A stretch of 64,000 nucleotides of DNA from an uncultured Leptospirales bacterium. Its GTDB lineage: Bacteria; Spirochaetota; UBA4802; JAKQUI01. The position numbers were made by a program, and so were the translations under genes. This document shows, piece after piece, positions 1-64,000 of this stretch. Position 1 is the first letter of the stretch, and the number at the start of each line of letters is the position of its first letter. The stretch lies in assembly GCA_964652955.1 (NCBI GenBank), contig CAZZCF010000001.1, positions 12,555 through 76,554 on the forward strand. The letters are read 5' to 3'. The notes under the pieces were generated by a model that worked only from the letters and a program-made list of their open reading frames with translations, did no database searches and was not told the origin of the DNA.

Positions 1-314
1 ACGAATTATTTGTGTTCCTGATGAGCAGGTCGTATATCATCCTGACCGATAGCGGTGGCATTCAGGAAGAGGCGCCGAGCCTGGGGAAACCGGTACTGGT
101 GATGCGTGATACAACGGAAAGACCTGAGGCGCTCGAAGCCGGTACGGTGAAGCTGGTCGGGACCGACAGGGATGCCATAATCGAAGGGGTTGAGCGGTTG
201 CTTTTTGATAATGATGCCTATAACGATATGGTGAATTTAAAAAATCCCTACGGCGATGGGAAGGCGAGTGAGAGGATACTCGATTTTTTGAAGAAAAATT
301 TTAATGCCATTTGA
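1..314 (+). CDS. wecB: UDP-N-acetylglucosamine 2-epimerase, C-terminal fragment (5' end lies outside window)
   Basis: Translation '[36 protein letters not shown]...' matches the conserved C-terminal region of non-hydrolysing UDP-GlcNAc 2-epimerases; the reading frame is open to base 1. Confidence 0.8.
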
Positions 315-458
315 AATGCTCTCTCCTCTGCAGCATTGAGTTTGTTGACAAAAAACCTGTCATTTTATAATAAATAGCGATCGATTCGCTTCCTGTGCCT
401 GTCTGCAACAGGCAGATCGGGCAGGCGCTCGCGATGACATTGCGTTTGAGGGCCCCAT

Positions 459-1748
459 TTGCTGAAAAAGATACGCGAAATACTCGTCACCGATGATATT
501 CGTCCCATCGCCGAGAATGTCATCTCCCTCTCGCTCCTGCAGGCGGCCAACTACCTGCTGCCCCTGATCCTCCTTCCCTACCTGGTCAGGGTGCTCGAGC
601 CGGAGAAGTACGGCCTCGTGATGTTCGCGCTGGCCTTTATACAGTACTTCGTCATCCTCACCGATTACGGTTTCAACCTCTCGGCGACCAGGGCTATTTC
701 GGCTCACCGCGACAACCCTGACAGGGTATCCGAGATTTTCTCCGCGGTAATCATTATAAAGCTCCTCATTCTCCTCTGTTCATTTCTCCTGATGGCGATT
801 ATCGTCTCCCTCTTCGATACTTTCTCTCGGGAGATGGCGATATACTATCTGGCCTTCGGGATTGTCATCGGCAATATGCTCTTTCCGGTCTGGTTCTTTC
901 AGGGAATGGAGAAGATGCGCTATATTACGATACTCACCGTTCTGGCGAAGGGTATCTTCACCCTCTGCATCTTTGTGTTCGTCAAGGAGGTGGAGGATTA
1001 TCCCCTTGTTCCCCTCTTCTATTCTCTCGGCTTCATCGTTTCAGGCGCCCTCGCATTCCGGATTGCGATGAAGCGGTACGGCGTAACGCTGCGGCTGCCC
1101 TCCCTGCAGGCAGTGCGGGCGCAGCTCGGGGAGGGGTGGCATATCTTCATCTCCACCGTGGCGATAAATTCCTATCTTCTCTCCAATACCTTCCTCCTGG
1201 GGCTTTTCGAGAGCGATGCGGTGGTTGGATACTATGCAGCAGGAGAGAAGCTCGTGCGGTCGCTGACCTATCTCTTCCTGCCCCTCTTTCAGGCGCTCTA
1301 TCCCTACGTGTCGAGGAAAGCGGCTGATTCGCCGGAAGCGGTGACCAGTCTGCTGAAGAAGCTCATCCTGCTAGTTGCCGGTGTCGCATCGATTATCTTC
1401 ATCGGGATCTTTGCATTTTCGCCTGATATCGCATCTATCGTGCTGGGCGATCGGTTTCACGATTCAGTCGTTATCATACAAATTCTTTCGCCGCTCCTCG
1501 TCGTTATTCCCATCGCCTACGTTCTCTTCAACCTGGCGATGCTCTCCTTCGGCCTGGACCGGTACTATTCGAGGATTTACCTCTTCGGCGCCTTCTTCAA
1601 TCTTACCCTTATCGGCGTCTTCCTCGTTATTATGAAGTGGGGAGCAACCGGTGTCGCGCTTGCGAATCTCAGCAACGAGATTGTCATTACCGTGATAGCG
1701 GTGTTTATTCTGAAATGGAAAAGGAAAGAACTGCTTAATAAGAGTTGA
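459..1748 (+). CDS. Wzx-type polysaccharide/O-antigen flippase (MOP superfamily)
   Basis: 429-aa multi-TM protein with a TTG start; the N-terminal pattern 'LLQAANYLLPLILLPYLVRVLEPEKYGLV...' is typical of polysaccharide biosynthesis flippases. Confidence 0.8.
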   Translation: MLKKIREILVTDDIRPIAENVISLSLLQAANYLLPLILLPYLVRVLEPEKYGLVMFALAFIQYFVILTDYGFNLSATRAISAHRDNPDRVSEIFSAVIIIKLLILLCSFLLMAIIVSLFDTFSREMAIYYLAFGIVIGNMLFPVWFFQGMEKMRYITILTVLAKGIFTLCIFVFVKEVEDYPLVPLFYSLGFIVSGALAFRIAMKRYGVTLRLPSLQAVRAQLGEGWHIFISTVAINSYLLSNTFLLGLFESDAVVGYYAAGEKLVRSLTYLFLPLFQALYPYVSRKAADSPEAVTSLLKKLILLVAGVASIIFIGIFAFSPDIASIVLGDRFHDSVVIIQILSPLLVVIPIAYVLFNLAMLSFGLDRYYSRIYLFGAFFNLTLIGVFLVIMKWGATGVALANLSNEIVITVIAVFILKWKRKELLNKS

Positions 1749-1755
1749 TAGTGAG

Positions 1756-3069
1756 ATGACCGAACAGCGGAAGGCAAATCAATATACGTATCTGAACGGC
1801 ATACTCATCCTGGTAGGGCTCTACTATATCTATCCCCTCGCGGCGGCGATTCAGAATATACTCTTCGGGGTGATCTTCTTCAAGAGCGTGTACATCAAGT
1901 TCGCAATAGTGCTGTGCCTTATCCTTTTTCTGGCGCTGCACTGGAGGTCGCTGCACTGGAGGTCGATGCAGTGGCGGCTCGATTGGGTAGGCGGTGCATT
2001 TCTCGCGCTCATCGGTGTGAGCCTGCTGAGCTTCGCGTTCATGTTCCGGTACGATTATTCACTTCCGTACCGGCTCTTCTCGTACAACGTGCAGATGTTC
2101 TGGATTGTTCTTCTCTTCGTGCTCTACTTCTGCATCCGATTGGATGAGAAATCCTTCACCGCCATTCTCAACGTCGTAGCCATCGGGATCGCAATCTTTT
2201 TCATGGTCAATTTTATTCTCGCGCTCTTTCAGCATCTGTACAACAGCTCGATCATCCCGATTCGCTCCACCGACGGCTATTACCGCGTCTTTTCCTATTC
2301 CATGAGAGGGAAGCTCAAGGCCTTCGGCTTCATGCTCTCATGCCTGGATTTCGGGATACTGGCCGCTGCCGCGCTCTTTATCTCCCTCTCCCAAATAATG
2401 CGGCGCCACCGGCAGTGGCCCCTCTGGCTCGTGATAGTAATCTGCTCCATCATCGGAGTCTATATCTCCTACACGCGGGTCGCCTATCTGATTGCCTTCT
2501 TCGGGATATTCCTCGTCGCGGCGGTGCGATGGTATTCGCTGATGAAGCTGCTGCCTCCCCTCTCCTTCGCGGCGGGTCTGGTTATAACCCTCTGGCCCCG
2601 CGCGCTGATGACATTCTTCGACCTCTTCTTCGATGTGGATAAGAACCCCCTCTTCCACTTCAGGGCCATGCTGGTCAGGCACCGGAACTGGAAAAAGATG
2701 ATTGCGGAGCTCAAGGATGGCAGCATTATGGATATTCTCTTCGGCAGCGGCATGACCGACAACAGCCGCTTCCTGGAGATCACAAAGAGCAAGCTGATTG
2801 ACAATCTCTACCTGTCGGTTACGCTCTACAACGGGATTATCGTTTTATCGCTTTTTATTTTTCTCTATCTGCTGATCTATTACCGGGGGATAAAGCTGAT
2901 TAACGATGAGATGGACAGTGGGGGCGAGCCCCACCCCGCACTGGTCGCCGGCTTTTCTTTGATGGTTGTCCTGGCGGGGGTTTCCTTCTTTAACAACTTT
3001 GTCCCCTATATATACGTGCATATGCTTATTCCTCTGTTGTATTTAACCGTGAGAAGTGATGAGAGATAA
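1756..3069 (+). CDS. Wzy-like polytopic membrane protein (putative O-antigen/EPS polymerase)
   Basis: 437 aa with at least 10 predicted TM helices and no soluble domain, lying between the flippase and the glycosyltransferases. Family assignment rests on position and topology. Confidence 0.5.
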   Translation: MTEQRKANQYTYLNGILILVGLYYIYPLAAAIQNILFGVIFFKSVYIKFAIVLCLILFLALHWRSLHWRSMQWRLDWVGGAFLALIGVSLLSFAFMFRYDYSLPYRLFSYNVQMFWIVLLFVLYFCIRLDEKSFTAILNVVAIGIAIFFMVNFILALFQHLYNSSIIPIRSTDGYYRVFSYSMRGKLKAFGFMLSCLDFGILAAAALFISLSQIMRRHRQWPLWLVIVICSIIGVYISYTRVAYLIAFFGIFLVAAVRWYSLMKLLPPLSFAAGLVITLWPRALMTFFDLFFDVDKNPLFHFRAMLVRHRNWKKMIAELKDGSIMDILFGSGMTDNSRFLEITKSKLIDNLYLSVTLYNGIIVLSLFIFLYLLIYYRGIKLINDEMDSGGEPHPALVAGFSLMVVLAGVSFFNNFVPYIYVHMLIPLLYLTVRSDER

Positions 3070-4243
3070 GATCTACGTCCTGGTCCTCAACTACAGAAGC
3101 TGGCAGGACACCGTCATCTGCCTCGAGAGCCTGCTGCGAAGCGATGATCCCGATTATCAGGTTGTCGTTATCGACAACAGCTCGGGTGACGGTTCAGCGG
3201 AATGCATTGTCAGATGGCTGGAGGGTGATCTGACGCCTCCCTTCGTGGAAAGCGATCCGCTCGGCTCTCTCTTCACGCCGCCGCTGAAGAAGAAGATACC
3301 CTTCATTCGGTATGCCGCTGAGGAGGCCGAAAATGGCGGCGATGAGAAGCGCGAGAAGGCGCTCGAGCGGCAGATGCGGGATCGATACGCAAAGGGTGAT
3401 GAGCGTGCAGTAAAAGGGCGGATTAAGAGAGGCGAGCATTCCCCGGGATTGAACAGCGTGAATGTATATAACAAAAGTGGGCCGCCTGAAACAGCGCCAA
3501 CCTCCCGGCATCCGGTTATTCTCATTCAGTCGGATTCGAATCGAGGCTATGCGGGTGGGAACAATATCGGCATCAGGTATGCCCTTAAAAAAGGGGATTT
3601 CTCCGCGCTGTGGGTTCTGAACAACGATACGGTTGTCGAAGCCGATTCGCTTCGCCTCCTCCGTGAGCGGGCGGCGCAGCTTCGCAGCTCGAACAGAAGG
3701 GTCGGAATCATCGGCTCAAAGGTCCTCTATTACGACAGCCCGGATATCATTCAATCGGTCGGCGGCAGGTACAACAGATGGCTCGCCGTTCCCAGACACA
3801 TCGGCGAGGGCGAGCCGGACAGGGGGCAGTACGATGATACCGCGCATCATATCGACTACGTGCCCGGCGTCGCTATGCTCCTTCTCGGGGAATTCATCGA
3901 TGAAGTCGGCATCATGAACGAGGAGTACTTCCTCTTCTTCGAGGAGCTCGACCTGGCGGCGCGCGGCGCGCGGCGGGGCTGGGGGCTGGACATCTGCACC
4001 GGGAGCAGGGTGTATCACAAGGAGGGCCGGTCAACGGGATCGAATGTCAATCCGAAGAGGAGAAGCTATCTCTCCGAGTTCTATCAGCTGCGGAACAGGT
4101 CTGTTTTTACCGGGAACTACTATCGGCGGTATCTCCCCTCGGTGTATTTCGGCTATCTCCTGAGCCTCCTCAACGGGATGATGCGGGGGCAGTTTTACCG
4201 GTTCAGGATCATCTACGATATCATTCGGGGTGCGAGGCCGTGA
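3056..4243 (+). CDS. Family 2 glycosyltransferase (rhamnosyltransferase-like)
   Basis: N-terminal 'YVLVLNYRSWQDTVICLESLL...VVVIDNSSGDGS' and a 'VLNNDTVV' DxD-like motif typical of GT2. Start is GTG 3056 or ATG 3059, overlapping the upstream stop. Confidence 0.8.
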   Translation: MMRDKIYVLVLNYRSWQDTVICLESLLRSDDPDYQVVVIDNSSGDGSAECIVRWLEGDLTPPFVESDPLGSLFTPPLKKKIPFIRYAAEEAENGGDEKREKALERQMRDRYAKGDERAVKGRIKRGEHSPGLNSVNVYNKSGPPETAPTSRHPVILIQSDSNRGYAGGNNIGIRYALKKGDFSALWVLNNDTVVEADSLRLLRERAAQLRSSNRRVGIIGSKVLYYDSPDIIQSVGGRYNRWLAVPRHIGEGEPDRGQYDDTAHHIDYVPGVAMLLLGEFIDEVGIMNEEYFLFFEELDLAARGARRGWGLDICTGSRVYHKEGRSTGSNVNPKRRSYLSEFYQLRNRSVFTGNYYRRYLPSVYFGYLLSLLNGMMRGQFYRFRIIYDIIRGARP

Positions 4244-5316
4244 AGGTTGCCCTGATGACAGGTGATTATCCGGGGATTATCTCGGGTATCAGCGATTACA
4301 GCTTCCGCCTGAAGGAACAGCTCGAAAAGCTGGGGGATGAAGTGTTTGTGATAACATCGCTTGATGAGCGGGTGACAGATGAAGGAGTTGCATTGAGGAT
4401 TGCGTGGAATTTGAGGGGCTTTCGGGAGATCGGGAGATTTCTCAATGAGAATGGAATACGGGTGCTGAACATTCAGTATCCCTGTTCGCTGTACGGGAAA
4501 TATAATCTCTTTCCCCATCTCTACGCCGTGCTGCTGCGCCTCTCCGGCATGAAGATTGTCACCACGCTTCACGAGTTTTCGAACATCAACCTTCTCAGGC
4601 GTCTCTCGGAATATCTCTTCGTTATCTTTTCACAGCGTATTATCGTGACGAATGATCGTGATCGGGAAGCGATACTGAGGCGGATTCCCTTCAGCGGCGG
4701 GAAGATGTCGATTGTTCCCATCGGCTCGAACATCGGGGGCGTAAACGAGGGCCCTCGCTTCGATTCACGGTATATTACCTCTTTCGGCATCTTCTATCCC
4801 CGCAAGGGGGCGGAGCGGGTCATCGACATAATGGAGGCGCTTGACAGGAGCTTCGAAAATAAATATATTTTCAAGTTCATCGGGGGAACACATCCCTACT
4901 ATCCCGACTATCTCGGGAGGTTCAGGAGGCTTGCCGAATCGAGGCTCAGCAGGACCGAGTGGCATCTCGATCTCCCGTTGAATGGGATAGGACCGCTCCT
5001 CGCCGACTCCTTTCTCAGTGTTATGTGTTTCAGAGATGGGGCCTCATTGCGGCGGGGGAGCCTCCTCGCGGCGATTGCCAATGGCATTCCGGTGATAAGC
5101 AATCGGGGCGCGGGGACCGATCTCCGTGAAATCGAGGAGAAGGGTTTGTTCTATGCGGATGCTGATCTGAGCAATTGCGCTGAAATAGTGCAAAAGCTTC
5201 AGCGCGAGGATTTTTATCATTCTGCTTTTAATTCGCTCATCAATTTCGCAAAGAGATTTGACTTTCGTGCAATAGCGCGGGAGTATCAGAAGAATTTCAG
5301 TTTGTTTGATGAGTAG
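4240..5316 (+). CDS. Family 4 (GT-B) glycosyltransferase
   Basis: 358 aa with a GTG start; C-terminal 'RRGSLLAAIANGIPVISNRGAGTDLRE' resembles the GT4 sugar-donor binding region. Confidence 0.7.
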   Translation: MKVALMTGDYPGIISGISDYSFRLKEQLEKLGDEVFVITSLDERVTDEGVALRIAWNLRGFREIGRFLNENGIRVLNIQYPCSLYGKYNLFPHLYAVLLRLSGMKIVTTLHEFSNINLLRRLSEYLFVIFSQRIIVTNDRDREAILRRIPFSGGKMSIVPIGSNIGGVNEGPRFDSRYITSFGIFYPRKGAERVIDIMEALDRSFENKYIFKFIGGTHPYYPDYLGRFRRLAESRLSRTEWHLDLPLNGIGPLLADSFLSVMCFRDGASLRRGSLLAAIANGIPVISNRGAGTDLREIEEKGLFYADADLSNCAEIVQKLQREDFYHSAFNSLINFAKRFDFRAIAREYQKNFSLFDE

Positions 5317-5919
5317 CTTTAATAGATGAGTGAATTAAGGAACCTTTGCAAAACTGAAGATATTTTTATCATTTACTAGAGAGTAGCCAATATTATGTTA
5401 AATCAGTTGATCTCGCAAAATTATTTCTTAAAAAGATTTTTAAAGGTAAACTTTGCAAAGTGTTTTAACCCTGTTATAGTTTCTTATCATTTTACCAGAA
5501 TTAAAAATGTTGTTTTTATAAGGGGGCTTCTAAAAACTATTAATATGATGTCCCCCTGGCCGGCGTTGTTTTGCACATCCTGTGCACGCTGGCATGCGCG
5601 ACGTCGTGTCGCTGTGTGCACAATGCCTGATAAAACCAGTATTTACAATTTATGGATCAATGTAAATACCGGTTTTTAGAGGTGCCCATAATTTAAGAAT
5701 AGATTAAAAAGACAGTATTATTTTGATGGACTTTTATACTATGAGAAAAAAGCGAGGAACGGACTCCGAGCGCCATCGGCTGCACCGAGGCCGCTCATTG
5801 CCCTCAATGGCATCGGGGCATTTCCGACATAGGGTAGAAAATTTAATATCCTCAGCGAGCAGGCGGCCAGGATGGACGCCGGAGCCGCTAGCACAGGATA
5901 TTATATTCATCGGGGGAGC

Positions 5920-7059
5920 ATGTTAATGGCTTATTCGACCGCACTGGTACACGACTGGCTGACGACTATCGCCGGCTCCGAGAAGGTGCTCGAGGAGATG
6001 TATCGCCTCTATCCCTCGCCGATCTATACCCTGCTGACGGATCGCGATGCGCTGGGTGACTCGCCCCTCGTCGGGGGTGATATATCAACCTCCTTTATTC
6101 AAAAACTTCCCTTTGCGCGGAGAAAATACCGCTCCTATCTTCCCCTCTTCCCGATGGCGATTGAGGGATTCGATCTCTCCGGTTACGATGTCATCCTCTC
6201 GAGCTCACATGCCGTCGCCAAGGGGGTTCTCAAGCGTTCGGATCAGCTGCATATCTGCTACTGCCATACGCCGATGCGGTATATATGGGATGCCGCACAT
6301 CAGTATATGCGCGATGCGAAGCTCCGGGGAGTGACCGGTTTCATTGCGCGATGGGTTCTTCACTATCTGCGCATCTGGGATGTCATCTCGTCGAACCGCG
6401 TCGACTACTATATCGCGAACTCGATATATGTTGCCAATCGGATACGGAGCATCTACCGTCGGGAGGCGAAGGTCATCTATCCGCCGGTGGATGTCGATTC
6501 CTTCGAGCTGTGCGAGAGGAAGGATGAATACTATCTCGCCGCTTCGCGGCTCGTTCCCTACAAGCGGATCGACATCGTCGTCGAGGCTTTCGCGGGCATG
6601 AAGAATCGGAGGCTCCTGGTTGTCGGCGACGGCCCCGATATGAAGCGAATCAAGAAAATTGCGGGTAAAAACAGGAACATCGAAATTCTCGGTTATCAGC
6701 CCGCAGAGAAGCTCGGTGAATATATGCAGCGGGCGCGCGCCTTCATATTCCCCGCTCTGGAGGATTTCGGCATCATGCCTGTCGAAGCGCAGGCCTGCGG
6801 CACGCCGGTGATTGCCCTGGGAAGGGGAGGCGCCGCCGAGTCGGTCATCAACGGAAAGACGGGGATACACTTTTATACTCAGGAACCCGATGCCGTTGTT
6901 GCTGCAATAGAGGACTTTGAGCGGGAGAAGCGCTCCTTTGACCCGAAGGCGCTCAGAGAGAATGCGCTGAGGTTCGGTGTGGAGCGGTTTCGCCGGAAAT
7001 ATAAAAATTATGTTGAAAAATGCATCTCGGAATTCTATAGAAACCGTAAAAAGCGATAA
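5920..7059 (+). CDS. Family 4 (GT-B) glycosyltransferase
   Basis: 'ALVHDWLTTIAGSEKVLEEM' N-terminus and the 'FIFPALEDFGIMPVEAQACGTPVIALGRGGAAESV' EX7E region are both GT4-typical. ATG at 5920 is chosen over 5872 because it sits 5 nt downstream of a GGGGGAG RBS. Confidence 0.85.
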   Translation: MLMAYSTALVHDWLTTIAGSEKVLEEMYRLYPSPIYTLLTDRDALGDSPLVGGDISTSFIQKLPFARRKYRSYLPLFPMAIEGFDLSGYDVILSSSHAVAKGVLKRSDQLHICYCHTPMRYIWDAAHQYMRDAKLRGVTGFIARWVLHYLRIWDVISSNRVDYYIANSIYVANRIRSIYRREAKVIYPPVDVDSFELCERKDEYYLAASRLVPYKRIDIVVEAFAGMKNRRLLVVGDGPDMKRIKKIAGKNRNIEILGYQPAEKLGEYMQRARAFIFPALEDFGIMPVEAQACGTPVIALGRGGAAESVINGKTGIHFYTQEPDAVVAAIEDFEREKRSFDPKALRENALRFGVERFRRKYKNYVEKCISEFYRNRKKR

Positions 7060-7061
7060 GT

Positions 7062-8486
7062 ATGCTGAAGCATCGAGCGAAAATATACCTCAAGAGCATC
7101 ATCAGGAAGATGCTATTCTTCTGCAGCGACATCTCGCTGCTGCTGTTATCATTCCTGATCGCCTATCAGGTCAGGGATATACTCTACGATGCCGGGCTGC
7201 TGATCATTCCCAATCCGCCGGTGCAGTACTTTTATCCCTACTGGTATCTTCTCCTCTTTCATATACTCTTTCTCTTCGTGTTTGATCTCTACCGCCTCCG
7301 CTTCCCCTACTGGCTCGAGGTGAAGAAAACCGTAAAGGCGATTGCGGCGGGAACCGTCTCGATATTTTTCATGCTCGCCCTTTTGAAGATATCACAGGAG
7401 GTGTCGAGATTTATCATCCTCTTCATCGGGCTCTTTGCCGCGCTGGCCATACCGGTTCTCCGGGCGCTGGTGAAATTTCTCCTCTTCAGGTTGAACCTGT
7501 GGCAGGCTGATGTCCTCGTCATTGCGAATCCCGACGCTGACTTCGACTCCTTCTATGAACGCCTTAACGAGAACTGGTATGTGGGATACCGGCCGGCCCT
7601 TCTCATCGATGTTTCCTCCATGGAGCGGACCGCTCTGTCCGAGGCGCTTTCCCATGTGCAGCTTGAACATATGATACGTGAGAACAATATCGTCCTGCCG
7701 ATACTCTACAAGCTGGATAAGAATGAGTTCTACGATATCTTCATCAGGATGGATATATATTTCGAGGATATCAAGCTGATTCCCGATCTGCACTCCCTCT
7801 TCGTAAACAACGTTCGTGTCGAAAACGACGGCAGCACTATCTATATCAACTTCGAAAACAATCTCCTGCGCTACAACAATCGGCTGCTCCAGTATCTCTT
7901 CAACAAGATTGCGAGCATTCTCATCTTCCTGTTCCTCCTGCCCCTTTTTGTGCTCCTCGGGGTGCTGATCAAGCTCGATTCCCGCGGTCCGGTACTGTAT
8001 CGAGCGCGGCGTATCGGCGCTGATAAAGCAGACTTCGATGTCTTTAAGTTCCGGACCATGTTCCGGGACGCAGACAGGAAGCTCCACGATATACTCGAAT
8101 CCGATCCGGCGCTCAGAAGGGAGTTCGAGCGGAGCTTCAAGCTCAGGAACGACCCCCGGATAACCCGTGTCGGCAGGTTCCTCAGAAAGACCTCCCTCGA
8201 TGAGCTCCCGCAGATCTTCAACGTGCTCCGCGGCGAGATGAACCTGGTCGGCCCCCGGCCCATCGTTCACGAGGAGATCGAGAAGTACGGAAATGCCTTC
8301 GATGAGCTCATGAAGGTAAAGCCGGGCGTAACCGGCCTCTGGCAGGTGAGCGGCCGGAGCGATGTCGACTACGAGAAGCGGGTGCAGCTTGACCTCTTCT
8401 ACATCAAGAACTGGTCTCTCTGGATGGATATTACGATTCTGATGAGGACCGTTCTCGTTGTCCTCGGGGGGAGGGGGGCCTATTGA
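7062..8486 (+). CDS. Undecaprenyl-phosphate sugar phosphotransferase (WbaP/WcaJ family, bacterial sugar transferase domain)
   Basis: C-terminal '[11 protein letters not shown]...[21 protein letters not shown]' is the hallmark of polyprenyl glycosyl-phosphotransferases; N-terminal TM block precedes it. Confidence 0.9.
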
Positions 8487-9796
8487 ATACGACCGGTCAT
8501 TCATGGGCGTACCGGTGGTCCTTTTACTCACTCTGCCTCTTTCTCCTCTTCTCCGGGATATCAATATCGGTTTCGCAGGGCGCCCTGATCCTTGCAATAC
8601 TCCTGTGGCTGCTGGGAAGGGTTTTGAAATATGATGATACTGTCTATTATCGGAGCGGCCTGGAACGCTATGTTCTCCCCTTCTATGTTATCTCCTTTCT
8701 GCTCGCCTTCATATCTTCACCCGCAATTAAGGGGAATCTGCTCTATTTGAAGGATACTGGGCTTGCAGTTCTCTGCTTTCTGGTTCCTTCGATGCTGCGG
8801 CGGAGAGAGGAGATGTCGAGAATAGTAAAGATTATTATCTTCATCGCTCTCTTCAATTCGGTTGTCGGCATCGCGCAGTATCTTACCGATATCGACTTCA
8901 TGAATGCATTCAGATACGGACTTTCCGACAAGAGAGCTTACCTGAGCTACGGGAATCGCCATGTCGTCGGTTTCCTCGGACATCATCTGACCTATGGCGG
9001 TTATATGATGATGATAGCAATACCCTTCATCTATCTGAGCTTTGTGAAGGAGGGTGAGAAGAAGGAACGGCTTTTCATAAAGGTTTCGGCCCTCCTCTCA
9101 GCCCTGTCAGTTATTCTCAGCTGGGCGCGCTCGGTTATTGTCTCCCTTCCCTTTGGAATTCTCCCGCTTCTGTTCAGAAAGAAGAAGGTTTTTTTCGCGC
9201 TCTTTTTCTCTCTGATATTGGTTGTCATCACCATCTTCACGCATTTCGGCCCCGAGGAGGGAATTGTAAAGAATTTTCAGGATCACAGCACACAACTTCG
9301 TGTTGTCATGTGGGAAGCTGCTTTCAGGACCTGGCTGAAGCATCCCTTCTTCGGCACCGGCGGAGGGAACTATCTTGAGAAGTTCAGAAAAGAGGTGGGG
9401 CCCATTTCGAGCAGGCCCGAGCAGCGAAAGCTGATGATAAAATCGAAACATTACAAGTGGGGGCTTCGAATGCTGGTGAGAAAGGGTTCGCATCCCCACA
9501 ACGACTATCTCAATCAGCTGGCGCGGAAGGGTATTATCGGATTTCTCGCGTACCTCTATATGCTCTTCGGAATCTTCAGGTATATGAGTGCAGGCGTGAA
9601 GGATATTGAGGACAGATTCTACCGGCATCTCGCCATGGGGCTCTTCGGCGCCTACTGCACATTTCTCGCCGCGTCGATGTTCCAGTGCTACTTCACCGAT
9701 GAGGAGAACCTCGCCATGTTCTGGTTCACCGTCGGGCTTTTCGCTGCCGTCGTCAGGGTGGTGAATGCGGAGAAGGTTAAGCAGAATTCTGATTGA
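8483..9796 (+). CDS. O-antigen ligase (Wzy_C) domain membrane protein
   Basis: Polytopic protein containing 'SHPHNDYLNQLARKGIIG', the conserved H-N-x-Y-L motif loop of the WaaL/O-antigen-ligase family. TTG start overlaps the upstream stop as TTGA. Confidence 0.75.
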   Translation: MNTTGHSWAYRWSFYSLCLFLLFSGISISVSQGALILAILLWLLGRVLKYDDTVYYRSGLERYVLPFYVISFLLAFISSPAIKGNLLYLKDTGLAVLCFLVPSMLRRREEMSRIVKIIIFIALFNSVVGIAQYLTDIDFMNAFRYGLSDKRAYLSYGNRHVVGFLGHHLTYGGYMMMIAIPFIYLSFVKEGEKKERLFIKVSALLSALSVILSWARSVIVSLPFGILPLLFRKKKVFFALFFSLILVVITIFTHFGPEEGIVKNFQDHSTQLRVVMWEAAFRTWLKHPFFGTGGGNYLEKFRKEVGPISSRPEQRKLMIKSKHYKWGLRMLVRKGSHPHNDYLNQLARKGIIGFLAYLYMLFGIFRYMSAGVKDIEDRFYRHLAMGLFGAYCTFLAASMFQCYFTDEENLAMFWFTVGLFAAVVRVVNAEKVKQNSD

Positions 9797-9834
9797 TCAA
9801 TTCATTTTATAGCAGTGTGAAGCCCTGTTGTTAT

Positions 9835-9926
9835 GTCATTGCGAGCGCAGCGAAGCAATCTTTGTTCATTTAAAAGAGGTTTTTAATAAATATAGATTGC
9901 TTCGTCGCGGTGCTCCTCGCAATGAC
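9835..9926. repeat. Imperfect inverted repeat: GTCATTGCGAGCGCAGCGAAGCAATC ... GATTGCTTCG..CTCGCAATGAC
   Basis: Read directly from the sequence; the two arms are reverse complements with an internal indel, separated by an AT-rich spacer of about 35 nt. Confidence 0.7.
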
Positions 9927-9983
9927 AATGTGTGAAAAAATGTTAATAGCCACTGATAGCTTATAGCCGATCACCCTTCAGGC

Positions 9984-10029
9984 TCTCAATGACATGGCGC
10001 GCTCGCGTCCTCGAGGGGCTCGCAATGAC
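9984..10029. repeat. Two further copies of the CTC(G/T)CAATGAC motif around a CCTCGAGG palindrome
   Basis: CTCTCAATGAC at 9984 and CTCGCAATGAC at 10019, the reverse complement of the GTCATTGCGAG motif seen at 9835 and 10900. Confidence 0.6.
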
Positions 10030-10037
10030 GTTCCTTA

Positions 10038-10904
10038 CTATCTCTCACATTGAACAGCATATCTCCCATCCGGAAAAACCGTGACCACAATCGTTCCGTC
10101 CCTGTACGTCCGATAGACCTTCGCTGTTCGCGTATACCTTTGAATAACTTTATCAGCCGGATAGCCGTTGATGTTTCCTTTATTGACGCTGATGATAACC
10201 GTCTCGGGCTTCACCGCTTCGATGAATTCAACAGTGGCCGTATCCAGCGCACCGTGATGGCCAGCTTTCAGAATATGCGCTTTCAGATTGACGCCCCTTT
10301 TCAGGAGCTCCCCCTCGGTGATACGATTTCCATCGCCCATGAGGAGGCATCGGAAAGTGCCGAACTCCAGCATGCAGACAAGTGAGCCGGTATTCCAGTC
10401 GGCGCTTCCTCTGCTTTTCGGCGGCCAGAGCACGGTCAGAGTGATGCCGTTAAAATGCAAGCGGTTGCCTGCACCGAGCGGCTCGTATTTCGGGTTTTCT
10501 CTTACCAGGTCACGGTACCAGCGGAAGAGCGGCTGCTCTTTTGCATGCCTGTTTATATCCTCGCCGTTATCGTAAATATGATAGAAGGGAATGAGCTGTG
10601 CAATGGCAAAGATGCCTCCCATGTGGTCCGGATGGGGATGGGTGAGGATGATATGACCAATCGTGCCGATGTGCTGTTTCTGCAGATATCTCAGGAGGCG
10701 AACGCCGGTTATCGGATTCCCCGTGTCGACGAGAATGCACTCCTTCGATGTACGGATGAGAATGGCGTCGCCTTCGCCAACATCGATGAAATGTATGCTC
10801 AGTTTCTCCGGAGGAGCGGTTTGGTCTGTGGCACAGGATAGTGCTTGAAGAGCGAACGAAATGAATATCGCTGACAGAAGAATTTGTTTTGTGCAAACAG
10901 TCAT
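10038..10904 (-). CDS. MBL-fold metallo-hydrolase, ComEC/Rec2 C-terminal-domain-like, probable lipoprotein
   Basis: 'HIILTHPHPDHMGG' HxHxDH metallo-beta-lactamase motif and a signal peptide ending 'ALSCATDQ'. Start is placed at Met23 of the track ORF (ATG 10904), because the upstream 22 codons lie inside repeat element 10900-10956. Confidence 0.75.
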   Translation of the reverse strand: MTVCTKQILLSAIFISFALQALSCATDQTAPPEKLSIHFIDVGEGDAILIRTSKECILVDTGNPITGVRLLRYLQKQHIGTIGHIILTHPHPDHMGGIFAIAQLIPFYHIYDNGEDINRHAKEQPLFRWYRDLVRENPKYEPLGAGNRLHFNGITLTVLWPPKSRGSADWNTGSLVCMLEFGTFRCLLMGDGNRITEGELLKRGVNLKAHILKAGHHGALDTATVEFIEAVKPETVIISVNKGNINGYPADKVIQRYTRTAKVYRTYRDGTIVVTVFPDGRYAVQCER

Positions 10905-10981
10905 TGCGAGGAGCCGCAGGTGATTCCTCGACATGCTCGGAACAGGCTTTGCAATCTTTTCAAACGTCATCTCAATGCGAG
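10900..10981. repeat. Third member of the GTCATTGCGAG...GCAATC element family, plus a GTCATCTCAATGCGAG variant
   Basis: It starts GTCATTGCGAG and ends GCAATC exactly as the 9835 copy does. Its longer core carries a CGAGGA/TCCTCG inverted repeat. Confidence 0.65.
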
Positions 10982-11386
10982 TGATCTGTTGATCCGCATA
11001 ATCTCAATCTCGTACAGGCGGCAGGTGAGTGAAAAGCATGTCGCGTATTTCTCAAAGTCTCTGCACGTTAAAAGAGCCCGATTATAACTTGTTCGATGAT
11101 CGGAATTTGCCAATGCGAATACGGTGGTGCTCTATGAATTGAGCCACCAATAAGCATATAAGCTCTCAAAATGTATTTGTCAAGATAAATCAACTCTGCT
11201 GCGTTTATACACTGTGCAGATTATATTCAATGAAGACTTGACAGCCCGCAAAACATTATCTATCATGCAATCCTGCTATCCTGTCCAATTCTTTTCTTTT
11301 CACATGATTGAGGCTGATATGCTCGTGTGGAATGCGCTACGGGAATTCGTCTTTTCGAAGGCAGAAATAAAAAGGGGATTATCTGA

Positions 11387-11419
11387 CAGGATTACAGGAT
11401 AGATAACAGGATTACAGGA
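11387..11419 (+). repeat. Tandem direct repeat ACAGGATTACAGGA (2 copies, 5-nt spacer) immediately upstream of rfbA
   Basis: Exact 14-mer appears twice; the second copy supplies the AGGA Shine-Dalgarno 8 nt before the rfbA ATG. Confidence 0.8.
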
Positions 11420-11427
11420 AATCCGAT

Positions 11428-12297
11428 ATGAAAGGAATAATACTCGCGGGTGGTCACGGCACCCGGCTCTATCCGATTACCCGGGTGATCTGCAAGCAGC
11501 TCCTGCCGGTGTATGACAAGCCGATGATATACTATCCCCTTTCGGTTCTGATGCTCGCCGGCATACGGGATATTCTCATCATCTCGACACCGCAGGATAT
11601 CTCGCGTTTTGAGGCGCTGCTCGGTGATGGGAGCTGGATCGGAATATCGTTGAGCTATCGGATTCAAGAGGAGCCGCGGGGACTCGCCGATGCCTTTCTC
11701 GTCGGGAAGCGCTTCATCGGAAGCGATCCGGTGTGTCTGATACTCGGTGATAATATCTTTTACGGACACGCCTTGCCTCAGATGCTTCGCGAAGCAGCGT
11801 CGTATGATCAGGGGGCTACTATTTTCGGGTATTACGTGAACGATCCCGAACGGTACGGAGTTGTTGAATTCGATGAAGAGAAGGTAATGTCAATAGAGGA
11901 GAAGCCGGAAAATCCCAAGTCGAATTTCGCCGTAGCCGGTCTCTACTTTTATGATAACAGCGTTATTTCAATCGCTGAAGGATTGAAGCCTTCGGCGCGC
12001 GGGGAGCTTGAAATAACCGATGTAAACATGGCTTATCTCAGGCGAGGGACGCTCAGAGTGAAGCTCATGAGTCGCGGTTATGCCTGGCTCGATACCGGCA
12101 CTCACGATTCAATGCTTGATGCGTCGCTCTTCGTTCGGACCATCGAGGAGCGTCAGGGTCTCAAGATATCCTGTGTCGAGGAGATAGCGTATAAAATGGG
12201 TTACATCGATGCGGAACAGCTCACTGCAATTGCCAAACCGCTGCAAAAATCGGGGTACGGGGAATACCTCTTGAGAATGCTGGAGACGGAGCGATAG
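11428..12297 (+). CDS. rfbA: Glucose-1-phosphate thymidylyltransferase
   Basis: '[38 protein letters not shown]' is the canonical RmlA N-terminus; 289 aa. Confidence 0.95.
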
Positions 12298-12846
12298 ATG
12301 CCATTCACCTTCAGGAAGACTGGAATAGACGAGATTGTCGTTATCGAGCCGCAGCTTTATGGCGATCAACGAGGTTTTTTCCTTGAGACATATCGGGAGT
12401 CCGATTTCAGGAAATGGGGCATCGCTGATGTGTTCGTACAGGACAACCACTCATTTTCGGTAAAAGGGGTGATTCGCGGTCTGCACTATCAGATTCCTCC
12501 GCGTGCGCAGGCCAAGCTGATTTATGTCGTTCAGGGAGCGGTCTTGGATGTCGCCGTCGATGTCCGGCGGGGCTCGCCCACCTTCGCGAAGTTTGTCTCT
12601 GAAGAGCTCTCCGATTCAAACAGGTGGATGATGTACATTCCCGAGGGCTTCGCCCATGGATTTTGTGCTCTCACCGATAGCGTGCATATCATATATAAGT
12701 GCACCAGGGAATTTTCACCGGAGCACGATTCCGGCGTTCGATGGGACGATGAAGAGATCGGCATCGACTGGCCGGTTGACGCGCCCATTCTCTCCGAGCG
12801 TGACCGGAATCTGCCATTCCTTCGGGAAGCGGTGGTGTTTGATTAG
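12298..12846 (+). CDS. rfbC: dTDP-4-dehydrorhamnose 3,5-epimerase
   Basis: 182-aa cupin; 'IEPQLYGDQRGFFLETYRE' and 'GLHYQ' are RmlC hallmarks. ATG abuts the rfbA stop. Confidence 0.9.
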   Translation: MPFTFRKTGIDEIVVIEPQLYGDQRGFFLETYRESDFRKWGIADVFVQDNHSFSVKGVIRGLHYQIPPRAQAKLIYVVQGAVLDVAVDVRRGSPTFAKFVSEELSDSNRWMMYIPEGFAHGFCALTDSVHIIYKCTREFSPEHDSGVRWDDEEIGIDWPVDAPILSERDRNLPFLREAVVFD

Positions 12847-12949
12847 TGATTAGTGAATAGTAACGGGTAACGAGTGACGAGTGACAGGTAACGAGTAACA
12901 AGTAACTGATCAATAACTAGTCACTCGTTACTCGTCACATGTCACTATT
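12845..12949. repeat. Heptad-periodic palindromic repeat element (RGTRAYN units followed by their inverted complement)
   Basis: AGTGATT AGTGAAT AGTAACG GGTAACG AGTGACG AGTGACA GGTAACG AGTAACA AGTAACT | AACTAGT CACTCGT TACTCGT CACATGT CACTATT; read directly. A second copy of the family lies at 29631-29716. Confidence 0.7.
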
Positions 12950-13015
12950 AAAACATCGAGTTTATTGTATCGAATAGTCATATACCTGACATAGTAAGTA
13001 TAGGAATCCGATTTC

Positions 13016-13882
13016 ATGATATGGCTCGTAGGAAACAGGGGAATGCTGGGAAGGGAGATCGAGGAGTTATTGCAGGAGAGGGGTCTCCCCTTCGCCGGAA
13101 CTGATCGTGAAGTGGACATCACGGATTCCGGACGGCTGAGAGCCTTTGCGCGCGACCGGAGCATCGAGTGGATTATCAATTGCGCGGCATATACCGCGGT
13201 GGACAGGGCCGAGGATGAGCCCGATGCAGCCCGTGCGATAAATGCTGAAGGGCCGGGGAAGCTGGCTGATGTTGCCCGGGAGAAGGGCATCAAGCTGATA
13301 CATATCTCCACCGACTATGTTTATGACGGCACGAAGGCTTCGCCCTATACTGAAGATGACGACACCGGTCCGCTGAGCGTGTACGGGAAGAGCAAGCTTG
13401 AGGGGGAGCATTTCATACGGGATGTTCTTGCCGGGTATTATATTTTACGAACCGCGTGGCTTTTCGGCAGGTACGGGGGGAATTTCGTGCATACCATGCT
13501 GCATTTGTTCAACGAGAAGGACATTGTGGAGGTTGTAGCGGATCAGCGGGGCAGTCCCACGTATAGCTTCGATCTCGCTGAAACCGTATTGCGCATTGTT
13601 GAACAGGACAGCGATCGATTCGGCATCTATCACTATACGAACAGGGGTGATACCAGCTGGTTCGGTTTTGCGAATGAGATATACCGGATTTCACGGAGAA
13701 GGGGGATCATCTCTCGCGATGTTCGCATCATGCCGGTGACGAGCGATGCGTTTCCCCGGAGGGCGGCACGGCCGCAGAATTCTGTCCTGTCCAAGGCTAA
13801 AATTGAGGAGACCTTCGGTCTGAAGATACCGTTATGGCAGGATGCCCTGGAGAGATTCCTCGACCGCCTCGCGAAAAGGTGA
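13016..13882 (+). CDS. rfbD: dTDP-4-dehydrorhamnose reductase
   Basis: 288-aa SDR with 'WLVGNRGMLGREI' Rossmann N-terminus and the 'STDYVYDG' region typical of RmlD. Confidence 0.9.
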   Translation: MIWLVGNRGMLGREIEELLQERGLPFAGTDREVDITDSGRLRAFARDRSIEWIINCAAYTAVDRAEDEPDAARAINAEGPGKLADVAREKGIKLIHISTDYVYDGTKASPYTEDDDTGPLSVYGKSKLEGEHFIRDVLAGYYILRTAWLFGRYGGNFVHTMLHLFNEKDIVEVVADQRGSPTYSFDLAETVLRIVEQDSDRFGIYHYTNRGDTSWFGFANEIYRISRRRGIISRDVRIMPVTSDAFPRRAARPQNSVLSKAKIEETFGLKIPLWQDALERFLDRLAKR

Positions 13883-13930
13883 GCTCGGTCTGTCGGCTTT
13901 CCGGAATATGAATCACCTTCGAGGTTCTCG

Positions 13931-14995
13931 ATGCGGAAATTGAACAACATATTGATTACCGGCGGTGCGGGGTTCATCGGATCGAATTTCATCCGGCACA
14001 CCTTCGATTCCGATTTCGATGGGAGAATCATCAATGTCGATAAACTCACCTATGCGGGAAATCTTGAAAACCTTCAAGCGGTGAAAAGCCGTTACGGCGG
14101 GAAGCGATACTTCTTCGAGCGTGCGGATATCGGTGAGTATGAAACTATCAGAGAGCTGATCAGGCGCTACCATATTGACACCGTTGTTCACTTCGCAGCG
14201 GAATCCCATGTTGACCGCTCGATATACGGTCCCAAGGAGTTTATGCAGACCAATATTCTCGGGACATTTTCGCTGCTTGAAGCGGTACGGGAGAGATGGA
14301 GCGAACGCGATGATGTCCTCTTTCATCACATCAGCACCGATGAGGTCTACGGATCGCTCGGCTCCGATGGTTTTTTTTATGAGCATACCCCCTATGCGCC
14401 ACGGAGCCCCTACGCGGCATCAAAGGCTTCATCGGATCATCTCGTGATGGCGTATCATCACACCTACGGGATACCGGTAACGCTCACCAACTGCAGCAAC
14501 AACTACGGCCCCTATCAGTTTCCGGAGAAGCTGATACCGCTGATGATCCTCCGCATGATGGAAGAGAAGAGCTTGCCGGTATACGGTGACGGGAAGCATG
14601 TCAGGGACTGGCTCTATGTCGATGATCACAGCGCGGCGCTCTGGCTCGTCCTGAGACAGGGGATTATCGGGGAGCCATACAATATCGGCGGTGAGAGCGA
14701 GTGCGAGAACATCAAACTGGTGGAGATGCTCTGCGATAAGATGGATCTCGCCATGGGAAAGGAAGCGGGACATTATCGGCAGCTTATAACCTCTGTGCAG
14801 GATCGCCCCGGCCACGACCGGAGGTATGCGCTCAACTGCGATAAGATCAAGCGTGAGCTGGGCTGGAAACGGACAGTATCCCTTGATGCCGGTCTGGACA
14901 GAACCATACGCTGGTATCGGGAGAACGGGGAGTGGCTCAAACGGGTGCAGAGCGGGGAGTACCGGCAGTGGATTGAGAGACATTATCATCAGTGA
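13931..14995 (+). CDS. rfbB: dTDP-glucose 4,6-dehydratase
   Basis: 'ILITGGAGFIGSNF' Rossmann motif, the 'YSASKASSDHLV' YxxxK catalytic motif, and 354 aa. Confidence 0.95.
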   Translation: MRKLNNILITGGAGFIGSNFIRHTFDSDFDGRIINVDKLTYAGNLENLQAVKSRYGGKRYFFERADIGEYETIRELIRRYHIDTVVHFAAESHVDRSIYGPKEFMQTNILGTFSLLEAVRERWSERDDVLFHHISTDEVYGSLGSDGFFYEHTPYAPRSPYAASKASSDHLVMAYHHTYGIPVTLTNCSNNYGPYQFPEKLIPLMILRMMEEKSLPVYGDGKHVRDWLYVDDHSAALWLVLRQGIIGEPYNIGGESECENIKLVEMLCDKMDLAMGKEAGHYRQLITSVQDRPGHDRRYALNCDKIKRELGWKRTVSLDAGLDRTIRWYRENGEWLKRVQSGEYRQWIERHYHQ

Positions 14996-15107
14996 AATGC
15001 GGTTGATTGTATGCCAAACGCCCTCTCCGGAGAACGGATGATCGTGATCTGCGGAAGGGTGATTTGCTTTGCCGGACGATACACGAAGAATCGGCGTCCA
15101 TTAATTA

Positions 15108-15136
15108 TTGACAAAAAAAGATCTTTTATTGAATAT
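15108..15136 (+). promoter_or_regulatory. Candidate sigma70-type promoter for hom-thrC (TTGACA-17nt-GAATAT)
   Basis: TTGACA at 15108 and GAATAT at 15131 with a 17-nt spacer, about 155 nt upstream of hom. Sequence pattern only. Confidence 0.3.
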
Positions 15137-15291
15137 CAGAGACCACACCAATGGTGGAATATTCAGGTGAATCCTCATGAGAGGAGTGTTATATCCAATT
15201 TTTGGGGAGAGTCCTGTTTTGGAGCAATCGAGGTATTTTACTTTTTTAATAAATGAATAGATAATCATCATGGCAACTCCCGGGAGTGTAT

Positions 15292-17938
<2,647 letters not shown>

Positions 17939-17940
17939 CC

Positions 17941-18600
17941 ATGCGGATAACCGATCATGTCTATCAGGTGGGTGGCGCGGAGCTTTCTCATCCGTCCGAC
18001 GCGGGCATTTTCCTGATTCGCGAGGGATCGGAAGCCGCCCTGATAGACGCCGGCACAGGCCGTGGACACGATCTCGTTATGAGGAATATTCAATCCTGCG
18101 GGGTGGCACCCGAACGAATTCGCTTTCTCTTCATTACCCACTGTCATTTTGATCACACCGGCGGGGCGCAGCGAATAAAGGATGAAACCGGCTGCGATCT
18201 CGTTGCACATGCGCTTGATGCAATCTATCTCGAAAGCGGGGATCCTGAAGTCACCGCTGCCTCCTGGTACGGGAGCACTCTGGAGCCGCTCTCAATCGAT
18301 ATCGCGGTGACGGAGAAGGAGCAGAGCTTCTCTGTCGGGAACCTCGCGGTAACAATGTTTCACATCCCCGGTCACTCGCCGGGCTCGTCAGCGTTTACCG
18401 TTCAGTCGCATGACAGGATGGTTCTCTTCGGGCAGGATGTTCATGGCCCGCTTAACGCAGTGCTCCTCTCGAACCGCGACGATTATATTCAATCACTGGA
18501 GCTTCTTATCTCGCTGAATGCTGATGTACTCTGCGAAGGGCATTTCGGTATTTACGAGGGCAAAGAGCGGGTCAGGCGATTTATCGAATCTTTTTTATAA
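17941..18600 (+). CDS. MBL-fold metallo-hydrolase
   Basis: 'FITHCHFDHTGGA' HxHxDH motif; 219 aa; start 2 nt after the thrC stop. Confidence 0.8.
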   Translation: MRITDHVYQVGGAELSHPSDAGIFLIREGSEAALIDAGTGRGHDLVMRNIQSCGVAPERIRFLFITHCHFDHTGGAQRIKDETGCDLVAHALDAIYLESGDPEVTAASWYGSTLEPLSIDIAVTEKEQSFSVGNLAVTMFHIPGHSPGSSAFTVQSHDRMVLFGQDVHGPLNAVLLSNRDDYIQSLELLISLNADVLCEGHFGIYEGKERVRRFIESFL

Positions 18601-18742
18601 ATGGGGGAATGCTGTTCTCGTATTTCATGGTGATGCACGGGAGATGGCATTATAATCGGGGAAACAAACATCACCACCCCGAGGATCCGATCATTCTGGT
18701 ATACTTGTTAGAGGTGAGACGTATCTGATTAGAGAATATACA

Positions 18743-19654
18743 ATGGCAAAACGGTTAATTCGATCGGTCGTTACGGCGGAGAGAAATCCGGCAGTTGCTA
18801 TCCTTCTCTCACTGCTGAGCACGGGACTCGGGCAGATCTATAACGGCGAGCTGTCGAAGGGGATAGTATTTTTTGCGCTGCGTGTGTTAACGCTGCTCTT
18901 TATCCCCCTTTCCTTTGTTGTCGATTTTCGGAGCTCCTCCCTTGCCGTTTTTATCGCGCTGGTGCTCATACATATATTCCTGTGGATTGCGGCAGCGGGT
19001 GAAGCCTGTATCTCGTCGATGCGAAAAAAAAAATATATTCTCACGGTGTATAACTCTGTAGTGCTCTATTGTGTGTTCGGTTGTGCGAGCACGCTTATCC
19101 TTCTGTTTCTCTTCGTGCCGGTATCGCTCTTCTTCCGGATCGAGACGGTTCCCTCGAATTCGATGAATCCGACACTGTTCAGAGGGGAGTCGGTTGTGGT
19201 TAATACCTACGTGGTGCGAAGCGTGAAACCGGGAGAGGTTGTTTTCTACAGGCAGGGCGGGGTGGCGAAATTCGGAAGGGTAATCGCAACAGCGGGTGAT
19301 GCGGTTGTCGATAAAGGGGGAGTGTTCGAGATTAATGATGTTGACCTTTCCCTGGGCGTTTTTACCGATGATGAGCTTGATCGCATGGGTCTGGAGAATA
19401 GTGACGATATCTTTACCGAGAACAATGGGGAGCGCAGATATCCGATTCGGTATCTGCCATCGAGAGGACGATCGCGGAAGAATCGCGTTCGTATAGCAAT
19501 CGAAAAGGGGGCGGTTCTCGTTGCGCCTGATAACAGGAGAAGAGAGGACGTCTATGAGATAATTCCTGTTACGGCGGTCCGGGGGCGGGTTGAGGGAATA
19601 GTGATGAGCAGTCGGATCCGGAGAATCATGCTGTTGCCGTATATTCGTGAATGA
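18743..19654 (+). CDS. lepB: Signal peptidase I (S26) catalytic domain fused to an N-terminal TM2-like domain
   Basis: 'SNSMNPTL' catalytic Ser box and a 'GDAVVDKG' region, preceded by an 'AILLSLLSTGLGQIYNGELSKG' TM2-domain-like segment and further TM helices. Confidence 0.65.
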   Translation: MAKRLIRSVVTAERNPAVAILLSLLSTGLGQIYNGELSKGIVFFALRVLTLLFIPLSFVVDFRSSSLAVFIALVLIHIFLWIAAAGEACISSMRKKKYILTVYNSVVLYCVFGCASTLILLFLFVPVSLFFRIETVPSNSMNPTLFRGESVVVNTYVVRSVKPGEVVFYRQGGVAKFGRVIATAGDAVVDKGGVFEINDVDLSLGVFTDDELDRMGLENSDDIFTENNGERRYPIRYLPSRGRSRKNRVRIAIEKGAVLVAPDNRRREDVYEIIPVTAVRGRVEGIVMSSRIRRIMLLPYIRE

Positions 19655-19789
19655 AGCTTCATGGTCCGTTTTTATCGCCTCAATGCGCTATGAAAAAATT
19701 TATCAATAGAGTGTGTAAATGATTTATGGTGGCAGGTGCAGCGAGAAGCTGTCTTGAATGTGTCGGGAGATGAAAAGGGGAGGAAAGGC

Positions 19790-20758
19790 ATGTCACTCGT
19801 AATTGGGTGTAATAGCTTTGTTGGCCGTTCACTGGCAAAAAGACTTCTGCAAAAAGGGGCTCCGGTGAGGGGCATGGATTTCTGGCGTGATGAGCGTGCT
19901 CCCGAGAAGCTGGAATTCATTGAGGGTTCGGTTCTTGATTACGACCTGTTGCTCGAAGCGTGTGCCGGTGTTGATGTTGTGTATCATCTCATGGAGGTGC
20001 GACATCCATCGCGGTATGGCAGAAGATTCATGAAGAAGATAAATGTTACCGGTACTGAAAATGTTATCAGGGCAGCACTGGAAAAGCAGGTGCAAAAGAT
20101 TATTGTTCTCTCCACGGCCGATATATACGGGAAACCGAAGGCAATTCCGGTCAAGCATGACGATCCGAAGAAACCGGTGAGCGCCTATGGCCGAGACAAG
20201 CTCCGGGCAGAGAAGATATGCTGGCGATATATTGAAAAGCATGGCGCCGATATCACCATTTTCAGATCTACCTTTATTGCGGGAGCGGGGGTTGATGATC
20301 CGATGATTCTTATCATGTTGTATATGGCGCTGGCACTGGGTGATGCCAATCGGCTCTATGTCGCCGGTGACGGCGATTCTCTCCTTCAGATGATTCATCC
20401 CGATGATGTGGTTGATGCCTTCCTTGCCGCAGTAACGTCCCCCCGATCACGGGGGAAGGCCTATAATATCGGATCGGATAATGTGCCTACCCAGATTGAG
20501 CAGGTGGTCAAGCTGAAAGAGCTCGCCAAGCTCGATTGCTATATAAAGCACCTCAATCCCCGTTGTACCCGCTTCCTCTCCCTGATCCTCCGCCCTCTGA
20601 ATATTCCCTATCTCTCGAAAGAGCATATCTTGGGACTTCTTTCGAATATCGTTCTCGACTGCAGCAGGGCAAAGCGGGAGATCAACTGGTATCCCAGGAA
20701 AGACAATATCGATATTCTCGTTGAAACATGTGCGTGGTATGAACGGGAAAAGCTCTGA
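19790..20758 (+). CDS. NAD-dependent epimerase/dehydratase (extended SDR)
   Basis: 'MSLVIGCNSFVGRSLAKRL' Rossmann N-terminus and 'YGRDKLRAEK' YxxxK. ATG 19790 follows an AAAGGGGAGGA RBS; the track ORF starts 54 nt earlier. Confidence 0.8.
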   Translation: MSLVIGCNSFVGRSLAKRLLQKGAPVRGMDFWRDERAPEKLEFIEGSVLDYDLLLEACAGVDVVYHLMEVRHPSRYGRRFMKKINVTGTENVIRAALEKQVQKIIVLSTADIYGKPKAIPVKHDDPKKPVSAYGRDKLRAEKICWRYIEKHGADITIFRSTFIAGAGVDDPMILIMLYMALALGDANRLYVAGDGDSLLQMIHPDDVVDAFLAAVTSPRSRGKAYNIGSDNVPTQIEQVVKLKELAKLDCYIKHLNPRCTRFLSLILRPLNIPYLSKEHILGLLSNIVLDCSRAKREINWYPRKDNIDILVETCAWYEREKL

Positions 20759-20765
20759 GCGGGGT

Positions 20766-22409
20766 TCAGCGCGTAAAGAGATTTTTGAGCGCCTCCCACA
20801 GTTTCAGGAGCAGCACTCTCAGCAGTTGTCCGGGAGTTCCTTCTCCGGCATTCATGGTGAGCATGAGCTGTGCTCTTTTGATCTCCTCCGCGGTGAGCGG
20901 TCGTGAGCGCGATATTTCCTTACGTTTTTTCTTAACCTCTTTTCTCGCGAGCTTTAAAATTTCCTTCTCTTCATCGAGTCGTGCACGGGTAACCATATCA
21001 TAGAGGGTGGGCTCATGAAGCAATCTCTCGCGGATCTGTTGCAGCCGCTCGTGAGCATTCTGCAGGTGCGGATTTTTTCTGTTTTCGCTCAATTCGAGCA
21101 ACAGCTCGAGGTACTGGTTCAGGAAATAAGCCTGCTTGTACAATCGCTTCAATTCATCAATGGAGAGGCGTTCGAGATCGATTCTCTCAAACTCGTCAAC
21201 TGCAGTAATGATAAAATCCAGTGTTTCATCGGTCACCTTGAAGAGATCTTCCTGCTTGAGATCGCGAAGCTCAATGAATCGGTACGCGACTTCTTTGAGG
21301 TCATTCAACATCTGCTCGGAGATCTCCAGGAGGTATCGCAGACCGCGTTTCTCATGTGCGTTCAGGTGTGCCGATCCCCTTTCGGCATCGGAGAGCTTCT
21401 TGCGGATGTCATTGATGCTCAGCTGAGAAGGTTCAGCGGCGGCGTACTTTCGCTGCAGGGTGAATTCTTTATCGATAAAATTCGGTTCTGCGAGATCCTG
21501 ACCGATTTTCAGTATGTTCAATTTGATGTCACCGAGCAGCCTGAGGATTTTAAATCTGTCTATCTTGCTGATACCGTCGGTCACCACCAGTATCTCTGAA
21601 CGCATGATATCCTTATCGCGTTTGATATCCTCAATGGCCTGTTCAATCGCGAACTGAAGATTGGTGCTCCTCCCACCGGTGGTTGTTAAGAGGACTTTTT
21701 CAATCAACAGCGGGAAGTCCTCTTTTTCCCCCAATCGGTGGAGATCTCCGACATCCGAGTCGAAGGATCGAAAGAATATCATGGCATTGGTGTTCATCTT
21801 CCTCCTGAGGAATTCGGCGACGAGGCATTTGGAGAAAAAGGATCTCATTTTAAGATCCATGGAACGGGATCGATCCAGGAGGAGGTAAACCTTCTGCTCA
21901 AATCGATTCGCTGTTTTGCCGGTTTCGTCACGGCTTGTTGTTATCGGTTTATACTGATCGTATTCTGATTTATAGAATTTCTGAACCTGCAGTGTTTTCG
22001 TGAGGAGCTTGATGTCGAATATATCGTCCTCCTGAGCGAGCTCTCGCGGAAGGGACTTCTTCAAATCGTATATGGTTTTGAAAAAAGCAATTTCCATCGT
22101 ATCGCTGAGCGGGGAAGAGATCTCTTTTCTGTTTATCAGTATTGATTCATCCCGGTTCGGAGCTTTCATCCGCTCCTCCCGTGAGAGCTCCTCGATAGCG
22201 GTGAGTGCATCTGAGACGGTTTCCGGCGTGAATACGACCCGTGCGATTTCGAATATGGTCAGAAATTCTCTCGGGAGCATTGTCGCAAGATTATCGAAGA
22301 ATCCCAGAGCGTCCCAGTATTCAAAGAAATTGGTGCTCGGCTTATATGAGCGGGAGATGCTTTTGGAAGATGTTTGTATCACTTCATCTGCCTCACGCGG
22401 AAGATGCAT
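20766..22409 (-). CDS. von Willebrand factor type A (VWA) domain protein with long N- and C-terminal helical extensions
   Basis: MIDAS motif 'LLLDRSRSM' (DxSxS), followed by a '...TTGGRSTNLQFAIEQA...VVTDG' VWA core. About 175 aa N-terminal and 300 aa C-terminal of it (coiled-coil-like) are unassigned. Confidence 0.75.
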   Translation of the reverse strand: MHLPREADEVIQTSSKSISRSYKPSTNFFEYWDALGFFDNLATMLPREFLTIFEIARVVFTPETVSDALTAIEELSREERMKAPNRDESILINRKEISSPLSDTMEIAFFKTIYDLKKSLPRELAQEDDIFDIKLLTKTLQVQKFYKSEYDQYKPITTSRDETGKTANRFEQKVYLLLDRSRSMDLKMRSFFSKCLVAEFLRRKMNTNAMIFFRSFDSDVGDLHRLGEKEDFPLLIEKVLLTTTGGRSTNLQFAIEQAIEDIKRDKDIMRSEILVVTDGISKIDRFKILRLLGDIKLNILKIGQDLAEPNFIDKEFTLQRKYAAAEPSQLSINDIRKKLSDAERGSAHLNAHEKRGLRYLLEISEQMLNDLKEVAYRFIELRDLKQEDLFKVTDETLDFIITAVDEFERIDLERLSIDELKRLYKQAYFLNQYLELLLELSENRKNPHLQNAHERLQQIRERLLHEPTLYDMVTRARLDEEKEILKLARKEVKKKRKEISRSRPLTAEEIKRAQLMLTMNAGEGTPGQLLRVLLLKLWEALKNLFTR

Positions 22410-22491
22410 CCTGTCGATCGTGAAGGGTTTGCATCGAATGGTGTCTGCTCTTTATCCCTCTCACCGGGGGCATTGCCCCTGGCGTATGAAC

Positions 22492-23994
22492 TTACAGTAT
22501 GTTGCCATAGTCTTTCAGGATGCCTTCCTTGAGCTCTCGTACTTCTTCAACGGCCGGATGCAATTCTGTTATGCTGTTTTTCAGCGTTGCCAGTGTTATC
22601 TCCTCCTCCTCCACCTTCGATTTGCCGGGGAATATCTTCTTGAAGAGCTTCCGCAACCCCTGGAGGAGGCCGGTATCCTCTTTCAGCCGTTCCCTCTTTT
22701 CCGGATCTTCCCTCATCTCCTGAAGGAGCTTCCTGATATTGAGCAAAAACTCGATCTGATGAATTGCGCCCGTCGAGGTGAATTGTACCATGGTCTGTTC
22801 GTATGCATCCAGGAAGGCGTCTTTTTCGGATTTATCTCGTGCTTTCACCGAGATGTAGCTGTTCAGCGTGCAGAGCATCAGATACAAACTTTTTACATCA
22901 TCCATGGATACTTCATGCCGGTTGTCGAGAAGGGCGGCAGCTCTCAGAAAATCCGCCGACTTCGCCAGTTTTCTCGGGCTGATGAAGAAATTATATTCGC
23001 TCCGTCGCATTTCGGAAACGAATTTGTTGGTGATCACATTTTTCATAAAGAACACGGTGTCGGGAATGGTAACCTGAATATCCCTGTTGTTGTTTTTGAT
23101 GATTTCGGAGATGTGTATTATCTGGCTGAAGGGGATTTTCTTTTCCGGTTCGGTTGGCTTGCCGCGGCTGAACGCATAGGTATGATCGATAAGGAGCTGA
23201 GAGTACATATTCGAATCTTCCGGAATAATGGCCTTATAGATGAAACGGTCGAGCACCGCCTCGGTGACTTCATTGATTCTCATATAGTTGGCTGTTGCGA
23301 TGGTCGAATGTACCGCCGCATCGATGATCTCGGGACCATTGATGAACTTCCGCTCGTTGAGAACGGAGAGGAGCGATCGGAGCACAACATCACTGGCGTC
23401 GAAAAACTCATCCAGAAAAACAAGATCGGCCTCGATAATGGAGCCGTGAATATTATGGCGAATGATTCCCTTTTTGAACTCCTCAATGTTATAGGGGCCG
23501 AAATAGTTATCGGGGGTCTGGTCCTTGCTCGCCTGCGATGAGAAGACCCGAACATTATCGAAGGTGTTGAAGATATAATTGGCAAGGTATGATTTTGCCA
23601 TGCCGGTTCTGCTCAGGAGGAGGAGATGCTCCTGGGTGAGTATGGCATACATCGCCTGTTTGATAATCTCATCCCGGCCGATGACGTTCTGGGAGATCCG
23701 TTCCATATGCCATTTTAAATAGCTCGTAATCGAGGGGATATCGTAGTCAGCCTCTTTCTCGACAATCTCCACCGGAATATCCGGTACTTTCCCCGGTTTT
23801 TTTTCGACCCGGCTGGTGACAACAAACTGAGAGGGTGTCTCCGTATCGCGCTCAATCCTGTCGTCCTCGCGGCATATTCCCGGTTCCGCATCATCGGGTG
23901 TGTAAATATAGTACCCCTCTTCTTCGAACAGCGATTCGACTGAAGCGTATTTGATTAATTCTCGTTTTTCCGATTTTGATCGCATCGTATACAT
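22492..23994 (-). CDS. MoxR-like AAA+ ATPase (AAA_3/AAA_5 class) with degenerate P-loop and long terminal extensions
   Basis: 'GRDEIIKQAMYAILTQEHLLLLSRTGMAKS' (Walker A-like), 'DLVFLDEF' (Walker B), 'TIATANYM' (sensor 1) and 'AVLDRFIYK' (arginine finger) are arranged as in MoxR/RavA. ATG 23994 lies 13 nt after the kinase stop behind a GGAGA RBS. Confidence 0.75.
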   Translation of the reverse strand: MYTMRSKSEKRELIKYASVESLFEEEGYYIYTPDDAEPGICREDDRIERDTETPSQFVVTSRVEKKPGKVPDIPVEIVEKEADYDIPSITSYLKWHMERISQNVIGRDEIIKQAMYAILTQEHLLLLSRTGMAKSYLANYIFNTFDNVRVFSSQASKDQTPDNYFGPYNIEEFKKGIIRHNIHGSIIEADLVFLDEFFDASDVVLRSLLSVLNERKFINGPEIIDAAVHSTIATANYMRINEVTEAVLDRFIYKAIIPEDSNMYSQLLIDHTYAFSRGKPTEPEKKIPFSQIIHISEIIKNNNRDIQVTIPDTVFFMKNVITNKFVSEMRRSEYNFFISPRKLAKSADFLRAAALLDNRHEVSMDDVKSLYLMLCTLNSYISVKARDKSEKDAFLDAYEQTMVQFTSTGAIHQIEFLLNIRKLLQEMREDPEKRERLKEDTGLLQGLRKLFKKIFPGKSKVEEEEITLATLKNSITELHPAVEEVRELKEGILKDYGNIL

Positions 23995-24007
23995 CAATCT
24001 CCGGTTT

Positions 24008-25624
24008 TCATTCGTTAACGGCCGGTACGAGGATCTTTACCGAGGTGCCTTCCCCGGGAGAGCTCTTGATCCCGATAGTTCCCCCCATGTTTTCGATGAT
24101 GGAGTAGGTTACCATCAGTCCCAGTCCGGATGCCTTCTTCCCCTTGGTGGTAAAAAAGGGCTGGAAGATACTTTTAAGGTTCTCTTTCGGAATGCCGATT
24201 CCGTTATCTTCGACCAGTATGGAGGCGAAGGTGCTGCTGTTTACTGATACCGAATCAACGGAGAGCACGAGCTCGCCCTTGTCGGGCATGGCGTCCTCCG
24301 CGTTGGAAATGAGATGCAGCAGGACCTGTATCAATTGATTGCGTATGCCCCTGACGCGCGGGCTCTTCTCCGAGTAGGAGGTCGTCACCTTGTACCCGTT
24401 TTTCTGGAGCCTGTTCAGGGTTGCCTGGATGGGATGGGCGGTCAGGATCTTGTGCAGATCAAAGACTTCCTTGGCTTCCTCCTCGGGCTTCGAGAGGCTC
24501 AGCAGCTGATCGGGGATTTTCTTAATGCGCTCCAGCTCATTTTTGAGCGAATGTACATAATCAGCCACCGGGCTCTTGTCGTCGATGTTCTTTTCGATGA
24601 AGTTGAGATCCATTGTCATGAGATTGAGGGGAACTTTCAGCTCGAAGGCGACGCCGTTTGCGAGCAGCCCCATGGCGGAGAGCTTCTCCGACCGCTTCAT
24701 CTTGTTTGCGATTTTCATCTGTTCGGTAATGTCCTCGACCATGACCAGGATGCTCTTGACCTTCATGTTGGTGTCGAGGAGCGGATTCATTCGCACGTTA
24801 AGATTGAGTTTTCTGTCCCGGGAGGGCGGGACATATTCGATATTATCCTGTTGTACCGGTTTTTTCCTGAGAACGGCATCATCGAGGAGTTTTTGCATCC
24901 CTGACTCTTTAAAGCCGGGGTGTTCGGAGAGGTTGATGCCGATAGTGGTTTCTTTGGCCTCCTGCCCCATGAGCTGTCTGAAAGCCGGATTATCACTGAG
25001 GATAATCCCGGTTGGTTCCAGCGTGAATATGCCGATGGGAGCGCTCTCGATTATTTCATCGTTCAGGGTTTTCAGCCGCTTCATCTCTTCAGCCTGCAGG
25101 AACTGCTCCCGAATACGTTCTTCCAGCCTGATGGTGTTTTCTCGAAGCTTCTTCTCCATCAGGTGCATGTCGGTGATGTCTCTCAGGATGGCGATGAGGC
25201 CGATAACGCTGCCATCTTCAAATCGTATCGGTGAGAAGTTGGCAATAAAGTATGTGAGATTGCCGTCTCTATCATAGGTTTTCATCTTTTCGTTATGGAA
25301 TACCCGTCCTTCTTTGAGCACCAGCTCGAAGACAATCCGTGCTCGCTCCAGTTCGATTTCCGGGATGTATTCAGAATAGTGCATACCGACTGCTTCATCG
25401 CGTGAGAATTTCGACAGCTTTTCGCCGGCTTCGTTGACAAAGAGAAAGTTCCCGGAACTATCAAGTAAGAATATTACATCGGAAGCGGACTCTACCAGGT
25501 ATTTGTAGTAGAGTCCCAGGTCCATCATGAGCGATTGTTCTTCATTTTTTTTACGATATGCTATGAACTTCTCAATGATTTCTTCTTTGCTCAGTGATTC
25601 TAATTCTTTCGGATTAATTGCCAT
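24008..25624 (-). CDS. Cytoplasmic PAS-PAS sensor histidine kinase-like protein (HisKA-like + HATPase_c), phospho-acceptor position occupied by Phe
   Basis: It has no TM segment and two PAS-like regions. The HATPase_c N box 'LLHLISNAEDAM', G1 'DNGIGI' and G2 'GLGL' are present. The H-box region reads 'GVAFELKVPL', where the family consensus is G-x-A-H-E-x-x-x-P-L. Confidence 0.8.
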   Translation of the reverse strand: MAINPKELESLSKEEIIEKFIAYRKKNEEQSLMMDLGLYYKYLVESASDVIFLLDSSGNFLFVNEAGEKLSKFSRDEAVGMHYSEYIPEIELERARIVFELVLKEGRVFHNEKMKTYDRDGNLTYFIANFSPIRFEDGSVIGLIAILRDITDMHLMEKKLRENTIRLEERIREQFLQAEEMKRLKTLNDEIIESAPIGIFTLEPTGIILSDNPAFRQLMGQEAKETTIGINLSEHPGFKESGMQKLLDDAVLRKKPVQQDNIEYVPPSRDRKLNLNVRMNPLLDTNMKVKSILVMVEDITEQMKIANKMKRSEKLSAMGLLANGVAFELKVPLNLMTMDLNFIEKNIDDKSPVADYVHSLKNELERIKKIPDQLLSLSKPEEEAKEVFDLHKILTAHPIQATLNRLQKNGYKVTTSYSEKSPRVRGIRNQLIQVLLHLISNAEDAMPDKGELVLSVDSVSVNSSTFASILVEDNGIGIPKENLKSIFQPFFTTKGKKASGLGLMVTYSIIENMGGTIGIKSSPGEGTSVKILVPAVNE

Positions 25625-25713
25625 GGCATACCACTTCTCAGAGAAGAATGGGGTTTCCGATATCTACCATTAAAATATATCAAATCCCCTCCTAAAAACA
25701 ACTACAATTTTTT

Positions 25714-26151
25714 TTAGGATATGCGCACCGTGTTGAAAAACCATACTTCAACGATGAGGCTCACAAGAGTGCCGGCGAGGAATGATAGTGCGAAGAAGGT
25801 GTAATTCATTCTGAAAATAAAATATCCCCCCAGAGCAAAGATCGCCAGAATGACGACTCGCAGGATAAATCCCGCGAGGGTTACTGTGAGGAGAACCAGG
25901 ATGTTTGATCGCATTCCCCTGAGGGCGCCGAGCAACCACAGAAACGAGAGCGTCGCACTTGCTGTTGTTCCGGTAAGATATCCCAGAAAGGCTGCAATCC
26001 CGCGGTATTTGAGACAGAGGAGCGCGATGCCGAAATTCACGAGAGTGGCAATCGCGATCGGATAGAGAGCTTTTCTCGTACCTGTCATGGGACTCCCGGA
26101 GAGAATTGTGTTGATAAAACGACCGTACAGAAAAACCGGGTCCCGGGGCAC
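25714..26151 (-). CDS. Small integral membrane protein (about 4 TM), unknown function
   Basis: 145-aa hydrophobic ORF between adk and the kinase gene on the same strand. No motif recognised and the start is uncertain (an alternative Met lies at residue 22). Confidence 0.45.
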   Translation of the reverse strand: MPRDPVFLYGRFINTILSGSPMTGTRKALYPIAIATLVNFGIALLCLKYRGIAAFLGYLTGTTASATLSFLWLLGALRGMRSNILVLLTVTLAGFILRVVILAIFALGGYFIFRMNYTFFALSFLAGTLVSLIVEVWFFNTVRIS

Positions 26152-26187
26152 ACTTCGGATCCCCTTCCACGGAATGGCGGGGGCGGC

Positions 26188-26880
26188 TTACTTCAGCTGC
26201 GAGAGGAGCTCAGCGCTGACCTCTTCGACACCGGGTTTTCCGTCCAGCTCAATGATGCGGGGGCGGCCGTTGTTGTCCCGTGCAATCTGCTTGAAGTACT
26301 CAACTGATGCGAGCGTTCCCTCATCACGGTCGTAATAAATGGCGTGGCGTTTATCAATTGCCCCCTCGTCCTGATCATCGGCTCTTGCTGAAAGCGCGCC
26401 ACCGCAGACTCTGCAGACAAGCTCACCGTCTTTTTCTCGTGGCCTGATCGCCTCAATATAGATGTTATTGGGGTGATTGTTGTCGTTTTCGCACAATCGC
26501 CTTCCCATAATTCTCTTTTTCGCCGTTTCTCGATCCAGGACGATTTCGATGACATAATCGAGCGAGATATTCTCCCGATCAAGAGCTTCATTCAGAGCTT
26601 GTGCCTGTGCCCCGTTTCTGGGAAAACCGTCGAGGAGCCAGCCCTCTCTGCAATCGTCCTCTTTCAATCTGCTCAGTATCATCGGGATGGTTATGTCGTC
26701 GGGAACGAGGTCGCCTCTATCGATGAACTCCTTCGCCTTTTTCCCGAGCGCTGTTCCCTTTGTGATGTTTTCCCTGAATATCACACCCGATTCGATATGG
26801 GGAATCTGGTATTTTTTCTGTACGATGGCCCCCTGCGTTCCCTTGCCGCTTCCGTTTGGCCCGAAGATCAGTATATTCAT
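26188..26880 (-). CDS. adk: Adenylate kinase with Cys-rich (zinc) LID
   Basis: 'MNILIFGPNGSGKGTQG' P-loop, 'GFPRNGAQAQAL', and a LID carrying the Cys pair 'CRVCGG'. Confidence 0.95.
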   Translation of the reverse strand: MNILIFGPNGSGKGTQGAIVQKKYQIPHIESGVIFRENITKGTALGKKAKEFIDRGDLVPDDITIPMILSRLKEDDCREGWLLDGFPRNGAQAQALNEALDRENISLDYVIEIVLDRETAKKRIMGRRLCENDNNHPNNIYIEAIRPREKDGELVCRVCGGALSARADDQDEGAIDKRHAIYYDRDEGTLASVEYFKQIARDNNGRPRIIELDGKPGVEEVSAELLSQLK

Positions 26881-27235
26881 CCATACACCTCGCTTTCACT
26901 GCAAAGTTCGCTGCTGATTACGTGTTGAGTCAGGAGACGATGAGCACCCGCGTTCATTATAGAACGAGATTACGATAGGGGCGAAAATTGTAAAGAAAGT
27001 TTTGCAACAATGCGTCAATCCGGGCGATGAGTTTTCTGCCATCTCCGTTTCATCATGGTGCGGGTAATAGGGTATGGCCCCTCCGGGGGTGATAATGATC
27101 ATTTGTATTGTGCTTGACCTCCTAGTATTTTCCATTATCGATAGTATCGTCTGCCATATAGTGCGGGATAGCTGACAGGAGGAGGTTGACGTGATCGTGC
27201 AGAACAGGCCACAGAAATAACGCAGGGAGGATGAC

Positions 27236-27691
27236 ATGGAATTTATACCGGTTGAAAAGCTCAAAGAGATGATTGGCCAGGAGATGGGAGTGAGCGACTG
27301 GGTTCAGATTGATCAGGGGAAAATAAATCAGTTCGCCGAATGTACCGGTGATCATCAGTGGATACACGTTGATGTCGAGAAGGCAAAGCAGGGCCCCTTT
27401 GGCGGACCCATTGCACACGGTTTTCTCACCCTCTCACTGATACCGGTTTTGAGCGGCTCGAGCAAATACATGCCGGAGGGAATCAAGATGGCCATTAACT
27501 ACGGGCTCAATAAGGTCAGGTTCATCAACCCCGTACCGGCCGGCTCGCGGGTTCGGAGCAGAATGGTCCTGGCGGATATTGAAGAACGCTCCGGCGGAAG
27601 AATAATGATGACCACCACTCATAATATCGAGATTGAGGGGCAGGATAAACCGGCATGTATTGCTGAATCGCTGGCGCTCTTCTATGTGTAG
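27236..27691 (+). CDS. MaoC-like (R)-specific enoyl-CoA hydratase / hot-dog dehydratase
   Basis: 'NQFAECTGDHQWIHVDVEKAKQGPFGGPIAHGF' is the MaoC dehydratase signature. Confidence 0.85.
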   Translation: MEFIPVEKLKEMIGQEMGVSDWVQIDQGKINQFAECTGDHQWIHVDVEKAKQGPFGGPIAHGFLTLSLIPVLSGSSKYMPEGIKMAINYGLNKVRFINPVPAGSRVRSRMVLADIEERSGGRIMMTTTHNIEIEGQDKPACIAESLALFYV

Positions 27692-27965
27692 AGGGTTTCT
27701 CTTGTTTCCTGGAAAAGCTTAAAAGTCCAGACCGGATTACGGGATGATAAGGAAATTTTTTCAATCCTGATAATCTGAACAGAGTGTTTAAATGTTTAAT
27801 TCAGTTGAAACGATGATGAGGCTCGCAAAAGATAAGGAGAAAGGGAATAAGAATAACCACAACATGAAATCCTGTTATCCCGTCTAATTTTTTTCCTTTC
27901 CATAATGTGAGTGTCTCAGGATCGTAGATGATGTGATCAGAGGGTTTATTTACAAGGAGGAAACC

Positions 27966-29633
27966 ATGGAGGAGAAGCCCTGGCATCGCCATTATGATTA
28001 CTGTGTCCCCACCACGATTCGCTATCCGAGAATTCCTGCGCATGAAATACTTCAGATTCCGGTGAGCGGCTTTCCGGACAAAACAGCGCTGTACTTTTAC
28101 GGCACGGAGATGACATTCTGGGAGCTCCGGCAGCGTGTTCTGATCATGGCAACCGCCCTTCAGTCGCTGGGCGTGCGGAAGGGGGATCGGGTCGGCGTGC
28201 ATCTTCCCAACTGCCCGCAGTTCGTCATAGCGTATTACGCGGTCATGTCGCTCGGTGCGATTGTGGTCAACCTCAACCCCATGTATACCGCCGAGGAGCT
28301 CAAGGCCGTTGCGGCGAATACCGGCATGACCGCGCTGTTTACCTTCGATATGTTCATTGAGAACGTCCGGAAGATGCTCGAGGCGGTTGAGATTCCCCGG
28401 GTGATCGTCACACGGGTAACCGATTTTATCGACGGGATTCCCCGGAGCACGCCGGAGGATCTCGGCTTGGAGGAGGGGTGGCATCACTTCTCGCTGCTCA
28501 TGGATGCCGTTACGAGCGTGAAGCGCCCCCGCGTTGATATAGTCCCGGATGATCCGGCGCTCATACAGTTCACCGGCGGAACAACCGGCATTCCCAAGGG
28601 GGCGGTGTTGACCCACGGGAATCTCGTTGCGGCGACGCTGCAGTGCGCGCTCTGGGGGTCGGCGACAATCGGGTATATCGCGCCGGAGCGGCGGAACGTG
28701 CTCTCGGTGCTTCCCTATTTTCACGTCTACGGTGCCATTGTCGCCCTGAGCTGGGGTATGTTCAGCTGCGCAACACAGATAGTGGTTCCCCGCTTTGAGA
28801 TCGATGAGCTCATGGGTATCATCGCGAATTTCAATGAGATTACCTTCTTCCCGGCCGTTCCCACCATGATAAACGCGGTTATCAATCACCCGAAGGCGGA
28901 TGAGCTGAACCTCGCCAGGCGGCTCGGGCTCCTGAACAGCGGAGGCGGTCCCATGCCGGTAGAGCTCATTGAGAAGGCCCGGGATATGAACATCAACTAC
29001 AGCGAGGGGTGGGGCATGAGCGAGACCACCTCCCTCGGCATCGCGAACCCCGTTCTCGGCCTCAAGAAGAGCGGTGGGATAGGTATCCCCTTCCCCGATA
29101 CCGATATTCGCATTGTCGATGTTGAAAAGGGCGTGGAGGAGGTCCCCCGGGGGGAACCGGGCGAGATTGTTATCAGGAGCCCGCTGGTCATGAAGGAGTA
29201 CTGGAACAATCCCGAGGAAACGGCGGGGCAGCTCAGGGATGGATGGCTCTCTACCGGTGATATCGCCTATTTTGATGATGATGACTATGTTTTTATCGTC
29301 GATCGGAAGAAGGATATGATAATTGCCGGCGGTTACAATATATACCCGCGGGAGATCGACGAGGTGCTCTACGAGCATCCCAAGATTGCCGATGCCGTTG
29401 CCGTGGGAATTCCCGATGAGTATCGCGGCGAAACAGTCAAGGCGTACATCGTGCCCCGAGAAGGGGAGACCCTCACCGAAAAGGAGGTCATCGATTTCTG
29501 CAAGGAGAAGCTCGCGCCCTACAAGCAGCCGAAGGTTGTCGAGTTCCGAAAAGAGCTTCCGAAATCGGCCGTGGGAAAGATCCTTCGAAAGATACTCCGC
29601 GACGAGGAGATGGGGAAGGGGAAGGGGAAGTAG
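27966..29633 (+). CDS. Long-chain acyl-CoA synthetase / AMP-dependent synthetase-ligase
   Basis: AMP-binding 'TGGTTGIPKGAVLTHGNL' and a 'GEIVIRSPLVMKEYWNNPEETA' region. Start is ATG 27966 after a GGAGGAAACC RBS. Confidence 0.9.
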   Translation: MEEKPWHRHYDYCVPTTIRYPRIPAHEILQIPVSGFPDKTALYFYGTEMTFWELRQRVLIMATALQSLGVRKGDRVGVHLPNCPQFVIAYYAVMSLGAIVVNLNPMYTAEELKAVAANTGMTALFTFDMFIENVRKMLEAVEIPRVIVTRVTDFIDGIPRSTPEDLGLEEGWHHFSLLMDAVTSVKRPRVDIVPDDPALIQFTGGTTGIPKGAVLTHGNLVAATLQCALWGSATIGYIAPERRNVLSVLPYFHVYGAIVALSWGMFSCATQIVVPRFEIDELMGIIANFNEITFFPAVPTMINAVINHPKADELNLARRLGLLNSGGGPMPVELIEKARDMNINYSEGWGMSETTSLGIANPVLGLKKSGGIGIPFPDTDIRIVDVEKGVEEVPRGEPGEIVIRSPLVMKEYWNNPEETAGQLRDGWLSTGDIAYFDDDDYVFIVDRKKDMIIAGGYNIYPREIDEVLYEHPKIADAVAVGIPDEYRGETVKAYIVPREGETLTEKEVIDFCKEKLAPYKQPKVVEFRKELPKSAVGKILRKILRDEEMGKGKGK

Positions 29634-29716
29634 TAACGGGTTAATAGTTAATAGTGAATAGTGATTGGTAATCGTATGTCTTTTTAACGTGTCACTTGTT
29701 ACCTGTCACTCGTTTC
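29631..29716. repeat. Second copy of the heptad-periodic repeat family (GTAACGG GTTAATA GTTAATA GTGAATA GTGATTG ... GTCACTTGTTACCTGTCACTCG)
   Basis: It shares the motifs AGTGAATAGT, GTAACGGGT and GTCACTCGT with the 12845-12949 element and likewise begins at a stop codon. Confidence 0.6.
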
Positions 29717-29827
29717 AAATAAAATAATCTGCGTCCATCTGCGGTTAATTGTTTAAGCAGTAAAGGGAACATTAGGAGTCATAATCGCGGTAGTGGTGTT
29801 TGCTGCTGAGTGAACAGAGATATCCGG

Positions 29828-30751
29828 CTACTCAATCATCGAGTCCAGAATCCGGTGAATCTCCTCGATGCTCTCTGCGTGAACGAGCCGGTTTCTCGTC
29901 CGGGAGGCGTTTTTGATCCCGTGCATGTATTTCACCAGATGCTTCCTCATGAGGATTATCCCCCGCTGGCCGTAGAAGGCCATCATGAGCCCGAGATGCT
30001 CTCTGATCTGATCGATGCGCTCGCCGAGGTCAGGCGTTTCCCCCGAGAAAATCCAGGGATTGCCGAGGGCTCCCCGCCCTATCATCACGGCCGGGCATCC
30101 TGAATATCGCAGCCGCTCCCGTGCCTCGGAATGGGATCTGATATCGCCATTCCCTATCACGGGGATTGAGAGGTCCCGGTTAATCTCACGGATGATATTC
30201 CAGTTCGCCTCCTCGGCAAACCGCTGTGATCGGGTTCTGCCGTGTACGGTGATGAGGGAGATGCCCGCGTCCTGCAGTGCCCGGGCGACGGTCATGTAGT
30301 TCAGGGTGTGCGCGTCCCAGCCGATCCTTATTTTCGCCGAAACCGGAGCCTCTCCCCCGTCGATGACCCTTTCCGCAATGGCTTTCATGTGTTCCGGCTG
30401 CCGAAGGAGGGCGGCTCCCGATCCGCTCTTGCAGACCTTCGGGGCGCAGCATCCGAAATTGATATCGATGATATCCGGTTTGAGCGCCGAGACCTGCCGA
30501 GCCGCTTCACCCATGATGTCGGGATCATTCCCGAAGAGCTGAATGCCGATGGGGCGCTCCTCCTCGGTAAAGCGCAGCAGATCCCGCGTTTTCCTGCTCT
30601 CGCTGACGATACCCTGCGCGCTGATGAGCTCGGAGAAGACGAGAACGGCGCCCTGTTTTCTGGCGATCCTCCTGAAGGGCGAATCGGTGTAGCCCGCCAT
30701 CGGCGCGAGAACGAGCTCTCCCGCTATGTTCAGATCTTTTAATTGTATCAT
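29828..30751 (-). CDS. dus: tRNA-dihydrouridine synthase
   Basis: 'LAPMAGYTDSPFRRIARKQGA...IQLFGNDP...INFGCCAPKV' contains the Dus FMN/catalytic Cys region. Confidence 0.9.
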   Translation of the reverse strand: MIQLKDLNIAGELVLAPMAGYTDSPFRRIARKQGAVLVFSELISAQGIVSESRKTRDLLRFTEEERPIGIQLFGNDPDIMGEAARQVSALKPDIIDINFGCCAPKVCKSGSGAALLRQPEHMKAIAERVIDGGEAPVSAKIRIGWDAHTLNYMTVARALQDAGISLITVHGRTRSQRFAEEANWNIIREINRDLSIPVIGNGDIRSHSEARERLRYSGCPAVMIGRGALGNPWIFSGETPDLGERIDQIREHLGLMMAFYGQRGIILMRKHLVKYMHGIKNASRTRNRLVHAESIEEIHRILDSMIE

Positions 30752-31038
30752 GCTGTTTCGCCGCTCCGTGTGATCCGGCGCTTCGTGCCGGAATTATACG
30801 GGTCTCCGAAAGTTTTGTAAACCACGGATTTCGAAGATAACGCAGGTGCGCTATTCCATCAACTTTTTTTGAGCAGCCCTTTGTTTCATGCCCTGGCACG
30901 GAGAGCACCCGTCTGCGCGGGAGGCGGAAACTGATGCGAGACATAAGAAGCGTCCTGCGTGAGAAGTGCTGTTCTGCGTCCCTCTGTGGGATTATCATGC
31001 TCTATCAATTTGAGGAAGAGCACTTCGGGATGCGATCT

Positions 31039-31512
31039 TCACCGGAGCTGCTCATTTCGCGGGCGCTTCGATCCGCTTTTCAGGATGGCGTATTCGAATC
31101 CGTCCAGGAGCACCTGAAAGGATGCCGCGTTGATGTTCTCGGAGAGTGAATACACCTTCCACACCTCATCGCCGTCGGTGAAGATAATGGTCACCTCGAC
31201 ATCGGTGCTGGTTCCCCGCTTCGCGTCCATGATATTCGCGCGGTAGTCGATCAGCTTGACGCTTTCAATTTCGGGGAAGAGGGGGGTGAGCGCCTTCTTG
31301 AGCACCTTCGCGAGGGCGTCCACGGGGCCGTTGCCGGTAGACGCCTCGTGAATGAGCCTCCCGTTCGCCTCAATCTGCACCGTCGCTTCGGGATCGACCC
31401 CGTTGTCTATCAACCGGTATCTTCCCACAATCGTGAAGGGAGGGGCATACCGCTTCAGCGAGCGCGAAATGGTAAGCGCTTTGGTCGCATCCTGTATCTC
31501 ATAACTCAGCAT
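31039..31512 (-). CDS. Standalone LeuA-allosteric (dimerisation) domain protein
   Basis: 157 aa; 'GNGPVDALAKVLKKAL' and the 'VKLIDYRANIMDAKRGTSTDVEVTI' beta-strand region resemble the C-terminal regulatory domain of 2-isopropylmalate/citramalate synthases. No catalytic TIM-barrel gene lies upstream. Confidence 0.5.
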   Translation of the reverse strand: MLSYEIQDATKALTISRSLKRYAPPFTIVGRYRLIDNGVDPEATVQIEANGRLIHEASTGNGPVDALAKVLKKALTPLFPEIESVKLIDYRANIMDAKRGTSTDVEVTIIFTDGDEVWKVYSLSENINAASFQVLLDGFEYAILKSGSKRPRNEQLR

Positions 31513-31582
31513 TGAAACATCTCTCGTATGAGGTCGCGTGGTCGGCTCTTATTGATATTCGTTATCCTGCCTCGGGAAGAGA

Positions 31583-32014
31583 TCACTCGCCGGTGGTTTC
31601 TTCAGAGCCCTCATTCTCTTCCCCGTAATCGTAATCGAGCTCAAGGGTTCGGTTATCATCATCCTCATTTACGCTCAGCGTAGCCTCCTTCACCTTATCG
31701 TCGTCGCGATAGACTTTAATGGTTATGGAGGCGTTCTTGTTCGCTTCGATGGTTGCGCTTATCTCGAGATAATCGAGCTCGTCGATCTCTTTTTCGAATT
31801 GGAAGGTGTTGCTCCCGACGCCGATCGGGTTGTCGATGGCTTTCAATGATCCCCCGTCGACGATATAATATCCCTCGAATTCGCCGCCGACACAGACGAT
31901 CTTGAACTCGATGGGATCGTAGGACTCGTCGGAGCAGGAGAGCGCGCAGCATGCCATGATCAGCAGCATGATAGGCACGCGCTTTAATTTCATGGTGAAC
32001 ATATTCTTCCGCAC
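31583..32014 (-). CDS. Secreted acidic lipoprotein, unknown function
   Basis: Lipobox 'ALSCSD' after a hydrophobic leader and an Asp/Glu-rich C-terminus. Start is uncertain (Met1, Met5 or Met8). Confidence 0.5.
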   Translation of the reverse strand: MRKNMFTMKLKRVPIMLLIMACCALSCSDESYDPIEFKIVCVGGEFEGYYIVDGGSLKAIDNPIGVGSNTFQFEKEIDELDYLEISATIEANKNASITIKVYRDDDKVKEATLSVNEDDDNRTLELDYDYGEENEGSEETTGE

Positions 32015-32498
32015 ACTCCTTTGACTGAAGATTTTATCTTCCCGTGTTCGGGTTCACCAGGCACTGATGAACGGCCGCATCCGCTTTTTAGGGGGTCCCA
32101 TTATAGGTTACTCCCGGTGTTCATATGTTACGGAATTATTCAGCCGATTCCGTCTCCCGGAATTCCGATGCGCATAAAAAAGTATTCCCCGGGAGCGGTT
32201 GATGTCAAGAAAATATACTTCGATTTTGAAAAAAGTAATTTACAGGAATTGTTCGAAATTGTACAATACTGAGCAGTAATTGCGTTTACTATAACTACCG
32301 GTTTTAGAGATGCTATAAATATATCTCTCCGTCGTTTATTTCGTTGTAAATTGAGTCGATTTGTCCCGTTCAGAGGGCTTTTTCTGGTAATTGGTACTGA
32401 GAAAGGTGTCATCTCTTGACTTTTTGAGCTTTCGATATCTTTTTTTGTCACTTTTTATGAATATGAATCGCTTATTCTGGTTAGGGTAAAACGCCACT

Positions 32499-33017
32499 AT
32501 GTTCTGGAAGAACAGAGAGTTTGCTGAGGCGTATGGTGATTACTATCCACTGGTGTTCAGCATCGTGTATACAAAGGTGGGGAATATTGAAGATGCAGAG
32601 GATATCTGTCAGGAGGTTTTTATAAAATTCTATGAGAAGCTTGAAACAATCGAGAACAGGAGAAAGTGGCTTTACGGCGCGTTGCGTTTGCAGATATTCT
32701 CGCATTTCCGGAAGAAGTCACGTGGGAGCGTGGAGCTCGATGAGGTTGCTGACGACGTAGGCTTCTCTTTTGTAAACGGGTTCAGGGATGTGCGAATCAT
32801 TCTCGAAGAAGCCTTTGATGAAACAGCAAATTTCAACGATGAGCGGGAGCGAGTTCTCTTCGACCTCATAGCCATTCGCCACTTTACCTACGAGGAGGCC
32901 GGGAGACAGCTGGGTTGGAATAAAAGGCAGGTTCGCTATCGGTACGGTGAGATCGTTAAGAGAGTTCTGGATTATTTAAGGAAGAAGGGGATAGATAAGC
33001 TCGAGGATCTCCTATGA
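32499..33017 (+). CDS. ECF-type RNA polymerase sigma factor (sigma-70 regions 2 and 4)
   Basis: Region 2 'YYPLVFSIVYTKVGNIEDAEDICQEVFIKFYEKLE' and region 4 'DLIAIRHFTYEEAGRQLGWNKRQVRYRYGE'. Confidence 0.85.
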   Translation: MFWKNREFAEAYGDYYPLVFSIVYTKVGNIEDAEDICQEVFIKFYEKLETIENRRKWLYGALRLQIFSHFRKKSRGSVELDEVADDVGFSFVNGFRDVRIILEEAFDETANFNDERERVLFDLIAIRHFTYEEAGRQLGWNKRQVRYRYGEIVKRVLDYLRKKGIDKLEDLL

Positions 33018-33760
33018 ATACGGATACCTCTCAATTTGCCGAAGTTCTCGAAAGGTACGGTTTTGCCGAACCGATCCCGCCTGAAGTGCAAAAGCATATC
33101 CGAAACATCAAGAGCGAGCAGTTTATACGGACCCTGAGGAAAGCCGGTAAATACAGTTTTATCTTCGGAATTGTTACTTCTGTTTTCTTTGCCATAAAGA
33201 AAATGGGCGTGGGCACAACTATTGTGAAGAGTGCTCTTCTGGTCTTCGCGTCGGCTGTCATATCTCTTACGATACTATCATCAGGCATTTACCTCTCCTT
33301 CAAATTTATTACAGCTCCCGAGGAAAGGATTGAGGAAAAAAGAGAAGATGTGGTGCAATCGGGTGACGGTGGGATCGATAAACGGATAATCCATGAGAAA
33401 AAGGCACGGAGAGAGATTCCGGAGGGAGTGATGCAGTTGGGCGTGCAACCCTTTGTTGCTGTTAATGTGAAGGGGAGGATTGCGCTCCTGGCTGCCGATA
33501 CCATCGCGAAGAAGCTTGTCGAGCTGAGCGGGAGCTCCCGGGTGATAAATATGAGGAGGGGGAGAGAGGGGGGAAGGATAGGTCTTATGCTTTTGGGATC
33601 GGTTGAGGATTTGGAGGGAACCTATACCATCACTGCAAAAGTAGTCGGTGTCAGAGATTCGAAGATCGTATTCTATACGTCGGAGACCGTTCGTTCGATT
33701 GATGAGATTCCCGCAGCCTGCACGAGGATTGCAGAGCGGATTTCGAAAATCATCAGATAG
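33014..33760 (+). CDS. Putative membrane-anchored anti-sigma factor / regulator
   Basis: Its start overlaps the sigma gene stop by 4 nt; a short cytoplasmic N-terminus is followed by two TM helices and a periplasmic domain. Assignment is by position. Confidence 0.45.
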   Translation: MNTDTSQFAEVLERYGFAEPIPPEVQKHIRNIKSEQFIRTLRKAGKYSFIFGIVTSVFFAIKKMGVGTTIVKSALLVFASAVISLTILSSGIYLSFKFITAPEERIEEKREDVVQSGDGGIDKRIIHEKKARREIPEGVMQLGVQPFVAVNVKGRIALLAADTIAKKLVELSGSSRVINMRRGREGGRIGLMLLGSVEDLEGTYTITAKVVGVRDSKIVFYTSETVRSIDEIPAACTRIAERISKIIR

Positions 33761-33782
33761 AAAAAGCACAACAGGGGTTCTT

Positions 33783-34790
33783 GTGAAGACAGCACACGGG
33801 AGGTTGCTCTGGCGCAGCGCGGTGCTCCTCTTTTCCATATTGCTAAGCACCTCTGCCCGGTCCGATACCGGATCGGTTGCGAAGAGAGTTGCCGTGCTCA
33901 ATTTTACGGCCAACAACACGTCTGAAGGAATTTCCCGTATTGTCCGCAATCAGGTTGAGATTAATCTGTTCAAGACGCAGTATTTTGATATTCTCGAGAG
34001 AAATCAGATAGATCTCCTCCTGAAGGAGCGGGAAAAGCAGGCTGCCGAGTGTAATGATGAGAATTGCGCCGTTAAGATAGGGAAGATTCTCTCCGCTCAT
34101 TTTGTCATCATCGGGAGCGTGGATAAGCTCGAAAGTTTCGTTATTACCATCAAGGTGGTAAGCGTAAAGGAGCGATCGGTGATACTGGTCGACTCTCAGG
34201 AGGTTGATTCACTCGGAAATATCAGAGGTACGACAACGGTCATTACCAGACGGGTTGCGGACAAGCTGCGGGTAAATATGAGCGGTGAGAAGAAGAGCTT
34301 TTTCCCTCCGCTTGCCTTTTCGCTTCGCCTGAGTTATCTGTGGCCCACGGGCTATCTTAAGGATCTCGCTTATCCGGGGTACGGCGTTTCGATGCGGGGA
34401 GGCTTTGAAGATATTTTCCTGAAGGATGTACAGATCGGGATTGATCTCGGCTATTTCAGTTTCCGGGGAAGAGATGCAGTGGATCGAGCGACGATGATAC
34501 CGGTTGTGCTCATTGTCGGGTATCGTTTTGCCGCAGGGAGGTTTTTTGCGATTCCGGAGTTTTCGTCGGGGGTCAGTTATAACACCATCAGTTACGATGC
34601 CGGGAACCGAAAATCCGGTGAGCGGAAGGAGAGCAGAATGCAGCCGCTCGTCAGGGGAGGCCTTGTGCTGGGGGGCTTTCTGGGAGGCTCGCTCAGCGGC
34701 GTTATCGGCGCTGAATACGGAAGCATCTTCGAAAGAGAGGGGAGGATATCCTTTGTTTCCATCATCACCGGCGTTTCGGCGTCATTTTGA
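33783..34790 (+). CDS. Outer-membrane lipoprotein with CsgG/LpoB-like N-domain and C-terminal beta-barrel-like region
   Basis: 'VAVLNFTANNTSEGISRIVRNQVEINLFKTQYFDILERNQID...AVKIGKILSAHFVIIGSVDKL' fits the CsgG-family fold pattern. The C-terminus has alternating aromatic/Gly strands. GTG 33783 follows an ACAGGGG RBS after the upstream stop. Confidence 0.5.
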   Translation: MKTAHGRLLWRSAVLLFSILLSTSARSDTGSVAKRVAVLNFTANNTSEGISRIVRNQVEINLFKTQYFDILERNQIDLLLKEREKQAAECNDENCAVKIGKILSAHFVIIGSVDKLESFVITIKVVSVKERSVILVDSQEVDSLGNIRGTTTVITRRVADKLRVNMSGEKKSFFPPLAFSLRLSYLWPTGYLKDLAYPGYGVSMRGGFEDIFLKDVQIGIDLGYFSFRGRDAVDRATMIPVVLIVGYRFAAGRFFAIPEFSSGVSYNTISYDAGNRKSGERKESRMQPLVRGGLVLGGFLGGSLSGVIGAEYGSIFEREGRISFVSIITGVSASF

Positions 34791-35022
34791 GACCTCTGTC
34801 ATCATCAACCTTCGGGAATAAGCTCTCCCCGCGGGCACAGGGTCAGGTCATGGGTTCGATCACCGAAGATGAGCTCAACGAGCGATTGTCAGTTCTCTGA
34901 TTCTTTTGTTAAGGATCGGGGCGCAGTGGCGGATGACGAACAACGATAACGCTCTGTTTGTATGCAATTCGCCGGCCGGGCGCGCTACAGAAAGAAAAAG
35001 TCGTTTATGACAGGAGGTGCAC

Positions 35023-36843
35023 ATGAAAGGGATGTTTCAGTTTTCCATCGTTGCCGTATCACTCTCTCTCATATCCTGTAATAGCCTCTTTTATGATATT
35101 TCTTCACCCTCCAGCGAATATATAAAGCCGGAAGTGGCGTATGTGTATCCCGAGCCGGGTTTAGTTGATGTGCCGACAAACACATCGATACTCGTATCCT
35201 TCAACAAGGAGATTGATATCGCGTCAATCGATAGCGAGGCCTTGCATGTTGTCGATGAGTTTGGCAATGTATTGCGGGGGGAGATTGCCTTTCACGAGAA
35301 CAGCATCGCCATATTCGAGCCCGAAGAGCCGATGATTCCGCATACGGCATACACGGCAATGCTGAAAAAAGATGTCCGGGATATGGAGGGGGGAGCGCTT
35401 GACGCTGATTATTCATGGAGCTTTATAACCGGCTCGGAGGAGGACATGGCTTCACCGGAGATTGTTTCGACCCTCCCGGAGCATAATGCGGCATGCCCCA
35501 CCGAGAGCGTCTCGATAGTGGCCACTTTCAACGAGGACATCAATCCTCTGTCGATAACGCCGGAAACCTTTCGTGTTGAGGACGGAGAGGATATCGTCGC
35601 GGGAGCGATAAGCTATGATGCCGGCAGGAGATCGATCATATTCGTCCCCTACGGGCGGTTGAATGACAATTCCCGTTACCGGGTTGCCGTTATGAACATA
35701 AGGGATCTCGCGAAAAATCCCCTGAGCGCGGAATTCGTCTGGAATTTCAGAACCGGCGCGATTCGAATAGAGCTCGAGGATGCCAGGAACTGCGAGAACG
35801 GCTTCGCCACCTTCGGGCATCCGCCGCGAAGGCTGTTCAAGGATGATGGATTCCCGCTCTCGGAGGGGACCGATTTTACCTACGATTTGTCAATCGCCTC
35901 TCTCTTCGACCGAGGGATAAATGGAGCCTTCGAGCCCGGAAAATACTTCCGGATTGTCGAGAACGGGAAAAATATTGTGGATAGTAACGGCCTTGCGCTG
36001 GTTCCGGTGGCCAGGATGATCCTCTTCAGCGATATTAATCGGATTGCTCCGAAGCCGTATCAGTGCTATATCGATCCGATGAGCGGATATTTTATACTGC
36101 CTCGTCCCGATTACTGGAGCAGGCTGGAGAGCCTGGATGATATTGTCGAGGCGGAAATTTATGACACCGTGCCGAGTTACAGCGGGAATCAGTTGTCCTG
36201 TACGACCGGCAAGTTCGGAAAGTGTATTTATCAGTATGAAACCTCACCAGAGCATATCGATACTAATATTTTCTACATGTACCCTTTCGGTGATGCTGAA
36301 AAAACTTCATCTCGGGGAACGGCATCTTTCTGGTTGCGTTGTAATCCTCCTTCGGGGAAATATTACATATACAGCCATTTTGTTTTCGGGAATAACAATG
36401 TACACTTTACCTGTGATTACTGGGGCCAGAAAATTATTAAAATAAATGTTAACGGAGTTGTAGTTGCGAGTAAAAATTTAAATTGGACGGGATGGACACA
36501 TGTTTATGTCGTATGGGCGGAGGATCGAAGCCTCTCGGATAACAAGACTGTACGGGTATTTATCAACGGTCAGGAATATGTTTCAACAACCGCGATAATA
36601 GATACGGAGGGTGCTACATATTATAAAGGATTAATGACCTTTGTCCTTAATGAACAATACGGATACAATTACTGGGACAACATCAAAATCTGGAAGCACG
36701 TCGTCTCCGAGGATCCCTCCTGGGAGTACAACAGCGGCGCCGGAAGGGAGGATGCCCTTCACGAAATGTACGGTCCCGACAACGGCTACAGGCCCCTCCT
36801 CACCGGTCCCGGAAACGGGGTGGGGTACTACTACGTGCCGTGA
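35023..36843 (+). CDS. Large surface lipoprotein with two SbsA/Big-like Ig domains and a C-terminal LamG/ConA-like domain
   Basis: Lipobox 'LISCNS'; two repeats of 'Y(V/I)xP..G..DVPTNTSI.V.F...I' type; the C-terminal part is beta-rich and resembles the lectin/LamG fold. ATG 35023 follows AGGAGG. Confidence 0.6.
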   Translation: MKGMFQFSIVAVSLSLISCNSLFYDISSPSSEYIKPEVAYVYPEPGLVDVPTNTSILVSFNKEIDIASIDSEALHVVDEFGNVLRGEIAFHENSIAIFEPEEPMIPHTAYTAMLKKDVRDMEGGALDADYSWSFITGSEEDMASPEIVSTLPEHNAACPTESVSIVATFNEDINPLSITPETFRVEDGEDIVAGAISYDAGRRSIIFVPYGRLNDNSRYRVAVMNIRDLAKNPLSAEFVWNFRTGAIRIELEDARNCENGFATFGHPPRRLFKDDGFPLSEGTDFTYDLSIASLFDRGINGAFEPGKYFRIVENGKNIVDSNGLALVPVARMILFSDINRIAPKPYQCYIDPMSGYFILPRPDYWSRLESLDDIVEAEIYDTVPSYSGNQLSCTTGKFGKCIYQYETSPEHIDTNIFYMYPFGDAEKTSSRGTASFWLRCNPPSGKYYIYSHFVFGNNNVHFTCDYWGQKIIKINVNGVVVASKNLNWTGWTHVYVVWAEDRSLSDNKTVRVFINGQEYVSTTAIIDTEGATYYKGLMTFVLNEQYGYNYWDNIKIWKHVVSEDPSWEYNSGAGREDALHEMYGPDNGYRPLLTGPGNGVGYYYVP

Positions 36844-36994
36844 GGATGTAGCTAGTTGTTAATTGACCGATTGCCAATATTTTAGAAAAGACCATAGCAT
36901 TTCAATAAATATTGTTAGTGTAATTTCAAATCGAATCGAAGTGATGTAATTAATTTATTTTGCATAGGAATTCAATAAAGCAGAAGAGGGTGGA

Positions 36995-37759
36995 ATGAGA
37001 AGATTTTATATTATACTTATACCCATACTGTTGTTTATGGTTAGTAATTTGTTAATAGTTATTCCTGATAATTGCAGGACCCTTGATGATTTGATCAGTC
37101 AATTGAATTTTTTCAGTTATGTATTAAAGATATTGTTTGTTTTGTTAGCAATTGCTATTTTTCTAATATACAATTTAACAGCTGTAATGGGAACTTTGAA
37201 TAAATTTATTCAATTTGATACGATTAGACCGGATATAATTGGCAAGTTGGTTGAAGAATCTTTAAACATTTTTAAGGAATTGGGTATTGAATTTAGAGTT
37301 AATGTAATGCTGGTTAAATTTAAAATCATTGTATGGAAACGATTTATAAAATTTCTTCGGCCATTTATTTTTCAAAAACAATTCAAAACCGTTTATCATT
37401 ACAATATGGAGCATGATCGAGATAAGGATTTAGGGCTTATAACAAAGCAGGGTGTTGCAGGTTTGGCTTATAATGATCCCGAGGGGAAACATAGAATCGT
37501 TGATTTTATGAATGTTGATAGGAAATTTTTTAAATTAGATAAAGATCAACTTGATAGAACAAAGAGTATTAAATTTGTAATTAGCACTCCAATTCTTAAA
37601 TGGAATCATGAAACTGGTAAATTAACTGATAAGGTTATCGGAGTGGTCAACATTGATAGTAGAAATAATTCATTTAAGATTATACAGGAAAAAGTTGTAA
37701 TTGAGGATTTAGTTCAGTACAGTTACAATATAGCTGATTATGTCGCAAAGTTATATTAA
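36995..37759 (+). CDS. AT-rich islet gene: N-terminal 2-TM segment plus GAF-like domain protein
   Basis: Local GC is roughly 30% against about 57% for its neighbours. Two TM helices are followed by 'GLITKQGVAGLAYNDPEGKHRIVDF...SIKFVISTPIL...KVIGVVNIDS', which matches the GAF ligand-binding core pattern. Confidence 0.5.
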   Translation: MRRFYIILIPILLFMVSNLLIVIPDNCRTLDDLISQLNFFSYVLKILFVLLAIAIFLIYNLTAVMGTLNKFIQFDTIRPDIIGKLVEESLNIFKELGIEFRVNVMLVKFKIIVWKRFIKFLRPFIFQKQFKTVYHYNMEHDRDKDLGLITKQGVAGLAYNDPEGKHRIVDFMNVDRKFFKLDKDQLDRTKSIKFVISTPILKWNHETGKLTDKVIGVVNIDSRNNSFKIIQEKVVIEDLVQYSYNIADYVAKLY

Positions 37760-37804
37760 TTTGATTTCTTTTATGAGAATTGTATATTCAATACAGAGGC
37801 TAAA

Positions 37805-38011
37805 ATGAATAGCAAAAAGAAAAAAGACGACAATAAAACAATGCTTGTAGAAATAGAAGGTATGCCTGGAGTGTATACCTCAACTGGCAGTTGTCATTCA
37901 ACCGATATTGATTATTCTACATTGGTAGATAGAATATTAAAGCCGTTAGAAAAAACAAGAAAAATAAAAGGTCCAATTCCCAAATGGCCTATAAAAGGTG
38001 TGGAAGAATGA
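37805..38011 (+). CDS. Small hypothetical protein (68 aa) in the AT-rich islet
   Basis: Open frame with Lys-rich N-terminus; no recognisable motif. Coding status uncertain. Confidence 0.3.
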   Translation: MNSKKKKDDNKTMLVEIEGMPGVYTSTGSCHSTDIDYSTLVDRILKPLEKTRKIKGPIPKWPIKGVEE

Positions 38012-38028
38012 TCCTGACCGATCCCGGC

Positions 38029-38301
38029 CTAATCCCTGAAGTTGTAGTGCTTCCTCACCGGCTCCTTGACGTTCCACGTGCAGGAGAGCCCCCGTGGGAA
38101 GGTGACGAAATCGCCCTTTGAGAATTCCACCTTTTTGCCGTCGGGCATCTCCACCTCGACTTTTCCCTCCAGGAGGAGGCACTCCTCGGTGCTGTCGTAG
38201 GACCAGTCGAACCGGGATACTTCCTTCTCCCATACCGGCCAGCTGTAAACGCCCCGCTTCTTGAGCTCGCCCTCTTCTATTTTTTCGATTGTAATTTCCA
38301 T
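38029..38301 (-). CDS. Small cupin-fold protein
   Basis: 90 aa with 'LLLEGKVEVEMPDGKKVEFSKGDFVTFPRGLSCTW', typical of single-domain cupins. Confidence 0.7.
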   Translation of the reverse strand: MEITIEKIEEGELKKRGVYSWPVWEKEVSRFDWSYDSTEECLLLEGKVEVEMPDGKKVEFSKGDFVTFPRGLSCTWNVKEPVRKHYNFRD

Positions 38302-39074
38302 CGCAATTGTAACCTCTCTGTTTTTTCAGGCTGTATTCTCTAAGGTATTATTATTTATTGAAACAGAACTGGCGATGCTATCGCCCGATTGCTGTTTGGC
38401 ACATTTCCAATCAATCAGACACGTGATTTGCTTAACGCTCATAACGTCGATTATTCTTACAGATCCAAGGGAGCATTTTGATATCATCGCTCGCTCCGCC
38501 ACAAATATCATATCCCGTGATTGTGGCTTCGGCGGCAATCCTGGCCGCCTGCTCGCCGAGTATATCAAAATGCCCCCTTATTGGCAACTTTCTTTTATTT
38601 TTTAAACAGTCCGGAGAATTCTGTTTCCCATGTAACTCCTGATGTCATGGTAAAGAATAAGAGAAATGGCGTTTGCCGGCTTTCGTCTATCGGGAATTGC
38701 TTTTGCCAAAGGGGGATGTCAATCACTTTCCCTTCAACGGCGGCAGCCGGCAATCACGGGAGCATTTTCCGCCCGCCTCCGCGTGAATTTATTTTCCCCA
38801 TGAAATGATTTAAACTGTACATTTAATTCAGTATATTGTATACATGAACTGTACATTTACGGAGCGGAAGCTGTTATCACCCTCTTCGCTTTTGGGTATT
38901 TGCGGTCAGGCGGAGTGTATCCTCTTTATGGAGGGTGGAAGAATTTTGTTGCGGTGCCGATCATCATCACGGTTATCATCGAACAGATATGCAGCTATTA
39001 TTTTTATACTATCAACAGCAAAGGGATCGATAGCAGGATGTACAGCACACAGAGAACTATTTTGAGGGATTATC

Positions 39075-40274
39075 ATGGGAGCAAAGCTAAAACATAAAAA
39101 GGTGGGCGTTATCTTTTCCGGCGGTCCTGCGCCGAGCGCAAACACCGTGATCTCCTCGACCGCCCTGAACTTTCTTGATCACAATATCCCGGTGGTCGGA
39201 TTCTACCGGGGATACGAGTTCATCCAGGATTTCAACAAGGACAATCCGAGGCTCAAGAAGGGGGTTCACTATGAGGATATTACCGGTGATATATCACGGG
39301 TGCGCAATGATCGGGGGATCTATCTCCGGACGTCGCGGGCCAATCCGGGAAAGAAGATCCAGGCCGTCGAGGATCTCAAGGACCCGGAGAAGAACGTCCG
39401 GCTGAGGAATATCATCGATGCCTGTGAATACTTTCAGATCGGCGCGCTCATTTCAATCGGGGGTGATGATACCCTGAAAACGGCAAATTATCTCTGGCTG
39501 ATGGGGCTGCCGATCATTCACATCCCGAAGACCATTGACAACGACTACTACGGGATTCCCTGGACCTTCGGTTACTGGACTGCCGTCGATGCCGCGCACA
39601 ATATCATGCTCGATCTCAAGGCGGACGCGCAGGCGACGGACAGCTTTCACATCATCGAGCTGATGGGGAGGAAGGCCGGCTGGATTACCTACGCGGCGGG
39701 CATTGCCGCCGAGGCGATAATGATGATCTCTTCGGAAGATATTCAGGATGAGATCCTGGATGTCGATGCGATGGCCAGCAGGCTAACCGATGTCATCATC
39801 GCCCGGGAGAACAACCGCCGCCCCTACGGAATCATCGCGATTGCCGAGGGGCTCGCCGATAAGCTGCCCGATGGCCTGAAGCCGACCGAGACCGACCGGC
39901 ACGGAAACATAATCTACGGCAAGGCGAATATCGCCCATATCTTTGCCGAGAAGGTCAAGGAGCTCTACCATGAGCGGACCGGTCTGGAGGTCAAGATTAC
40001 GCCGAAGCAGATCGGCTATGAGACGAGGGCGTCGGCGCCGATAAGCTTCGATGTGGTGCTCGGAAGCATGCTCGGATACGGGGCGTATAAATTCTTCTCG
40101 GAAGACACCTTCGGCGTGATGGTCTCGGTTACCGATAACTTCGATCTGAAGGCGGTCCCCTTTTCGGAGTTGATTGATCAGGAGACGCTGAAAACGAAGC
40201 TCAGGGATGTTCCGAAGGGGAGTGATTTCTTCTCCCTGAAGGAGCGCCTCTCCTACGGAAAGTTCTGGGAGTAG
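39075..40274 (+). CDS. pfp: Pyrophosphate-dependent 6-phosphofructokinase (GGDD motif)
   Basis: 'VGVIFSGGPAPSANTVIS' and 'ISIGGDDTLKTANYL'; the Asp in GGDD replaces the Gly of ATP-dependent PFKs. Confidence 0.85.
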   Translation: MGAKLKHKKVGVIFSGGPAPSANTVISSTALNFLDHNIPVVGFYRGYEFIQDFNKDNPRLKKGVHYEDITGDISRVRNDRGIYLRTSRANPGKKIQAVEDLKDPEKNVRLRNIIDACEYFQIGALISIGGDDTLKTANYLWLMGLPIIHIPKTIDNDYYGIPWTFGYWTAVDAAHNIMLDLKADAQATDSFHIIELMGRKAGWITYAAGIAAEAIMMISSEDIQDEILDVDAMASRLTDVIIARENNRRPYGIIAIAEGLADKLPDGLKPTETDRHGNIIYGKANIAHIFAEKVKELYHERTGLEVKITPKQIGYETRASAPISFDVVLGSMLGYGAYKFFSEDTFGVMVSVTDNFDLKAVPFSELIDQETLKTKLRDVPKGSDFFSLKERLSYGKFWE

Positions 40275-40297
40275 CGCCGGTTCGGGATGATACAGGA

Positions 40298-40765
40298 ATG
40301 GATATGATCTCCACAGGGAAAAAATTCAGTGCGCTTCTCATTGTTTTGCTGCTGCCCTGCTGGTATTGCTGCTCTTCGGGTGAGAGCACGCCGGAGCGGA
40401 CGCTCAGCGCCGTCCAGGAGAAGGCGCAGTCGGGAAAGCTCGCCGAGATAGGTGAGCATCTGACCGGTGATACGGTCGCGGCAATAAACCGCCTGAAGGA
40501 TTATCCGGCTGCGAGCTGGCAGAACGACTTTGCAAGCCGCTTCCCCGAAGGAGCCGAATGGAAAGTTATTCGCCGGGAGGTAAAGGGGGACACGGCCCTG
40601 ATAACGATGAAGTGCGTTGATCATCCCGTGGAGAACGTTATCGGATTCCAGACGGACTACCGGCTGCGTCGCGAGGGGGGTGTCTGGAAGATCGACATGC
40701 ACGAGCAGCTCGAGCGGGCCGCCGATCGGCTGAAGGAGTTTCGGGACTTCGGCACGAAGCGATAG
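40298..40765 (+). CDS. Lipoprotein, unknown function
   Basis: Signal peptide with 'CWYCCSSGE' lipobox region; 155 aa. Confidence 0.5.
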   Translation: MDMISTGKKFSALLIVLLLPCWYCCSSGESTPERTLSAVQEKAQSGKLAEIGEHLTGDTVAAINRLKDYPAASWQNDFASRFPEGAEWKVIRREVKGDTALITMKCVDHPVENVIGFQTDYRLRREGGVWKIDMHEQLERAADRLKEFRDFGTKR

Positions 40766-41069
40766 CCCGCATTGTCACGACAAGAGAATTGCCATGGACG
40801 ACAGCAGTTCTCTCGATAGTGGAAATGATTTTTCTTCTCCGCTGCGGGCGCATTCTCCCGTAAAAAGCGGGTTGCTTTCCCTTTCCCATCGCCCAATCTC
40901 ATCGACTCATCTCATGACATCCGGATGATGACTGAGAGAGCCGGTGAGCAGTGTAGAATCCTTCGGTATTCTCGCCGACCCGCCTGTTTCAGGTATTAAA
41001 TTTTTTGCAACACATCTCTTTTGCTGGTAAAATAACAGCAATTACACTTTTACTGGAAAATTTTACAGG

Positions 41070-41837
41070 ATGTACGTAATGCTGATTATGAGAACTATAA
41101 AAATGAGATGTACGGCATTTCTCGCCCTGCTTGCGGTGCTGATCCCGGCTTTCCCGGCGGGCGCTCAGATTCTCCTCGATTTCGAAAACGGGATTGTTGC
41201 CAGCGGTTATAACGATGTCCGTATTCCCGGCGACGGGGGGACGACATTCTCCCTCTCCGATGATCTGAAGAGCGATCCCGTCTACTTTTACCGGTTTCGG
41301 CTGGGGTATCTCCTCGAACGGCATTCACTCTCGCTGCTCATCGCGCCGCTTCGCGTTGAATCGGAGGGGCAGGTCGATCGCGAGGTGCGGTTCGGGGACA
41401 CGGTTTTCCCCGCCGATACCGATCTCAAATCCGAGTACCGCTTCGATTCGTATCGGGCGACCTACCGCTACGACTTCTTCGTGGGCGAATCGTTGCGCAT
41501 CGGTGCGGGCCTCACCGGCAAGATACGCGATGCGTCCATCAGCCTCGAGGGGGACGGCCGGCGGGAGGAGAAGAAGAACACCGGATTCGTTCCCCTGATC
41601 AATTTCAGCCTGCAGTGGCTTTTCGTCAGGTCCTTCAGCCTGCTCGTCGACGGCGACGCCCTCTTTTCTCCCTACGGACGGGCCGAGGATATTCTCTTCG
41701 CGCTCCAGTATCATCACAGCCGTCGTCTCGCCGTGCGGCTGGGATACCGGATGCTCGAAGGGGGCGCCGACAACGATGAGGTGTACACCTTCGCCCTCTT
41801 CCACTACGCCGTTTTCGGCATAACACTCCTTCTCTAG
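41070..41837 (+). CDS. Putative outer-membrane beta-barrel protein
   Basis: Signal peptide '[17 protein letters not shown]', alternating hydrophobic beta-strand pattern and an aromatic C-terminus. Start could be Met12 (41103). Confidence 0.5.
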
Positions 41838-43150
41838 GGCGGCCACTCGAATTCCGTCTGATGGGCGTCCTTCTGCCTCGCCGATGCCCTGACGATCGGG
41901 ATCTCCTCCCATCGCGTGGTAAACCGGGGAGAGAGCTTCAGCTGGCGCATGCGCCACTCCTTGCGAATCCCCTCCGCCGCGTAGACGACGGTGCCCGTGC
42001 CCCATCGGTCGTTGATCCGGTCGACTGTCTTCATCAGCAGCTGCTGTTTCTCGCCGGGGGTTTCCCTGAAGAGATTGAGCTGCGCCTGATCCTCCGGTAT
42101 GATTTCGGAGAAGAAAACCCCCGTTTTCTTGTAGCGGAAGCCGGGCCGGTATATTTTCGCGAGGAGCCGGTGCGCGTGCCGGATGAGCTCGGCGGTATAG
42201 GAGGTGGGGAGGGGCACTCTGAGGGTGATGCTGTTGTGGTACTGCGGTTCATCCTTGAAGGGGTTGGTGCCCAGGAAAACGGTTATGAAGAGGGCCACCG
42301 AGCGCTGGGCGCGGAGCTTCTGTGCCGCCCGCGATACGTATGCAGCGAGCGCCTCCCCGAGCTCGGAAAGCCGCTCCACCGGCCTCCCGAAGGAGCGGGA
42401 GCTGACGATCCCCTTTTTGGGAGGGGGGGCCTCCTCGAGGGGAATGCAGGAGTGCCCCCGCAGCTCCCATACGGTGCGCAGCCCCATGACGGTCATGTGC
42501 TTCCGTATCCAGCGGTCCGGCGCGTCCCTGAGGTCGAGGGCGGTGAAGATGCCGTTCAGGTTAAGCAGCCTGGTGTACTGCATGCCGACCCCCCAGATAT
42601 CTTCTACCTTCACGCTCTTCAGAAGTCTTTCGCGCCCGGGATATCCGGCGATAGTGAACACCCCGCGATGGCCGGAGCTCCTCTTTGCCAGCCTGCTGGC
42701 CAGCTTGGCCAGCGTCTTGGTGGGACCGATCCCGATGGACGTGGGGATGCCGGTCCACTGCAGGACGGTTTCCCGCATCTGATGGGCGTATTCGGTGACA
42801 TCGGGCACGGAGAACAGCCTGCCGAGGGAGAGGAAGGCCTCGTCGATGGAATATATTTCCATGTCCGGGGCAAAGGGTGAGATGGTATCCATCACGCGCC
42901 GGGACATATCGCCATAGAGGGCGTAATTGGAGGAGAAAGCGGCAACGGCACCTTCTTTCACAAGCTCCCGGCACTCGAAGGCGGGGGCGCCGAATCGTAT
43001 TCCCATCGCCTTGGCCTCGTTTGAGCGGGCGACGACGTTCCCGTCGTTGTTGGAGAGCACCACGACAGGCTTCCCCCGGAGGCCGGGATTGAACACCCGC
43101 TCGCAGGAAACGTAGAAGTTGTTGCAGTCCACGAGGGCGAAAAGAGACAC
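41834..43150 (-). CDS. umuC: Y-family translesion DNA polymerase (DNA polymerase V catalytic subunit)
   Basis: '[36 protein letters not shown]' is the UmuC/DinB N-terminal catalytic motif. GTG 43150 has an AGGAG RBS and lies 11 nt after the umuD stop; the track ORF extends into umuD. Confidence 0.85.
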
Positions 43151-43161
43151 CGTTCCCGCTC

Positions 43162-43605
43162 CTACACCTGATGGATGACGTGGGAGACCACCCCCCACAC
43201 CTCGAACTCCATCTCGGGGGTGACCTCAATGGGCGCAAAGGCCGGATTCTCGGGTATCAGGGAGACGGTGTTGCGCATCCGCTGTATGCGCTTCACGGTG
43301 AGCTCGCCGTTCACCGCCGCGATGACGATCCGGTTGTCCGTCGCCTCGAGGGCGCGGTCCACTATCAGGATATCGCCGGGATTGATGCCTGCGTCGATCA
43401 TGGAGTTCCCCGATACGCGCACGAAAAAAGTTGCCGCGGGATGCCTGATCAGAAGCTCGTTGAGATCGAGCTTTTTATCGATGTAGTCGTCGGCGGGAGA
43501 GGGAAACCCCGCGGATATATTCGCCGCAAAGAGGGGGAGCTCCTCTCGCTGCTGATTCGCGAAACGGTATATCTCCTCTATGCAGTCGCTCTTTGTTCTT
43601 TTCAT
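43162..43605 (-). CDS. umuD: UmuD-like S24 peptidase (SOS mutagenesis accessory protein)
   Basis: Candidate 'AG' cleavage site in 'ISAGFPSP', Ser nucleophile in 'GNSM' and Lys in 'VKRI'; no HTH. ATG 43605 is preceded by GAGGTGGAG. Confidence 0.85.
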
Positions 43606-43626
43606 GTCTCCACCTCGTATGCGTGC

Positions 43627-43669
43627 TTGTGCACAATATACTATATATATGTATAGTATATTGTGCAAC
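43627..43669 (-). promoter_or_regulatory. Perfect 14-bp inverted repeat CACAATATACTATA-TATATG-TATAGTATATTGTG upstream of umuD (candidate operator / SOS box)
   Basis: Read directly; arms are exact reverse complements with a 6-bp spacer, 25-60 nt upstream of the umuD start. Confidence 0.5.
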
Positions 43670-43827
43670 AACAATTTTTTCCGTTCCGGGAATTTTTTGC
43701 GGGGCGTGCGGCGAGAGGAATTCACGTTTACGGGAAGCGTATGGGGGTAGATGTTTATATGCTATGGTCGAGAGCGCTGCCCGCTAATATGGATAGAACC
43801 GTTCGCCCTGCTCATGCCGGGCGATAG

Positions 43828-44904
43828 TTATCGGTAGAAATGCTGAATCGTGGCTGCCCGCTCAATGAGTAGCGGCGAGTTCATCGGTTGGCGGGTATAG
43901 AGGAGCTTTCCCTTCCGGGAGACCCGGATCACGTATGGCTGCCCGAGTTTCCGGGTGAGATGATGGAAAAAGACAAATTCAGCGATATCCTCTGCCCAGG
44001 ACATGCTCCCGTACAGTGATGCGAAGGGTGTTTGCTCGAGCCCCCGGTACAGCTCCGGCGCTCGGGAGAGGGGAATTGCGGGATCCTTCAACCCGTAGAA
44101 GGTGAGAGAGCTTCGCAGAGGAAAGTCGTACCGCTCCAGGGGCTTCCGCAGCTCTTTCCAGATACCGTCGATGAAGGGGGTGCTCCGGGGATGGCCTGTT
44201 TTCCTGAGTCCCTCCTCGACATAGGGGGTGACATGCGTTACATAGTCCACGGCATGGGTCGATTCGTGGAGGAGGACATAGGTGAATCCGCTGTATCTTT
44301 TCCCGCCGCTCACGGTGATGATTGTATCCGATCCGTCATCTTTGAAGCAGGAGTTCTCCCGGTAGGTGAGCCAGGAGGAGATGCTCTTTCGAAGTGATTC
44401 GGGGTTGAAGACCATGAAGACATACATGCCGCCGCTGGAATCGACAACCCAGTCGGTCAGTCCGCCTCCCATGAAGTTCCGGATGAAGTACATTCCCAGG
44501 AGGCGCTCCCGGAGCACCGATGCGGTAAGCGGAGGGAGCGCGGCGAGCGACTGACGGATTCGCCGCAATTCTCGCCGGTCGGGTTTGTACGAATGATAAT
44601 CCTCGCGGCTGTCCATTTCGCGGAGATAGCTGAGCACGAAATCGGGCGCATCGGTTATCCGTGATACGAGTGATGATGCCGGATCAAAGGTATACCGTGA
44701 ATACTGATGGACTGCAGCACGCTCGGCATCGGTAACGATTCCTTTATCCGTACAGCTTGCGTGGAACGATAGGACTATAAGCAGTACGAGTATACGGGAG
44801 AGGGGGGCGCTCACCCCTTTCCTCGTTCGCGTGAGACGGTGGTCTGAAGCTGACGGAGAGGGGGAAGCGGCATTTCTGGCTCTGTGCTCGGGTTTTGTTC
44901 TCAC
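43828..44904 (-). CDS. Putative zinc metalloprotease lipoprotein (HExxH)
   Basis: Signal peptide plus 'FHASCTD' lipobox; a single 'VLLHESTHAV' HExxH motif; otherwise no recognised family. Confidence 0.5.
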   Translation of the reverse strand: MRTKPEHRARNAASPSPSASDHRLTRTRKGVSAPLSRILVLLIVLSFHASCTDKGIVTDAERAAVHQYSRYTFDPASSLVSRITDAPDFVLSYLREMDSREDYHSYKPDRRELRRIRQSLAALPPLTASVLRERLLGMYFIRNFMGGGLTDWVVDSSGGMYVFMVFNPESLRKSISSWLTYRENSCFKDDGSDTIITVSGGKRYSGFTYVLLHESTHAVDYVTHVTPYVEEGLRKTGHPRSTPFIDGIWKELRKPLERYDFPLRSSLTFYGLKDPAIPLSRAPELYRGLEQTPFASLYGSMSWAEDIAEFVFFHHLTRKLGQPYVIRVSRKGKLLYTRQPMNSPLLIERAATIQHFYR

Positions 44905-44923
44905 TGTTTTTGCTCCGGATTGT

Positions 44924-45382
44924 TCATGATGGTTTCGGTCTGTACAGGATTACCTCAACTCCCGCTTCGGCTATCATTTCATCCGCAAGGGGGTCACGGT
45001 AGGGTTCCTTGACGATAAATGTTTTTATTCCGCTGTTGATGAGCATCTTGGTGCATATGGAGCACGGCTGATGGGTTACGTAAATCCGCGCACCGTTGAT
45101 TGAAACGCCGTGCAGCGCAGCCTGGATGATCGCATTCTGTTCCGCGTGCAATCCCCGGCAGAGCTCGTGCCGCTCACCCGAGGGGACATTGTATTTGGTT
45201 CTCAGACAGTTCTCCTCGGTGCAGTGAGAGATTCCGGTCGGAGGACCGTTGTACCCCGTTGCAAGTATGCGCTTGTCCTTGACGATTACCGCGCCCACCT
45301 GCCGGCGGATGCACGTTGCCCGCGTAGATACATCTTCCGCTATCTTCATGAAGTAGTCATCCCAGGAAGGCCGCTCTCTCAT
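44924..45382 (-). CDS. dCMP deaminase (cytidine/deoxycytidylate deaminase family)
   Basis: 'HAEQNAI' and 'PCSICTKM' zinc-ligand motifs, 152 aa. Confidence 0.85.
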
Positions 45383-45386
45383 TTCC

Positions 45387-45983
45387 CTATCGCACCTCGT
45401 GGTTGAAGTTAAGTGTGGTGGAGATCGGTTCTCCGATATTTATCCGTATCAGCGCAACGAGGGGAACATATTCGTTTCTCCGTGCGAGGAAGCTCTTTTC
45501 CGATAGTATGTATTCCGGATGCGCAGAGACGAAGCGCTCGATAACAGCAGTGTCGATAACGCTGATGAAGTTTTTTACTTCGCCGGGGAGTACCGATAAT
45601 CCGGTGATAGCATCACCGATGGCCGTTCGGTATACTTCATCTCTGCCGTGAAGTAGCAACAGGTCGGATATACCCCCGTTGTAAGAGACCCGCTTCTGCC
45701 GGGGGAGCGTGTTCTTTATTGAAAGGGAGAAGAGATACTGTTGTGCCGCTCCCTCTTTCGTCATTGAGAATCGGTATTGCAGGCCCCCGTGGTTGATGCT
45801 CGTGCTGGTATAGAGCTTCTCGGGGGCCCTGTTGTAGATGAAGAGCAGGATAAGCACGATCACCAGTGCATCGATGACGAGAATAATCCGCGAGAGTCTC
45901 CGCTTCTTAACGGTGCTGTTCTGATGCCTTCCGGCCTGTATTCTTTCGAGCGCTTCCTGAATGCTTTCTTTTCTCTTCGCCAT
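45387..45983 (-). CDS. Hypothetical single-pass membrane protein
   Basis: One TM helix ('[17 protein letters not shown]') after a basic N-terminus; no motif recognised. Confidence 0.45.
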
Positions 45984-46204
45984 GGTTTAAACAGCCCTTC
46001 GAAATCTGTGATGATTACCGTAAAAGAATATTTGAATTTTTCAAGAAATATTTCGTAAAACTCCATTCCGGATGTTGCTTTTGTGCGGGGAGCGCGCTCC
46101 CCGATGACAGTGCTATTTCACCTTGGTAAAATTTACTTGCTATAATTTGAAAACTATGTTCCATTTGTATGCGTCAATGCTTTTTTTTGTCTCTGATGAC
46201 TTAA

Positions 46205-47933
<1,729 letters not shown>

Positions 47934-48072
47934 CCTGTGCGGGACTGTTCGAGCCTTCCCGGTGAGAGGTATAAAGAGCTCGCGATGATACCCGGTGAGC
48001 AAAAACCGGAGAAGCGGAAGGCAAGCTGAAGTGCCCCGTGAGCGGCAGCGGTCGTGATGGTGTGAGATTGCT

Positions 48073-48696
48073 GTGGCGAAACGGTTTGCAGAGGCGATCA
48101 CTTGGAGGAGCGATTCATCCCGTATGGAAGTGTTGTTTGAATCCTATACCGAGAAGGATGTTGCGGTTATCAGGTGGCAGTTGAAGAGCGACCGTGCATT
48201 CCCGGCAGGCATCGTCGAGCGATGCGCCCACGGATTTCCCCGGCTGATTACACTTGATGCTGAGAGCTCTGAGGATGAAGCAGTGCCGCTGAATTATACG
48301 GCGATTGCGAATGTGCTGTGGTTGACCTGCCCCTATCTGAATGAAAAAATACACCTGCTCGAAACCGAAAAGGGCATCTCCTTCATCGCTGACTTGATAG
48401 ACGAAGATGGATCGCTCGGTGCTGTCATGGAAAGCGCTCATGCTCATTTCTATTTCCTGCGAAAGAAGGTATACGGGCGGTTGCTCGGGAGCACAACGAA
48501 GAAGAAGGTATCGACCCTCTTCGATACCGGGATAGGGGGGATGAGATATCCTGCTTCGATTAAATGCCTCCATCAGCACTTTTCGCATTTCAGGGTGTAT
48601 CGTCACAATGTCGTCGGACGTATGACACACAACCTGCTCGGAGGGAAGCTAAACTGTAATGAGGTAATCTGCAGGAATGCGTGCGAAGGAAACTGA
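48073..48696 (+). CDS. DUF501-like protein
   Basis: The conserved Cys/His cluster 'IKCLHQHFSHF' and 'CPYLNE' resemble DUF501, which typically neighbours eno and ftsB. Start may be the internal Met at 48124. Confidence 0.5.
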   Translation: MAKRFAEAITWRSDSSRMEVLFESYTEKDVAVIRWQLKSDRAFPAGIVERCAHGFPRLITLDAESSEDEAVPLNYTAIANVLWLTCPYLNEKIHLLETEKGISFIADLIDEDGSLGAVMESAHAHFYFLRKKVYGRLLGSTTKKKVSTLFDTGIGGMRYPASIKCLHQHFSHFRVYRHNVVGRMTHNLLGGKLNCNEVICRNACEGN

Positions 48697-49339
48697 AATA
48701 ATAAAAATAAAAAAGCTTCGAAAAGACGGCTCCTTGAGCAATGAGATTGTTGAGAAGATATCGAATGCGTTGCTGAAGGAGGATCTCGTCGTTTTACCGA
48801 TTGATAACATTTACGGTGTCGTTGGCCTTACCGAACCGAAGGTGATGAGCAGGATCGCAAAGATCCGTCGGGTGAACACGGTCGAGCTTGTCCACCTGAT
48901 ATCTTCCTTCAAAATGCTGAATAGCTTTGCGCACTATACCAAATGTGATTATGATTTCCTGAACAGGGTCTGGCCGGGTGAGGTCAATGTCATTCTGCAT
49001 CGGAGGAACGGGCGTGAGACGAAAAAGCCGGTTGTTATCCGCTTCCCGAAGAATAAATTCATACAGCGCGTTATCGATTCGGTCGATTGTCCCCTGATCG
49101 TCTCAAAGGCATTCGATAAAAAGAATGAGATTCTGTACCGGGAGGAGGAGATACTCCGGAGGTTCGTCGACAGGGTTGATTTGATCATCATCATCGAAGA
49201 GCTCTGCAAGAAGTATCCCATTTCCACCCTTATCGATATTAGCGAGGGCGAACTGAAGATAATCAGGGAGGGGAAGATCACCTCGGAAGAGATCAAGTCG
49301 CTGTACTTTCTCGACAAAGACGATGATTTCGTGTGCTGA
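48677..49339 (+). CDS. YrdC/Sua5-domain protein (L-threonylcarbamoyladenylate synthase-like)
   Basis: 'LVVLPIDNIYGVVG' and 'VWPGEVNVIL' are YrdC-fold signatures. Confidence 0.7.
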   Translation: MRAKETEIIKIKKLRKDGSLSNEIVEKISNALLKEDLVVLPIDNIYGVVGLTEPKVMSRIAKIRRVNTVELVHLISSFKMLNSFAHYTKCDYDFLNRVWPGEVNVILHRRNGRETKKPVVIRFPKNKFIQRVIDSVDCPLIVSKAFDKKNEILYREEEILRRFVDRVDLIIIIEELCKKYPISTLIDISEGELKIIREGKITSEEIKSLYFLDKDDDFVC

Positions 49340-49392
49340 GTGATACCGAGCTGCTCCGATGCTGCTTTCTTGTGCTCGACAGCAGTGTGCGC

Positions 49393-50193
49393 TTATAAAT
49401 AGATGTGATTCACTCCAAAGAGCCGCAGATGTCCTTTAAAGGCTCTGCTTTCCGTGAAGGGTTTCACCAGTGACGAGAGGATGTCTCTTCGAGCGAGAAT
49501 CCTCTTGCCGATGATCCTCGCGGCAAAGCAGCGATCGCCGCTCTCGGTCTGGACGATCAGGAAGTGATTGGGTCGCTCGTTTTCCGTTGATGATGTTGCG
49601 AGGGGATCTATAACCGGAATTATCCGGTCATCGATCTTTATGCTCATTCTTCGGTCATCGGCATAGAGCGTTCGAATATTCTCGAATTCGATCACGCTGA
49701 AGGTGTCGTAGGGAGTGATAAAGTGGGACCCGTTTCTCTGAAAGGTTATCCATCGGAATTGAGCGCTTTCCACGTCTTCTTCCGCCGTATATTCACGGGA
49801 TTCTTTCTGTTCGTGATACAGGCGCGGGAATTCGTCAAAGCTGCTGTTTCTGAGCTCGATGACTTTCGAGTGGAGATAATAGACGAGATTGAAGTTGATT
49901 CCTTCGTTCGTGTATCTCGTCGCATACTCTTTCAGGAGGGCCTTGAGCTTCAGAAGGTACTCCAGGCCGTATATCGTGTTGAAATTCGAATATATTGATG
50001 AGAGCAGATCGATTCGACTGATGAGTTCATCATAAACAGATTGGAAATCAGCATACTTCTTTTCCAGCGTGAGGAGCGATTGTTCGATAAGCTCGCTGAT
50101 CTCCTCAATTTTCTGCAGGTTGTTTTGCCAGAAAGTGCGATAGAACTGATATTCCCTGTAGTTCTGCTTTTCCGTTGGCACAGTCATATTCAT
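49393..50193 (-). CDS. Hypothetical protein with C-terminal CheW-like domain
   Basis: The C-terminal 130 aa ('FRWITFQRNGSHFITPYDTFSVIEFENI...IPVIDP...HFLIVQTESGDRCFAARI') follow the CheW-like beta pattern. The N-terminal half is helical with no match. Confidence 0.4.
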   Translation of the reverse strand: MNMTVPTEKQNYREYQFYRTFWQNNLQKIEEISELIEQSLLTLEKKYADFQSVYDELISRIDLLSSIYSNFNTIYGLEYLLKLKALLKEYATRYTNEGINFNLVYYLHSKVIELRNSSFDEFPRLYHEQKESREYTAEEDVESAQFRWITFQRNGSHFITPYDTFSVIEFENIRTLYADDRRMSIKIDDRIIPVIDPLATSSTENERPNHFLIVQTESGDRCFAARIIGKRILARRDILSSLVKPFTESRAFKGHLRLFGVNHIYL

Positions 50194-50575
50194 AGTTTAC
50201 AGGGTGTCGGGACGGGCGGTCAATTCATTTTTTTTTTTCGTATCCCCCCGCGTGCTGTTATATATTTATGTCATACGGGATGTTTTCCCTCGAAGCGTTT
50301 CGCAAGGATGAAAGCTGAGAGGTGTCGCAGTGTCGTGGCCTGTATGTTTCTTGCCGGTGTATGTAATTAATTTATTGAAATTATTGATTATATTTCTATA
50401 GTGGGTTTTCCGTTTATCAGCATTGGTATTTTTTTATTGCTCTTTTGTTTATTATCTTCATATTGAAGTGAGCAGAGAGAGCAGGTGCTGTTGTTTCTTA
50501 CACAATCCCTGAGCGGAATGATATTCGTTTCGCAAACGCATCTGAGAAATAAATATCGTCGGTAAGGAGTGTTGT

Positions 50576-53500
50576 ATGCCTTCAAAAAGTGGTAAGAAAA
50601 TGAAAACAATGGACGGGAATATGGCTGCTGCATATGTTGCCTATGCGTTTACCGAGGTGGCGGCGATTTATCCCATTACCCCCTCGTCGAATATGGCCGA
50701 GCATATGGATGAGTGGGCTGCCCACGGCCAGCGGAACATATTTGGTGAAACGGTCAAAGTTGTCGAAATGCAATCGGAAGCGGGTGCTGCCGGTGCACTG
50801 CACGGTTCCCTGCAGGCGGGTGTCCTGACGTCAACATTCACCGCATCCCAGGGGCTCCTCCTCATGGTTCCCAACATGTATAAGATATCGGGCGAGCTCC
50901 TGCCGGGAGTTTTTCATGTCAGCGCCCGATCCCTCTCCACACATGCGCTTTCAATTTTCGGTGATCATTCAGATATCTACGCCACGAGGCAGACCGGTTT
51001 TGCCCTCCTGGCGAGCGGTGGCGTTCAGCAGGTTATCGATCTCGGCTGCGTGGCTCACCTTGCAGCCGTCAAGTCGAGAATCCCCTTTCTTCATTTCTTC
51101 GACGGGTTCAGAACCTCTCATGAGATTCAGAAAATCGAGCTCATTGACTATGAGGATCTCGCAAAGCTTCTGGATTATGACGCGCTCCATCAGTTCAGGC
51201 AGCGGGCGTTGAATCCGGAGCATCCGGTGACGAGAGGAACCGCGATGAATCCCGATATTTTCTTCCAGCTGCGCGAGTCGGCAAATCCCTATTATGATGC
51301 GGTTCCCGATATTGTTGCAGGCTACATGAAGGAGATCAGCACCCTGACCGGGCGGGAGTATCGTCCCTTCAATTACTATGGCGATCCGAATGCCGAGAAT
51401 GTGGTAATCGCCATGGGCTCGGTGACCGAAACCCTGCTCGAAACGATCGATTATCTCCTGGCAGCGGGGGAGAAGGTGGGGCTGATAACGGTGCATATGT
51501 ACCGGCCCTTCTCGGAGAAGTACTTTTTTGAGATATTCCCGAAATCCGTGAAGCGAATCGCCGTGCTCGACAGAACCAAAGAGCCGGGCGCGAACGGGGA
51601 GCCGCTCTATCTCGATGTCAGAAACATGTTCTATCAGCGGGAGAACGCTCCCCTCATCGTCGGTGGACGATACGGATTGAGCTCCAAGGATTCGACGCCG
51701 GGCCGCCTGATACCGGTTTTCGACAACCTGAAATTGCCTGAGCCGAAAAATGATTTCACCGTGGGCATCGTCGACGATGTTACTTTTAGGTCCCTTCCCA
51801 TCCTGGGGAGAATCAAGACGGCTCCGAAGGGCACTTTCGCGGCAAAGTTCTACGGAATCGGTGCCGACGGGACGGTCGGGGCGAACAAGAATTCATTGAA
51901 GATTATCGGCGACAACACGAATATGTTCGGCCAGGCCTATTTTGCCTATGATGCGAAAAAATCGGGCGGCGTGACCGTGTCCCATCTGCGATTCGGGAAT
52001 AAGCCCATCAAGTCAACCTATCTGGTCATCAATCCCGATTTTGTCGCATGCCACGTCCCCGCCTTCATCGATAAGTACGACATGCTCAACGGCTTGAAGG
52101 AGGGGGGGACATTCCTTCTCAACAGCGTTTGGGATGTTGAGGAAACTCAAGAGCGGTTGCCCGACAGCGTGAAAAAGTATCTGGCGGAGAATAATATCAA
52201 ACTTTATATCATCAACGCAACGGAGATCGCCGAAGAGCTGGGGCTTGGCGGGAGGACCAATACTATTATGCAGGCCGCATTCTTCAAGCTCGCCGAGGTG
52301 ATGCCCTATGAGCAGGCGGTCGAGTACATGAAGGATGCCATCAAGAAGACCTATGGCAGAAAGGGTGATGATATCGTCAATATGAACTATGCCGCCGTTG
52401 ATAAAGGGGGTGAGCGGATTGTGCAGGTTCCGGTTCCTCCGGAGTGGAAGGATATCGAGGTGAAGGAGAACCTGCCGCGTGAGGATGTACCCGATTTCAT
52501 CAGGGATATTGCGGATCCGATTAACCGCCTCGATGTCAATCAATTGCCGGTGAGCGCCTTCCGCGACAATCCCGATGGAACCTTCCCTCCGGGAACAACG
52601 GCATACGAGAAGCGGGGAATCGCCATCAACGTGCCGGAGTGGCAGCCCGATAACTGTATACAGTGCAATCAGTGCTCCTATGTCTGCCCCCACGCGGTCA
52701 TCCGTCCCTTCCTCCTGAACGAGGAGGAGCGGAAGAACGCGCCGGAGGGAACGGTCACCGTTGATGCCAAGGGGAAGGGACTGGAGGGATATCAGTTCAG
52801 GATACAGATAAGCCCGCTCGACTGCACCGGCTGCGGCAACTGCGCCGAGACCTGCCCGGCAAAGGAGAAGGCGCTGATCATGAAGCCGCTCAATACGCAG
52901 ATGGATCAGGCTGAGCGGTGGGAGTACTTCTCGAAGAATATCACCTATAAGGACACTCTTGTCCCGAAGAATACGGTGAAGGGGAGCCAGTTCGCACAGC
53001 CCCTCTTCGAGTACTCCGGCGCCTGTGCCGGATGCGGTGAGACGCCCTATATCAAGCTGATCACGCAGCTCTACGGCGACCGGATGATGATCGCCAATGC
53101 GACCGGCTGCTCCTCGATATACGGGGGGACCGCGCCATCGACTCCCTATACCACCAACCCGGATGGTCACGGCCCGGCGTGGGCGAGCTCGCTCTTCGAG
53201 GACAATGCCGAATACGGCTTCGGCATGTTGCTCGGCGTCGAGCAGATGCGCAGGCGGATCGTCGATCTCGCACGGAAGTGTATCGAGAGCGGTGCATCAT
53301 CCGAGCTCGCAAAAGCGCTCAACGAGTGGATTGACGGAAAGGATGACGCCGATCGATCGAAGGAGGCGACGAAGAAGCTCATCCCCCTCCTCGAGAAGGA
53401 GAAGGGAGATGCGGCGCAGGATATTCTGCGGCTGAAGCAGTACCTCGTCAAGAAGTCGATCTGGGTGATTGGCGGAGACGGCTGGGCCTACGATATCGGC

Positions 53501-54115
53501 TACGGCGGGCTGGATCACGTGCTGGCATCGGGCGAGGATGTCAACGTTCTCGTTCTCGACACGGAGGTCTATTCGAATACCGGCGGTCAGTCGTCGAAGG
53601 CGACGCCGATGGGCGCCGTGGCGAAATTCGCCGCCGCGGGCAAACGGGTCCGGAAGAAGGATCTGGGCGTCATGGCCATCTCATACGGCTATGTCTACGT
53701 TGCGCAGGTCGCCATGGGCGCGAGCCACGCACAGTATCTCAAGGCGGTCACCGAGGCTGAAGCCTATCAGGGGCCCTCGCTGATCATCGCCTATGCGCCC
53801 TGCATCAATCACGGTATCAGGGCCGGCATGGGGAAATCGCAGATCGAGGAGAAGCGGGCGGTCGAGGTTGGCTACTGGCATCTCTATCGCTACAATCCGC
53901 TGCTCGAGAAGGAGGGGAAGAATCCCTTTGTGCTCGATTCGAAGGAGCCGAAGTGGGATGAGTTCAACGATTTCCTGATGGGCGAGGTGCGCTACAGCTC
54001 CCTGAAGAAGGAGTTTCCCGATGTCGCCGATGAGCTCTTCGTGGCGGCCCGGGAGAATGCCCGGTGGCGCTACAAAACCTATAAGCGGCTGGCGAGCTAC
54101 GAGCCGATCGAATAG
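50576..54115 (+). CDS. nifJ: Pyruvate:ferredoxin (flavodoxin) oxidoreductase, single-chain PFOR
   Basis: 1179 aa; 'AAYVAYAFTEVAAIYPITPSS' N-terminus, two ferredoxin-type 'CxxCxxCxxxCP' motifs (CIQCNQCSYVCP and CTGCGNCAETCP) and the TPP-binding 'GGDGWAYDIGYGG'. Confidence 0.95.
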   Translation: MPSKSGKKMKTMDGNMAAAYVAYAFTEVAAIYPITPSSNMAEHMDEWAAHGQRNIFGETVKVVEMQSEAGAAGALHGSLQAGVLTSTFTASQGLLLMVPNMYKISGELLPGVFHVSARSLSTHALSIFGDHSDIYATRQTGFALLASGGVQQVIDLGCVAHLAAVKSRIPFLHFFDGFRTSHEIQKIELIDYEDLAKLLDYDALHQFRQRALNPEHPVTRGTAMNPDIFFQLRESANPYYDAVPDIVAGYMKEISTLTGREYRPFNYYGDPNAENVVIAMGSVTETLLETIDYLLAAGEKVGLITVHMYRPFSEKYFFEIFPKSVKRIAVLDRTKEPGANGEPLYLDVRNMFYQRENAPLIVGGRYGLSSKDSTPGRLIPVFDNLKLPEPKNDFTVGIVDDVTFRSLPILGRIKTAPKGTFAAKFYGIGADGTVGANKNSLKIIGDNTNMFGQAYFAYDAKKSGGVTVSHLRFGNKPIKSTYLVINPDFVACHVPAFIDKYDMLNGLKEGGTFLLNSVWDVEETQERLPDSVKKYLAENNIKLYIINATEIAEELGLGGRTNTIMQAAFFKLAEVMPYEQAVEYMKDAIKKTYGRKGDDIVNMNYAAVDKGGERIVQVPVPPEWKDIEVKENLPREDVPDFIRDIADPINRLDVNQLPVSAFRDNPDGTFPPGTTAYEKRGIAINVPEWQPDNCIQCNQCSYVCPHAVIRPFLLNEEERKNAPEGTVTVDAKGKGLEGYQFRIQISPLDCTGCGNCAETCPAKEKALIMKPLNTQMDQAERWEYFSKNITYKDTLVPKNTVKGSQFAQPLFEYSGACAGCGETPYIKLITQLYGDRMMIANATGCSSIYGGTAPSTPYTTNPDGHGPAWASSLFEDNAEYGFGMLLGVEQMRRRIVDLARKCIESGASSELAKALNEWIDGKDDADRSKEATKKLIPLLEKEKGDAAQDILRLKQYLVKKSIWVIGGDGWAYDIGYGGLDHVLASGEDVNVLVLDTEVYSNTGGQSSKATPMGAVAKFAAAGKRVRKKDLGVMAISYGYVYVAQVAMGASHAQYLKAVTEAEAYQGPSLIIAYAPCINHGIRAGMGKSQIEEKRAVEVGYWHLYRYNPLLEKEGKNPFVLDSKEPKWDEFNDFLMGEVRYSSLKKEFPDVADELFVAARENARWRYKTYKRLASYEPIE

Positions 54116-54142
54116 GGTGGGGATTAATTCGAGCCTCTTCCC

Positions 54143-54670
54143 ATGAGCACCGAAACCATCATGTGGCTTCTCCCGATTGTATTCATGTTGCATGATTTCG
54201 AAGAGATAATCATGATGAAGCCCTGGATCGGAAGGGAGCAGGGGGCTCTCATGCAAAGGTTCCCCCGCTTCATGGGCAGGATCATTCCCCATGTTTCAAA
54301 GCTTTCGACCTCATCCTTCAGCTTCGCCGTGCTCTTCATGTTTGCCCTCATAACGGTGCTTACCCTCATCTCGGTGGAGTGTAAGCTGTATTCACTCTGG
54401 TCCGGCTTTCTAGTCGGCTTCGGACTGCATGCGATCATTCACATTATTCAGTTTATCGTATACCGGAAATATGTTCCGGTGATCATCACCTCGTTTCCGG
54501 CACTTCTCTATTCCCTCCTGGCATTCTATACGGTATATACCCGGCTGAATCTTGAGATAATGCCGATCCTTCTCTGGAGCATGATAGCCGTGACGCTCCT
54601 TCCGATAAGTGTCCTCGTTGCCCATTACCTCGCCGGCAGGTTCGAAACCTGGCTCTCGGGCAGGTTCTAA
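54143..54670 (+). CDS. HXXEE-domain membrane protein
   Basis: 'PIVFMLHDFEEIIMM' is the HXXEE motif; 5-6 TM helices. Confidence 0.6.
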   Translation: MSTETIMWLLPIVFMLHDFEEIIMMKPWIGREQGALMQRFPRFMGRIIPHVSKLSTSSFSFAVLFMFALITVLTLISVECKLYSLWSGFLVGFGLHAIIHIIQFIVYRKYVPVIITSFPALLYSLLAFYTVYTRLNLEIMPILLWSMIAVTLLPISVLVAHYLAGRFETWLSGRF

Positions 54671-54945
54671 AAGATACGTTGCAAGGTTGCGTTAATCTGC
54701 AAACCGATCCGCTCACTGTTATCACCACACATTTTCCTAAAAATTGGATTTCACGGCACTATTGAGATACATCGGTATTTCAGGGCGCTCTCCCGTTCTT
54801 TGCCCGAAACGCGAATATTTAAAAAAAATGAAACCGTTCAGTGATTCGCCGGGTTAATGATACAGAACATGGCGGGTGGCTGTTGCTGTCATTGCGTCAC
54901 CCTTTTCCATAACTTCACTGATATGATTCATTTCGCGGGAGGCTT

Positions 54946-55509
54946 TTGATGAAGAGAAATACGGTTCTGATTATCATCGGCGTCGTGATACTGGCCTTTG
55001 CGGCGGGCGTCTATGTGTTTTTTGAGTATAGCGATCCATCTCTGAGCCGGTCGTGGCTAGGCAGGAGATTCCATCCGCATCCGAAGGGTGAACTTTTTTT
55101 GAAGATGATGCGAAAAGATCTCGATCTCAACGACGAGCAGTACGAGAAATTTCATCAGATATACCTTCGGGATAAGGAGAAGATAAACTCGTACCGGAGC
55201 CGGATCATGGAGCTTATGGATCAGCTTGACACGGTCGTTCTTCGGGACGTCTTTGATGAGAAGAAGACCAGAGCAATACTTGAGAAGATCGACGCGATCA
55301 AGCGCGAGGAGAGGGTGCTCCATATAAAGAACAGATTCGAGATGCAGCAGTTTCTGACGCCGGCGCAGAAGGAGAAGATGGACCGGCGGCTCAGAGATAT
55401 GTTTCAGCGGCTCCGCAGGAGATTCGGGCCGCCGGACGAAAAGCCTCTCGGTCCGCCGGATGAAGGTCTCATGGGGCTGCCACCGGACAGGCCGGCAGTG
55501 CACCGATAA
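54946..55509 (+). CDS. Periplasmic Spy/CpxP-family (LTXXQ motif) protein
   Basis: Signal/TM anchor, then helical repeats with 'LNDEQYEKF' and 'FLTPAQKEKM' LTXXQ-type motifs; Pro-rich tail. Confidence 0.6.
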   Translation: MMKRNTVLIIIGVVILAFAAGVYVFFEYSDPSLSRSWLGRRFHPHPKGELFLKMMRKDLDLNDEQYEKFHQIYLRDKEKINSYRSRIMELMDQLDTVVLRDVFDEKKTRAILEKIDAIKREERVLHIKNRFEMQQFLTPAQKEKMDRRLRDMFQRLRRRFGPPDEKPLGPPDEGLMGLPPDRPAVHR

Positions 55510-55545
55510 GGAGCACGGCACAGACGATGGTTAAGGAATGCTTGT

Positions 55546-56064
55546 ATGAATGAGAAGGAATTCGTGCAGTTTGTCGAGGAGACCAAGGGAATCGTCCTTG
55601 CGGCGGTGAGAAAGTACCTGCCGGCCGACCTGTACCATTCGATCGATGATGTTGCGCAGGAGACCTATCTCAGAATTTACCGGAACATGAAGAAAGCCGC
55701 CTTTCCCGATGATGGCTCCCGCAACAACTGGATTTACACCATTGCGAAGAATGAATCGCTTCGGATGGTGGACAGATCGAACAGAGAGGATGTCAAGATA
55801 CGGCAGTTCATCGAGTCAATGGGTGCGGAGGTGCCGCTCGGCGAGGCGCTGACCGATGAAATTGTTATGATTCGGGAGGTGATCTCTTTGCTGCCGAACA
55901 GGTACCGTGTGGTCTTCGAGCTGCTGGTGATGGGATTTTCCGAGCGGCAGATTGCAGAGAAGCTCTCGATGAAGCGGGGGACCATCAGATCGAGAATACA
56001 TCGGGGGAAGGAGCTTATCTTCAGGAACCTCTCGGAGAAGGGGGTGCGATATGAGAGCTCGTGA
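55546..56064 (+). CDS. ECF-type RNA polymerase sigma factor
   Basis: Region 2 'DDVAQETYLRIYRNM' and region 4 'LLVMGFSERQIAEKLSMKRGTIRSRIHRGK'. Confidence 0.85.
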   Translation: MNEKEFVQFVEETKGIVLAAVRKYLPADLYHSIDDVAQETYLRIYRNMKKAAFPDDGSRNNWIYTIAKNESLRMVDRSNREDVKIRQFIESMGAEVPLGEALTDEIVMIREVISLLPNRYRVVFELLVMGFSERQIAEKLSMKRGTIRSRIHRGKELIFRNLSEKGVRYESS

Positions 56065-56383
56065 AACGAAAGAGATTTTCAACAGGGAAATAGACCGAAG
56101 ACTCGAGAATCCGCAGTGGAGCAGTGAGATCGGGTCACGGGTTATAACCCGGGTGCGACAGGAACGGAAGAGGAAGGTTGTTGATATCGCCTCAACCCTG
56201 TTTCCGGTTGCCGCAGCGGCAATGCTTGCAATAGTGCTTGTCTATCAGCTTGCTTATTCCCCTGTTGATGAGAGCATGGTTATTGCCGCAGACAACTCGA
56301 TGATAGTGGTACCGGAGGTTTCCGGGCTTGCCTACGATGAGGTTGATCAGCTCGTAAACTACGCTTCCTATCAGAACAGGTGA
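56051..56383 (+). CDS. Putative single-pass anti-sigma factor
   Basis: It overlaps the sigma gene stop; a basic cytoplasmic N-terminus is followed by one TM helix ('LFPVAAAAMLAIVLVY'). Assignment is by position. Confidence 0.45.
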   Translation: MRARETKEIFNREIDRRLENPQWSSEIGSRVITRVRQERKRKVVDIASTLFPVAAAAMLAIVLVYQLAYSPVDESMVIAADNSMIVVPEVSGLAYDEVDQLVNYASYQNR

Positions 56384-57210
56384 TTCATATGGTTAAAAAG
56401 CTAATGAGCGATTTTATGAAAGTGCATAAGCGAAATGCCGTCATTGCTGCAGGTATTGTCTCTGTTATCATCCTCATTGTCGTGATGGCTTTGCGCTCTC
56501 CCGTTGAGACGGTGAAGCCGCGTATCGGACCGGTTGTTGAAGCGGTCTACGCGCTCGGAACCGTGAAAACCGATAGATGGTACAATATTCGATTCGGCAT
56601 GAGCACCATCGTTCGAAAGCTGTATGTCGATGAGGGGCAGAGCGTCACGAAGGGAACCCCCCTCATCATGACCGATGCGCCCGTGGTGTTCGACGCTCCC
56701 TTTTCCGGTACGGTGACCTCGATTCCCTACCGGGAGGGGGAGATGGCGCCGGCAGGACAGGTCGTGCTGACCCTCTCGAGTCTGGAGAAGATGTATGTTC
56801 GCGTTTCACTCGATCAGGAGTCGATTATCAAAGTCAGAAAGGGGCAGCAGGCCGAGCTGAGCTTTGAGAACCTGAGAAATGTGCAGGTTGAGGGGACGGT
56901 GGAGAGCATCTATCCGTCGGGGAATGAATTCCTGGCTAAAATCGAGGTGAAGGAATTCCCCGAGGGAGTTCTCCCGGAAATGACCTGCGATGTCGCGATA
57001 AAGATTCGTCAAATCGAGAAGGCCGTCCTGATACCTGCAAGGTCGGTTGTACAGGGAAAGATTACCGTCATACGCAAAGGGGAGCAGAGGGAAATCCCCG
57101 TCGAGACGCGCCCCATCGATGAGCGCTGGACTGAGGTGCTGAACGATGCCGTTCAGCCGGCAGACCGGATTATCGTAAAGAGTAATTCTTCGGGGAAAAA
57201 AGGAAAATAG
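56380..57210 (+). CDS. Efflux periplasmic adaptor (membrane fusion protein, HlyD/MacA-like)
   Basis: N-terminal TM anchor, then biotinyl/lipoyl-like half-motifs and beta-barrel region typical of MFPs. Confidence 0.75.
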   Translation: MIHMVKKLMSDFMKVHKRNAVIAAGIVSVIILIVVMALRSPVETVKPRIGPVVEAVYALGTVKTDRWYNIRFGMSTIVRKLYVDEGQSVTKGTPLIMTDAPVVFDAPFSGTVTSIPYREGEMAPAGQVVLTLSSLEKMYVRVSLDQESIIKVRKGQQAELSFENLRNVQVEGTVESIYPSGNEFLAKIEVKEFPEGVLPEMTCDVAIKIRQIEKAVLIPARSVVQGKITVIRKGEQREIPVETRPIDERWTEVLNDAVQPADRIIVKSNSSGKKGK

Positions 57211-57289
57211 CACTGGTCGAAGGTACCCCTATAGGGCGACCGCAATTGCAGTGCATGGTAATTACAGAGCGTAACGGGAGCGTATTACA

Positions 57290-58522
57290 ATGTGGTTTGT
57301 GGCATTAAAGCACATATTTTCTCGAAAGAGCCAGACCCTGCTCACTTTTCTGGCAATCATGCTGGGCGCCGCGGGATATGTTATCTTTTCAGGCATACAG
57401 CTCGGCTTCCAGCAGTTCATGATTGACCGGCTCGTCGAGCGGAGCGGACATATCAGCATTACCGCTCGAAACGAGTTTATCACCACCGAAACTGTCAGGG
57501 GTCTCTTCTTCAAAGGCGCGCCGGTCAGATGGGTGAACAAGCCCTCGGGGAGAAGATTCTATACGGAGCTGACGAGCGCGAGCGAATGGTACCGCCGGCT
57601 GAAAGTGAACCGGGAGCTGGAAGCCTATGCGCCGCAGCTCACACAGGACGTGACGGTTAGCCACGGAACCTTCACTCAGAATGTGGCGCTCGTCGGAATC
57701 GATCCCGTCAGGCAGGCGATGGTGACAAATATTGAGGATGATATTACCGAAGGCACGCTCACCGCGCTCAACGGCGGCAATGCGCTGATACTCATCGGCG
57801 AGCGTCTGATGAAGTTCCTGGGGGCGAAGGTCGATGACAGTATTACCGTTTCACTGGCTGACGGCAGCGTTCTCCCGATGAAGATCATCGGAACTTTCGA
57901 TACCGGTGACCGGAGGGTCGACGAGCGAACGATATATGCCTCGCTGAGCTCGGTGCAGCATGCCACCGGCATGATAGGGAAGGTGACGAAGATTGTCATA
58001 AAGATAAATGACTTCGAGCGTGCGGCGGAGGTGGCAACTGACTGGAACCGGTTGAGCAGGGACACGGTGGAGAGCTGGGATCAGGCAAATGCGGATCGCC
58101 TCAGCATGATGAGCACACAGGACATGGTCAGAAATATCACCACCTTTGCCTTTATCGTGATAGTTGCCTTCGGCATCTACAACATTCTCAATATGGTGGT
58201 GAATCACAAGAAGCGCGATATAGCCATTCTCCGGTCGATCGGATACGATCAGGGAGATACGGTTTTTCTCTTTCTGGTCCAGGGTGTGCTGATCGGCATT
58301 GTTGGAGCGTTTACGGGGCTCCTCGTCGGCTATATTGGGTGCTCCTATATTGAAACGATAAAGTTACCCTTTGGACGGCTGCACATGATGATCTCCTGGG
58401 ATCCGCTGATTTATGTGAAGGGGTTCATTCTGGTGGTGGGCGCTTCCCTGATTGCGAGCTATTTCCCGGCACGCATGGCCGGCCGCCTCTCTCCTATCGA
58501 TATCATCAGGGGGACGATCTGA
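57290..58522 (+). CDS. ABC transporter permease (FtsX/MacB-LolE family)
   Basis: An N-terminal TM helix, a large periplasmic domain, then three C-terminal TM helices containing 'ILRSIGY', the FtsX-like signature. Confidence 0.85.
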   Translation: MWFVALKHIFSRKSQTLLTFLAIMLGAAGYVIFSGIQLGFQQFMIDRLVERSGHISITARNEFITTETVRGLFFKGAPVRWVNKPSGRRFYTELTSASEWYRRLKVNRELEAYAPQLTQDVTVSHGTFTQNVALVGIDPVRQAMVTNIEDDITEGTLTALNGGNALILIGERLMKFLGAKVDDSITVSLADGSVLPMKIIGTFDTGDRRVDERTIYASLSSVQHATGMIGKVTKIVIKINDFERAAEVATDWNRLSRDTVESWDQANADRLSMMSTQDMVRNITTFAFIVIVAFGIYNILNMVVNHKKRDIAILRSIGYDQGDTVFLFLVQGVLIGIVGAFTGLLVGYIGCSYIETIKLPFGRLHMMISWDPLIYVKGFILVVGASLIASYFPARMAGRLSPIDIIRGTI

Positions 58523-58524
58523 TC

Positions 58525-59208
58525 ATGAGATCAGTTGAATGCAATGAGATTGTCAAGTCCTTCGGGGAGCCGCCGCTCGTGGTCCTCAAGACCCTCTCCT
58601 TTACGGTTGAGCAGGGTGAGTTCGTGGGCATTACCGGCCGTTCGGGTTCGGGCAAATCGACCCTTCTCTACGTCGTCAGCGGTCTCGATGATCTCACCGC
58701 GGGCACCGTATACCTTTCGGGGAAGAATATACACGATATGGAGGAGGAAGAGCTTCACCGGTTCAGGAACAAGAACATGGGTTTCGTTTTCCAGTTCCAC
58801 TATCTCCTGCCCGAGCTCACCACGCTGGAGAACATCCTGATGCCGGCCCGCAAATTCGGTGAGGAGCAGAAACGGAAAGGCTATGCGGTTTCACTCATGG
58901 AGCAGTTCGATGTCATCCACTGCAAAGACAAGCTTCCCTCGCAGATGTCCGGAGGGGAGATGCAGCGCACGGCCATTGCCCGGTCGCTCGTCATGGAGCC
59001 GGAATTCCTCTTTATCGATGAGCCGACGGGGAATCTGGATTCGGAGAACGGAGAGAAGGTCATGCAAATCCTGGAGGAGGTGAACGAGGATCTCGGCACG
59101 ACGATACTCATGGTCACCCATGAGCAGGATTATGCCGAGCGGGCTTCGCGGCAGATTCATCTCCTGGATGGCATGATTGAAAAGGATACGATGAGGAAAA
59201 AACGATGA
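58525..59208 (+). CDS. ABC transporter ATP-binding protein (MacB/LolD type)
   Basis: Walker A 'GRSGSGKSTLL', ABC signature 'MSGGEMQR' and Walker B 'LFIDEPTGNLD'. Confidence 0.9.
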   Translation: MRSVECNEIVKSFGEPPLVVLKTLSFTVEQGEFVGITGRSGSGKSTLLYVVSGLDDLTAGTVYLSGKNIHDMEEEELHRFRNKNMGFVFQFHYLLPELTTLENILMPARKFGEEQKRKGYAVSLMEQFDVIHCKDKLPSQMSGGEMQRTAIARSLVMEPEFLFIDEPTGNLDSENGEKVMQILEEVNEDLGTTILMVTHEQDYAERASRQIHLLDGMIEKDTMRKKR

Positions 59209-60647
59209 AGAGACGGCATACCATTCCTGTCCGCTGTGTTATCATGATAGCGTTGTTCGCGTCCGCGCCGATCGGAGCGCAGGATCTGAAGGCTCCCGGA
59301 AAGAAAATTTCATACCGGGATTATATCGACACCATTACTCAGAAGCTTCCCGAGCTGAAGAGAAATGAAATTCAGGTTCAACGGGCGAAGAATACGCTCG
59401 ACGGGACAGAGAGCACCGAGGATACCTTCCTGGAGGGTGATGCGACCTATACGAGAACCAAGCAGTACTCGCGGAATCCCTTCTCCCGTACCGGCTATAC
59501 GAGCGAATATACGGCAAATCTCGGGATCGCCAGGAAGTTCAATCGAACGGGCACAACGCTCAGTACGGGGCTGTCCTATTATCAGCTCGATAACGATATC
59601 AATTATGAAGGAGCTGCGATACCGAATACCTATTATTATCCTTCGGTGTACCTGAAGTTTTCCCAGTCGCTTCTCAAGAATACCTTCGGCATTATCGATC
59701 GCTTTGCGAAAAACGATGCGGCGATGAAGCTCGAGATAGAGAAGCTTCGGAGAAGCGAATCGGACAAATCGGATATGAACTACTATCGCAAGCTCTATTT
59801 TGACTGGGTTGAATATCTCGAACAGCTGCGGCTCATTAACGAATCCATCAGGAACGCCCGGGCGCTCTCAAATCAGGTTTCTCGGCGCTTCAGATCGGGA
59901 CTGGCGGGTAACGATGACGTGCAGAGCGCCGCGGCACTGGTTCTGCAGTACCGGGCAACCTATGAGGAGGTGATGGCGTCACGGATTGCCCTCGAGCGGG
60001 AGCTTCAGCTCTTTTTCGATACGGCGCAGCGTCAACCCGAATCGAGCGAGTTCGACAGGCTCTATGCAATGGCGAGAGAAAAGGGCTACCCGCGAGTTCC
60101 CTTTGAGAAGACGAAGAGCGCCGAGATATACCGGCTCACGAAGAAGAATTATCGCTATGCGAAGGATGTCGCCGAGAACAGGCTCCTGCCGCAGCTCGAC
60201 CTGGTTGCGCAGGTGACACGGAAAGCACAGGACGATCAGTTCTCCACCGCGGCACGTGAGCTGAACGACACCGATTACTATATCGGATTCAGCATGAGCT
60301 ATCCGCTGGAGAATATCGAGAGCCGCAGTGCGGTGAAAGAGGCTGAGCTTTCCATACAGGAGATAAACAACGAGTTCAGCGTATCGAAAAACGGTTATCA
60401 TAAAAGCCTCGATTCGCTGATTGAGTATTCAAAGGGTGTCGAGCGGGTCATCGATTTGAAGGAAAAGAGGATAAAGACGCTCGAATCGAAATACAGGACT
60501 GAATTAAAAAAATATCAACAGACACGGCTTGATCTCCAGTTTCTCATCAATACCGCCAATGAGATCACCAGCGAGCAGATAGGCCTGCTGCAGTTGAAGA
60601 ATCAGATCATACGATACGCCATCGATTACGCTGATCTGACGAAATAA
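59205..60647 (+). CDS. TolC-family outer-membrane efflux protein
   Basis: Signal peptide, about 480 aa, two helical-repeat halves with coiled-coil heptads typical of outer-membrane factor proteins. It follows the MFP-permease-ATPase genes. Confidence 0.8.
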   Translation: MKRRHTIPVRCVIMIALFASAPIGAQDLKAPGKKISYRDYIDTITQKLPELKRNEIQVQRAKNTLDGTESTEDTFLEGDATYTRTKQYSRNPFSRTGYTSEYTANLGIARKFNRTGTTLSTGLSYYQLDNDINYEGAAIPNTYYYPSVYLKFSQSLLKNTFGIIDRFAKNDAAMKLEIEKLRRSESDKSDMNYYRKLYFDWVEYLEQLRLINESIRNARALSNQVSRRFRSGLAGNDDVQSAAALVLQYRATYEEVMASRIALERELQLFFDTAQRQPESSEFDRLYAMAREKGYPRVPFEKTKSAEIYRLTKKNYRYAKDVAENRLLPQLDLVAQVTRKAQDDQFSTAARELNDTDYYIGFSMSYPLENIESRSAVKEAELSIQEINNEFSVSKNGYHKSLDSLIEYSKGVERVIDLKEKRIKTLESKYRTELKKYQQTRLDLQFLINTANEITSEQIGLLQLKNQIIRYAIDYADLTK

Positions 60648-60751
60648 TGCAACCCCTTGAGCGAAGCCTACTTCACGGGGGTGATGATCATTTGGTATCT
60701 ATTGGCTGTGTCTGTATTGATGTGAATAATGCAGAACGTCAGGCACAAAAG

Positions 60752-60782
60752 ACAAAAAAAAAGGGGCTACAAACCCCTTTGG
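60752..60782 (-). terminator. Rho-independent terminator (hairpin AAAGGGG-CTACAAA-CCCCTTT followed by a T9 run on the minus strand); it may also serve the upstream plus-strand operon
   Basis: Read directly. On the minus strand the stem is followed by TTTTTTTTT, about 30 nt after the LCCL gene stop. Confidence 0.6.
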
Positions 60783-60810
60783 ATAATACCACTATTAAGC
60801 CAGCAAGAAA

Positions 60811-61194
60811 TTACTTAGAGACGGTAAAGGCTTTGTCCCCCCAGGAGCTGCTCCAGTCATTGGATTTCACTCCATTCCGCTCGCTCCCCTTGTATGAGGG
60901 AAGGCTTTTGGTGATGGTAATCGTTGCAATCCCGCCCTTATCGGCCGGCACAATTCCTGCGTGAACGGCAGCCAGGCAGACTGCTGAGTCCATCGTGTAG
61001 GTATCCGTTCCCCAGATTGAACCGGTCGTGCAATCAGCAGGACATTCAACCATGAATGATACGCCGATATCGGTTTTTTCCAGTTTCAGGTTTTCGATTT
61101 TATCTGCGCAGGTCGCCTTGATCCCCTTCTTGCAGCCGATTACAGATGCAATTGAAAAAAACACCAGAATAAGAATCACAACTTTATTTCTCAT
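60811..61194 (-). CDS. LCCL-domain lipoprotein
   Basis: Lipobox 'VIGCKK' and 'SIWGTDTYTMDSAVCLAAVHAGIV...GG', the LCCL signature. Confidence 0.7.
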   Translation of the reverse strand: MRNKVVILILVFFSIASVIGCKKGIKATCADKIENLKLEKTDIGVSFMVECPADCTTGSIWGTDTYTMDSAVCLAAVHAGIVPADKGGIATITITKSLPSYKGSERNGVKSNDWSSSWGDKAFTVSK

Positions 61195-61517
61195 AGCTCC
61201 CCCCCTAATTTTTTATTTACTGTTAGCATATACAAAGAACAGTGCTCTTTCAGCAAAATACGATAATAACAAAAAATTTTTTATTTGTCAATCAATATAT
61301 TTTCCTCCCTGTTGCGGAGAAGCTCAGTTCAAGAGGAATATCATCCAGGGGTCCTATGAGCATTTCCTCGCTCCTCGGGAAACGCTTTCAATACTACCCA
61401 TGCCACGATTGATCGCACAGGCAAGCTAAGCGCCGTTTTTCCTTTCCGCGAAATGCCCCTACGATGCCTGTTCCCGGGATGAGGTGATAAGAGTGCCATC
61501 GGTCTCTTGCCGGGCGC

Positions 61518-62585
61518 TCAGAGCCGCTCCTGTATGTACTTGGTGAGTATGTTTCGGGCGGGATCTGACATCTCCAGGAGGCGGAAGGTGTAGTACGAAA
61601 CGCTCTCCTCGGTGATGGTCCTGTCGGAGATGACCTTTGAGGTAATGTTTATCTTGAACTCCGAGAGCTCGAATTGCAGCGAGTAGCTCTTCTCGTAATC
61701 CAGCTTCTCTGCGACGCGCACTATCGCCTCGAACTCGTTCATCTTGTAAATAGTGCCGTTTATTTGTACAGCTTCACCGAGCCCGGCTTCCTCCTCCGCT
61801 TTGAGTTCGGTTATGATACATGAGATGATCGTATCGATGTAGGGATGGCGCTCCTCTTCACCACGGGTGAAGACATCGGGGAGGGGAATGCCTATCAATT
61901 TATTTTCAACAGTGGCAATGGCAGTATCAAAGGTATATTCGGCATCTCCCTTTCTCCAGAGATATACCCTGATCGGCTTACCGGCGAAGTCCCTATATTC
62001 GCCGGGATTGCGAAACAGCTTAACGGAGAGCATCTTGTCCTTATTCCCGATGACGCGGCCGATAAAGACATCATTCTCTTCGGTGAAGAAACAGAGGAGG
62101 ATGTCGGTCTCGAGATCGGTTAGGCGATCCAGCGTTTTTTTAACGCTCTTTCGGTGATAGAGCTTTTCATAGGTTTTAATGATGTCGATGCTTATCTGAT
62201 GGAGTGATTCCTGCAGCTCTTCCTGCTCACGCAGAAACGGTAAAAAGCTTCCCAGGGATAATTCAAAGAGATCCGGATTCTGCAGGATATTAATGGAATC
62301 CTTGAGTTTCAGCATATTTGCCAATCCGTTCAGAATCTTGATCTGGTAATTGGAGAGCCCGAGCTGCTTCGTCTTGAAGAGGAAGAGCTGTTCTGCATGC
62401 ATCTTCTTCTTTTGCAGGTAGTGATTGTACCTGAACAGTATGAGAAAGGCGAGCACAAGGAGTACTACCAGGATGATGAGCACCATTTCGATTGCAGAGG
62501 GAACAGGCCATTTCACACCCCATACCGTTTCTATCATGATGAGGCACTCCTGCTTTTTTTTACGCCCGCAGGTGCCGTGTAGCAA
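61518..62585 (-). CDS. Membrane-anchored protein with YcgR/PilZ-like C-terminal region (weak)
   Basis: One TM helix ('MVLIILVVLLVLAFLILF'), then a beta-rich region loosely resembling YcgR-N plus PilZ; the RxxxR / DxSxxG motifs are not canonical. Start is uncertain. Confidence 0.35.
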   Translation of the reverse strand: MLHGTCGRKKKQECLIMIETVWGVKWPVPSAIEMVLIILVVLLVLAFLILFRYNHYLQKKKMHAEQLFLFKTKQLGLSNYQIKILNGLANMLKLKDSINILQNPDLFELSLGSFLPFLREQEELQESLHQISIDIIKTYEKLYHRKSVKKTLDRLTDLETDILLCFFTEENDVFIGRVIGNKDKMLSVKLFRNPGEYRDFAGKPIRVYLWRKGDAEYTFDTAIATVENKLIGIPLPDVFTRGEEERHPYIDTIISCIITELKAEEEAGLGEAVQINGTIYKMNEFEAIVRVAEKLDYEKSYSLQFELSEFKINITSKVISDRTITEESVSYYTFRLLEMSDPARNILTKYIQERL

Positions 62586-62906
62586 TCGATTTATTGAACC
62601 TGTCGACGCAGGTGGGTACCTTCATGATAAGCTTCAACCTTCTTCTGCCGAGGAAGCTTGATCTCCACTTTCAGATTCAGGTTCCCTTCATTTTTGCTGT
62701 TGGCTCAAAAATGCAAAATACTATCACGTGCACTGCAGGCTGTTTGATAAGATAACAAAACAGGGTGAATAAAAGCAATTAAAAAATAAATTTTATCGAT
62801 GGAATCACGATTGAGGAGGGCTAAAAAAAGGTGGACAGACGCCGTTGCGCACTGTAGGGTACCTTGCCGCGGATATATACGGATATATTTGTACGGGAGT
62901 ATTTAG

Positions 62907-64000
62907 ATGAAGCATACAAAACTGATTTTTGCAGTCCCGGTCTTTATCATCCTGCTCACTGAAGCTGTTTTCCCCGGGAGCTTACTGAAGGAGGCGGTGT
63001 TTTCACCGAAAAAAGCGGACATTTATTTCTACGTAAACGTTGCATCGGCACACCGATTCTTTCGGAAGAATGGTATTGACACCGCCGATGTGGTTCCCCT
63101 CTTCCAGAAGGACGCGAATCACCGTGAGAACCAGATCTTCCGGAAGGTGTATGATAACATACAGGAGATGCTCATTATCGGTCAGACTGAAAAGATTGAA
63201 CAGGATACCGGTGTCCTCGTCTTTATGAGCGTTAAGAATCACCGAACCTCTTTCCCCGCTGCGACGAAAAGGCTGAAGAGCCAATGGGCGGCCGGTAAGA
63301 AGGTTTATATATATGATGAGCGGCGCAATCTCTACCTCGCGACCATCGATAATATACTTGTGCTCGGTTTTAAGCCGAATGTTATATCCTACCTCGCGTC
63401 TCGGAAAGCGAAAAAGACGAAGAACACTATTCTGCTCGAAAAGGTAATCCCCAATTCCCGGGGTAAAACGGGGTATCTCTACATACCCGTCTCAAAGCAT
63501 ATTAAGAACGTGATGCAGGAGGCCCTCAAAAAGGGAGCCCGATGGGGCCGGGGATTGCACTCCAACGTCTTTGCCAGGGCGATGTTGAATCTCAGTTCGC
63601 TGGAGGTCGCATTTACCCTGCAGGAGCGCATCGCCCTCTTCTGCGAGCTCGAGTCAACGAACGCGCTTGACGGTGAACGGACGCTCATGGTAAGTCACTT
63701 TATGATTGTCGGGACCAGTATGGCTCTCTCCTTTGCCGATATGCTGTCGCGGTCTCTCGGGAAGACGCCCCCCCCGCCCGATGAAAAAATGGAGAAGATG
63801 CAGGCTGTTTTCGGGAGAATTCGAACAAAGCAGAAGAAGAAGGGGGTGCTCCTCTCTCTTGCCCTGAATGAGGAGGAGACCCGCGAGATTGTAAAATCGA
63901 TCAAGCATTCGATACAGGTTGCACGAGAGAAGCGCGAAAAGCTGCTGCAGGAGAAACGGATTGAAGATCTCTATGGAGCCGTGAAAGGGGATGATCCGGA
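62907..64000 (+). CDS. Hypothetical secreted/membrane-anchored protein, 3'-truncated by window end
   Basis: ATG 62907 after a GGGAG RBS; N-terminal hydrophobic segment 'LIFAVPVFIILL'. Open frame of at least 364 codons runs to the window edge; it is absent from the ORF track because no stop falls inside the window. Confidence 0.5.
   Translation, partial: MKHTKLIFAVPVFIILLTEAVFPGSLLKEAVFSPKKADIYFYVNVASAHRFFRKNGIDTADVVPLFQKDANHRENQIFRKVYDNIQEMLIIGQTEKIEQDTGVLVFMSVKNHRTSFPAATKRLKSQWAAGKKVYIYDERRNLYLATIDNILVLGFKPNVISYLASRKAKKTKNTILLEKVIPNSRGKTGYLYIPVSKHIKNVMQEALKKGARWGRGLHSNVFARAMLNLSSLEVAFTLQERIALFCELESTNALDGERTLMVSHFMIVGTSMALSFADMLSRSLGKTPPPPDEKMEKMQAVFGRIRTKQKKKGVLLSLALNEEETREIVKSIKHSIQVAREKREKLLQEKRIEDLYGAVKGDDP

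Follow-up and report, generated by a model that had tools for sequence, protein, structure and literature searches.

Hairpin repeats around an MBL-fold gene of an uncultured Leptospirales bacterium are probably orphan units of an Ssn-nuclease-type repeat system

Introduction

In a 64-kb stretch of DNA from an uncultured Leptospirales bacterium (the window, by which the whole stretch is meant throughout), a short sequence recurs in both orientations around a gene for a ComEC/Rec2-like protein of the MBL fold. An earlier note on this DNA described the arrangement as MITE-like or REP-like and suggested that one copy, in which the start codon of the MBL gene was thought to be embedded, may supply or regulate the translation start of that gene. 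The enolase encoded in this DNA places it among uncultured Spirochaetota and not in Chlorobi. The locus raises the question of whether these repeats serve the MBL gene or belong to a system of their own.

Two groups of known repeats are of particular relevance. SsnA is a site-specific endonuclease of single-stranded DNA; it binds the hairpin repeat that flanks its own gene, NTS/dRS3, and cuts next to this repeat. RNA is not a substrate of the Neisseria enzyme, and “Ssn-related motifs” (SRM) have been described for bacteria other than Neisseria (Chenal et al. 2025, Nat Commun, PMC11893778). The second group comprises the CGTC-tagged REPs, including RPE-4 and RPE-6 of Rickettsia (Di Nocera, De Gregorio, Rocco 2013, BMC Genomics, PMC3733652). 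According to that paper, Spirochaetes are among the host phyla, some copies reside inside ORFs, and no transposase linked to the CGTC-type repeats was found.

Repeat units around the MBL-fold gene

Exact copies of GTCATTGCGAG occur four times in the window, at 9835-9845 and 10900-10910 on the plus strand and at 9916-9926 and 10019-10029 on the minus strand, and a single copy with one mismatch lies within the same cluster at 9983-9993 on the minus strand. The earlier count of at least five copies in both orientations near the MBL gene is borne out, with the fifth copy starting at 9983 and not at 9984. When up to one mismatch is allowed, the window holds seven matches, against 1.34 ± 1.05 expected, a count reached by none of 100 shuffled sequences; the two remaining matches, at 428 and 7518, lack any further unit features. 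The cluster spans 1.1 kb, and no other convincing occurrence was found across the 64 kb. Immediately before GTC-ATT, the clustered copies have T (9834, 9927, 9994), C (10030) or A (10899).

A structure-aware scan recognized only 9835-9860 and 9895-9926 as complete canonical units in the window (shuffled sequences gave a mean of 0.17 hits); the copies at 9966-9993, 9994-10029 and 10900-10956 are variant or partial (Table 1). These three of the five window copies, which are without a good tail half, may be inert relics. As had been noted earlier, 9835-9860 and 10900-10956 both start with GTCATTGCGAG, end with GCAATC and differ by an internal insertion; the inserts measure 6 nt and ~37-40 nt, respectively. 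The additional “variant” copy that had been placed at 10966 is no unit, as GTCATCTCAATGCGAG is ancestral sequence that aligns with the start region of the unit-less orthologue in the related genome L204.

Table 1. Repeat units and associated features of the locus (9,835-10,981 of the window)
Feature	Position	Strand	Description
Complete unit, left arm of the dimer	9835-9860	+	(t)GTCATTGCGAG-CGCAGC-GAAGCAATC; GCGCAGC is a GNA-type mini-hairpin
A+T-rich 34-nt spacer between the dimer tails (loop of the long hairpin)	9861-9894		Collinear with the spacer of the orthologous dimer in L204
Complete unit, right arm of the dimer	9895-9926	-	(t)GTCATTGCGAG-GAGCACCGCGAC-GAAGCAATC; 12-nt insert
Variant unit, divergent tail half	9966-9993	-	GTCATTGAGAG-CCTGAAGG-GTGATCGGC
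Partial unit, 8 nt 3' of the MBL stop codon	9994-10029	-	(c)GTCATTGCGAG-CCCCTCGAGGACGCGAGCGCGCCAT; without a recognizable GAAGCAATC tail
MBL-fold (ComEC/Rec2-like) secreted protein or lipoprotein gene, bracketed by repeats	10038-10970	-	Lactamase_B, E = 3.3e-16
Unit with ~37-nt insert and weakened tail (TTTGCAATC), antisense in the MBL 5' end	10900-10956	+	Absent from the L204 orthologue
GTCATCTCAATGCGAG, conserved sequence around the ancestral MBL start codon, no unit	10966-10981	+	Aligns with L204 (...TTGAGATGACG)

The two complete units form an inverted, tail-to-tail dimer of 92 nt (9835-9926), which is a heterodimer because the right arm carries a 12-nt insert and the left arm one of 6 nt. 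This dimer is enclosed by the stop codons (9796 and 10038) of the convergent Wzy-like and MBL genes, and its predicted fold is stable both as RNA (-44.3 kcal/mol, z = -6.3) and as DNA (-28.3 kcal/mol, z = -7.4). Over 9780-11020, three further metagenome contigs of this population match the window without a difference and, therefore, carry no information on the presence or absence of the units. At Rfam gathering thresholds, the only hit that passes in the whole window is 6S RNA at 62560-62744, and an E-value scan of 9700-11300 yielded only sub-threshold matches to microRNA-precursor-like hairpins.

The unit at 10900 encodes approximately IAKPVPSMSRNHLRLLAMT within the MBL ORF, in antisense orientation. 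The in-frame ATG expected inside this copy is indeed present (10904-10902, minus strand), but the first ATG of the ORF lies upstream of it, at 10970-10968. The L204 orthologue is 77% identical and has no unit at this place; its start codon lies opposite the ATG at 10970 in the alignment, and the window ORF carries 42 extra in-frame nucleotides relative to L204 at the position of the unit. As a consequence of this alignment and of the extra nucleotides, the unit looks like an in-frame insertion 3' of the ancestral MBL start. As a by-product, such an insertion would have lengthened the n-region of the MBL signal peptide by ~14 net codons (the unit itself accounts for 19) and supplied another in-frame ATG. 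Initiation at the unit-borne ATG at 10904 would yield a signal peptide of a length typical among homologues, and a secondary role of the unit in the translation start is possible. Of the suggestion that the element supplies or regulates the MBL start, the in-frame ATG stands; either ATG may serve as the start, and the proposed role is no more than a possibility.

Comparison with a related genome and with the rest of the same genome

The L204 counterpart of the variant unit at 9966-9993 reads GTCATTGCGAG-CCCGAAGG-GTGATCAGC, and the alignment contains no clear L204 counterpart of the partial unit at 9994-10029. The stems of the orthologous L204 dimer are ATTCC..GGAAT and ATCGC..GCGAT; these compensatory changes keep the pairing within each unit and break the pairing between the arms. 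The arm inserts of the two dimers are arranged 12/6 versus 6/12. In addition, ~15 kb of further sequence from the same genome was scanned for the DNA motif, and a second dimer, with the stem ATTAC..GTAAT, lies ~1.6 kb past the end of the window. The earlier note would have abandoned its reading if a genome-wide search gave no copies beyond the window and the present ones were not conserved in related genomes, and this does not apply because of the second dimer in the same genome.

A repeat family with a conserved hairpin

The units of the window belong to a family in which a [T/C]GTC tag and ATTGC are followed by GAG and GAA on either side of a variable mini-hairpin, and then by GCAAT with a C(C/T)N tail. 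Among species-representative genomes, a search for GTCATTGCGAG-N4-24-GAAGCAATC returned at least 120 stretches, distributed over at least 14 phyla; each of two sequence collections contained at least 120 repeat stretches. The tails of the family typically read ...GCAATC-CAG or -TC, and those of the window copies CTT and CTA. Among the matches listed, ~270 half-sites included 97 convergent (tail-to-tail) pairs, mostly 70-99 nt long, and the two arms of one dimer usually differed in insert length. In general, the dimers of the family measure 70-120 nt. Across the family, the internal insert ranges from 3 to >100 nt. The commonest architecture among the matches listed has a 6-nt insert (CGAAGC 27, CGCAGC 13, CGTAGC 6, CGGAGC 4), and the second-commonest, again among these matches, has a 12-nt insert of the form GAGC-NNNN-CGAC; long inserts of the GAGCC...GGCTC type are also found in the family members L047, L068 and L084.

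The conservation of the hairpin is apparent from covariation. Doubly compensated stem cells number 21, compared with 1.7 ± 1.2 after permutation (maximum of 7 in 2000), a comparison in which kinship among copies is uncorrected. By nearest-neighbour parameters, the DNA hairpin of a single unit (-2.7 kcal/mol, z = +0.9) is no better than shuffled sequence, and the same DNA energies give -8.9 kcal/mol (z = -3.9) for the Neisseria NTS. Support for the unit stem consequently rests on covariation, since these energies fail to rank the hairpin above shuffles.

The repeat is present in many predicted viral contigs, one contig begins exactly at a repeat copy, and spurious ORFs derived from it are common, encoding peptides such as VIASEAKQS and ...PRND. 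A full-text literature search with the 11-mers and the encoded peptides returned nothing or unrelated primer matches.

The repeat brackets a GIY-YIG nuclease gene

At the locus L066, a gene for a GIY-YIG protein of 96 aa (Pfam PF01541, E = 5.9e-18) lies exactly between a plus-strand unit and a minus-strand unit. To characterize this arrangement without reference to the repeat, 80 metagenomic loci were chosen solely by similarity to the ~95-aa GIY-YIG protein. In 79 of the 80 loci, the 11-mer (up to one mismatch) lay no more than 200 nt from the gene, and 72 loci had it on both sides. Its density was 9.17/kb near the gene and 0.17/kb at distances >500 nt, a 53-fold enrichment. The base preceding GTC in these cassette flanks was T in 75 of 111 cases and C in 19. 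A complete cassette measures ~0.4 kb and consists of two inverted units, with tags outermost and tails inward, that tightly bracket the ~95-aa single-domain gene; the stop codon of the nuclease often overlaps the tail of a unit (TGAGATTGC). The proteins most similar to that of L066 share ~65-74% identity among the top matches, and the few that are assigned to a named organism span several phyla.

The cassette protein is homologous to SsnA. It aligns with the N. gonorrhoeae SsnA orthologue without gaps at 44% identity (pairwise E = 2e-26), and tblastn on the N. gonorrhoeae SsnA locus gave 43.8% identity over 93% coverage (E = 9e-17), values that fall within the published definition of an SsnA homologue (>75% coverage, E < 1e-10; PMC11893778). 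Residues Y9, Y20 and E67 lie opposite Y6, Y17 and E64 of SsnA, which were mutated in that study. The repeats beside the homologous genes form a graded series: canonical NTS copies flank the gene for the N. gonorrhoeae orthologue, the repeats flanking the Azospirillum homologues read CGTCATCCCCGCGAAGGCGGGGATCCAG, and a Planktothrix homologue is flanked by TGTCATTCTGAG-TGAAAC-GAAGAATC, which has the architecture of the window units with a compensated stem.

No GIY-YIG ORF was detected in the 64-kb window by regular-expression search or phmmer --max. When ORFs lying up to 400 nt from orphan units were clustered without bias, only repeat-derived pseudo-ORFs and Bradyrhizobium synteny emerged, and no enzyme family.

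Relation to known repeat systems

The closest parallel is the NTS/SRM system. Features in common are the [C/T]GTC tag followed by AT, a hairpin ending in ...AATC(C/T), and the predominance of inverted pairs, as well as a repeat-gene-repeat order around a ~95-aa single-domain GIY-YIG gene with aligned catalytic Y, Y and E residues, and orphan copies that cluster around other genes. The hairpins themselves differ: NTS has a perfect 8-bp stem and a 4-nt loop, whereas the basal stem of the present units is limited to 5 bp (ATTGC/GCAAT) and leads, through a purine-rich internal loop (GAG/GAA), to an apical mini-hairpin that varies from 4 to >100 nt. The clade of associated proteins is also unusually conserved when set against the NTS/SRM system. 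The published SRM pattern, HGTCWYN(0-2)YYVSBRHN(0-5)WNVSBRGN(0-2)RNCYNB, has no match in the window and none at the Planktothrix locus, and it does match the flanks in Azospirillum and Neisseria. The pattern serves as an operational string for searches and does not define function.

The CGTC-tagged REPs share a CGTC/TGTC tag with the present family, and, in the published description, the tag is defined as an unpaired CGTC (or TGTC/CCTC) followed by a stem that begins with A-T pairs, which is what the window copies exhibit (PMC3733652). Further common features are a short unpaired CCA-like tail and a predominance of paired inverted dimers that are often heterodimers. The stems described there are contiguous, measure 8-9 bp and close loops of 4-5 nt; the present stem, in contrast, has only 5 contiguous pairs and is interrupted, with a variable insert. 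The repeat-encoded peptide is absent from the intragenic peptides given in the text of PMC3733652.

Alternative explanations

The notion that the repeats act at the RNA level, with the dimer as a bidirectional terminator or 3' stabilizer of the Wzy-like and MBL transcripts and the 5' unit governing or supplying the MBL start, is unlikely, though it has more in its favour than the other alternatives. It would fit the position of the dimer between the two convergent stop codons and the strength of its RNA fold, the typical length of the signal peptide obtained from the ATG of the 10900 unit, and the many such repeats found 3' of genes, plausibly transcribed, according to Di Nocera et al. (PMC3733652). 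It is at odds with the absence of a T/U-run after the hairpin on both strands and with a terminator scan of 9835-9926 that calls none. The L204 dimer has retained pairing within its units at the expense of the arm-to-arm pairing, and the 77%-identical orthologue starts at the aligned upstream ATG without any 5' unit. Furthermore, the association that defines the family is with the gene for a DNA nuclease, and Neisseria SsnA is inactive on RNA (PMC11893778). RNA-level effects could nonetheless occur as by-products.

The description as REP-like is supported: the units are short, tagged, imperfect palindromes that occur mainly as inverted dimers, are mainly intergenic, and form a very large family. 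REP/BIME/REPIN elements likewise are tagged palindromes that act as single-stranded-DNA hairpins, with inverted doublets, bracketing of an enzyme gene and many orphans. That the repeats are classical REPs or REPINs maintained by a RAYT, an IS200/IS605-type Y1 transposase, is nevertheless very improbable. Despite the many copies per genome and the “REPtron-like” bracketing of a gene, the tag is [T/C]GTC and not GTAG, and in 79 of 80 loci the bracketed gene encodes a GIY-YIG nuclease in place of the HUH Y1 transposase (RAYT, TnpA-REP). Clustering of neighbouring ORFs revealed no other recurrent protein family near orphan copies, and PMC3733652 links no transposase to CGTC-type repeats. REP sequences are also usually lineage-specific, whereas the present repeat is nearly identical across phyla. 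An origin as MITEs, derived from a DDE-transposase insertion sequence and moved by cut-and-paste with target-site duplications, merits equally little credence. MITEs such as Correia and Nezha are small and dispersed, have inverted-repeat ends, can form hairpins in transcripts and lie beside or inside genes, and the 92-nt dimer with its inverted termini, dispersed over genomes, resembles them in this respect. Yet the flanks of ~70 dimers showed no evident direct duplications of a target site, and neighbour-ORF clustering detected no recurring adjacent transposase. Each arm of the dimer is an independently conserved hairpin with covariation, the arms are usually unequal in insert length, and the full-length element encodes a 95-aa nuclease and no DDE transposase. 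The MITE-like part of the earlier description is not supported by these observations. A chance cluster or local duplication without wider meaning, to which the restriction of the motif to one 1.1-kb stretch of the window might point, can be practically dismissed: shuffled sequences never attain the observed count, hundreds of copies exist in other phyla, a further dimer lies beyond the window in the same genome, and related genome L204 has orthologous copies.

Proposed function and implications

The window repeats are probably orphan, gene-less units of an Ssn-nuclease-type hairpin repeat system, in which the units would serve as targets of a cognate nuclease. The locus holds one complete gene-less dimer with the polarity of the cassette and two partial or variant units, all in the region where the Wzy-like and MBL genes converge, as well as one in-frame unit in the MBL gene. 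When the DNA becomes single-stranded, during replication, uptake or repair, each unit would fold independently, and the folded unit would be bound and cleaved by a cognate Ssn-type nuclease whose gene lies elsewhere in the genome. We infer both that repeats of this class are cleaved and that this genome encodes such a nuclease. Targeting by the nuclease would account for the upkeep and spread of the family and for a possible modulation of the recombination of unit-bearing DNA. The strong hairpin that the dimer forms at the 3' end of each convergent transcript would be a local by-product.

A broader proposal, for and against which we see about equal weight, is that GTCATTGCGAG...GAAGCAATC is recognized and cleaved by a very large, highly conserved Ssn-type clade, comprising thousands of ~95-aa proteins, with a distinct hairpin grammar. 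If true, the GTCATTGCGAG...GAAGCAATC class would define a new specificity of single-stranded-DNA cutting, and the near-identity of repeat and gene over at least 14 phyla, together with the occurrence of the repeat in many predicted viral contigs, would indicate a recent cross-phylum spread of a minimal selfish cassette. This cassette would seed orphan hairpins, including in-frame insertions into genes such as that in the MBL signal peptide.

It appears that the window repeats are no dedicated regulator of the MBL gene but orphans that belong to a hairpin-repeat system of selfish or domesticated nature, which removes a false lead. A very common, unnamed repeat is now tied to the Ssn nucleases described in 2025, and this suggests that part of the Ssn-associated repeats escape the published search motif. 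For annotation, the family carries a warning, as its units break assemblies, give rise to false ORFs and can make a start codon appear displaced. The cassette further provides a candidate new pair of nuclease and site for single-stranded-DNA tools.

Repeat Copies in a Polysaccharide-Synthesis Cluster

The 11-mer GTCATTGCGAG has four exact copies in the 64-kb window, at 9835 and 10900 (+) and at 9916 and 10019 (-), all within one 1.1-kb stretch, and a copy with one mismatch lies at 9983-9993 (-). At up to one mismatch there are seven matches in the 64 kb, against 1.34 ± 1.05 expected, and 0 of 100 shuffles reached seven, bearing out the claim of an earlier note that copies cluster here in both orientations. 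A complete unit consists of a GTC tag, an ATTGC stem, GAG, a variable insert, GAA, GCAAT and a tail. The only canonical units found by a structure-aware scan of the window (shuffle mean 0.17) are the arms of an inverted dimer, tags outermost, with an A+T-rich spacer of 34 nt. The host neighborhood is a polysaccharide-synthesis cluster, in which the gap between the convergent Wzy_C-type and metallo-beta-lactamase-fold (MBL) genes holds this dimer and two more units; the 5' end of the MBL ORF itself contains a fifth unit. By its enolase, about 80% identical to proteins of Spirochaetota MAGs, the window belongs to an uncultured Spirochaetota population, and its sequence recurs in several metagenome assemblies.

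Features of the window and of two comparison loci (L204, a related genome with an orthologous MBL gene, and L212)
Feature	Position	Strand	Remark
401-codon ORF	window 7392-8597	-	antisense to Bac_transf gene (7062-8486, +); most likely a spurious long ORF
Wzy_C-type gene	end 9796	+	cluster neighbor of the repeats
Inverted dimer, two complete units	9835-9926	+/-	GTCATTGCGAG-CGCAGC-GAAGCAATC, spacer, GATTGCTTC-GTCGCGGTGCTC-CTCGCAATGAC
Units	9966-9993, 9994-10029, 10900-10956		tag-proximal half kept, tail half divergent or absent
MBL-fold ORF, 310 codons	10970..10038	-	ComEC/Rec2-like by source names
67-aa ORF MFCANSHCEEPQVIPRHARNRLCNLF...	10884-11087	+	example of a spurious ORF made by units
rfbA	start 11428		cluster neighbor
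6S/SsrS RNA gene	62560-62744	-	Rfam RF00013, 94.8 bits, full length
GGTGATTCC site	window 10919-10927
GGTGATTCC sites	L204 ~2339-2347, ~2470
GGTGATTCC site	L212 ~16553-16561	-

In several Spirochaetota copies GGTGATTCC recurs immediately outside the GTC tag, followed after about 5 nt by CAC; it is also present within the long insert of the window unit at 10900 and may extend the repeat in a lineage-specific way. Across the family, pseudo-peptides derived from the repeat recur as well (VIASEAKQS, ...SLRAKRSNPE, ...PRNDG).

The Unit Hairpin as the Conserved Structure

The dimer can fold into a single long hairpin (RNA -44.3 kcal/mol, z = -6.3; DNA -28.3 kcal/mol, z = -7.4). The related genome L204, whose MBL is 77% identical to that of the window and which keeps the order Bac_transf-Wzy_C-repeats-MBL, carries an orthologous single unit and an orthologous dimer. 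The arms of the latter read ATTCC..GGAAT and ATCGC..GCGAT, so that pairing within each unit is kept and pairing from arm to arm is lost. Because of this compensation, and of the ATTAC..GTAAT stem in a second dimer of the genome to which the window belongs, some 1.6 kb past the window end, the unit hairpin and not the long hairpin is taken as the selected structure, as is the single-unit hairpin of the Neisseria repeat NTS. Stems of units that flank nuclease genes likewise covary (ATCGC/GCGAT, ACTGC/GCAGT, ATTAC/GTAAT), with 21 doubly compensated stem cells against 1.7 ± 1.2 (maximum 7 in 2000) in permutations, a control that takes no account of relatedness between copies.

Against the unit hairpin stands its nearest-neighbor DNA energy of -2.7 kcal/mol, no better than shuffled sequence, in a model that omits the extra stability of d(GCGNAGC) mini-hairpins; by the same kind of parameters the NTS reaches -8.9 kcal/mol. 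Such mini-hairpins are unusually stable in DNA. The segment between the conserved blocks is variable in sequence, yet forms a small hairpin in itself: among the matches listed, the top inserts are CGAAGC, CGCAGC, CGTAGC and CGGAGC (G-C-GNA-G-C), followed by a second class, GAGC-NNNN-CGAC, and then by longer stems such as CCGCC-AAC-GGCGG.

The dimers at window 9835-9926 and L204 2355-2445 have collinear spacers and swapped arm inserts: read on the minus strand, the window has the 12-nt insert before the 6-nt one, and L204 has the 6-nt insert first. This suggests that arms are replaced or converted from other copies and do not evolve by point mutation alone.

A Family Linked to an Ssn-Type Nuclease

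The window units belong to a widespread family. A scan with GTCATTGCGAG-N4-24-GAAGCAATC, one genome per species, yielded at least 120 stretches, which by record titles span at least 14 phyla among the matches listed: Alpha- and Gammaproteobacteria, Desulfobacterota, Bacteroidota, Ignavibacteriota, Chloroflexota, Cyanobacteria, Melainabacteria, Patescibacteria, Planctomycetota, Omnitrophota, Zixibacteria, Latescibacterota, Gemmatimonadota, Armatimonadota, Bacillota and Campylobacterota. The majority arrangement is the convergent pair, 70-120 nt long and with GTC at its outer ends (97 pairs among the matches listed). A search of Rfam returned no relevant family for the repeat, and its sequence strings were not found in the searchable literature text. 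The pattern is also frequent in IMG/VR predicted viral contigs (at least 120 stretches, loci L214-L293 and beyond), which may be prophage flanks, misclassified host DNA or true phage copies. A relative of the nuclease described below is encoded on a single viral contig, L213. A Logan contig (L003, SRR6963311) begins at TATGTCATTGCGAG, 3 nt ahead of its first unit, as would be expected if the repeat interrupts assembly from short reads.

Systems of this kind are already known, from a catalogue of 2013 and a mechanism of 2025. The CGTC-tagged REPs, which include Neisseria dRS3 and Rickettsia RPE-4/6, have a CGTC/TGTC tag, a stem opening with A-T pairs and a CCA-like tail; they are mostly inverted dimers, sometimes intragenic, occur in five phyla including Spirochaetes, and lack a linked transposase (Di Nocera et al. 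2013, PMC3733652). SsnA, a single-domain GIY-YIG protein of about 95 aa, binds and cuts the NTS (CGTCATTCCCGCGMAVGCGGGAATCYRG), and does so only on single-stranded DNA and only on one strand; its own gene is repeat-flanked, its homologues are widespread, most with similar hairpins on their flanks, and the system reduces transformation by DNA bearing the repeat (Chenal et al. 2025, PMC11893778). The window class differs from both published definitions in hairpin architecture, and the published search pattern for Ssn-related motifs (SRM) misses it.

The family is tightly linked to an SsnA-type gene. At a Planctomycetota locus (L066), one such among the at least 120 pattern-derived loci (matches listed), a 96-aa GIY-YIG gene (PF01541, E = 5.9e-18) lies exactly between a plus and a minus unit. 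Relatives of its protein number in the thousands; the top hits share about 65-74% identity with it, and those few that bear an organism name represent several different phyla. Of an independent set of 80 metagenomic loci, chosen by protein similarity alone, 79 have the 11-mer (at most one mismatch) no more than 200 nt from the GIY-YIG gene and 72 have it on both flanks, with a density of 9.17 per kb at up to 200 nt from the gene versus 0.17 per kb beyond 500 nt. T or C precedes GTC in 94 of 111 units flanking nuclease genes. The nuclease stop codon often overlaps the downstream repeat tail (TGAGATTGC), which makes gene and repeats a single compact element about 0.4 kb long.

The L066 protein is homologous to the characterized enzyme: its alignment with the N. 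gonorrhoeae SsnA orthologue, whose gene has canonical NTS copies on its flanks, is gapless at 44% identity (pairwise E = 2e-26; tblastn E = 9e-17 at 93% coverage), and its Y9, Y20 and E67 align with Y6, Y17 and E64 of SsnA, the residues mutated in PMC11893778. Homologues from Azospirillum and Planktothrix fall in between; on the flanks of the latter stands TGTCATTCTGAG-TGAAAC-GAAGAATC, with the grammar of the window units and a compensated stem change. On Planktothrix agardhii plasmid p1 (NZ_LR882964.1, 18450-19513), an SsnA-like gene with arrays of flanking units has an MmeI-type restriction-modification gene on one side and drmA, the DISARM helicase gene, on the other, a defense-island setting. 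An Ssn-type nuclease gene was not found anywhere in the 64-kb window; additional sequence flanking the window was scanned for the repeat motif.

The Unit at the MBL Start

The earlier note placed the MBL start codon inside a repeat copy. An in-frame ATG (10904-10902) does lie within the unit at 10900-10956, but the ORF itself begins at 10970, in a region (...TTGAGATGACG) whose aligned counterpart is the L204 orthologue's own start, where there is no unit. What had been called a variant copy at 10966 is instead this conserved start region. Since the unit-free L204 start aligns at 10970 and the window has 42 extra in-frame nucleotides, the unit is best read, from the alignment, as an in-frame insertion into the n-region of the predicted signal peptide; Rickettsia RPEs are likewise in-frame insertions, in other genes. 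Were translation to begin at 10904, the signal peptide would be as long as in homologues, and a shift of the MBL start to this codon is possible. That the orthologue lacks the unit speaks against its being essential or ancestral at this gene.

Directly upstream of the MBL orthologue, L204 has a HepT-like toxin and MNT (Polbeta nucleotidyltransferase) antitoxin pair (555-1335), whereas on that side of the window MBL (10971-11427) the next gene is rfbA; the surroundings of MBL therefore look like a variable site within the polysaccharide cluster.

Proposed Role and Alternatives

The MITE-like nature proposed earlier is not supported: the associated gene, here a GIY-YIG nuclease, speaks against DDE-type MITEs, as does the lack of visible target duplications in the dimer flanks. 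RAYT-type REP elements fail too, having the wrong tag and the wrong associated gene. An RNA-level element, be it a terminator, a stabilizer or a start regulator, is plausible as a side-effect but weaker as the primary function, given that the dimer has no T-run, that covariation supports the unit over the dimer, and that orientation relative to genes is unconstrained. The units are more probably hairpin sites, in single-stranded DNA, for a presumed cognate nuclease of the Ssn type, and the tail-to-tail dimers, which have the polarity of the nuclease cassette and no gene, are probably its gene-less versions.

Follow-up and report, generated by a model that had tools for sequence, protein, structure and literature searches.

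The closest described parallel to the repeats reported here is the (GGGANTN)n family of Xanthomonas, for which 186 and 183 arrays have been counted, 89-93% of them intergenic, with heterogeneous units (Rehm et al. 2015, PMC4692102). On average 28 nt separate a Xanthomonas array from the upstream ORF and 160 nt from the next one; 70-75 of the arrays occur in convergent pairs, and most are transcribed, while no function or regulatory role was found for them (PMC4692102). Heptamers also lie near the recF and recO genes of Nostoc, where a heptamer-binding protein has been postulated (bioRxiv 10.1101/2022.06.06.494920). In the survey of Mrazek et al. (2007), as relayed by PMC4679880, heptanucleotides are the most abundant long simple sequence repeat (SSR) in most of the repeat-rich prokaryotic genomes with 5-11-nt repeats, and heptanucleotide LSSRs are described there as intergenic and phylogenetically scattered, with slippage as their proposed origin. 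Direct repeats of TAACTGA are known from marine Beggiatoaceae, Cyanobacteria and Bacteroidetes; MacGregor (2015, PMC4679880) suspects a post-transcriptional role for them and proposes S1, Csp and CsrA as binders. Stem-loops at the 3' ends of transcripts are reported across bacterial clades and whatever the mechanism of termination (PMC13613805).

Heptad arrays in the window and beyond its end

The loci considered here lie in a 64,000-nt stretch of DNA from an uncultured Leptospirales bacterium (the window), one behind rfbC (copy 1) and the other behind an acyl-CoA synthetase gene (copy 2). We are highly confident that both are heptanucleotide SSR arrays of the published bacterial kind (LSSR, STRR-like), built on the unit G-T-R-A-Y-N-N. 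TRF returns a period of 7 at both loci, and a search of the window for three tandem GTRAYNN units with at most one mismatch yields 13 matches where 0.13 are expected, all of them within copies 1 and 2. With up to two mismatches the matches number 20 against 2.2 expected, and four of these lie outside the two copies. The sequence-only reading of this DNA had described a 7-nt periodicity, a start exactly at a stop codon and a following series of inverted complement units at both loci, all of which is borne out: each array begins at the TAG of its upstream gene, and the direct heptads are followed by five inverted ones in copy 1 and four in copy 2 (Table 1).

Table 1. Coordinates of the heptad arrays and associated features in the window
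Feature	Position	Strand	Details
rfbC (dTDP-4-dehydrorhamnose 3,5-epimerase)	12298..12846	+	ORF list; Pfam dTDP_sugar_isom on identical product in contigs L001-L010
Copy 1 direct arm	12839..12908	+	One degenerate unit and nine phased GTRAYNN heptads; purine-rich
Copy 1 inverted arm	12911..12945	-	GTGACAT, GTGACGA, GTAACGA, GTGACTA, GTTATTG
CTAG within copy 1 inverted arm, near hairpin tip	12917..12920		IS5-like insertion target, contigs L006, L008
Acyl-CoA synthetase (AMP-binding) gene	27933..29633	+	TAG stop 29631-29633
Copy 2 direct arm	29633..29674	+	Six AT-rich variants: GTAACGG, GTTAATA x2, GTGAATA, GTGATTG, GTAATCG
Copy 2 inverted arm	29689..29716	-	Four heptads: GAAACGA, GTGACAG, GTAACAA, GTGACAC
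dus	29828..30751	-	Convergent with the AMP-binding ligase gene

Copy 1 lies within the rfbA-rfbC / rfbD-rfbB cluster, between co-directional genes. The TAG stop of rfbC (12844-12846) overlaps its first heptads and the degenerate unit, TTGATTA, extends back into the final rfbC codons. The phased units that follow from 12846 read GTGATTA, GTGAATA, GTAACGG, GTAACGA, GTGACGA, GTGACAG, GTAACGA, GTAACAA and GTAACTG. Every unit of this direct arm holds TGA or TAA, with stops in all three plus-strand frames, and the two arms are nearly contiguous, their junction being the palindrome TGATCA (12906-12911). Copy 2 is set between two convergent genes, those of the AMP-binding ligase and dus. Its first base is the G of the acyl-CoA synthetase TAG stop, a short spacer separates its arms, and a fifth, degenerate unit precedes the four inverted heptads.

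A third array was found 1.4 kb past the end of the window (contig L214 16242-16269, at about window coordinate 65446), composed of the units GTAACGA, GTGACGA, GTAACAG and GTAATAT on the sense strand of the upstream gene, which encodes a STAS-domain protein and is separated from ispF by a 650-nt gap. Relative to the upstream stop codon, copies 1 and 2 both start at 0 and the third array at about 117 nt. The third array has no inverted heptads and is bracketed by a 10-nt inverted repeat, ATTATATTAC / GTAATATAAT. The 10 kb upstream of the window hold no heptad array, and about 80 kb of this genome contain three arrays.

The 27 units of this genome are conserved unevenly. G1 and A4 are present in 27/27 and T2 in 26/27, R3 is kept in 25/27 (12 G, 13 A) and C5 in 19/27, and position 6 is random. 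The T-R-A of the heptad reads TAA or TGA and each unit hence carries a stop codon; since a 7-nt step, not being divisible by 3, shifts the frame each time, a run of three units closes every frame of the sense strand. When copies 1 and 2 are aligned only the phased G-T-.-A columns match. The three sequence blocks that had been noticed in both copies are present in each, but their order differs, as do the spacers and flanks. Shared units in a differing order and setting indicate separate arrays rather than copies of one dispersed element, and the initial description of a single element in two copies is therefore abandoned. The supposition that the class was unrecognised fares no better, given the intergenic heptanucleotide repeats already published (PMC4692102, PMC4679880).

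Some other features of the window were observed alongside the arrays. At the gathering threshold of Rfam the sole match in the window is a 6S RNA (62560-62744, minus strand, RF00013, 94.8 bits); relaxing this threshold yields matches far below the gathering score, to microRNA-precursor and other models for copy 1 and to a single sRNA model for copy 2. The composition profile shows a low-GC segment at 36001-38000 (0.36 versus about 0.51 across the window). The acyl-CoA synthetase owes its GKGKGK C-terminus to a perfect hexanucleotide repeat, (GGGGAA) x3.2 at 29612-29630, which abuts the stop codon and the heptads. Upstream of rfbA, two oppositely directed arrays that repeat roughly every 8 nt (11260-11283 and 11386-11419) flank about 100 nt. 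The left one is CTATCCTG-like and pyrimidine-rich, and the right one, which ends 9 nt before the rfbA ATG, is ACAGGATT-like and purine-rich with AGGA in each unit. These opposed arrays fold at -49 kcal/mol (z -3.2), and here too the strand richer in purines is, on each side, the sense strand of the neighbouring gene.

Folding of the two copies

Copy 1 folds at -41.3 kcal/mol on the plus strand (z -4.7) and at -42.2 kcal/mol on the minus strand (z -6.0), and several 7-nt pairing registers are possible between its arms. Arm-to-arm complementarity amounts to about 75-86%; by an estimate, not a computation, any two arrays drawn from one unit family seem bound by construction to come close to this value. 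The plus strand of copy 2 reaches -18.6 kcal/mol (z -0.26), 72 of 200 shuffles folding equally well, and its minus strand (z -0.69) is likewise no better than shuffled sequence. The long imperfect hairpin that the sequence-only reading had seen at both loci, folded here on both strands, is thus retained for copy 1 and dropped for copy 2. The label 'palindromic' fits both sites insofar as it refers to arrays that oppose each other. Considering also that the third array is devoid of inverted heptads, hairpin formation is not a constant property of the family.

Variation between strains and among relatives

Several metagenome assemblies from JGI, ENA and Logan contain contigs identical to the window; from the identifiers we take the JGI samples to be Salton Sea hypersaline sediment. 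In a second strain, 0.5-0.75% diverged, copies 1 and 3 are identical, and copy 2 is identical across the four contigs compared. No variation in array copy number was found between strains 0.5-0.75% apart or among the contigs of several samples, so that slippage is not frequent now. The arrays, identical as they are in close strains, do not behave as phase-variable SSRs (contingency loci), and they sit after stop codons and not in promoters or reading frames.

In this second strain, at 0.6% divergence, a 1323-bp IS5-like element is inserted in the CTAG near the tip of the copy 1 hairpin (L006 2910-4232, and L008). It encodes a 366-aa DDE_Tnp_1/DUF772 transposase, has 15-bp terminal inverted repeats (CAGTTTCCTGAAAAA) and has duplicated the CTAG as its target site; the insertion point is also where contigs L007 and L009 break. 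An intact hairpin is therefore dispensable.

The nearest relatives of the acyl-CoA synthetase are found in Desulfobacterota MAGs, at about 70% protein identity, and judged by this one protein the bacterium would probably be placed in Desulfobacterota. A search of 1.27 Mb around such relatives, from several phyla, gave a single phased hit, and on this sequence comparison the arrays are apparently not conserved at that distance. The sequence-only reading was to be refuted if there were only two copies and these had no conservation in related genomes; the outcome is mixed, with a third array present but no conservation in the 1.27 Mb of relatives' loci. None of the metagenome matches of at least 4 kb that were compared resembles this genome in tetranucleotide content, the best locus having a correlation to the window of 0.69 versus 0.88-0.98 for true pieces of the genome. 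A BLAST search of copy 1 against plasmids returned stretches of Lactiplantibacillus plasmids annotated as 'hypothetical protein' and one short Rhizobium match.

Heptad arrays in a wider sample

Four tandem GTRACNN units were matched in at least 120 viral contigs, and the exact 19-mer GTAACGAGTGACGAGTRAC in at least 120 metagenome stretches. Among the matches listed, the metagenome contigs have 34-63% GC and some hold eight arrays in 12 kb. One such contig, L293 (12.4 kb, 62% GC), carries eight GTRACGA arrays and is far denser in them than the window. Tandem strings of a GTRACGA-like unit were not found in the searchable literature.

As a control, viral contigs were scanned for this 19-mer and for three permutations of the unit that keep its composition. 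The real unit, GTAACGAGTGACGAGTRAC, gave 3 viral stretches, and the controls based on TGCARAG, GCTRAAG and GAGRTCA gave 3, 28 and 17, respectively. Those control matches that were inspected are likewise heptad arrays mosaic for A and G, and in many cases they face an inverted arm. A view of GTRACGA as a special unit shared horizontally was rejected on these grounds, the permuted heptads being equally or more frequent and of the same mosaic and hairpin anatomy. The phenomenon is generic to heptads and not tied to the GTRAC sequence.

Two cases from this sample are described here in their own right. In contig L332 (66% GC, another organism), GTAACGA heptad hairpins recur at 8220-8420, 9275-9460 and 10630-10860 and share their loops and flanks (CCGGAG...CTCCGG and 'cccgcatcctcagaaac...ccacaaactccgg'); they have the appearance of a REP/MITE-like composite that was copied, not of independent arrays. 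The related viral contigs L338 (3917-3935) and L339 (1887-1946) apparently hold one locus in opposite orientations. Between the two, as we read them, every A/G state of the left-arm units is switched, and the right arm shows the corresponding switch of its T/C states. After a register shift of one unit the arms would still pair; this is a single anecdote of co-variation between arms.

Placement and polarity of the arrays

For an analysis of placement, GTRAC arrays were oriented with the purine-rich strand up and compared with crude ORF calls. The left neighbour is a same-strand ORF at 55/81 metagenome and 45/75 viral loci, and the array is nearer to the left than to the right gene at ratios of 58:22 and 45:30, respectively. 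The median distance to the same-strand left ORF is 9 nt in metagenomes and 12 nt in viruses, a closeness that is somewhat inflated because an array terminates any sense ORF that reads into it. A stop-to-stop ORF test placed many arrays 'inside' antisense ORFs, which is at least partly an artefact since the antisense strand of an array is free of stops. A loose unit definition (4/5 core positions) produced 799 arrays, amounted to noise and was discarded.

Arrays were counted as paired when at least two inverted units lay within 120 nt. Inverted units are found downstream of 56/216 GTRAC arrays (26%) and upstream of 0/216. The control heptad families have convergent versus divergent partners at 39:0, 10:0 and 2:0 (51:0 in total), and a database-wide scan for both arrangements found the purine arm first in 9 stretches (11 sites) and the reverse in 0. 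In all paired arrays counted the purine-rich arm is the 5' one, which is a clean result. Unrelated sequence, in most cases 15-60 nt of it, separates the paired arms.

Two simple explanations of the paired arrays were considered. Stop codons were rejected as its cause because GAGRTCA arrays have their stops on the pyrimidine-rich strand and still place the purine-rich arm 5'; the rule follows purine content, not stops. That the pairs are two gene-end arrays meeting between convergent genes was also rejected, as paired arrays are more frequent between co-directional genes (26) than between convergent ones (14). Slippage alone does not readily account for a strict purine-arm-first rule.

Possible origin and function

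The explanation that we consider best overall, and about as probable as its negation, is that the loci are heptanucleotide SSR arrays of in-situ origin with a stem-loop role for copy 1. Each array would have arisen at its own site rather than having been pasted in, slipped-strand mispairing being the mechanism proposed in the literature. Once transcribed, the arms of copy 1 would pair in several 7-nt registers to form an imperfect stem of about 16-20 bp or more. It is proposed that this stem-loop, which has no U-tract and occupies a 3' or intercistronic position, could mark the 3' end of the rfbA-rfbC message or protect it as an exonuclease barrier. Alternatively, it might act as a partial stop to read-through into rfbD-rfbB. 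Its action may be likened to that of REP elements or of the stem-loops of selectively processed operons. An RNA stem-loop role of copy 1 in the rfb transcript is put forward only tentatively, whereas copy 2 and the third array, with little or no structure, may have no effect. The terminator or REP-like role suggested at the outset survives in this restricted form, as a stem-loop that is most plausible for copy 1; it is at odds with the missing U-tract and with the insignificant fold of copy 2.

A neutral origin is unlikely though far from negligible. The arrays would then be slippage debris tolerated in the non-coding DNA just past stops, where stop-bearing units are harmless to the upstream frame, and the hairpin would be an accident of two same-family arrays lying head to head. 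Such a reading agrees with the lack of a known function in the best-studied parallel, Xanthomonas (PMC4692102), with the matching or higher counts of the permuted control heptads, with the unstructured copy 2 and third array, with the tolerated IS insertion near the tip of copy 1 and with the absence of arrays from the loci of the acyl-CoA synthetase relatives, one phased hit apart. It does not sit well with substitutions that spare G1, T2 and A4 and leave position 6 random, with the strict polarity of the GTRAC pairs, the control families and the database-wide scan, with the closeness of the arrays to a same-strand ORF upstream, with the frequent occurrence of pairs between co-directional genes, so that they are not merely gene-end arrays meeting, or with arrays that remain unchanged between strains. 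Position-biased unit conservation and strict polarity speak for something beyond neutral slippage; what speaks against a strong or constant function is the weak fold of copy 2, the lack of a partner at most arrays and the tolerated IS.

A broader proposition, which would go beyond the SSR arrays with a stem-loop at copy 1 that are favoured here, is that heptad arrays of many different units form one general class of gene-3'-end elements in uncultured bacteria and their phages, with a purine-rich sense strand, a purine-rich arm that is always 5' in pairs, a selected periodicity and a reader that moves in 7-nt steps. We regard it as improbable. If it were true, RNA polymerase, Rho, the ribosome or a single-strand-binding domain could be the common 7-nt-step reader, and the class would insulate neighbouring transcription units in both directions.

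Slightly more improbable still is an array of protein-binding sites, in which a factor with a 7-nt or 7-bp footprint would read the G-T-R-A of each unit and coat the array, either on single-stranded RNA (cold-shock or S1-type domains) or on duplex DNA in the manner of a ribbon-helix-helix repressor. Conservation at specific positions with two free positions per unit is what such a factor might leave behind, as is the strict polarity of the pairs. The units of Xanthomonas have a like pattern of fixed and free positions (PMC4692102), binders have been proposed for the TAACTGA repeats (PMC4679880), and a heptamer-binding protein has been postulated in Nostoc (bioRxiv 10.1101/2022.06.06.494920). 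However, heptads of unrelated sequence behave alike in different genomes, which argues against one conserved binder, and the inter-arm spacers of unrelated sequence, mostly 15-60 nt, are also unfavourable.

A precedent for a heptad-reading repressor exists. The omega repressor of plasmid pSM19035 is a ribbon-helix-helix protein that binds runs of heptads, but its heptad WATCACW is resembled by the AT-rich end units alone. Of these only AGTGATT fits the omega-type consensus. Omega-type operators are contiguous heptads at promoters, and the arrays here lie after genes; their arm arrangement is the divergent one that omega is reported to bind poorly.

Very improbable, finally, is a mobile or copied palindromic element of the REP/REPIN or MITE-like kind that would have been spread by a transposase. 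The extragenic position and the hairpin shape are compatible with it, and in contig L332 several sites do carry heptad hairpins embedded in a longer unit whose loops and flanks are shared. On the other hand, nothing collinear is shared by the three arrays, nor have they a spacer, a terminal repeat or a target duplication in common, and the further matches in the 64 kb are at chance level. For copies 1 and 2 in particular, no collinear palindrome homology of the REP/REPIN/BIME type was found, nor, at either copy, the terminal inverted repeats, target-site duplication or collinear copies of a MITE. Canonical Rho-independent terminators are equally improbable: the position after gene ends, and of copy 2 between convergent genes, would suit them, but the stems exceed those of terminators by far in length and are poorer in GC, neither element is followed by a T-run or U-tract, and no terminator-like site overlaps either of them, the lone plus-strand one nearby being a separate small hairpin at 29729-29744, outside the copy 2 heptads.

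Comparison with known heptanucleotide repeats

The GTRAYNN arrays share several traits of the Xanthomonas (GGGANTN)n family, to which they are closest. At least three 7-nt units follow each other head to tail above chance, the units are heterogeneous with some positions fixed and others free, the arrays are intergenic and close behind the upstream ORF, and convergent pairs occur, in both window copies as in about a quarter of the wider sample. The Xanthomonas GGGAATC/(GGGANTN)n repeats and the GGGGAYT repeats of Nostoc, which are dispersed and about 90% intergenic, have in common with them a bias towards the upstream ORF, pairs capable of forming stem-loops, a purine-rich strand that comes first and the lack of any link to gene function (PMC4692102). 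The Xanthomonas and Nostoc units contain G-tracts and are quadruplex-capable, whereas GTRAYNN has no G-tracts and a stop codon in every unit. Moreover, those repeats number hundreds of arrays in cultured Gammaproteobacteria and Cyanobacteria, whereas the uncultured bacterium considered here has three arrays within about 80 kb.

Surveys of LSSRs and of cyanobacterial STRRs count near-perfect repeats, while the GTRAYNN arrays are mosaics of unit variants and showed no length polymorphism between the strains examined. The TAACTGA repeats (PMC4679880) resemble the GTRAYNN arrays in being 7-nt, intergenic and dispersed and in containing stop codons (TAA, TGA). They differ in lying just upstream of start codons, as opposed to just after stop codons in copies 1 and 2, and in having one indirect repeat among 170 sets (PMC4679880), as opposed to the pairing of copies 1 and 2 with inverted arrays.

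REP/BIME elements and the 3' stem-loops of selectively processed operons (PMC4423207, PMC8219983) provide the stable stem-loop without a U-tract on which the proposal for copy 1 is modelled. Nevertheless, REPs are copies of one conserved palindrome, whereas the GTRAYNN arrays have only the 7-nt unit in common. Mobilisation by RAYT transposases is a further feature of REPs.

The arrays extend a class that is known but still unexplained to an uncultured bacterium and add to it a GTRACGA-like unit. In annotation, such arrays should be labelled as simple-sequence repeats and not as new RNA genes or mobile elements. Despite the reported abundance of heptanucleotide repeats no function has yet been shown for them, and arrays of GTRAC as well as of arbitrary control heptads are widespread in metagenomes, just behind same-strand genes. 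The polarity rule is the result most worth carrying forward from the comparison, as it offers a concrete experimental handle on these repeats.

Follow-up and report, generated by a model that had tools for sequence, protein, structure and literature searches.

Three genes lie in tandem on the minus strand of the window, the whole 64,000-nucleotide stretch analysed here: a gene for a histidine kinase-like protein (hereafter HK*), a gene for a MoxR ATPase and a gene for a VWA protein, in this order of transcription (Table 1). The TGA of the HK* gene is separated by 13 nt from the ATG of the ATPase gene, which is preceded by a GGAG, and 82 nt separate the ATPase stop codon (22492–22494) from the VWA ATG at 22409. 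The ATPase ATG at 23994 has an in-frame TTG at 23997 as an alternative, and in some database entries the VWA protein starts nine codons further downstream and has 538 aa. Beyond the end of the VWA gene at 20766, a convergent epimerase gene on the plus strand ends at 20758. There is no GC anomaly at the module. Consensus promoter and terminator scans were uninformative. A preliminary description of this DNA had taken the three genes as one co-directional unit, possibly extending upstream to adk and a gene for a small membrane protein (4-TM). The open reading frames and their spacing are as it claimed, the order is the same in all related loci with enough flank, and the upstream extension is borne out as synteny.

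Table 1. Genes, protein regions and key sites of the module (nucleotide positions in the window; res, residues of the encoded protein).
Feature	Position	Strand	Details
VWA adaptor protein	20766..22409	-	547 aa; MIDAS invariant, VWA fold by model
VWA protein, N-terminal region	res ~28-78	-	aromatic-rich
VWA protein, pre-VWA segment	res ~96-172	-	CoxE/ViaA-like, with LPRELA motif
VWA domain	res 173-~305, 21495-21893	-	MIDAS D179-x-S181-x-S183, T244, D278
VWA protein, C-terminal region		-	~240 aa, helical
RavA-like MoxR AAA+ ATPase	22492..23994	-	500 aa; Pfam bpMoxR, AAA_5, AAA_lid_8
ATPase N-terminal extension	res 1-~85, 23740-23994	-	conserved IESxLExDGY-type motif and variable linker
ATPase AAA+ core plus lid	res ~86-382	-	
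ATPase C-terminal region	res 383-500	-	helical
HK*	24008..25624	-	538 aa; Pfam PAS 2e-24 (two stretches), HATPase_c 5e-22, sub-threshold HisKA
HK* domains		-	short N-terminal helix; PAS1 ~39-155; PAS2 ~186-305; degenerate DHp ~306-385; intact GHKL/CA ~386-538
H-box phospho-acceptor codon	24644..24646	-	Phe327 replaces His; translation GVAFELKVPL
Small membrane protein (4-TM)	25714..26088	-	124 aa from ATG 26088; invariant Glu114, last hydrophobic segment, EVWF motif
adk (adenylate kinase)	26188..26880	-	Pfam ADK 1.9e-41; unit membership uncertain

The proteins of the module

The claim that a MoxR-VWA core is coupled here to a cytoplasmic PAS kinase-like protein without the acceptor histidine withstood checks of both domains and residues. 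HATPase_c is found in HK* with 78.8 bits, the sub-threshold HisKA match has an E-value of 2.7e-4 (Pfam), and the NCBIfam matches (AtoS, NifL and others) all fall far under their cut-offs. At the acceptor position of the H-box, the 78 homologues have Ser (38), Tyr (27), Leu (6), Glu (4), Phe, Arg or Thr (one each) but never His, and no alternative conserved His was found in the DHp domain of the family. With the acceptor His missing family-wide, HK* cannot serve as a histidine kinase. The N, G1, F and G2 boxes of the GHKL domain are conserved: N441, D473, G475, G477, P489, F490, K494 and G500-L501-G502 are invariant in all 78 homologues and F487 is kept in 76. A Response_reg gene was found in the conserved neighbourhood of neither of two loci (L001 and L003). 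In another locus (L004), an unrelated RR-GGDEF gene lies 5 kb off and is not conserved in other loci.

Is HK* then an active kinase with a different acceptor? It would autophosphorylate on Ser or Tyr at the His position in a DivL-like manner, or phosphorylate Ser, Thr or Tyr of the ATPase or the VWA protein, and regulation would be by phosphorylation. GHKL serine kinases do exist, such as SpoIIAB/RsbW and BCKDK. All ATP-binding boxes of HK* are kept, the catalytic-base Glu beside the His position is present in 72 of the 78 homologues, and the Ser, Tyr or Thr found at the His position in 66 could be a retained phospho-acceptor. DivL, a multi-PAS histidine kinase homologue, is a known pseudokinase with Tyr in place of His (PMC4211667). 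However, this site is Phe in the window protein and Leu, Glu or Arg in others, and therefore it is not under selection for a hydroxyl group; moreover, only 40 of the 78 retain the H-box Pro, and NifL likewise keeps its nucleotide pocket purely for sensing (PMC12998190). DivL itself acts by protein-protein signalling (PMC4211667), but its input is a phosphorylated response regulator and its target the kinase CckA, whereas HK* is linked to an AAA+ ATPase and to neither a response regulator nor a kinase. We regard an active kinase as unlikely.

The ATPase passes the cut-off of bpMoxR (PF20030) by a wide margin (110.7 bits, E = 6.7e-32; cut-off 27), and AAA_5 (53.5 bits) and AAA_lid_8 (28.7 bits) also match over their cut-offs. 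It has a P-loop of the sequence LSRTGMAKSY, and K134, S135, D195, E196, N236, R250 and R341 are invariant in the family alignment (A1); we read these residues as Walker A, Walker B, sensor 1, the arginine finger and sensor 2. Among solved structures, the AAA+ module of Escherichia coli RavA is the nearest to that of the ATPase, with 28% identity over ~255 aligned columns: the profile of the ATPase matches a RavA PDB entry with an E-value of 1.4e-20, hhalign aligns residues 103-382 with residues 21-284 of RavA at 98.9% probability, and the top Foldseek matches are RavA. The C-terminal tail carries a P-x-VEE-x-x-ELK-x-G-x-x-x-D motif, in which V482, E483, E484, E487, L488, K489, G491 and D495 are invariant in the same alignment and P480 nearly so. 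In the weak AF2 model (the AF2 models are poor, with pLDDT of 54 and 57), this tail is helical and has no beta-rich LARA-like part. Both extensions of the ATPase had been overestimated in the preliminary description: the N-terminal one is ~85 rather than ~120 aa long and the helical tail following the lid is ~118 rather than ~200 aa long.

In the VWA protein, the MIDAS residues are invariant among 20 family sequences. Pfam VWA_2 matches the window protein only with an E-value of 0.047 and 12 of the 20 members at E ≤ 1 (best 7e-5), Foldseek with the model of the protein finds VWA and integrin I domains, and no relative in PDB was found by sequence. The C-terminal 240 aa are predicted to be all-helical by a low-confidence model. 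The length proposed for the N-terminal extension (~175 aa) is close to that found (~172 aa, the last part being a CoxE/ViaA-type pre-VWA segment), and that proposed for the C-terminal one (~300 aa) was too large. Distant relatives of the VWA protein carry VWA_CoxE or VWA_2. They occur in various contexts, namely an atp operon, flagellin genes, a gene for a small PF04020 membrane protein, an MCP gene and a NuoF-like gene, and no single client theme emerges from these contexts.

Conservation and probable gain of the kinase-like gene

The ATPase is encoded in 97 species-level genomes, and the best 80 of the 97 are all Spirochaetota MAGs. Wherever the contig extends far enough (~80 species-level Spirochaetota MAG loci), the HK*, MoxR and VWA genes follow one another on the same strand, and the projected median intergenic gaps across homologous loci are within ~20 nt. 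Because it recurs in this way, the three-gene arrangement is not due to chance. The module is single-copy and lies within conserved housekeeping synteny: one flank has genes for homoserine dehydrogenase, a PLP enzyme, an MBL-fold protein, signal peptidase and an epimerase, and the other has those for MaoC, acyl-CoA synthetase and Dus. The module genes and their flanking genes covary in identity to the window proteins (rho 0.46–0.79), HK* with MoxR at rho 0.79 and with VWA at rho 0.77. The proteins of the module are highly conserved, the ATPases being 53–90% identical to that of the window, and have no hypervariable region outside the linkers. These observations are best explained by a vertically inherited core-genome unit of one uncultured Spirochaetota clade.

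Upstream of HK*, the 4-TM gene was detected in 75 loci, and adk lies upstream in most long-form loci, on the same strand except in three. Two sister lineages (L093 and L100/L101) have adk, 4-TM, MoxR and VWA genes without the kinase-like gene; there the 4-TM gene is upstream of the ATPase gene, and adk is likewise upstream in L093 and L100. As for the conservation of the trio, on which the preliminary description had made its reading depend, the outcome is divided: the ATPase and VWA genes occur without the kinase in these two lineages, and the trio is kept in ~80 species-level loci, including L004/L039, L046 and L068, where adk and the 4-TM gene were not detected nearby. The neighbours in L004 differ from those of other loci. 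The ATPases of L093 and L100/L101 align only from residue 93 of the window protein and have no N-terminal motif. The ATPase of L095 does likewise; this locus contains a related pair with a large third gene of 817 aa. The N-terminal extension is present only where HK* is present, a link that goes back in essence to a single gain or loss in evolution. Since the lineages without HK* have an ATPase short of the ~85-aa extension, the kinase-like gene looks like an accretion, that is, an added regulator.

These data also bear on a reading in which the three genes are mere neighbours without a common function, HK* being an ordinary or orphan signalling protein beside a generic MoxR-VWA pair. The pair without HK* in the sister lineages is in its favor, as are the uninformative promoter and terminator scans. 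However, order and tight spacing persist in every locus with enough flank even where the upstream genes were not detected nearby, HK* covaries with both partners, His has been lost throughout the family, and the ATPase extension is confined to genomes with HK*. This is the least probable of the readings considered here.

Comparison with conflict and maturation systems

The preliminary description had offered the locus as a signalling or conflict module. In the latter case, it would be an NTP-dependent conflict (anti-phage or abortive-infection) system akin to the MoxR-vWA-beta-propeller ternary systems (Kaur et al., 2020), and HK* would take the place of their third component as a sensor. The best Pfam match of the ATPase is indeed the bpMoxR family of these systems, whose gathering threshold it passes, and the ternary systems similarly have a conserved third component, helical extensions on the vWA partner and no conventional effector (PMC7159879). 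The related pair with an 817-aa third gene in L095 might be read in the same way. However, the propeller fused to their vWA protein is missing here, no propeller family being found in 20 VWA members, and their third protein consists of a variable N-terminus, TPR and a beta-propeller, whereas that of the present module is PAS-PAS-GHKL; no TPR or propeller gene was found in the conserved neighbourhood. PADLOC gave no significant match, the sole one being a chance-level Cmr4 (E = 0.034). In place of a conflict locus there is a single-copy module in housekeeping synteny conserved in ~80 species, which diverges together with its flanking genes, has no effector or defence neighbours and encodes highly conserved proteins. 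A conflict system is thus very improbable, this part of the preliminary description does not stand, and the locus comes off the list of candidate defence systems. Its statement that no described system has such a layout does hold: besides the PADLOC result, neither Pfam nor NCBIfam offers a family for the VWA partner, and histidine-kinase domains are not among the vWA-associated effectors of the conflict systems surveyed by Kaur et al. (2020).

RavA-ViaA of E. coli offers a closer comparison. It is likewise a two-gene operon of an ATPase, with a P-loop of the same G-x-A-K-S type, followed by a VWA protein, and ViaA-like proteins share with the window VWA protein, at a remote level, a co-linear LPxEL pre-VWA motif and MIDAS. 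On the other hand, NCBIfam RavA (NF010054) scores 81.5 bits on the window ATPase against a cut-off of 681 and matches only residues 103-381; past residue ~382 the ATPase has no match to RavA, and the LARA domain was not detected in it. RavA in turn has no such N-terminal extension and no pseudo-kinase as partner. The VWA domain occupies the middle of the protein here (173-305 of 547) and is followed by a long helical C-terminus, whereas that of ViaA is C-terminal after a helical N-terminal domain, and hhalign of the VWA alignment (A2) with E. coli ViaA gives a probability of 0.7%. RavA-ViaA is reported to have its action at the inner membrane and on membrane complexes of respiration (PMC9489729; PMC3893208; PMC10585395).

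CoxD-CoxE and other MoxR-VWA maturation factors also combine a MoxR ATPase with a MIDAS-containing VWA protein, and distant relatives of the window VWA protein pass or approach the VWA_CoxE (PF05762) cut-off. However, the ATPase is RavA/bpMoxR-like rather than CoxD-like, VWA_CoxE has no match in the window protein and matches two of the 20 family members weakly (best 0.0029), and no cox or other metalloenzyme genes were found near the module. The suspicion that the extensions are housekeeping domains thus applies in part: the VWA and pre-VWA regions are remotely CoxE/ViaA-like, and the other extensions match nothing known.

A possible sensor-gated chaperone

To our knowledge, MoxR-VWA pairs are widespread, and most have neither a known client nor a known regulatory input. 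By analogy with the characterised pairs, the RavA-like ATPase and the MIDAS-bearing, CoxE/ViaA-like VWA adaptor would form an ATP-driven remodelling or assembly chaperone with a dedicated client. How might HK* act on it? NifL provides a precedent: it is a PAS-PAS-DH-GHKL histidine kinase homologue without phosphorylation activity, which binds the AAA+ domain of NifA stoichiometrically through its GHKL and DH domains in a complex stabilised by ADP, the nucleotide pocket being kept for ADP/ATP sensing (PMC12998190). HK* shares this architecture and the lack of phosphotransfer, its gene is also directly upstream of that of an AAA+ ATPase, and TIGR02938 (NifL) aligns over its residues 40-531. The likeness has limits: HK* scores 94.9 bits with TIGR02938, whose cut-off is 242.45, NifA is a sigma54 enhancer-binding protein whereas the ATPase here is of the MoxR chaperone type, the NifL family keeps a conserved, unused His (PMC12998190) that is gone in HK*, and no GlnK-type partner is evident here.

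We therefore favor, with a probability of about 0.5 for the whole reading including vertical inheritance, a MoxR-VWA chaperone pair gated by direct contact with a NifL-like nucleotide and PAS sensor. HK* would act as NifL does on NifA: as a dimer, it would read a PAS-sensed signal and, via its GHKL domain, the ATP/ADP state, and would gate the ATPase by binding to it stoichiometrically, with the N-terminal extension as a plausible docking site.

The client of such a chaperone is probably a membrane-associated, energy-related complex, because a small membrane protein that is weakly AtpI/Cg1360-like is co-conserved with the module and adk is syntenic. The 4-TM protein, whose maximal KD19 hydropathy is 2.71 and whose four-segment topology is a by-eye reading of the alignment, is a probable membrane partner of the module. 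The NCBIfam Cg1360 family (NF053722, 'ATP-synthase-associated protein') matches 16 of 18 members nearly full-length at 12–30 bits (best 2.4e-7), under the family cut-off of 40, and ATP-synt_I (PF03899) matches two of the 18; hydrophobic proteins yield biased matches. No atp genes were found among the scanned neighbours of the module, and hhalign of the 4-TM protein with one AtpI-like protein of L086 was negative. A more specific version, in which HK* reads the ATP/ADP ratio together with the PAS signal and switches a chaperone anchored by the AtpI/Cg1360-like protein, the client being the membrane sector of F-type ATP synthase or another bioenergetic membrane complex, is a long shot, doubtful even beside the active kinase. 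If true, a histidine-kinase-derived sensor would be seen for the first time to control a non-transcriptional AAA+ machine, and a MoxR system would have its regulator as well as its client defined.

The module represents a clean natural case of a MoxR-VWA pair with an acquired dedicated sensor, in which phosphotransfer has been lost family-wide, the nucleotide pocket has been kept and the ATPase has a new N-terminal extension. If NifL-like gating is true, the principle of a kinase turned stoichiometric anti-activator would reach from sigma54 activators to chaperone-type AAA+ machines, and the module would provide a tractable four-protein system for heterologous reconstitution.

Gene layout and conservation

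Three genes encoding a kinase-like protein (HK*), a RavA-like MoxR AAA+ ATPase and a VWA protein follow one another on the minus strand, downstream of adk and of a gene for a small membrane protein (4-TM, after the four segments read by eye from its alignment). The ATPase ATG follows the kinase TGA after 13 nt that include a GGAG, and 82 nt separate the ATPase TAA from the VWA ATG; the ORF coordinates bear out these gaps and the upstream pair as the preliminary description had read them. An epimerase gene on the plus strand, ending at 20758, is convergent with the VWA gene. According to hydropathy, none of HK*, the ATPase and the VWA protein has a hydrophobic segment of transmembrane strength.

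Coordinates of the trio and its upstream genes in the window
Gene	Position	Strand	Remarks
adk	26188..26880	-	upstream of 4-TM gene, same strand
Small membrane-protein (4-TM) gene	25714..26088	-	upstream of HK*, same strand
Kinase-like gene HK*	24008..25624	-	538 aa
MoxR ATPase	22492..23994	-	500 aa from ATG; in-frame TTG at 23997
VWA protein	20766..22409	-	547 aa; public gene calls also begin 9 codons later (538 aa, database protein P0121)

Consensus scans for promoters and terminators gave matches at chance level, and no Rfam families were detected in 19500-27800. The 89-nt gap between the 4-TM gene and HK* (25625-25713) is AT-rich in the window and has a projected median of about 14 nt in relatives; an internal promoter is possible there, the consensus scan being uninformative. 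The gap between the ATPase and VWA genes (22410-22491) contains a short GC hairpin (GGGGC-AAT-GCCCC) with no T-run after it, which is not a conserved element because the junctions in related loci are much shorter or overlapping. A long antisense ORF (22072-23541, plus strand) overlaps the ATPase gene. Similarly, long ORFs overlap on opposite strands at 27801-29378 (minus) and 27933-29633 (plus); the 525-aa minus-strand ORF is probably spurious, since family support (AMP-binding acyl-CoA synthetase) is found on the plus-strand ORF only.

How widely is this arrangement kept? About 280 homologues of the ATPase are detectable, nearly all from uncultured Spirochaetota and 58-90% identical over the full length. 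A scan with one genome per species found relatives in 97 species-level genomes, and the best 80 of these 97 are all Spirochaetota MAGs labelled Leptospirales, Leptospiraceae or Spirochaetia. When the window proteins were compared with 84 loci by tblastn, the kinase-like, ATPase and VWA genes were co-linear on one strand wherever the contig was long enough, as the neighbourhood check proposed earlier had asked; the few apparent gene absences all fall at contig ends. The 4-TM gene was found in 75 of these loci, adk precedes the trio in most, and on the other strand epimerase, signal peptidase and MBL genes follow downstream. The medians of the intergenic distances projected across loci lie within about 20 nt. 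For the trio as a functional unit, the strongest support comes from a sub-lineage (loci L004/L039, L046 and L068) in which adk and the 4-TM gene are undetected nearby and HK*, MoxR and VWA are still adjacent; its kinase-like protein has a single PAS domain and about 360 aa. As far as seen, the module is confined to one clade of uncultured spirochaetes.

The preliminary description had held that relatives with the ATPase and VWA genes and no kinase-like gene would count against the trio. Such relatives exist: two lineages (L093 and L100/L101) have adk, a 4-TM homologue (31% identity), MoxR (51-55%) and VWA (34%); the kinase-like gene is missing from its place between 4-TM and ATPase. The trio is nevertheless kept elsewhere, including the sub-lineage lacking adk and the 4-TM gene nearby. 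From the gene sets of the HK*-less lineages, 4-TM, MoxR and VWA beside adk form a unit without HK*. The ATPase of these lineages aligns only from window residue 93, and its N-terminus is short, unrelated and devoid of the IESxLExDGY motif. HK* and the ATPase N-terminal extension thus occur together, which suggests that the extension is a docking element, a suggestion resting on essentially one evolutionary event. In L093 (5496-6799, a long-read metagenome contig) the ATPase gene is called as two pieces (372 and 62 aa), probably through an assembly frameshift rather than a real split. In a further locus, L095 (2587-8211), the gene for a distant bpMoxR ATPase (447 aa, without the N-terminal extension) overlaps a related 565-aa VWA gene, followed by an 817-aa third gene with no Pfam match; this looks like another uncharacterised three-gene variant.

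The three proteins

HK* has two PAS domains, a sub-threshold HisKA and a strong HATPase_c in Pfam. The H-box in the window reads GVAFELKVPL, and the absence of the acceptor histidine noticed earlier extends to the whole family: none of 78 homologues has His at this position, and no alternative conserved His was found in the DHp domain. The H-box Pro is present in just 40 of the 78. By contrast with the missing acceptor, all 78 share N441, D473, G475, G477, P489, F490, K494 and G500-L501-G502, and 76 of them have F487; the nucleotide pocket is thus strongly selected and phosphotransfer is not. No response regulator occurs in the conserved neighbourhood. The main alternative is that HK* is still a kinase, acting on Ser or Tyr, as the acceptor position is occupied by a hydroxyl residue in 66 of 78 homologues (Ser 38, Tyr 27, Thr 1); however, Phe in the window protein and Leu (6), Glu (4) or Arg (1) elsewhere argue against a required acceptor there. 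Judged by its sequence, HK* is a pseudo-histidine kinase throughout the family.

The ATPase matches bpMoxR (110.7 bits), AAA_5 and AAA_lid_8 in Pfam. The residues assigned to catalytic motifs are invariant in its alignment (A1), and the P-loop, LSRTGMAKS, has the G-x-A-K-S form of RavA (GIAKS). E. coli RavA is the nearest solved relative (profile against PDB, E 1.4e-20); hhalign gives 98.9% probability and 28% identity between residues 103-382 and RavA 21-284, with no match to RavA past the lid. The RavA equivalog score, 81.5 against a cut-off of 681 bits, is far below threshold. The extensions recognised earlier do exist, at smaller sizes than the roughly 120 and 200 aa proposed: about 85 aa at the N-terminus (RavA residue 21 aligns to residue 103) and a post-lid helical tail of about 118 aa. 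The former carries an IESxLExDGY-type motif followed by a variable linker of low model confidence. The helical C-terminal region, common to the distant L095 ATPase (33% identity over residues 84-494), ends in a conserved P-x-VEE-x-x-ELK-x-G-x-x-x-D tail in which the acidic, ELK, G and D residues are invariant and P480 nearly so. Both the tail region and the N-terminal extension are specific to this ATPase subfamily.

The VWA protein gives only a marginal VWA_2 match in Pfam (E 0.047), there is no curated family for it, and a PDB profile search with its family returned no match. The assignment is nevertheless sound, since VWA_2 matches 12 of 20 family members at E<=1 (best 7e-5), the MIDAS residues D179, S181, S183, T244 and D278 are invariant, and the top Foldseek matches of the model are VWA/integrin I domains. 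Structure prediction, proposed earlier for the four extension segments, gave poor models for the VWA protein (20 sequences, pLDDT 54) and the ATPase (12 sequences, pLDDT 57); Foldseek confirmed the VWA fold and, with RavA as top matches, the RavA-like AAA+ fold, and because of the poor models the four segments were not assigned by fold.

When 1.8 billion representatives were scanned in full by HMMER with the VWA family profile, 508 matched at E<=1e-3, in three tiers: about 20 core representatives, proteins of about 500 aa laid out in the same way (E 1e-57 to 1e-20), and proteins with a C-terminal VWA domain and a pre-VWA segment on profile positions ~90-295 (E ~1e-15). Sampled relatives from the second and third tiers carry VWA_2 and VWA_CoxE and resemble E. 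coli ViaA weakly and co-linearly, the LPxE motif included; at a remote level this places the protein in the CoxE/ViaA-like branch of VWA proteins associated with MoxR. With ViaA itself, direct hhalign of the family was insignificant (probability 0.7%), and a third, word-indexed search, started from aligned distant VWA relatives, recovered nothing beyond the first sequence of that alignment. Residues ~96-172 are a CoxE/ViaA-type pre-VWA segment, which trims the unassigned N-terminus from the earlier estimate of about 175 aa. The outer parts, an aromatic-rich N-terminal region and a helical C-terminus of about 240 aa, were not matched to any known family. A C-terminal amphipathic membrane-targeting helix was considered and dropped, as hydrophobic-moment ranking gave no support.

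Genomic context and possible client

The preliminary description had left room for a conflict module in a defence island. The neighbours are housekeeping genes (homoserine dehydrogenase, PLP-dependent enzyme, MBL-fold hydrolase, signal peptidase, epimerases, MaoC dehydratase, acyl-CoA synthetase and Dus), PADLOC gave no significant match, and the GC content of the region is unremarkable. Module and flanking genes vary together in their identity to the window proteins (Spearman rho 0.46-0.79), which fits vertical co-descent. The locus is not a defence island, and the conflict option is not supported.

Elsewhere in the window, a CsgG-like gene (33648-34790) is closely followed by a sharp fall in GC content at 36001-38000 (0.364, compared with ~0.51 for the whole window). 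Within the fall lie the 3' part of a gene for a Big_5/Laminin_G-like surface protein (35017-36843) and an ORF of 254 aa with no Pfam match (36995-37759), both on the plus strand; the stretch may be a horizontally acquired or fast-evolving surface-protein locus.

In the 4-TM protein, G36, G40, W51, F99, F103, E114 and W116 are invariant, and E114 falls within the final hydrophobic segment. NCBIfam NF053722 ('Cg1360 family ATP-synthase-associated protein') matches 16 of 18 members near end to end, all below the 40-bit cut-off (best 2.4e-7), and Pfam ATP-synt_I touches 2 of 18. Neither an AtpI-like protein (L086) nor a PF04020 protein (L090) matched the family in hhalign, and a literature search for 'cg1360' found only unrelated methylation-probe and Drosophila papers. 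In Ca. Alcyoniella australis (phylum Lernaellota; L086 8001-9533/L087 311-3501), tandem paralogous VWA_CoxE-type proteins of 510 and 513 aa, distantly related to the VWA protein of the window, are encoded directly downstream of atpZ-atpI-atpB-atpE, with no MoxR gene seen in the sequence available. A consistent ATP-synthase linkage of distant VWA relatives was rejected, this being the single instance and other contexts differing. An energy-transducing membrane client is a lead, not a finding.

Comparison with known systems and a proposed mechanism

The conserved unit consists of an ATP-binding His-less PAS sensor, a RavA-like hexameric-type ATPase with intact catalytic residues, a MIDAS-intact VWA adaptor and usually a small membrane protein. 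Its AAA+ core is like that of RavA-ViaA, but the ATPase fails the RavA equivalog cut-off. The bpMoxR ternary systems require a beta-propeller on the vWA protein and a TPR/propeller third protein (PMC7159879); the module has neither, although its ATPase passes bpMoxR. For each known system a defining feature was tested and found missing, and the module therefore lies outside RavA-ViaA, bpMoxR ternary systems, CoxD-CoxE, NifL-NifA and canonical two-component systems. No description of a MoxR-VWA pair combined with a pseudo-kinase was found in the literature.

Characterised MoxR-VWA pairs have been reviewed (PMC7159879), and RavA-ViaA act, according to the reports on them, with Nuo, Frd and the inner membrane (PMC9489729, PMC3893208, PMC10585395). 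NifL, a PAS-PAS-DH-GHKL homologue, has no phosphorylation activity, and its GHKL and DH domains bind the AAA+ domain of NifA; ADP stabilises this binding and oligomerisation is prevented (PMC12998190). By analogy, we infer that the module operates as a MoxR-VWA chaperone pair does, with a pseudo-kinase resembling NifL or DivL as its input. The ATPase and the VWA protein would remodel or assemble a dedicated client, as MoxR-VWA pairs do, and HK*, a sensor combining a PAS signal with the adenylate state, would gate the ATPase through direct binding in the manner of NifL and NifA. The tight gene spacing would favour stoichiometric co-expression. On this reading, the module supplies a defined, putative regulator for a poorly understood class of chaperones.

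Follow-up and report, generated by a model that had tools for sequence, protein, structure and literature searches.

On the minus strand of the window, the 64-kb stretch of DNA that was analysed, lies a gene (24008..25624) for a histidine kinase-like (HK-like) protein of 538 aa, in which Pfam, an AF2 model and Foldseek delineated a PAS domain (PAS1), a coiled coil, a second PAS domain (PAS2), a DHp domain without the phospho-accepting histidine, and a CA (HATPase_c) domain. It is followed on the same strand by genes for a bpMoxR-type AAA+ ATPase of 500 aa (22492..23994), which starts 13 nt past the HK-like stop codon, and for a VWA protein of 538 to 547 aa (20766..22409). Some 90 nt upstream, also on the minus strand, is a gene for a small hydrophobic protein of 124 aa (25714..26088), which belongs to no known family (no Pfam match) and is probably a multi-pass membrane protein. 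The ATPase was matched by the bpMoxR profile PF20030 (110.7 bits) and by AAA_5; its Walker A motif, a deviant one (LLLSRTGMAKS), was invariant in seven loci, as was its Walker B motif (LVFLDEFFD). The VWA protein has the MIDAS motifs DRSRSM, TTGGRST and VTDG; helical regions lie on either side, and the C terminus bears a hydrophobic helix. Its Pfam match to VWA_2 was weak and its AF2 model poor (pLDDT 55.6), with the core alone recognisable; all top Foldseek matches were VWA domains. Given the conservation of the Walker A, Walker B and MIDAS motifs, both partners look active, as far as motifs can tell.

This gene order was found well beyond the window. Among 11 genomic contexts, including some that were picked via MoxR instead of via the HK-like protein, a bpMoxR gene lay directly downstream of the HK-like gene in all 11, with gaps of 13 to 22 nt or overlaps of 4 to 11 nt, and the VWA gene came next in 10. 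A gene for a protein of 124 to 141 aa without a Pfam match was located directly upstream in 9 of the 11. The preliminary description had placed the HK-like gene at the head of a MoxR-VWA operon; the 13-nt spacing agrees with the operon, while the first position in the transcription unit may belong to the conserved small membrane protein gene. A promoter and terminator scan of 20300..27300 returned no more sites than shuffled sequence did. When CheY and the DHp-CA core of the HK-like protein itself served as phmmer queries against the window, neither a receiver domain nor a second HK core was detected, the only hit being the gene itself. Nor did the displayed flanks of the 11 contexts share a receiver gene; a single one was seen (in L091). 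An adjacent cognate response regulator, as is usual for a canonical HK, was not detected in the window, nor a conserved one in these flanks, although an unlinked one may exist. PADLOC defence models gave no matches for any of the four proteins, and the trio locus carries no variable effector and has a stable core-synteny setting (adk ... epimerase), features that make it unlike a conflict island. A literature search found no description of the HK-like/MoxR/VWA association.

Within the HK-like protein, PAS1 spans residues 40 to 150 (25175..25507, minus strand; Pfam PAS, PAS_4 and PAS_9, together with AF2 secondary structure) and PAS2 spans residues 195 to 299 (24728..25042, minus strand; a second Pfam PAS stretch and AF2), continuous with the DHp helix. 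The DHp hairpin comprises residues 300 to 375 (24500..24727, minus strand), with AF2 helices at 300 to 346 and 352 to 375, and the CA, or GHKL ATP-binding, domain comprises residues 386 to 538 (24011..24469, minus strand). The full-length AF2 model (pLDDT 84.9) had the same domain order, and its Foldseek matches were full-length sensor HKs and NifL. Pfam detected two PAS domains and HATPase_c (PF02518, 78.8 bits); HisKA reached 21.4 bits over residues 319 to 382, below its gathering score of 26.9. The N, G1 and G2 boxes, which had been described as intact, are indeed present (N441; D473xG475xG477; G500-L-G502), as is the F box (F487..P489-F490-F491), and residues N441, D473, G475, G477, P489, F490, T493, K494, G495, G500, L501 and G502 were invariant across 66 family sequences. 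The ATP-binding motifs were unchanged in the family down to 41% identity.

The G1-F-G2 segment also had the lowest entropy in the protein (0.66 bits). Second in conservation were DHp residues 328 to 346, just past the lost histidine, with a mean entropy of 0.99 bits versus 1.55 for the whole protein and with E328, N334, N341, F342 and N346 as the conserved residues. The Glu at position H+1 (E328) was kept in 75 of 76 family members. A full catalytic pocket together with E328 exceeds what nucleotide sensing would strictly need, which speaks against a pure pseudo-kinase; the same combination would also suit real phosphotransfer to another acceptor. In the aligned family, both the ATP pocket and the DHp surface bear the marks of strong purifying selection.

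The H box was reported in the preliminary description to carry Phe in place of the phospho-acceptor His, and this was confirmed. Reading the minus strand over 24500..24760 gave GGC GTC GCC TTC GAG CTG AAA GTT CCC CTC AAT (G-V-A-F-E-L-K-V-P-L-N), in which TTC (24644..24646, minus strand; 24646..24644 in reading direction) is codon 327 of the open reading frame. With phmmer against PDB chains, GVAFELKVPL was aligned to GVAHEIRNPL of ZraS (E = 2.6e-28), SISHEIRNPL of KinB and MAHEINNPL of LvrB, and in the MAFFT alignment each of the 40 homologues from outside the family (P0081-P0120) had His in the Phe327 column. The protein pairs a complete HATPase_c domain with an H box lacking its His. A sequencing or assembly error at this site was rejected, since two substitutions separate TTC from CAY, an identical protein occurs on seven contigs (two of them shown, from different samples) and two non-identical alleles (P0121 and P0122) likewise read GVAFELK. 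We also looked for another His in register and found none that was conserved in the DHp helices of the family. His358, in DHp helix 2, is variable, and His397 (24434..24436, minus strand), although present in 71 of 76 members, with Arg or Tyr in the other 5 and D, E or Q at this place in canonical HKs, is located where the CA domain begins and off the DHp helix; both were rejected as alternatives.

The absence of His extends to the whole family. Among the 80 orthologues first collected, the residue at site 327 was Ser in 43, Tyr in 28, Leu in 4, Glu in 3, Phe in 1 and Gln in 1, and never His. An exhaustive HMMER profile search of 1.84 billion proteins, in which about 10 of the 150 matches listed were informative and giant multi-PAS proteins dominated, supplied 8 further family representatives, again without His and with Lys as an additional residue. 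His was also absent from four family loci reached independently. Neither circumstance that the preliminary description had named as a refutation, an orthologue with His or another His in register in the DHp helix, was therefore encountered. A contig search with the patterns FQPFFTTK and NAEEAMP.., which were too general, yielded at least two true family loci (L006 and L007), so that the taxonomy of the family is coarse at species level. The family, whose named members all come from Spirochaetota metagenome bins, is sharply delimited, with a steep drop in score beyond it and the closest canonical HKs only about 25 to 32% identical to the window protein. Its members are listed in databases as "PAS domain S-box protein" or "sporulation sensor kinase A", and in almost all full-length ones the open reading frame is intact at 534 to 547 aa. 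As for whether Phe is conserved among orthologues, His is missing throughout, but Phe itself was found in 1 of 80, most of the others having Ser or Tyr.

Tyr and Ser are each retained through large clades. This retention hints at a residual role for a hydroxyl and, to that extent, counts against a pure pseudo-kinase. The Phe/Leu branch to which the window belongs is nested within the Tyr clade, and Phe arose from Tyr (TAC to TTC), which on the aligned sequences is a recent change in the window lineage. By the same alignments, the missing His is a defining feature of the whole family and not one gene's oddity, and the distribution of residues shows its loss in the common ancestor of this Spirochaetota-wide family. 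With at least six chemically unrelated residues at the site, and with Phe and Leu inside the Tyr clade, phosphorylation at this position cannot be the common mechanism.

The closest architectural parallel came from NifL, the anti-activator of NifA. In the structure of the NifL-NifA complex (9qq6), NifL's DH and GHKL domains bind the AAA+ domain in an ADP-stabilised manner and without phosphotransfer, and the GHKL domain still binds adenine nucleotide (PMC12998190). The NifL chain (9qq6_A) ranked second among the Foldseek matches of the HK-like model, over 538 columns. Both proteins have the order PAS1-PAS2-DH(DHp)-GHKL and lack the acceptor-His route, and each has an AAA+ ATPase in its system, the contact being established for NifL and NifA and inferred for the HK-like protein and MoxR. 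The NCBIfam NifL model (TIGR02938) aligned to residues 40 to 531 with 94.9 bits, well short of its cut-off of 242.45. NifL is found in Proteobacteria, whereas the HK-like family is found in Spirochaetota, and NifA is a sigma-54 enhancer-binding protein, unlike the MoxR-class AAA+ ATPase and VWA protein found here. With NifA outside the MoxR class and the NifL score far below the cut-off, the analogy is one of architecture and not of system homology.

On the partner side, Kaur, Burroughs, Iyer and Aravind (2020) described MoxR-vWA "ternary systems", including a beta-propeller subtype with the P-loop GxxxTAKS, in which the vWA is strictly associated with a C-terminal beta-propeller and the third component combines TPR and a beta-propeller (PMC7159879). 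The locus resembles this subtype in the PF20030 match of its ATPase and the A-K-S of the deviant P-loop, followed by a vWA protein with MIDAS motifs and VWA fold matches, and, as in the ternary systems, the HK-like/MoxR/VWA unit is made complete by a conserved third component. That component, however, is PAS-HK-like, and we found no Pfam match to a propeller or TPR and no propeller fold match for the vWA protein, the C-terminal half of which is predicted to be helical in a low-confidence AF2 model.

Because the ATP pocket is intact and the gene keeps a constant place before MoxR and VWA, regulation probably proceeds by binding and not by histidine phosphorelay. The reading we favour, with moderate confidence and by analogy with NifL and NifA, is that the protein is a pseudo-histidine kinase which senses by its PAS domains, binds nucleotide and exerts control over the MoxR-VWA pair through direct contact. 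The protein would run no His-to-Asp phosphorelay. Its PAS domains would pick up a signal, the CA domain would read ATP/ADP or take up a nucleotide-dependent conformation, and the DHp and CA surfaces would bind the co-expressed MoxR ATPase or the VWA adaptor, with this binding gating the assembly or activity of the ATPase. Phe327 would then be the window lineage's form, derived from Tyr, of a site freed from accepting phosphate. The suggestion of an ATP-binding pseudo-kinase made in the preliminary description is, as far as sequence goes, supported by the invariant ATP-binding motifs.

A more elaborate version of this arrangement seems rather improbable to us. Under it, the PAS-pseudoHK, bpMoxR and VWA trio and the small membrane protein would together make up a fifth kind of MoxR-vWA three-component machine, not described before. 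A transmitter that once served a two-component system would have been rewired in it, and its ATP-loaded CA domain and receiver-docking DHp surface, with the invariant Glu328 beside the lost His, would now dock the VWA MIDAS or the MoxR ring in place of a receiver domain. If so, an environmental signal read by PAS domains would directly gate an AAA+ chaperone, making this the first input pathway to be defined for a MoxR ATPase.

The protein could instead be a kinase with a new target, its CA domain passing the gamma-phosphate to a hydroxyl, either of Tyr or Ser at position 327 or of a Ser, Thr or Tyr in MoxR, VWA or another substrate. GHKL kinases with Ser targets are known (SpoIIAB and RsbW), and so are the mitochondrial PDK/BCKDK kinases. 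Such a role would fit the retention of all catalytic and ATP-binding motifs and of the H+1 Glu, as well as the hydroxyl residue at the acceptor site in 71 of 80 orthologues, each form stable across a large clade. However, branches with Phe (the window), Leu (its nearest relatives), Glu, Gln or Lys are non-phosphorylatable there and yet have the same operon and pocket, no conserved candidate acceptor was identified in MoxR or VWA, and DivL, with Tyr for His, was found to be without kinase or phosphatase activity (PMC4211667). We regard this alternative as somewhat unlikely.

DivL is itself the model for a further possibility, namely, that the DHp domain docks an unlinked, possibly phosphorylated, response regulator, whose state the protein passes on, either to MoxR-VWA or to some other kinase. 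In Caulobacter DivL (4q20), Tyr stands in for the phospho-His (in Magnetospirillum it is Ala), and neither kinase nor phosphatase activity was found; the protein binds DivK~P, a phosphorylated single-domain receiver, and regulates CckA, its HK core being re-used as a binding module (PMC4211667). For the DivL variant Y550H, a pocket with catalytic competence has been reported. The HK-like protein is likewise a multi-PAS, HK-like protein with a replaced phospho-His, and one large family clade carries the DivL-type Tyr from which the Phe of the window protein derives. DivL structure 4q20 was among both its sequence and its fold matches, and residues 328 to 346, the portion of DHp helix 1 that docks receivers, make up the very conserved stretch noted above. 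In phmmer, however, DivL was a weaker match (4e-10) than ZraS (3e-28), and by sequence comparison DivL and the family are not orthologous. The invariant ATP motifs of the family also contrast with the nucleotide pocket of DivL, which is described as restricted (PMC4211667), and the family showed no conserved linked receiver, in the flanks seen or in the window, and has MoxR and VWA as conserved neighbours. A role of this kind is, in our view, quite doubtful. A similar module, in which DHp and CA follow PAS-type domains, the conserved His is absent and a protein-interaction role has been assigned, occurs in the HKRD of plant phytochromes, and phyA and phyB were among the Foldseek matches of the HK-like model. 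The HKRD differs in being eukaryotic, in having a PAS-GAF-PHY sensory module and in lacking a MoxR or VWA partner.

Very improbable is a histidine kinase working by another route, either through phosphorylation in trans in a heterodimer with a canonical HK (action in trans had been proposed) or through a relocated acceptor, His397. The latter residue is specific to the family as well as widespread in it, but its position in the CA domain and its replacement in five members argue against such a function. The trans proposal found no support: no other HK core or receiver was detected in the window, and with the nearest canonical HKs so distant there is no paralogue near enough for a DHp heterodimer, making heterodimers unlikely. 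An artefact or a decaying pseudogene, through sequencing or assembly error or through drift after inactivation, has next to no chance of being correct, as it is suggested solely by the departure from the HisKA consensus and is already refuted by the contigs and diverged alleles, by the lack of His throughout the orthologues, by reading frames that are intact in almost all full-length members, and by functional motifs that stay invariant.

To our knowledge, histidine-less HK-like proteins are represented by few well-studied cases, namely, DivL, NifL and the plant phytochrome HKRD, and a large, cleanly delimited family is now added to them. The ancestral loss of His, the preserved ATP pocket and the invariant genomic partner together make its function experimentally tractable. 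For annotation, its members should be kept out of the functional histidine kinases when two-component systems are counted. AAA+ ATPases of the MoxR type occur widely, and we know of little on how they are switched on and off; a dedicated sensor protein with PAS domains, hard-wired to such an ATPase and its VWA partner, provides a concrete system for chaperone regulation.

The HK-like gene (24008..25624, minus strand) encodes a protein of 538 aa in which Pfam recognized two PAS domains and a HATPase_c domain (78.8 bits, residues 428-535), with a HisKA match at residues 319-382 (21.4 bits) falling under the threshold of 26.9. The minus-strand bases 24650..24641 are CGC CTT CGA G, read in frame as GCC TTC GAG CTG (A-F-E-L), where TTC at 24646..24644 is codon 327. 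Using phmmer against PDB sequences, the C-terminal 240 residues aligned with ZraS (E=2.6e-28), KinB, and LvrB, and in all three Phe327 was paired with the His that accepts phosphate in GVAHEIRNPL-type H boxes. Local alignment gave His in this column for 40/40 homologues from outside the family. The preliminary description, which had placed Phe at the acceptor position and noted that His would need two changes from TTC, was therefore correct in its coordinates and codon. Having no acceptor His, the protein lacks the feature that defines a histidine kinase. That Phe327 is an artefact is almost inconceivable, since 7 contigs carry a gene for exactly this protein (two of them from an ENA and a Logan assembly of different samples) and GVAFELK also occurs in two non-identical alleles of the same 90% cluster.

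A word-indexed search yielded 80 proteins that form a clearly delimited family, 41 to 77% identical to the query and mostly 531 to 548 aa long; full-length members scored at least 445 bits, three fragments 300 to 413 bits, and the next match 205 bits. Named members were all 'Spirochaetes/Spirochaetota bacterium' metagenome bins, except one labelled Chrysiogenales. The acceptor column of the family alignment (n = 80) held Ser (43), Tyr (28), Leu (4), Glu (3), Phe (1), and Gln (1), and never His. When 1.84 billion cluster representatives were searched exhaustively with an HMMER profile, ten of the matches listed were single-stretch and at family level; two of these (the family proteins P0040 and P0075) had been collected before. 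At site 327 the other eight carried Ser, Glu, Leu, Glu, Lys, Glu, Tyr, and Tyr, and four further loci, found via a DNA pattern or the MoxR gene, carried Ser, Ser, Ser, and Tyr. The possibility that orthologues might have kept His was thus not borne out in any of these sets. Judging from these sequences, the loss of His is ancestral and family-wide, a family-level trait broader than previously supposed.

In a neighbor-joining tree, the Tyr and Ser members formed separate clades, both with a basal branch bearing Glu. The window protein with its Phe, and Leu-bearing relatives 74% identical to it, were nested within the Tyr clade. The codons (TAC for Tyr, TTC for Phe, TCN for Ser) are consistent with single-step changes, and the simplest history would be a change of His to Tyr in an ancestor, followed by Tyr to Phe. 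Variability at site 327 was average for the protein, yet non-random, and Tyr and Ser were each stable through clades of 57 to 59% mean pairwise identity.

Among 66 full-length members, invariant columns included N441 (N box), D473, G475, and G477 (G1), and G500, L501, and G502 (G2), as well as P489, F490, T493, K494, and G495 of the F box and lid; F487, Q488, and F491 were nearly invariant. By column entropy, the G1-F-G2 segment was the most conserved part of the protein (0.66 bits versus 1.55 overall), followed, at 0.99 bits, by residues 328-346 of DHp helix 1, directly behind the lost His; this stretch includes E328 (H+1), N334, N341, F342, and N346. The alignment showed the marks of purifying selection on both the nucleotide pocket and this DHp face. 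With His lost family-wide and the N, G1, F, and G2 boxes conserved, the earlier reading of an ATP-binding pseudo-kinase has all the support that sequence can give. The sole His kept in >90% of the family (71/76) was His397 (24434..24436, minus strand), which is family-specific, canonical relatives having Asp, Glu, or Gln there. It sits in an 'HP' kink where the CA domain begins. The suggestion that another DHp His might be in register with the H box did not hold.

The surrounding genes, all on the minus strand, start with adk (26188..26880) and a hydrophobic 124-aa protein with no Pfam family (25714..26088). This protein is probably a multi-pass membrane protein and may, as a fourth component, tie the unit to the membrane; a gene of its type lay directly upstream of the HK-like gene in 9/11 contexts. 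The HK-like gene is followed after 13 nt by the bpMoxR-type AAA+ ATPase gene (22492..23994; PF20030, 110.7 bits) and then by the VWA gene (20766..22409; 538 to 547 aa; a weak Pfam VWA_2 match plus MIDAS elements), beyond which lies a convergent NAD-dependent epimerase gene. The 11 contexts examined span Tyr, Ser, Glu, Gln, Leu, and Phe variants, two being picked through MoxR. bpMoxR followed the HK-like gene in all 11, at a spacing of 13 to 22 nt or with a 4 to 11-nt overlap, the sole exception being a 79-nt gap in the related locus L090. The VWA gene came next in ten, the exception being a short, possibly broken contig. A shorter, single-PAS family member with different flanks kept the trio intact, and the three genes therefore form a unit. 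These contexts show the linkage to MoxR-VWA to be obligate.

The order adk, membrane protein, HK-like, MoxR, VWA, followed by a convergent NAD-epimerase gene and one for an S26 signal peptidase, recurred in the window (18743..26880) and in related loci L001, L003, L088, L091, and L092, with members only 41 to 57% identical; an MBL-fold hydrolase gene was often close by. This stable core synteny points to a vertically inherited core locus and not a mobile island; PADLOC defence models gave no match on the locus. In L001, a STAS-domain gene (6333..6671) lies ~1.3 kb upstream of the orthologue on the opposite strand. STAS domains are the usual substrate of GHKL Ser kinases; since the gene is absent from the other contexts, its proximity is probably coincidental. 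Two long ORFs of the window overlap on opposite strands (27801..29378, minus; 27933..29633, plus). The minus-strand ORF had no Pfam match, and the gene corresponding in position to the plus-strand ORF in related locus L086 has an AMP-binding enzyme fold, so the former is probably spurious.

MoxR was 58 to 90% identical among >120 clusters. Its Walker B and unusual Walker A, LLLSRTGMAKS, were kept in all loci examined (Walker A invariant in 7), and the first ~95 residues, ahead of the bpMoxR domain, were poorly conserved. Relative to GxxxxGK[ST], the first Gly of the P-loop is Ser and the second Ala. The protein falls in the MoxR clade of the 'beta-propeller ternary systems' of Kaur et al. (2020; PMC7159879), and its deviant P-loop is similar to GxxxTAKS, a variant that has been reported in MoxR proteins of the beta-propeller and FtsH types. 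However, the defining propeller on the vWA protein and the TPR/propeller third component of those systems are absent from the window's unit. The VWA protein, named 'hypothetical protein' in every source, combines conserved N-terminal stretches (FFEYWD.LGFF, LPRELA) with a MIDAS-type VWA core, whose conserved elements are DRS[RK]SM, TTGG.ST, and VTDG, and a long, predicted helical C-terminal half ending in a hydrophobic helix, GQLLRVLLLKLWEALKNLF, which could be a membrane anchor. Its AF2 model was of low confidence (pLDDT 55.6), poor outside the VWA core, and its top Foldseek matches in PDB were all VWA domains.

The AF2 model of the HK-like protein, built with the family alignment, was confident (pLDDT 84.9). 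In it, PAS1 is joined by a long coiled coil to PAS2, which is followed by the DHp hairpin, formed of helices 300-346 and 352-375, and then by an alpha/beta CA domain. Foldseek matched it to full-length sensor kinases in PDB, with the NifL chain of the A. vinelandii NifL-NifA complex (9qq6_A) ranking second over 538 columns, and further to the DivL core and plant phytochrome HK-related domains. The NCBIfam NifL model covered residues 40-531 with a score well under cut-off; the protein is orthologous to neither NifL nor DivL. NifL, a PAS-PAS-DH-GHKL protein without phosphotransfer, clamps the AAA+ domain of NifA with its DH and GHKL domains in a complex stabilized by GHKL-bound ADP, preventing oligomerization of the NifA ATPase (PMC12998190), and is the closest worked-out precedent. 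By this analogy, we lean slightly toward NifL-like control of MoxR-VWA, in which the PAS domains would provide the input, the CA domain would be a nucleotide-dependent switch, and the DHp/CA surface would bind MoxR or its VWA adaptor, gating the chaperone.

A CA kinase re-targeted to Ser/Thr/Tyr would fit a pocket that is still intact, a Glu kept at H+1, and the prevalence of Tyr and Ser at site 327, but seems rather unlikely, as non-phosphorylatable variants exist there and no kinase activity was found for DivL, which has Tyr at the same site (PMC4211667). Since the operon and the conserved pocket are retained where site 327 is Phe, Leu, Glu, Gln, or Lys, we infer that phosphorylation there cannot be the common mechanism. 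Together with the lack of a receiver at hand (phmmer detected neither a receiver domain nor a second kinase core in the 64-kb window, and no receiver was conserved in the other contexts examined), this makes phosphorelay unlikely. The DHp helix 1 face after the acceptor His is the receiver docking surface in canonical kinases; a DivL-like role in sensing the phosphorylated state of an unlinked receiver is nevertheless improbable. Phosphorylation on the conserved His397, or in trans, is very improbable, and the kinase acting in trans of the preliminary description gained no support.

Literature searches for the HK-like/MoxR/VWA unit found no description. The family is a variant both of the pseudo-histidine kinases and of three-component MoxR-VWA units. 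While HKs lacking the His are an established concept, strict coupling to a MoxR chaperone is undescribed. The unit offers a tractable way to ask how signals reach MoxR ATPases.
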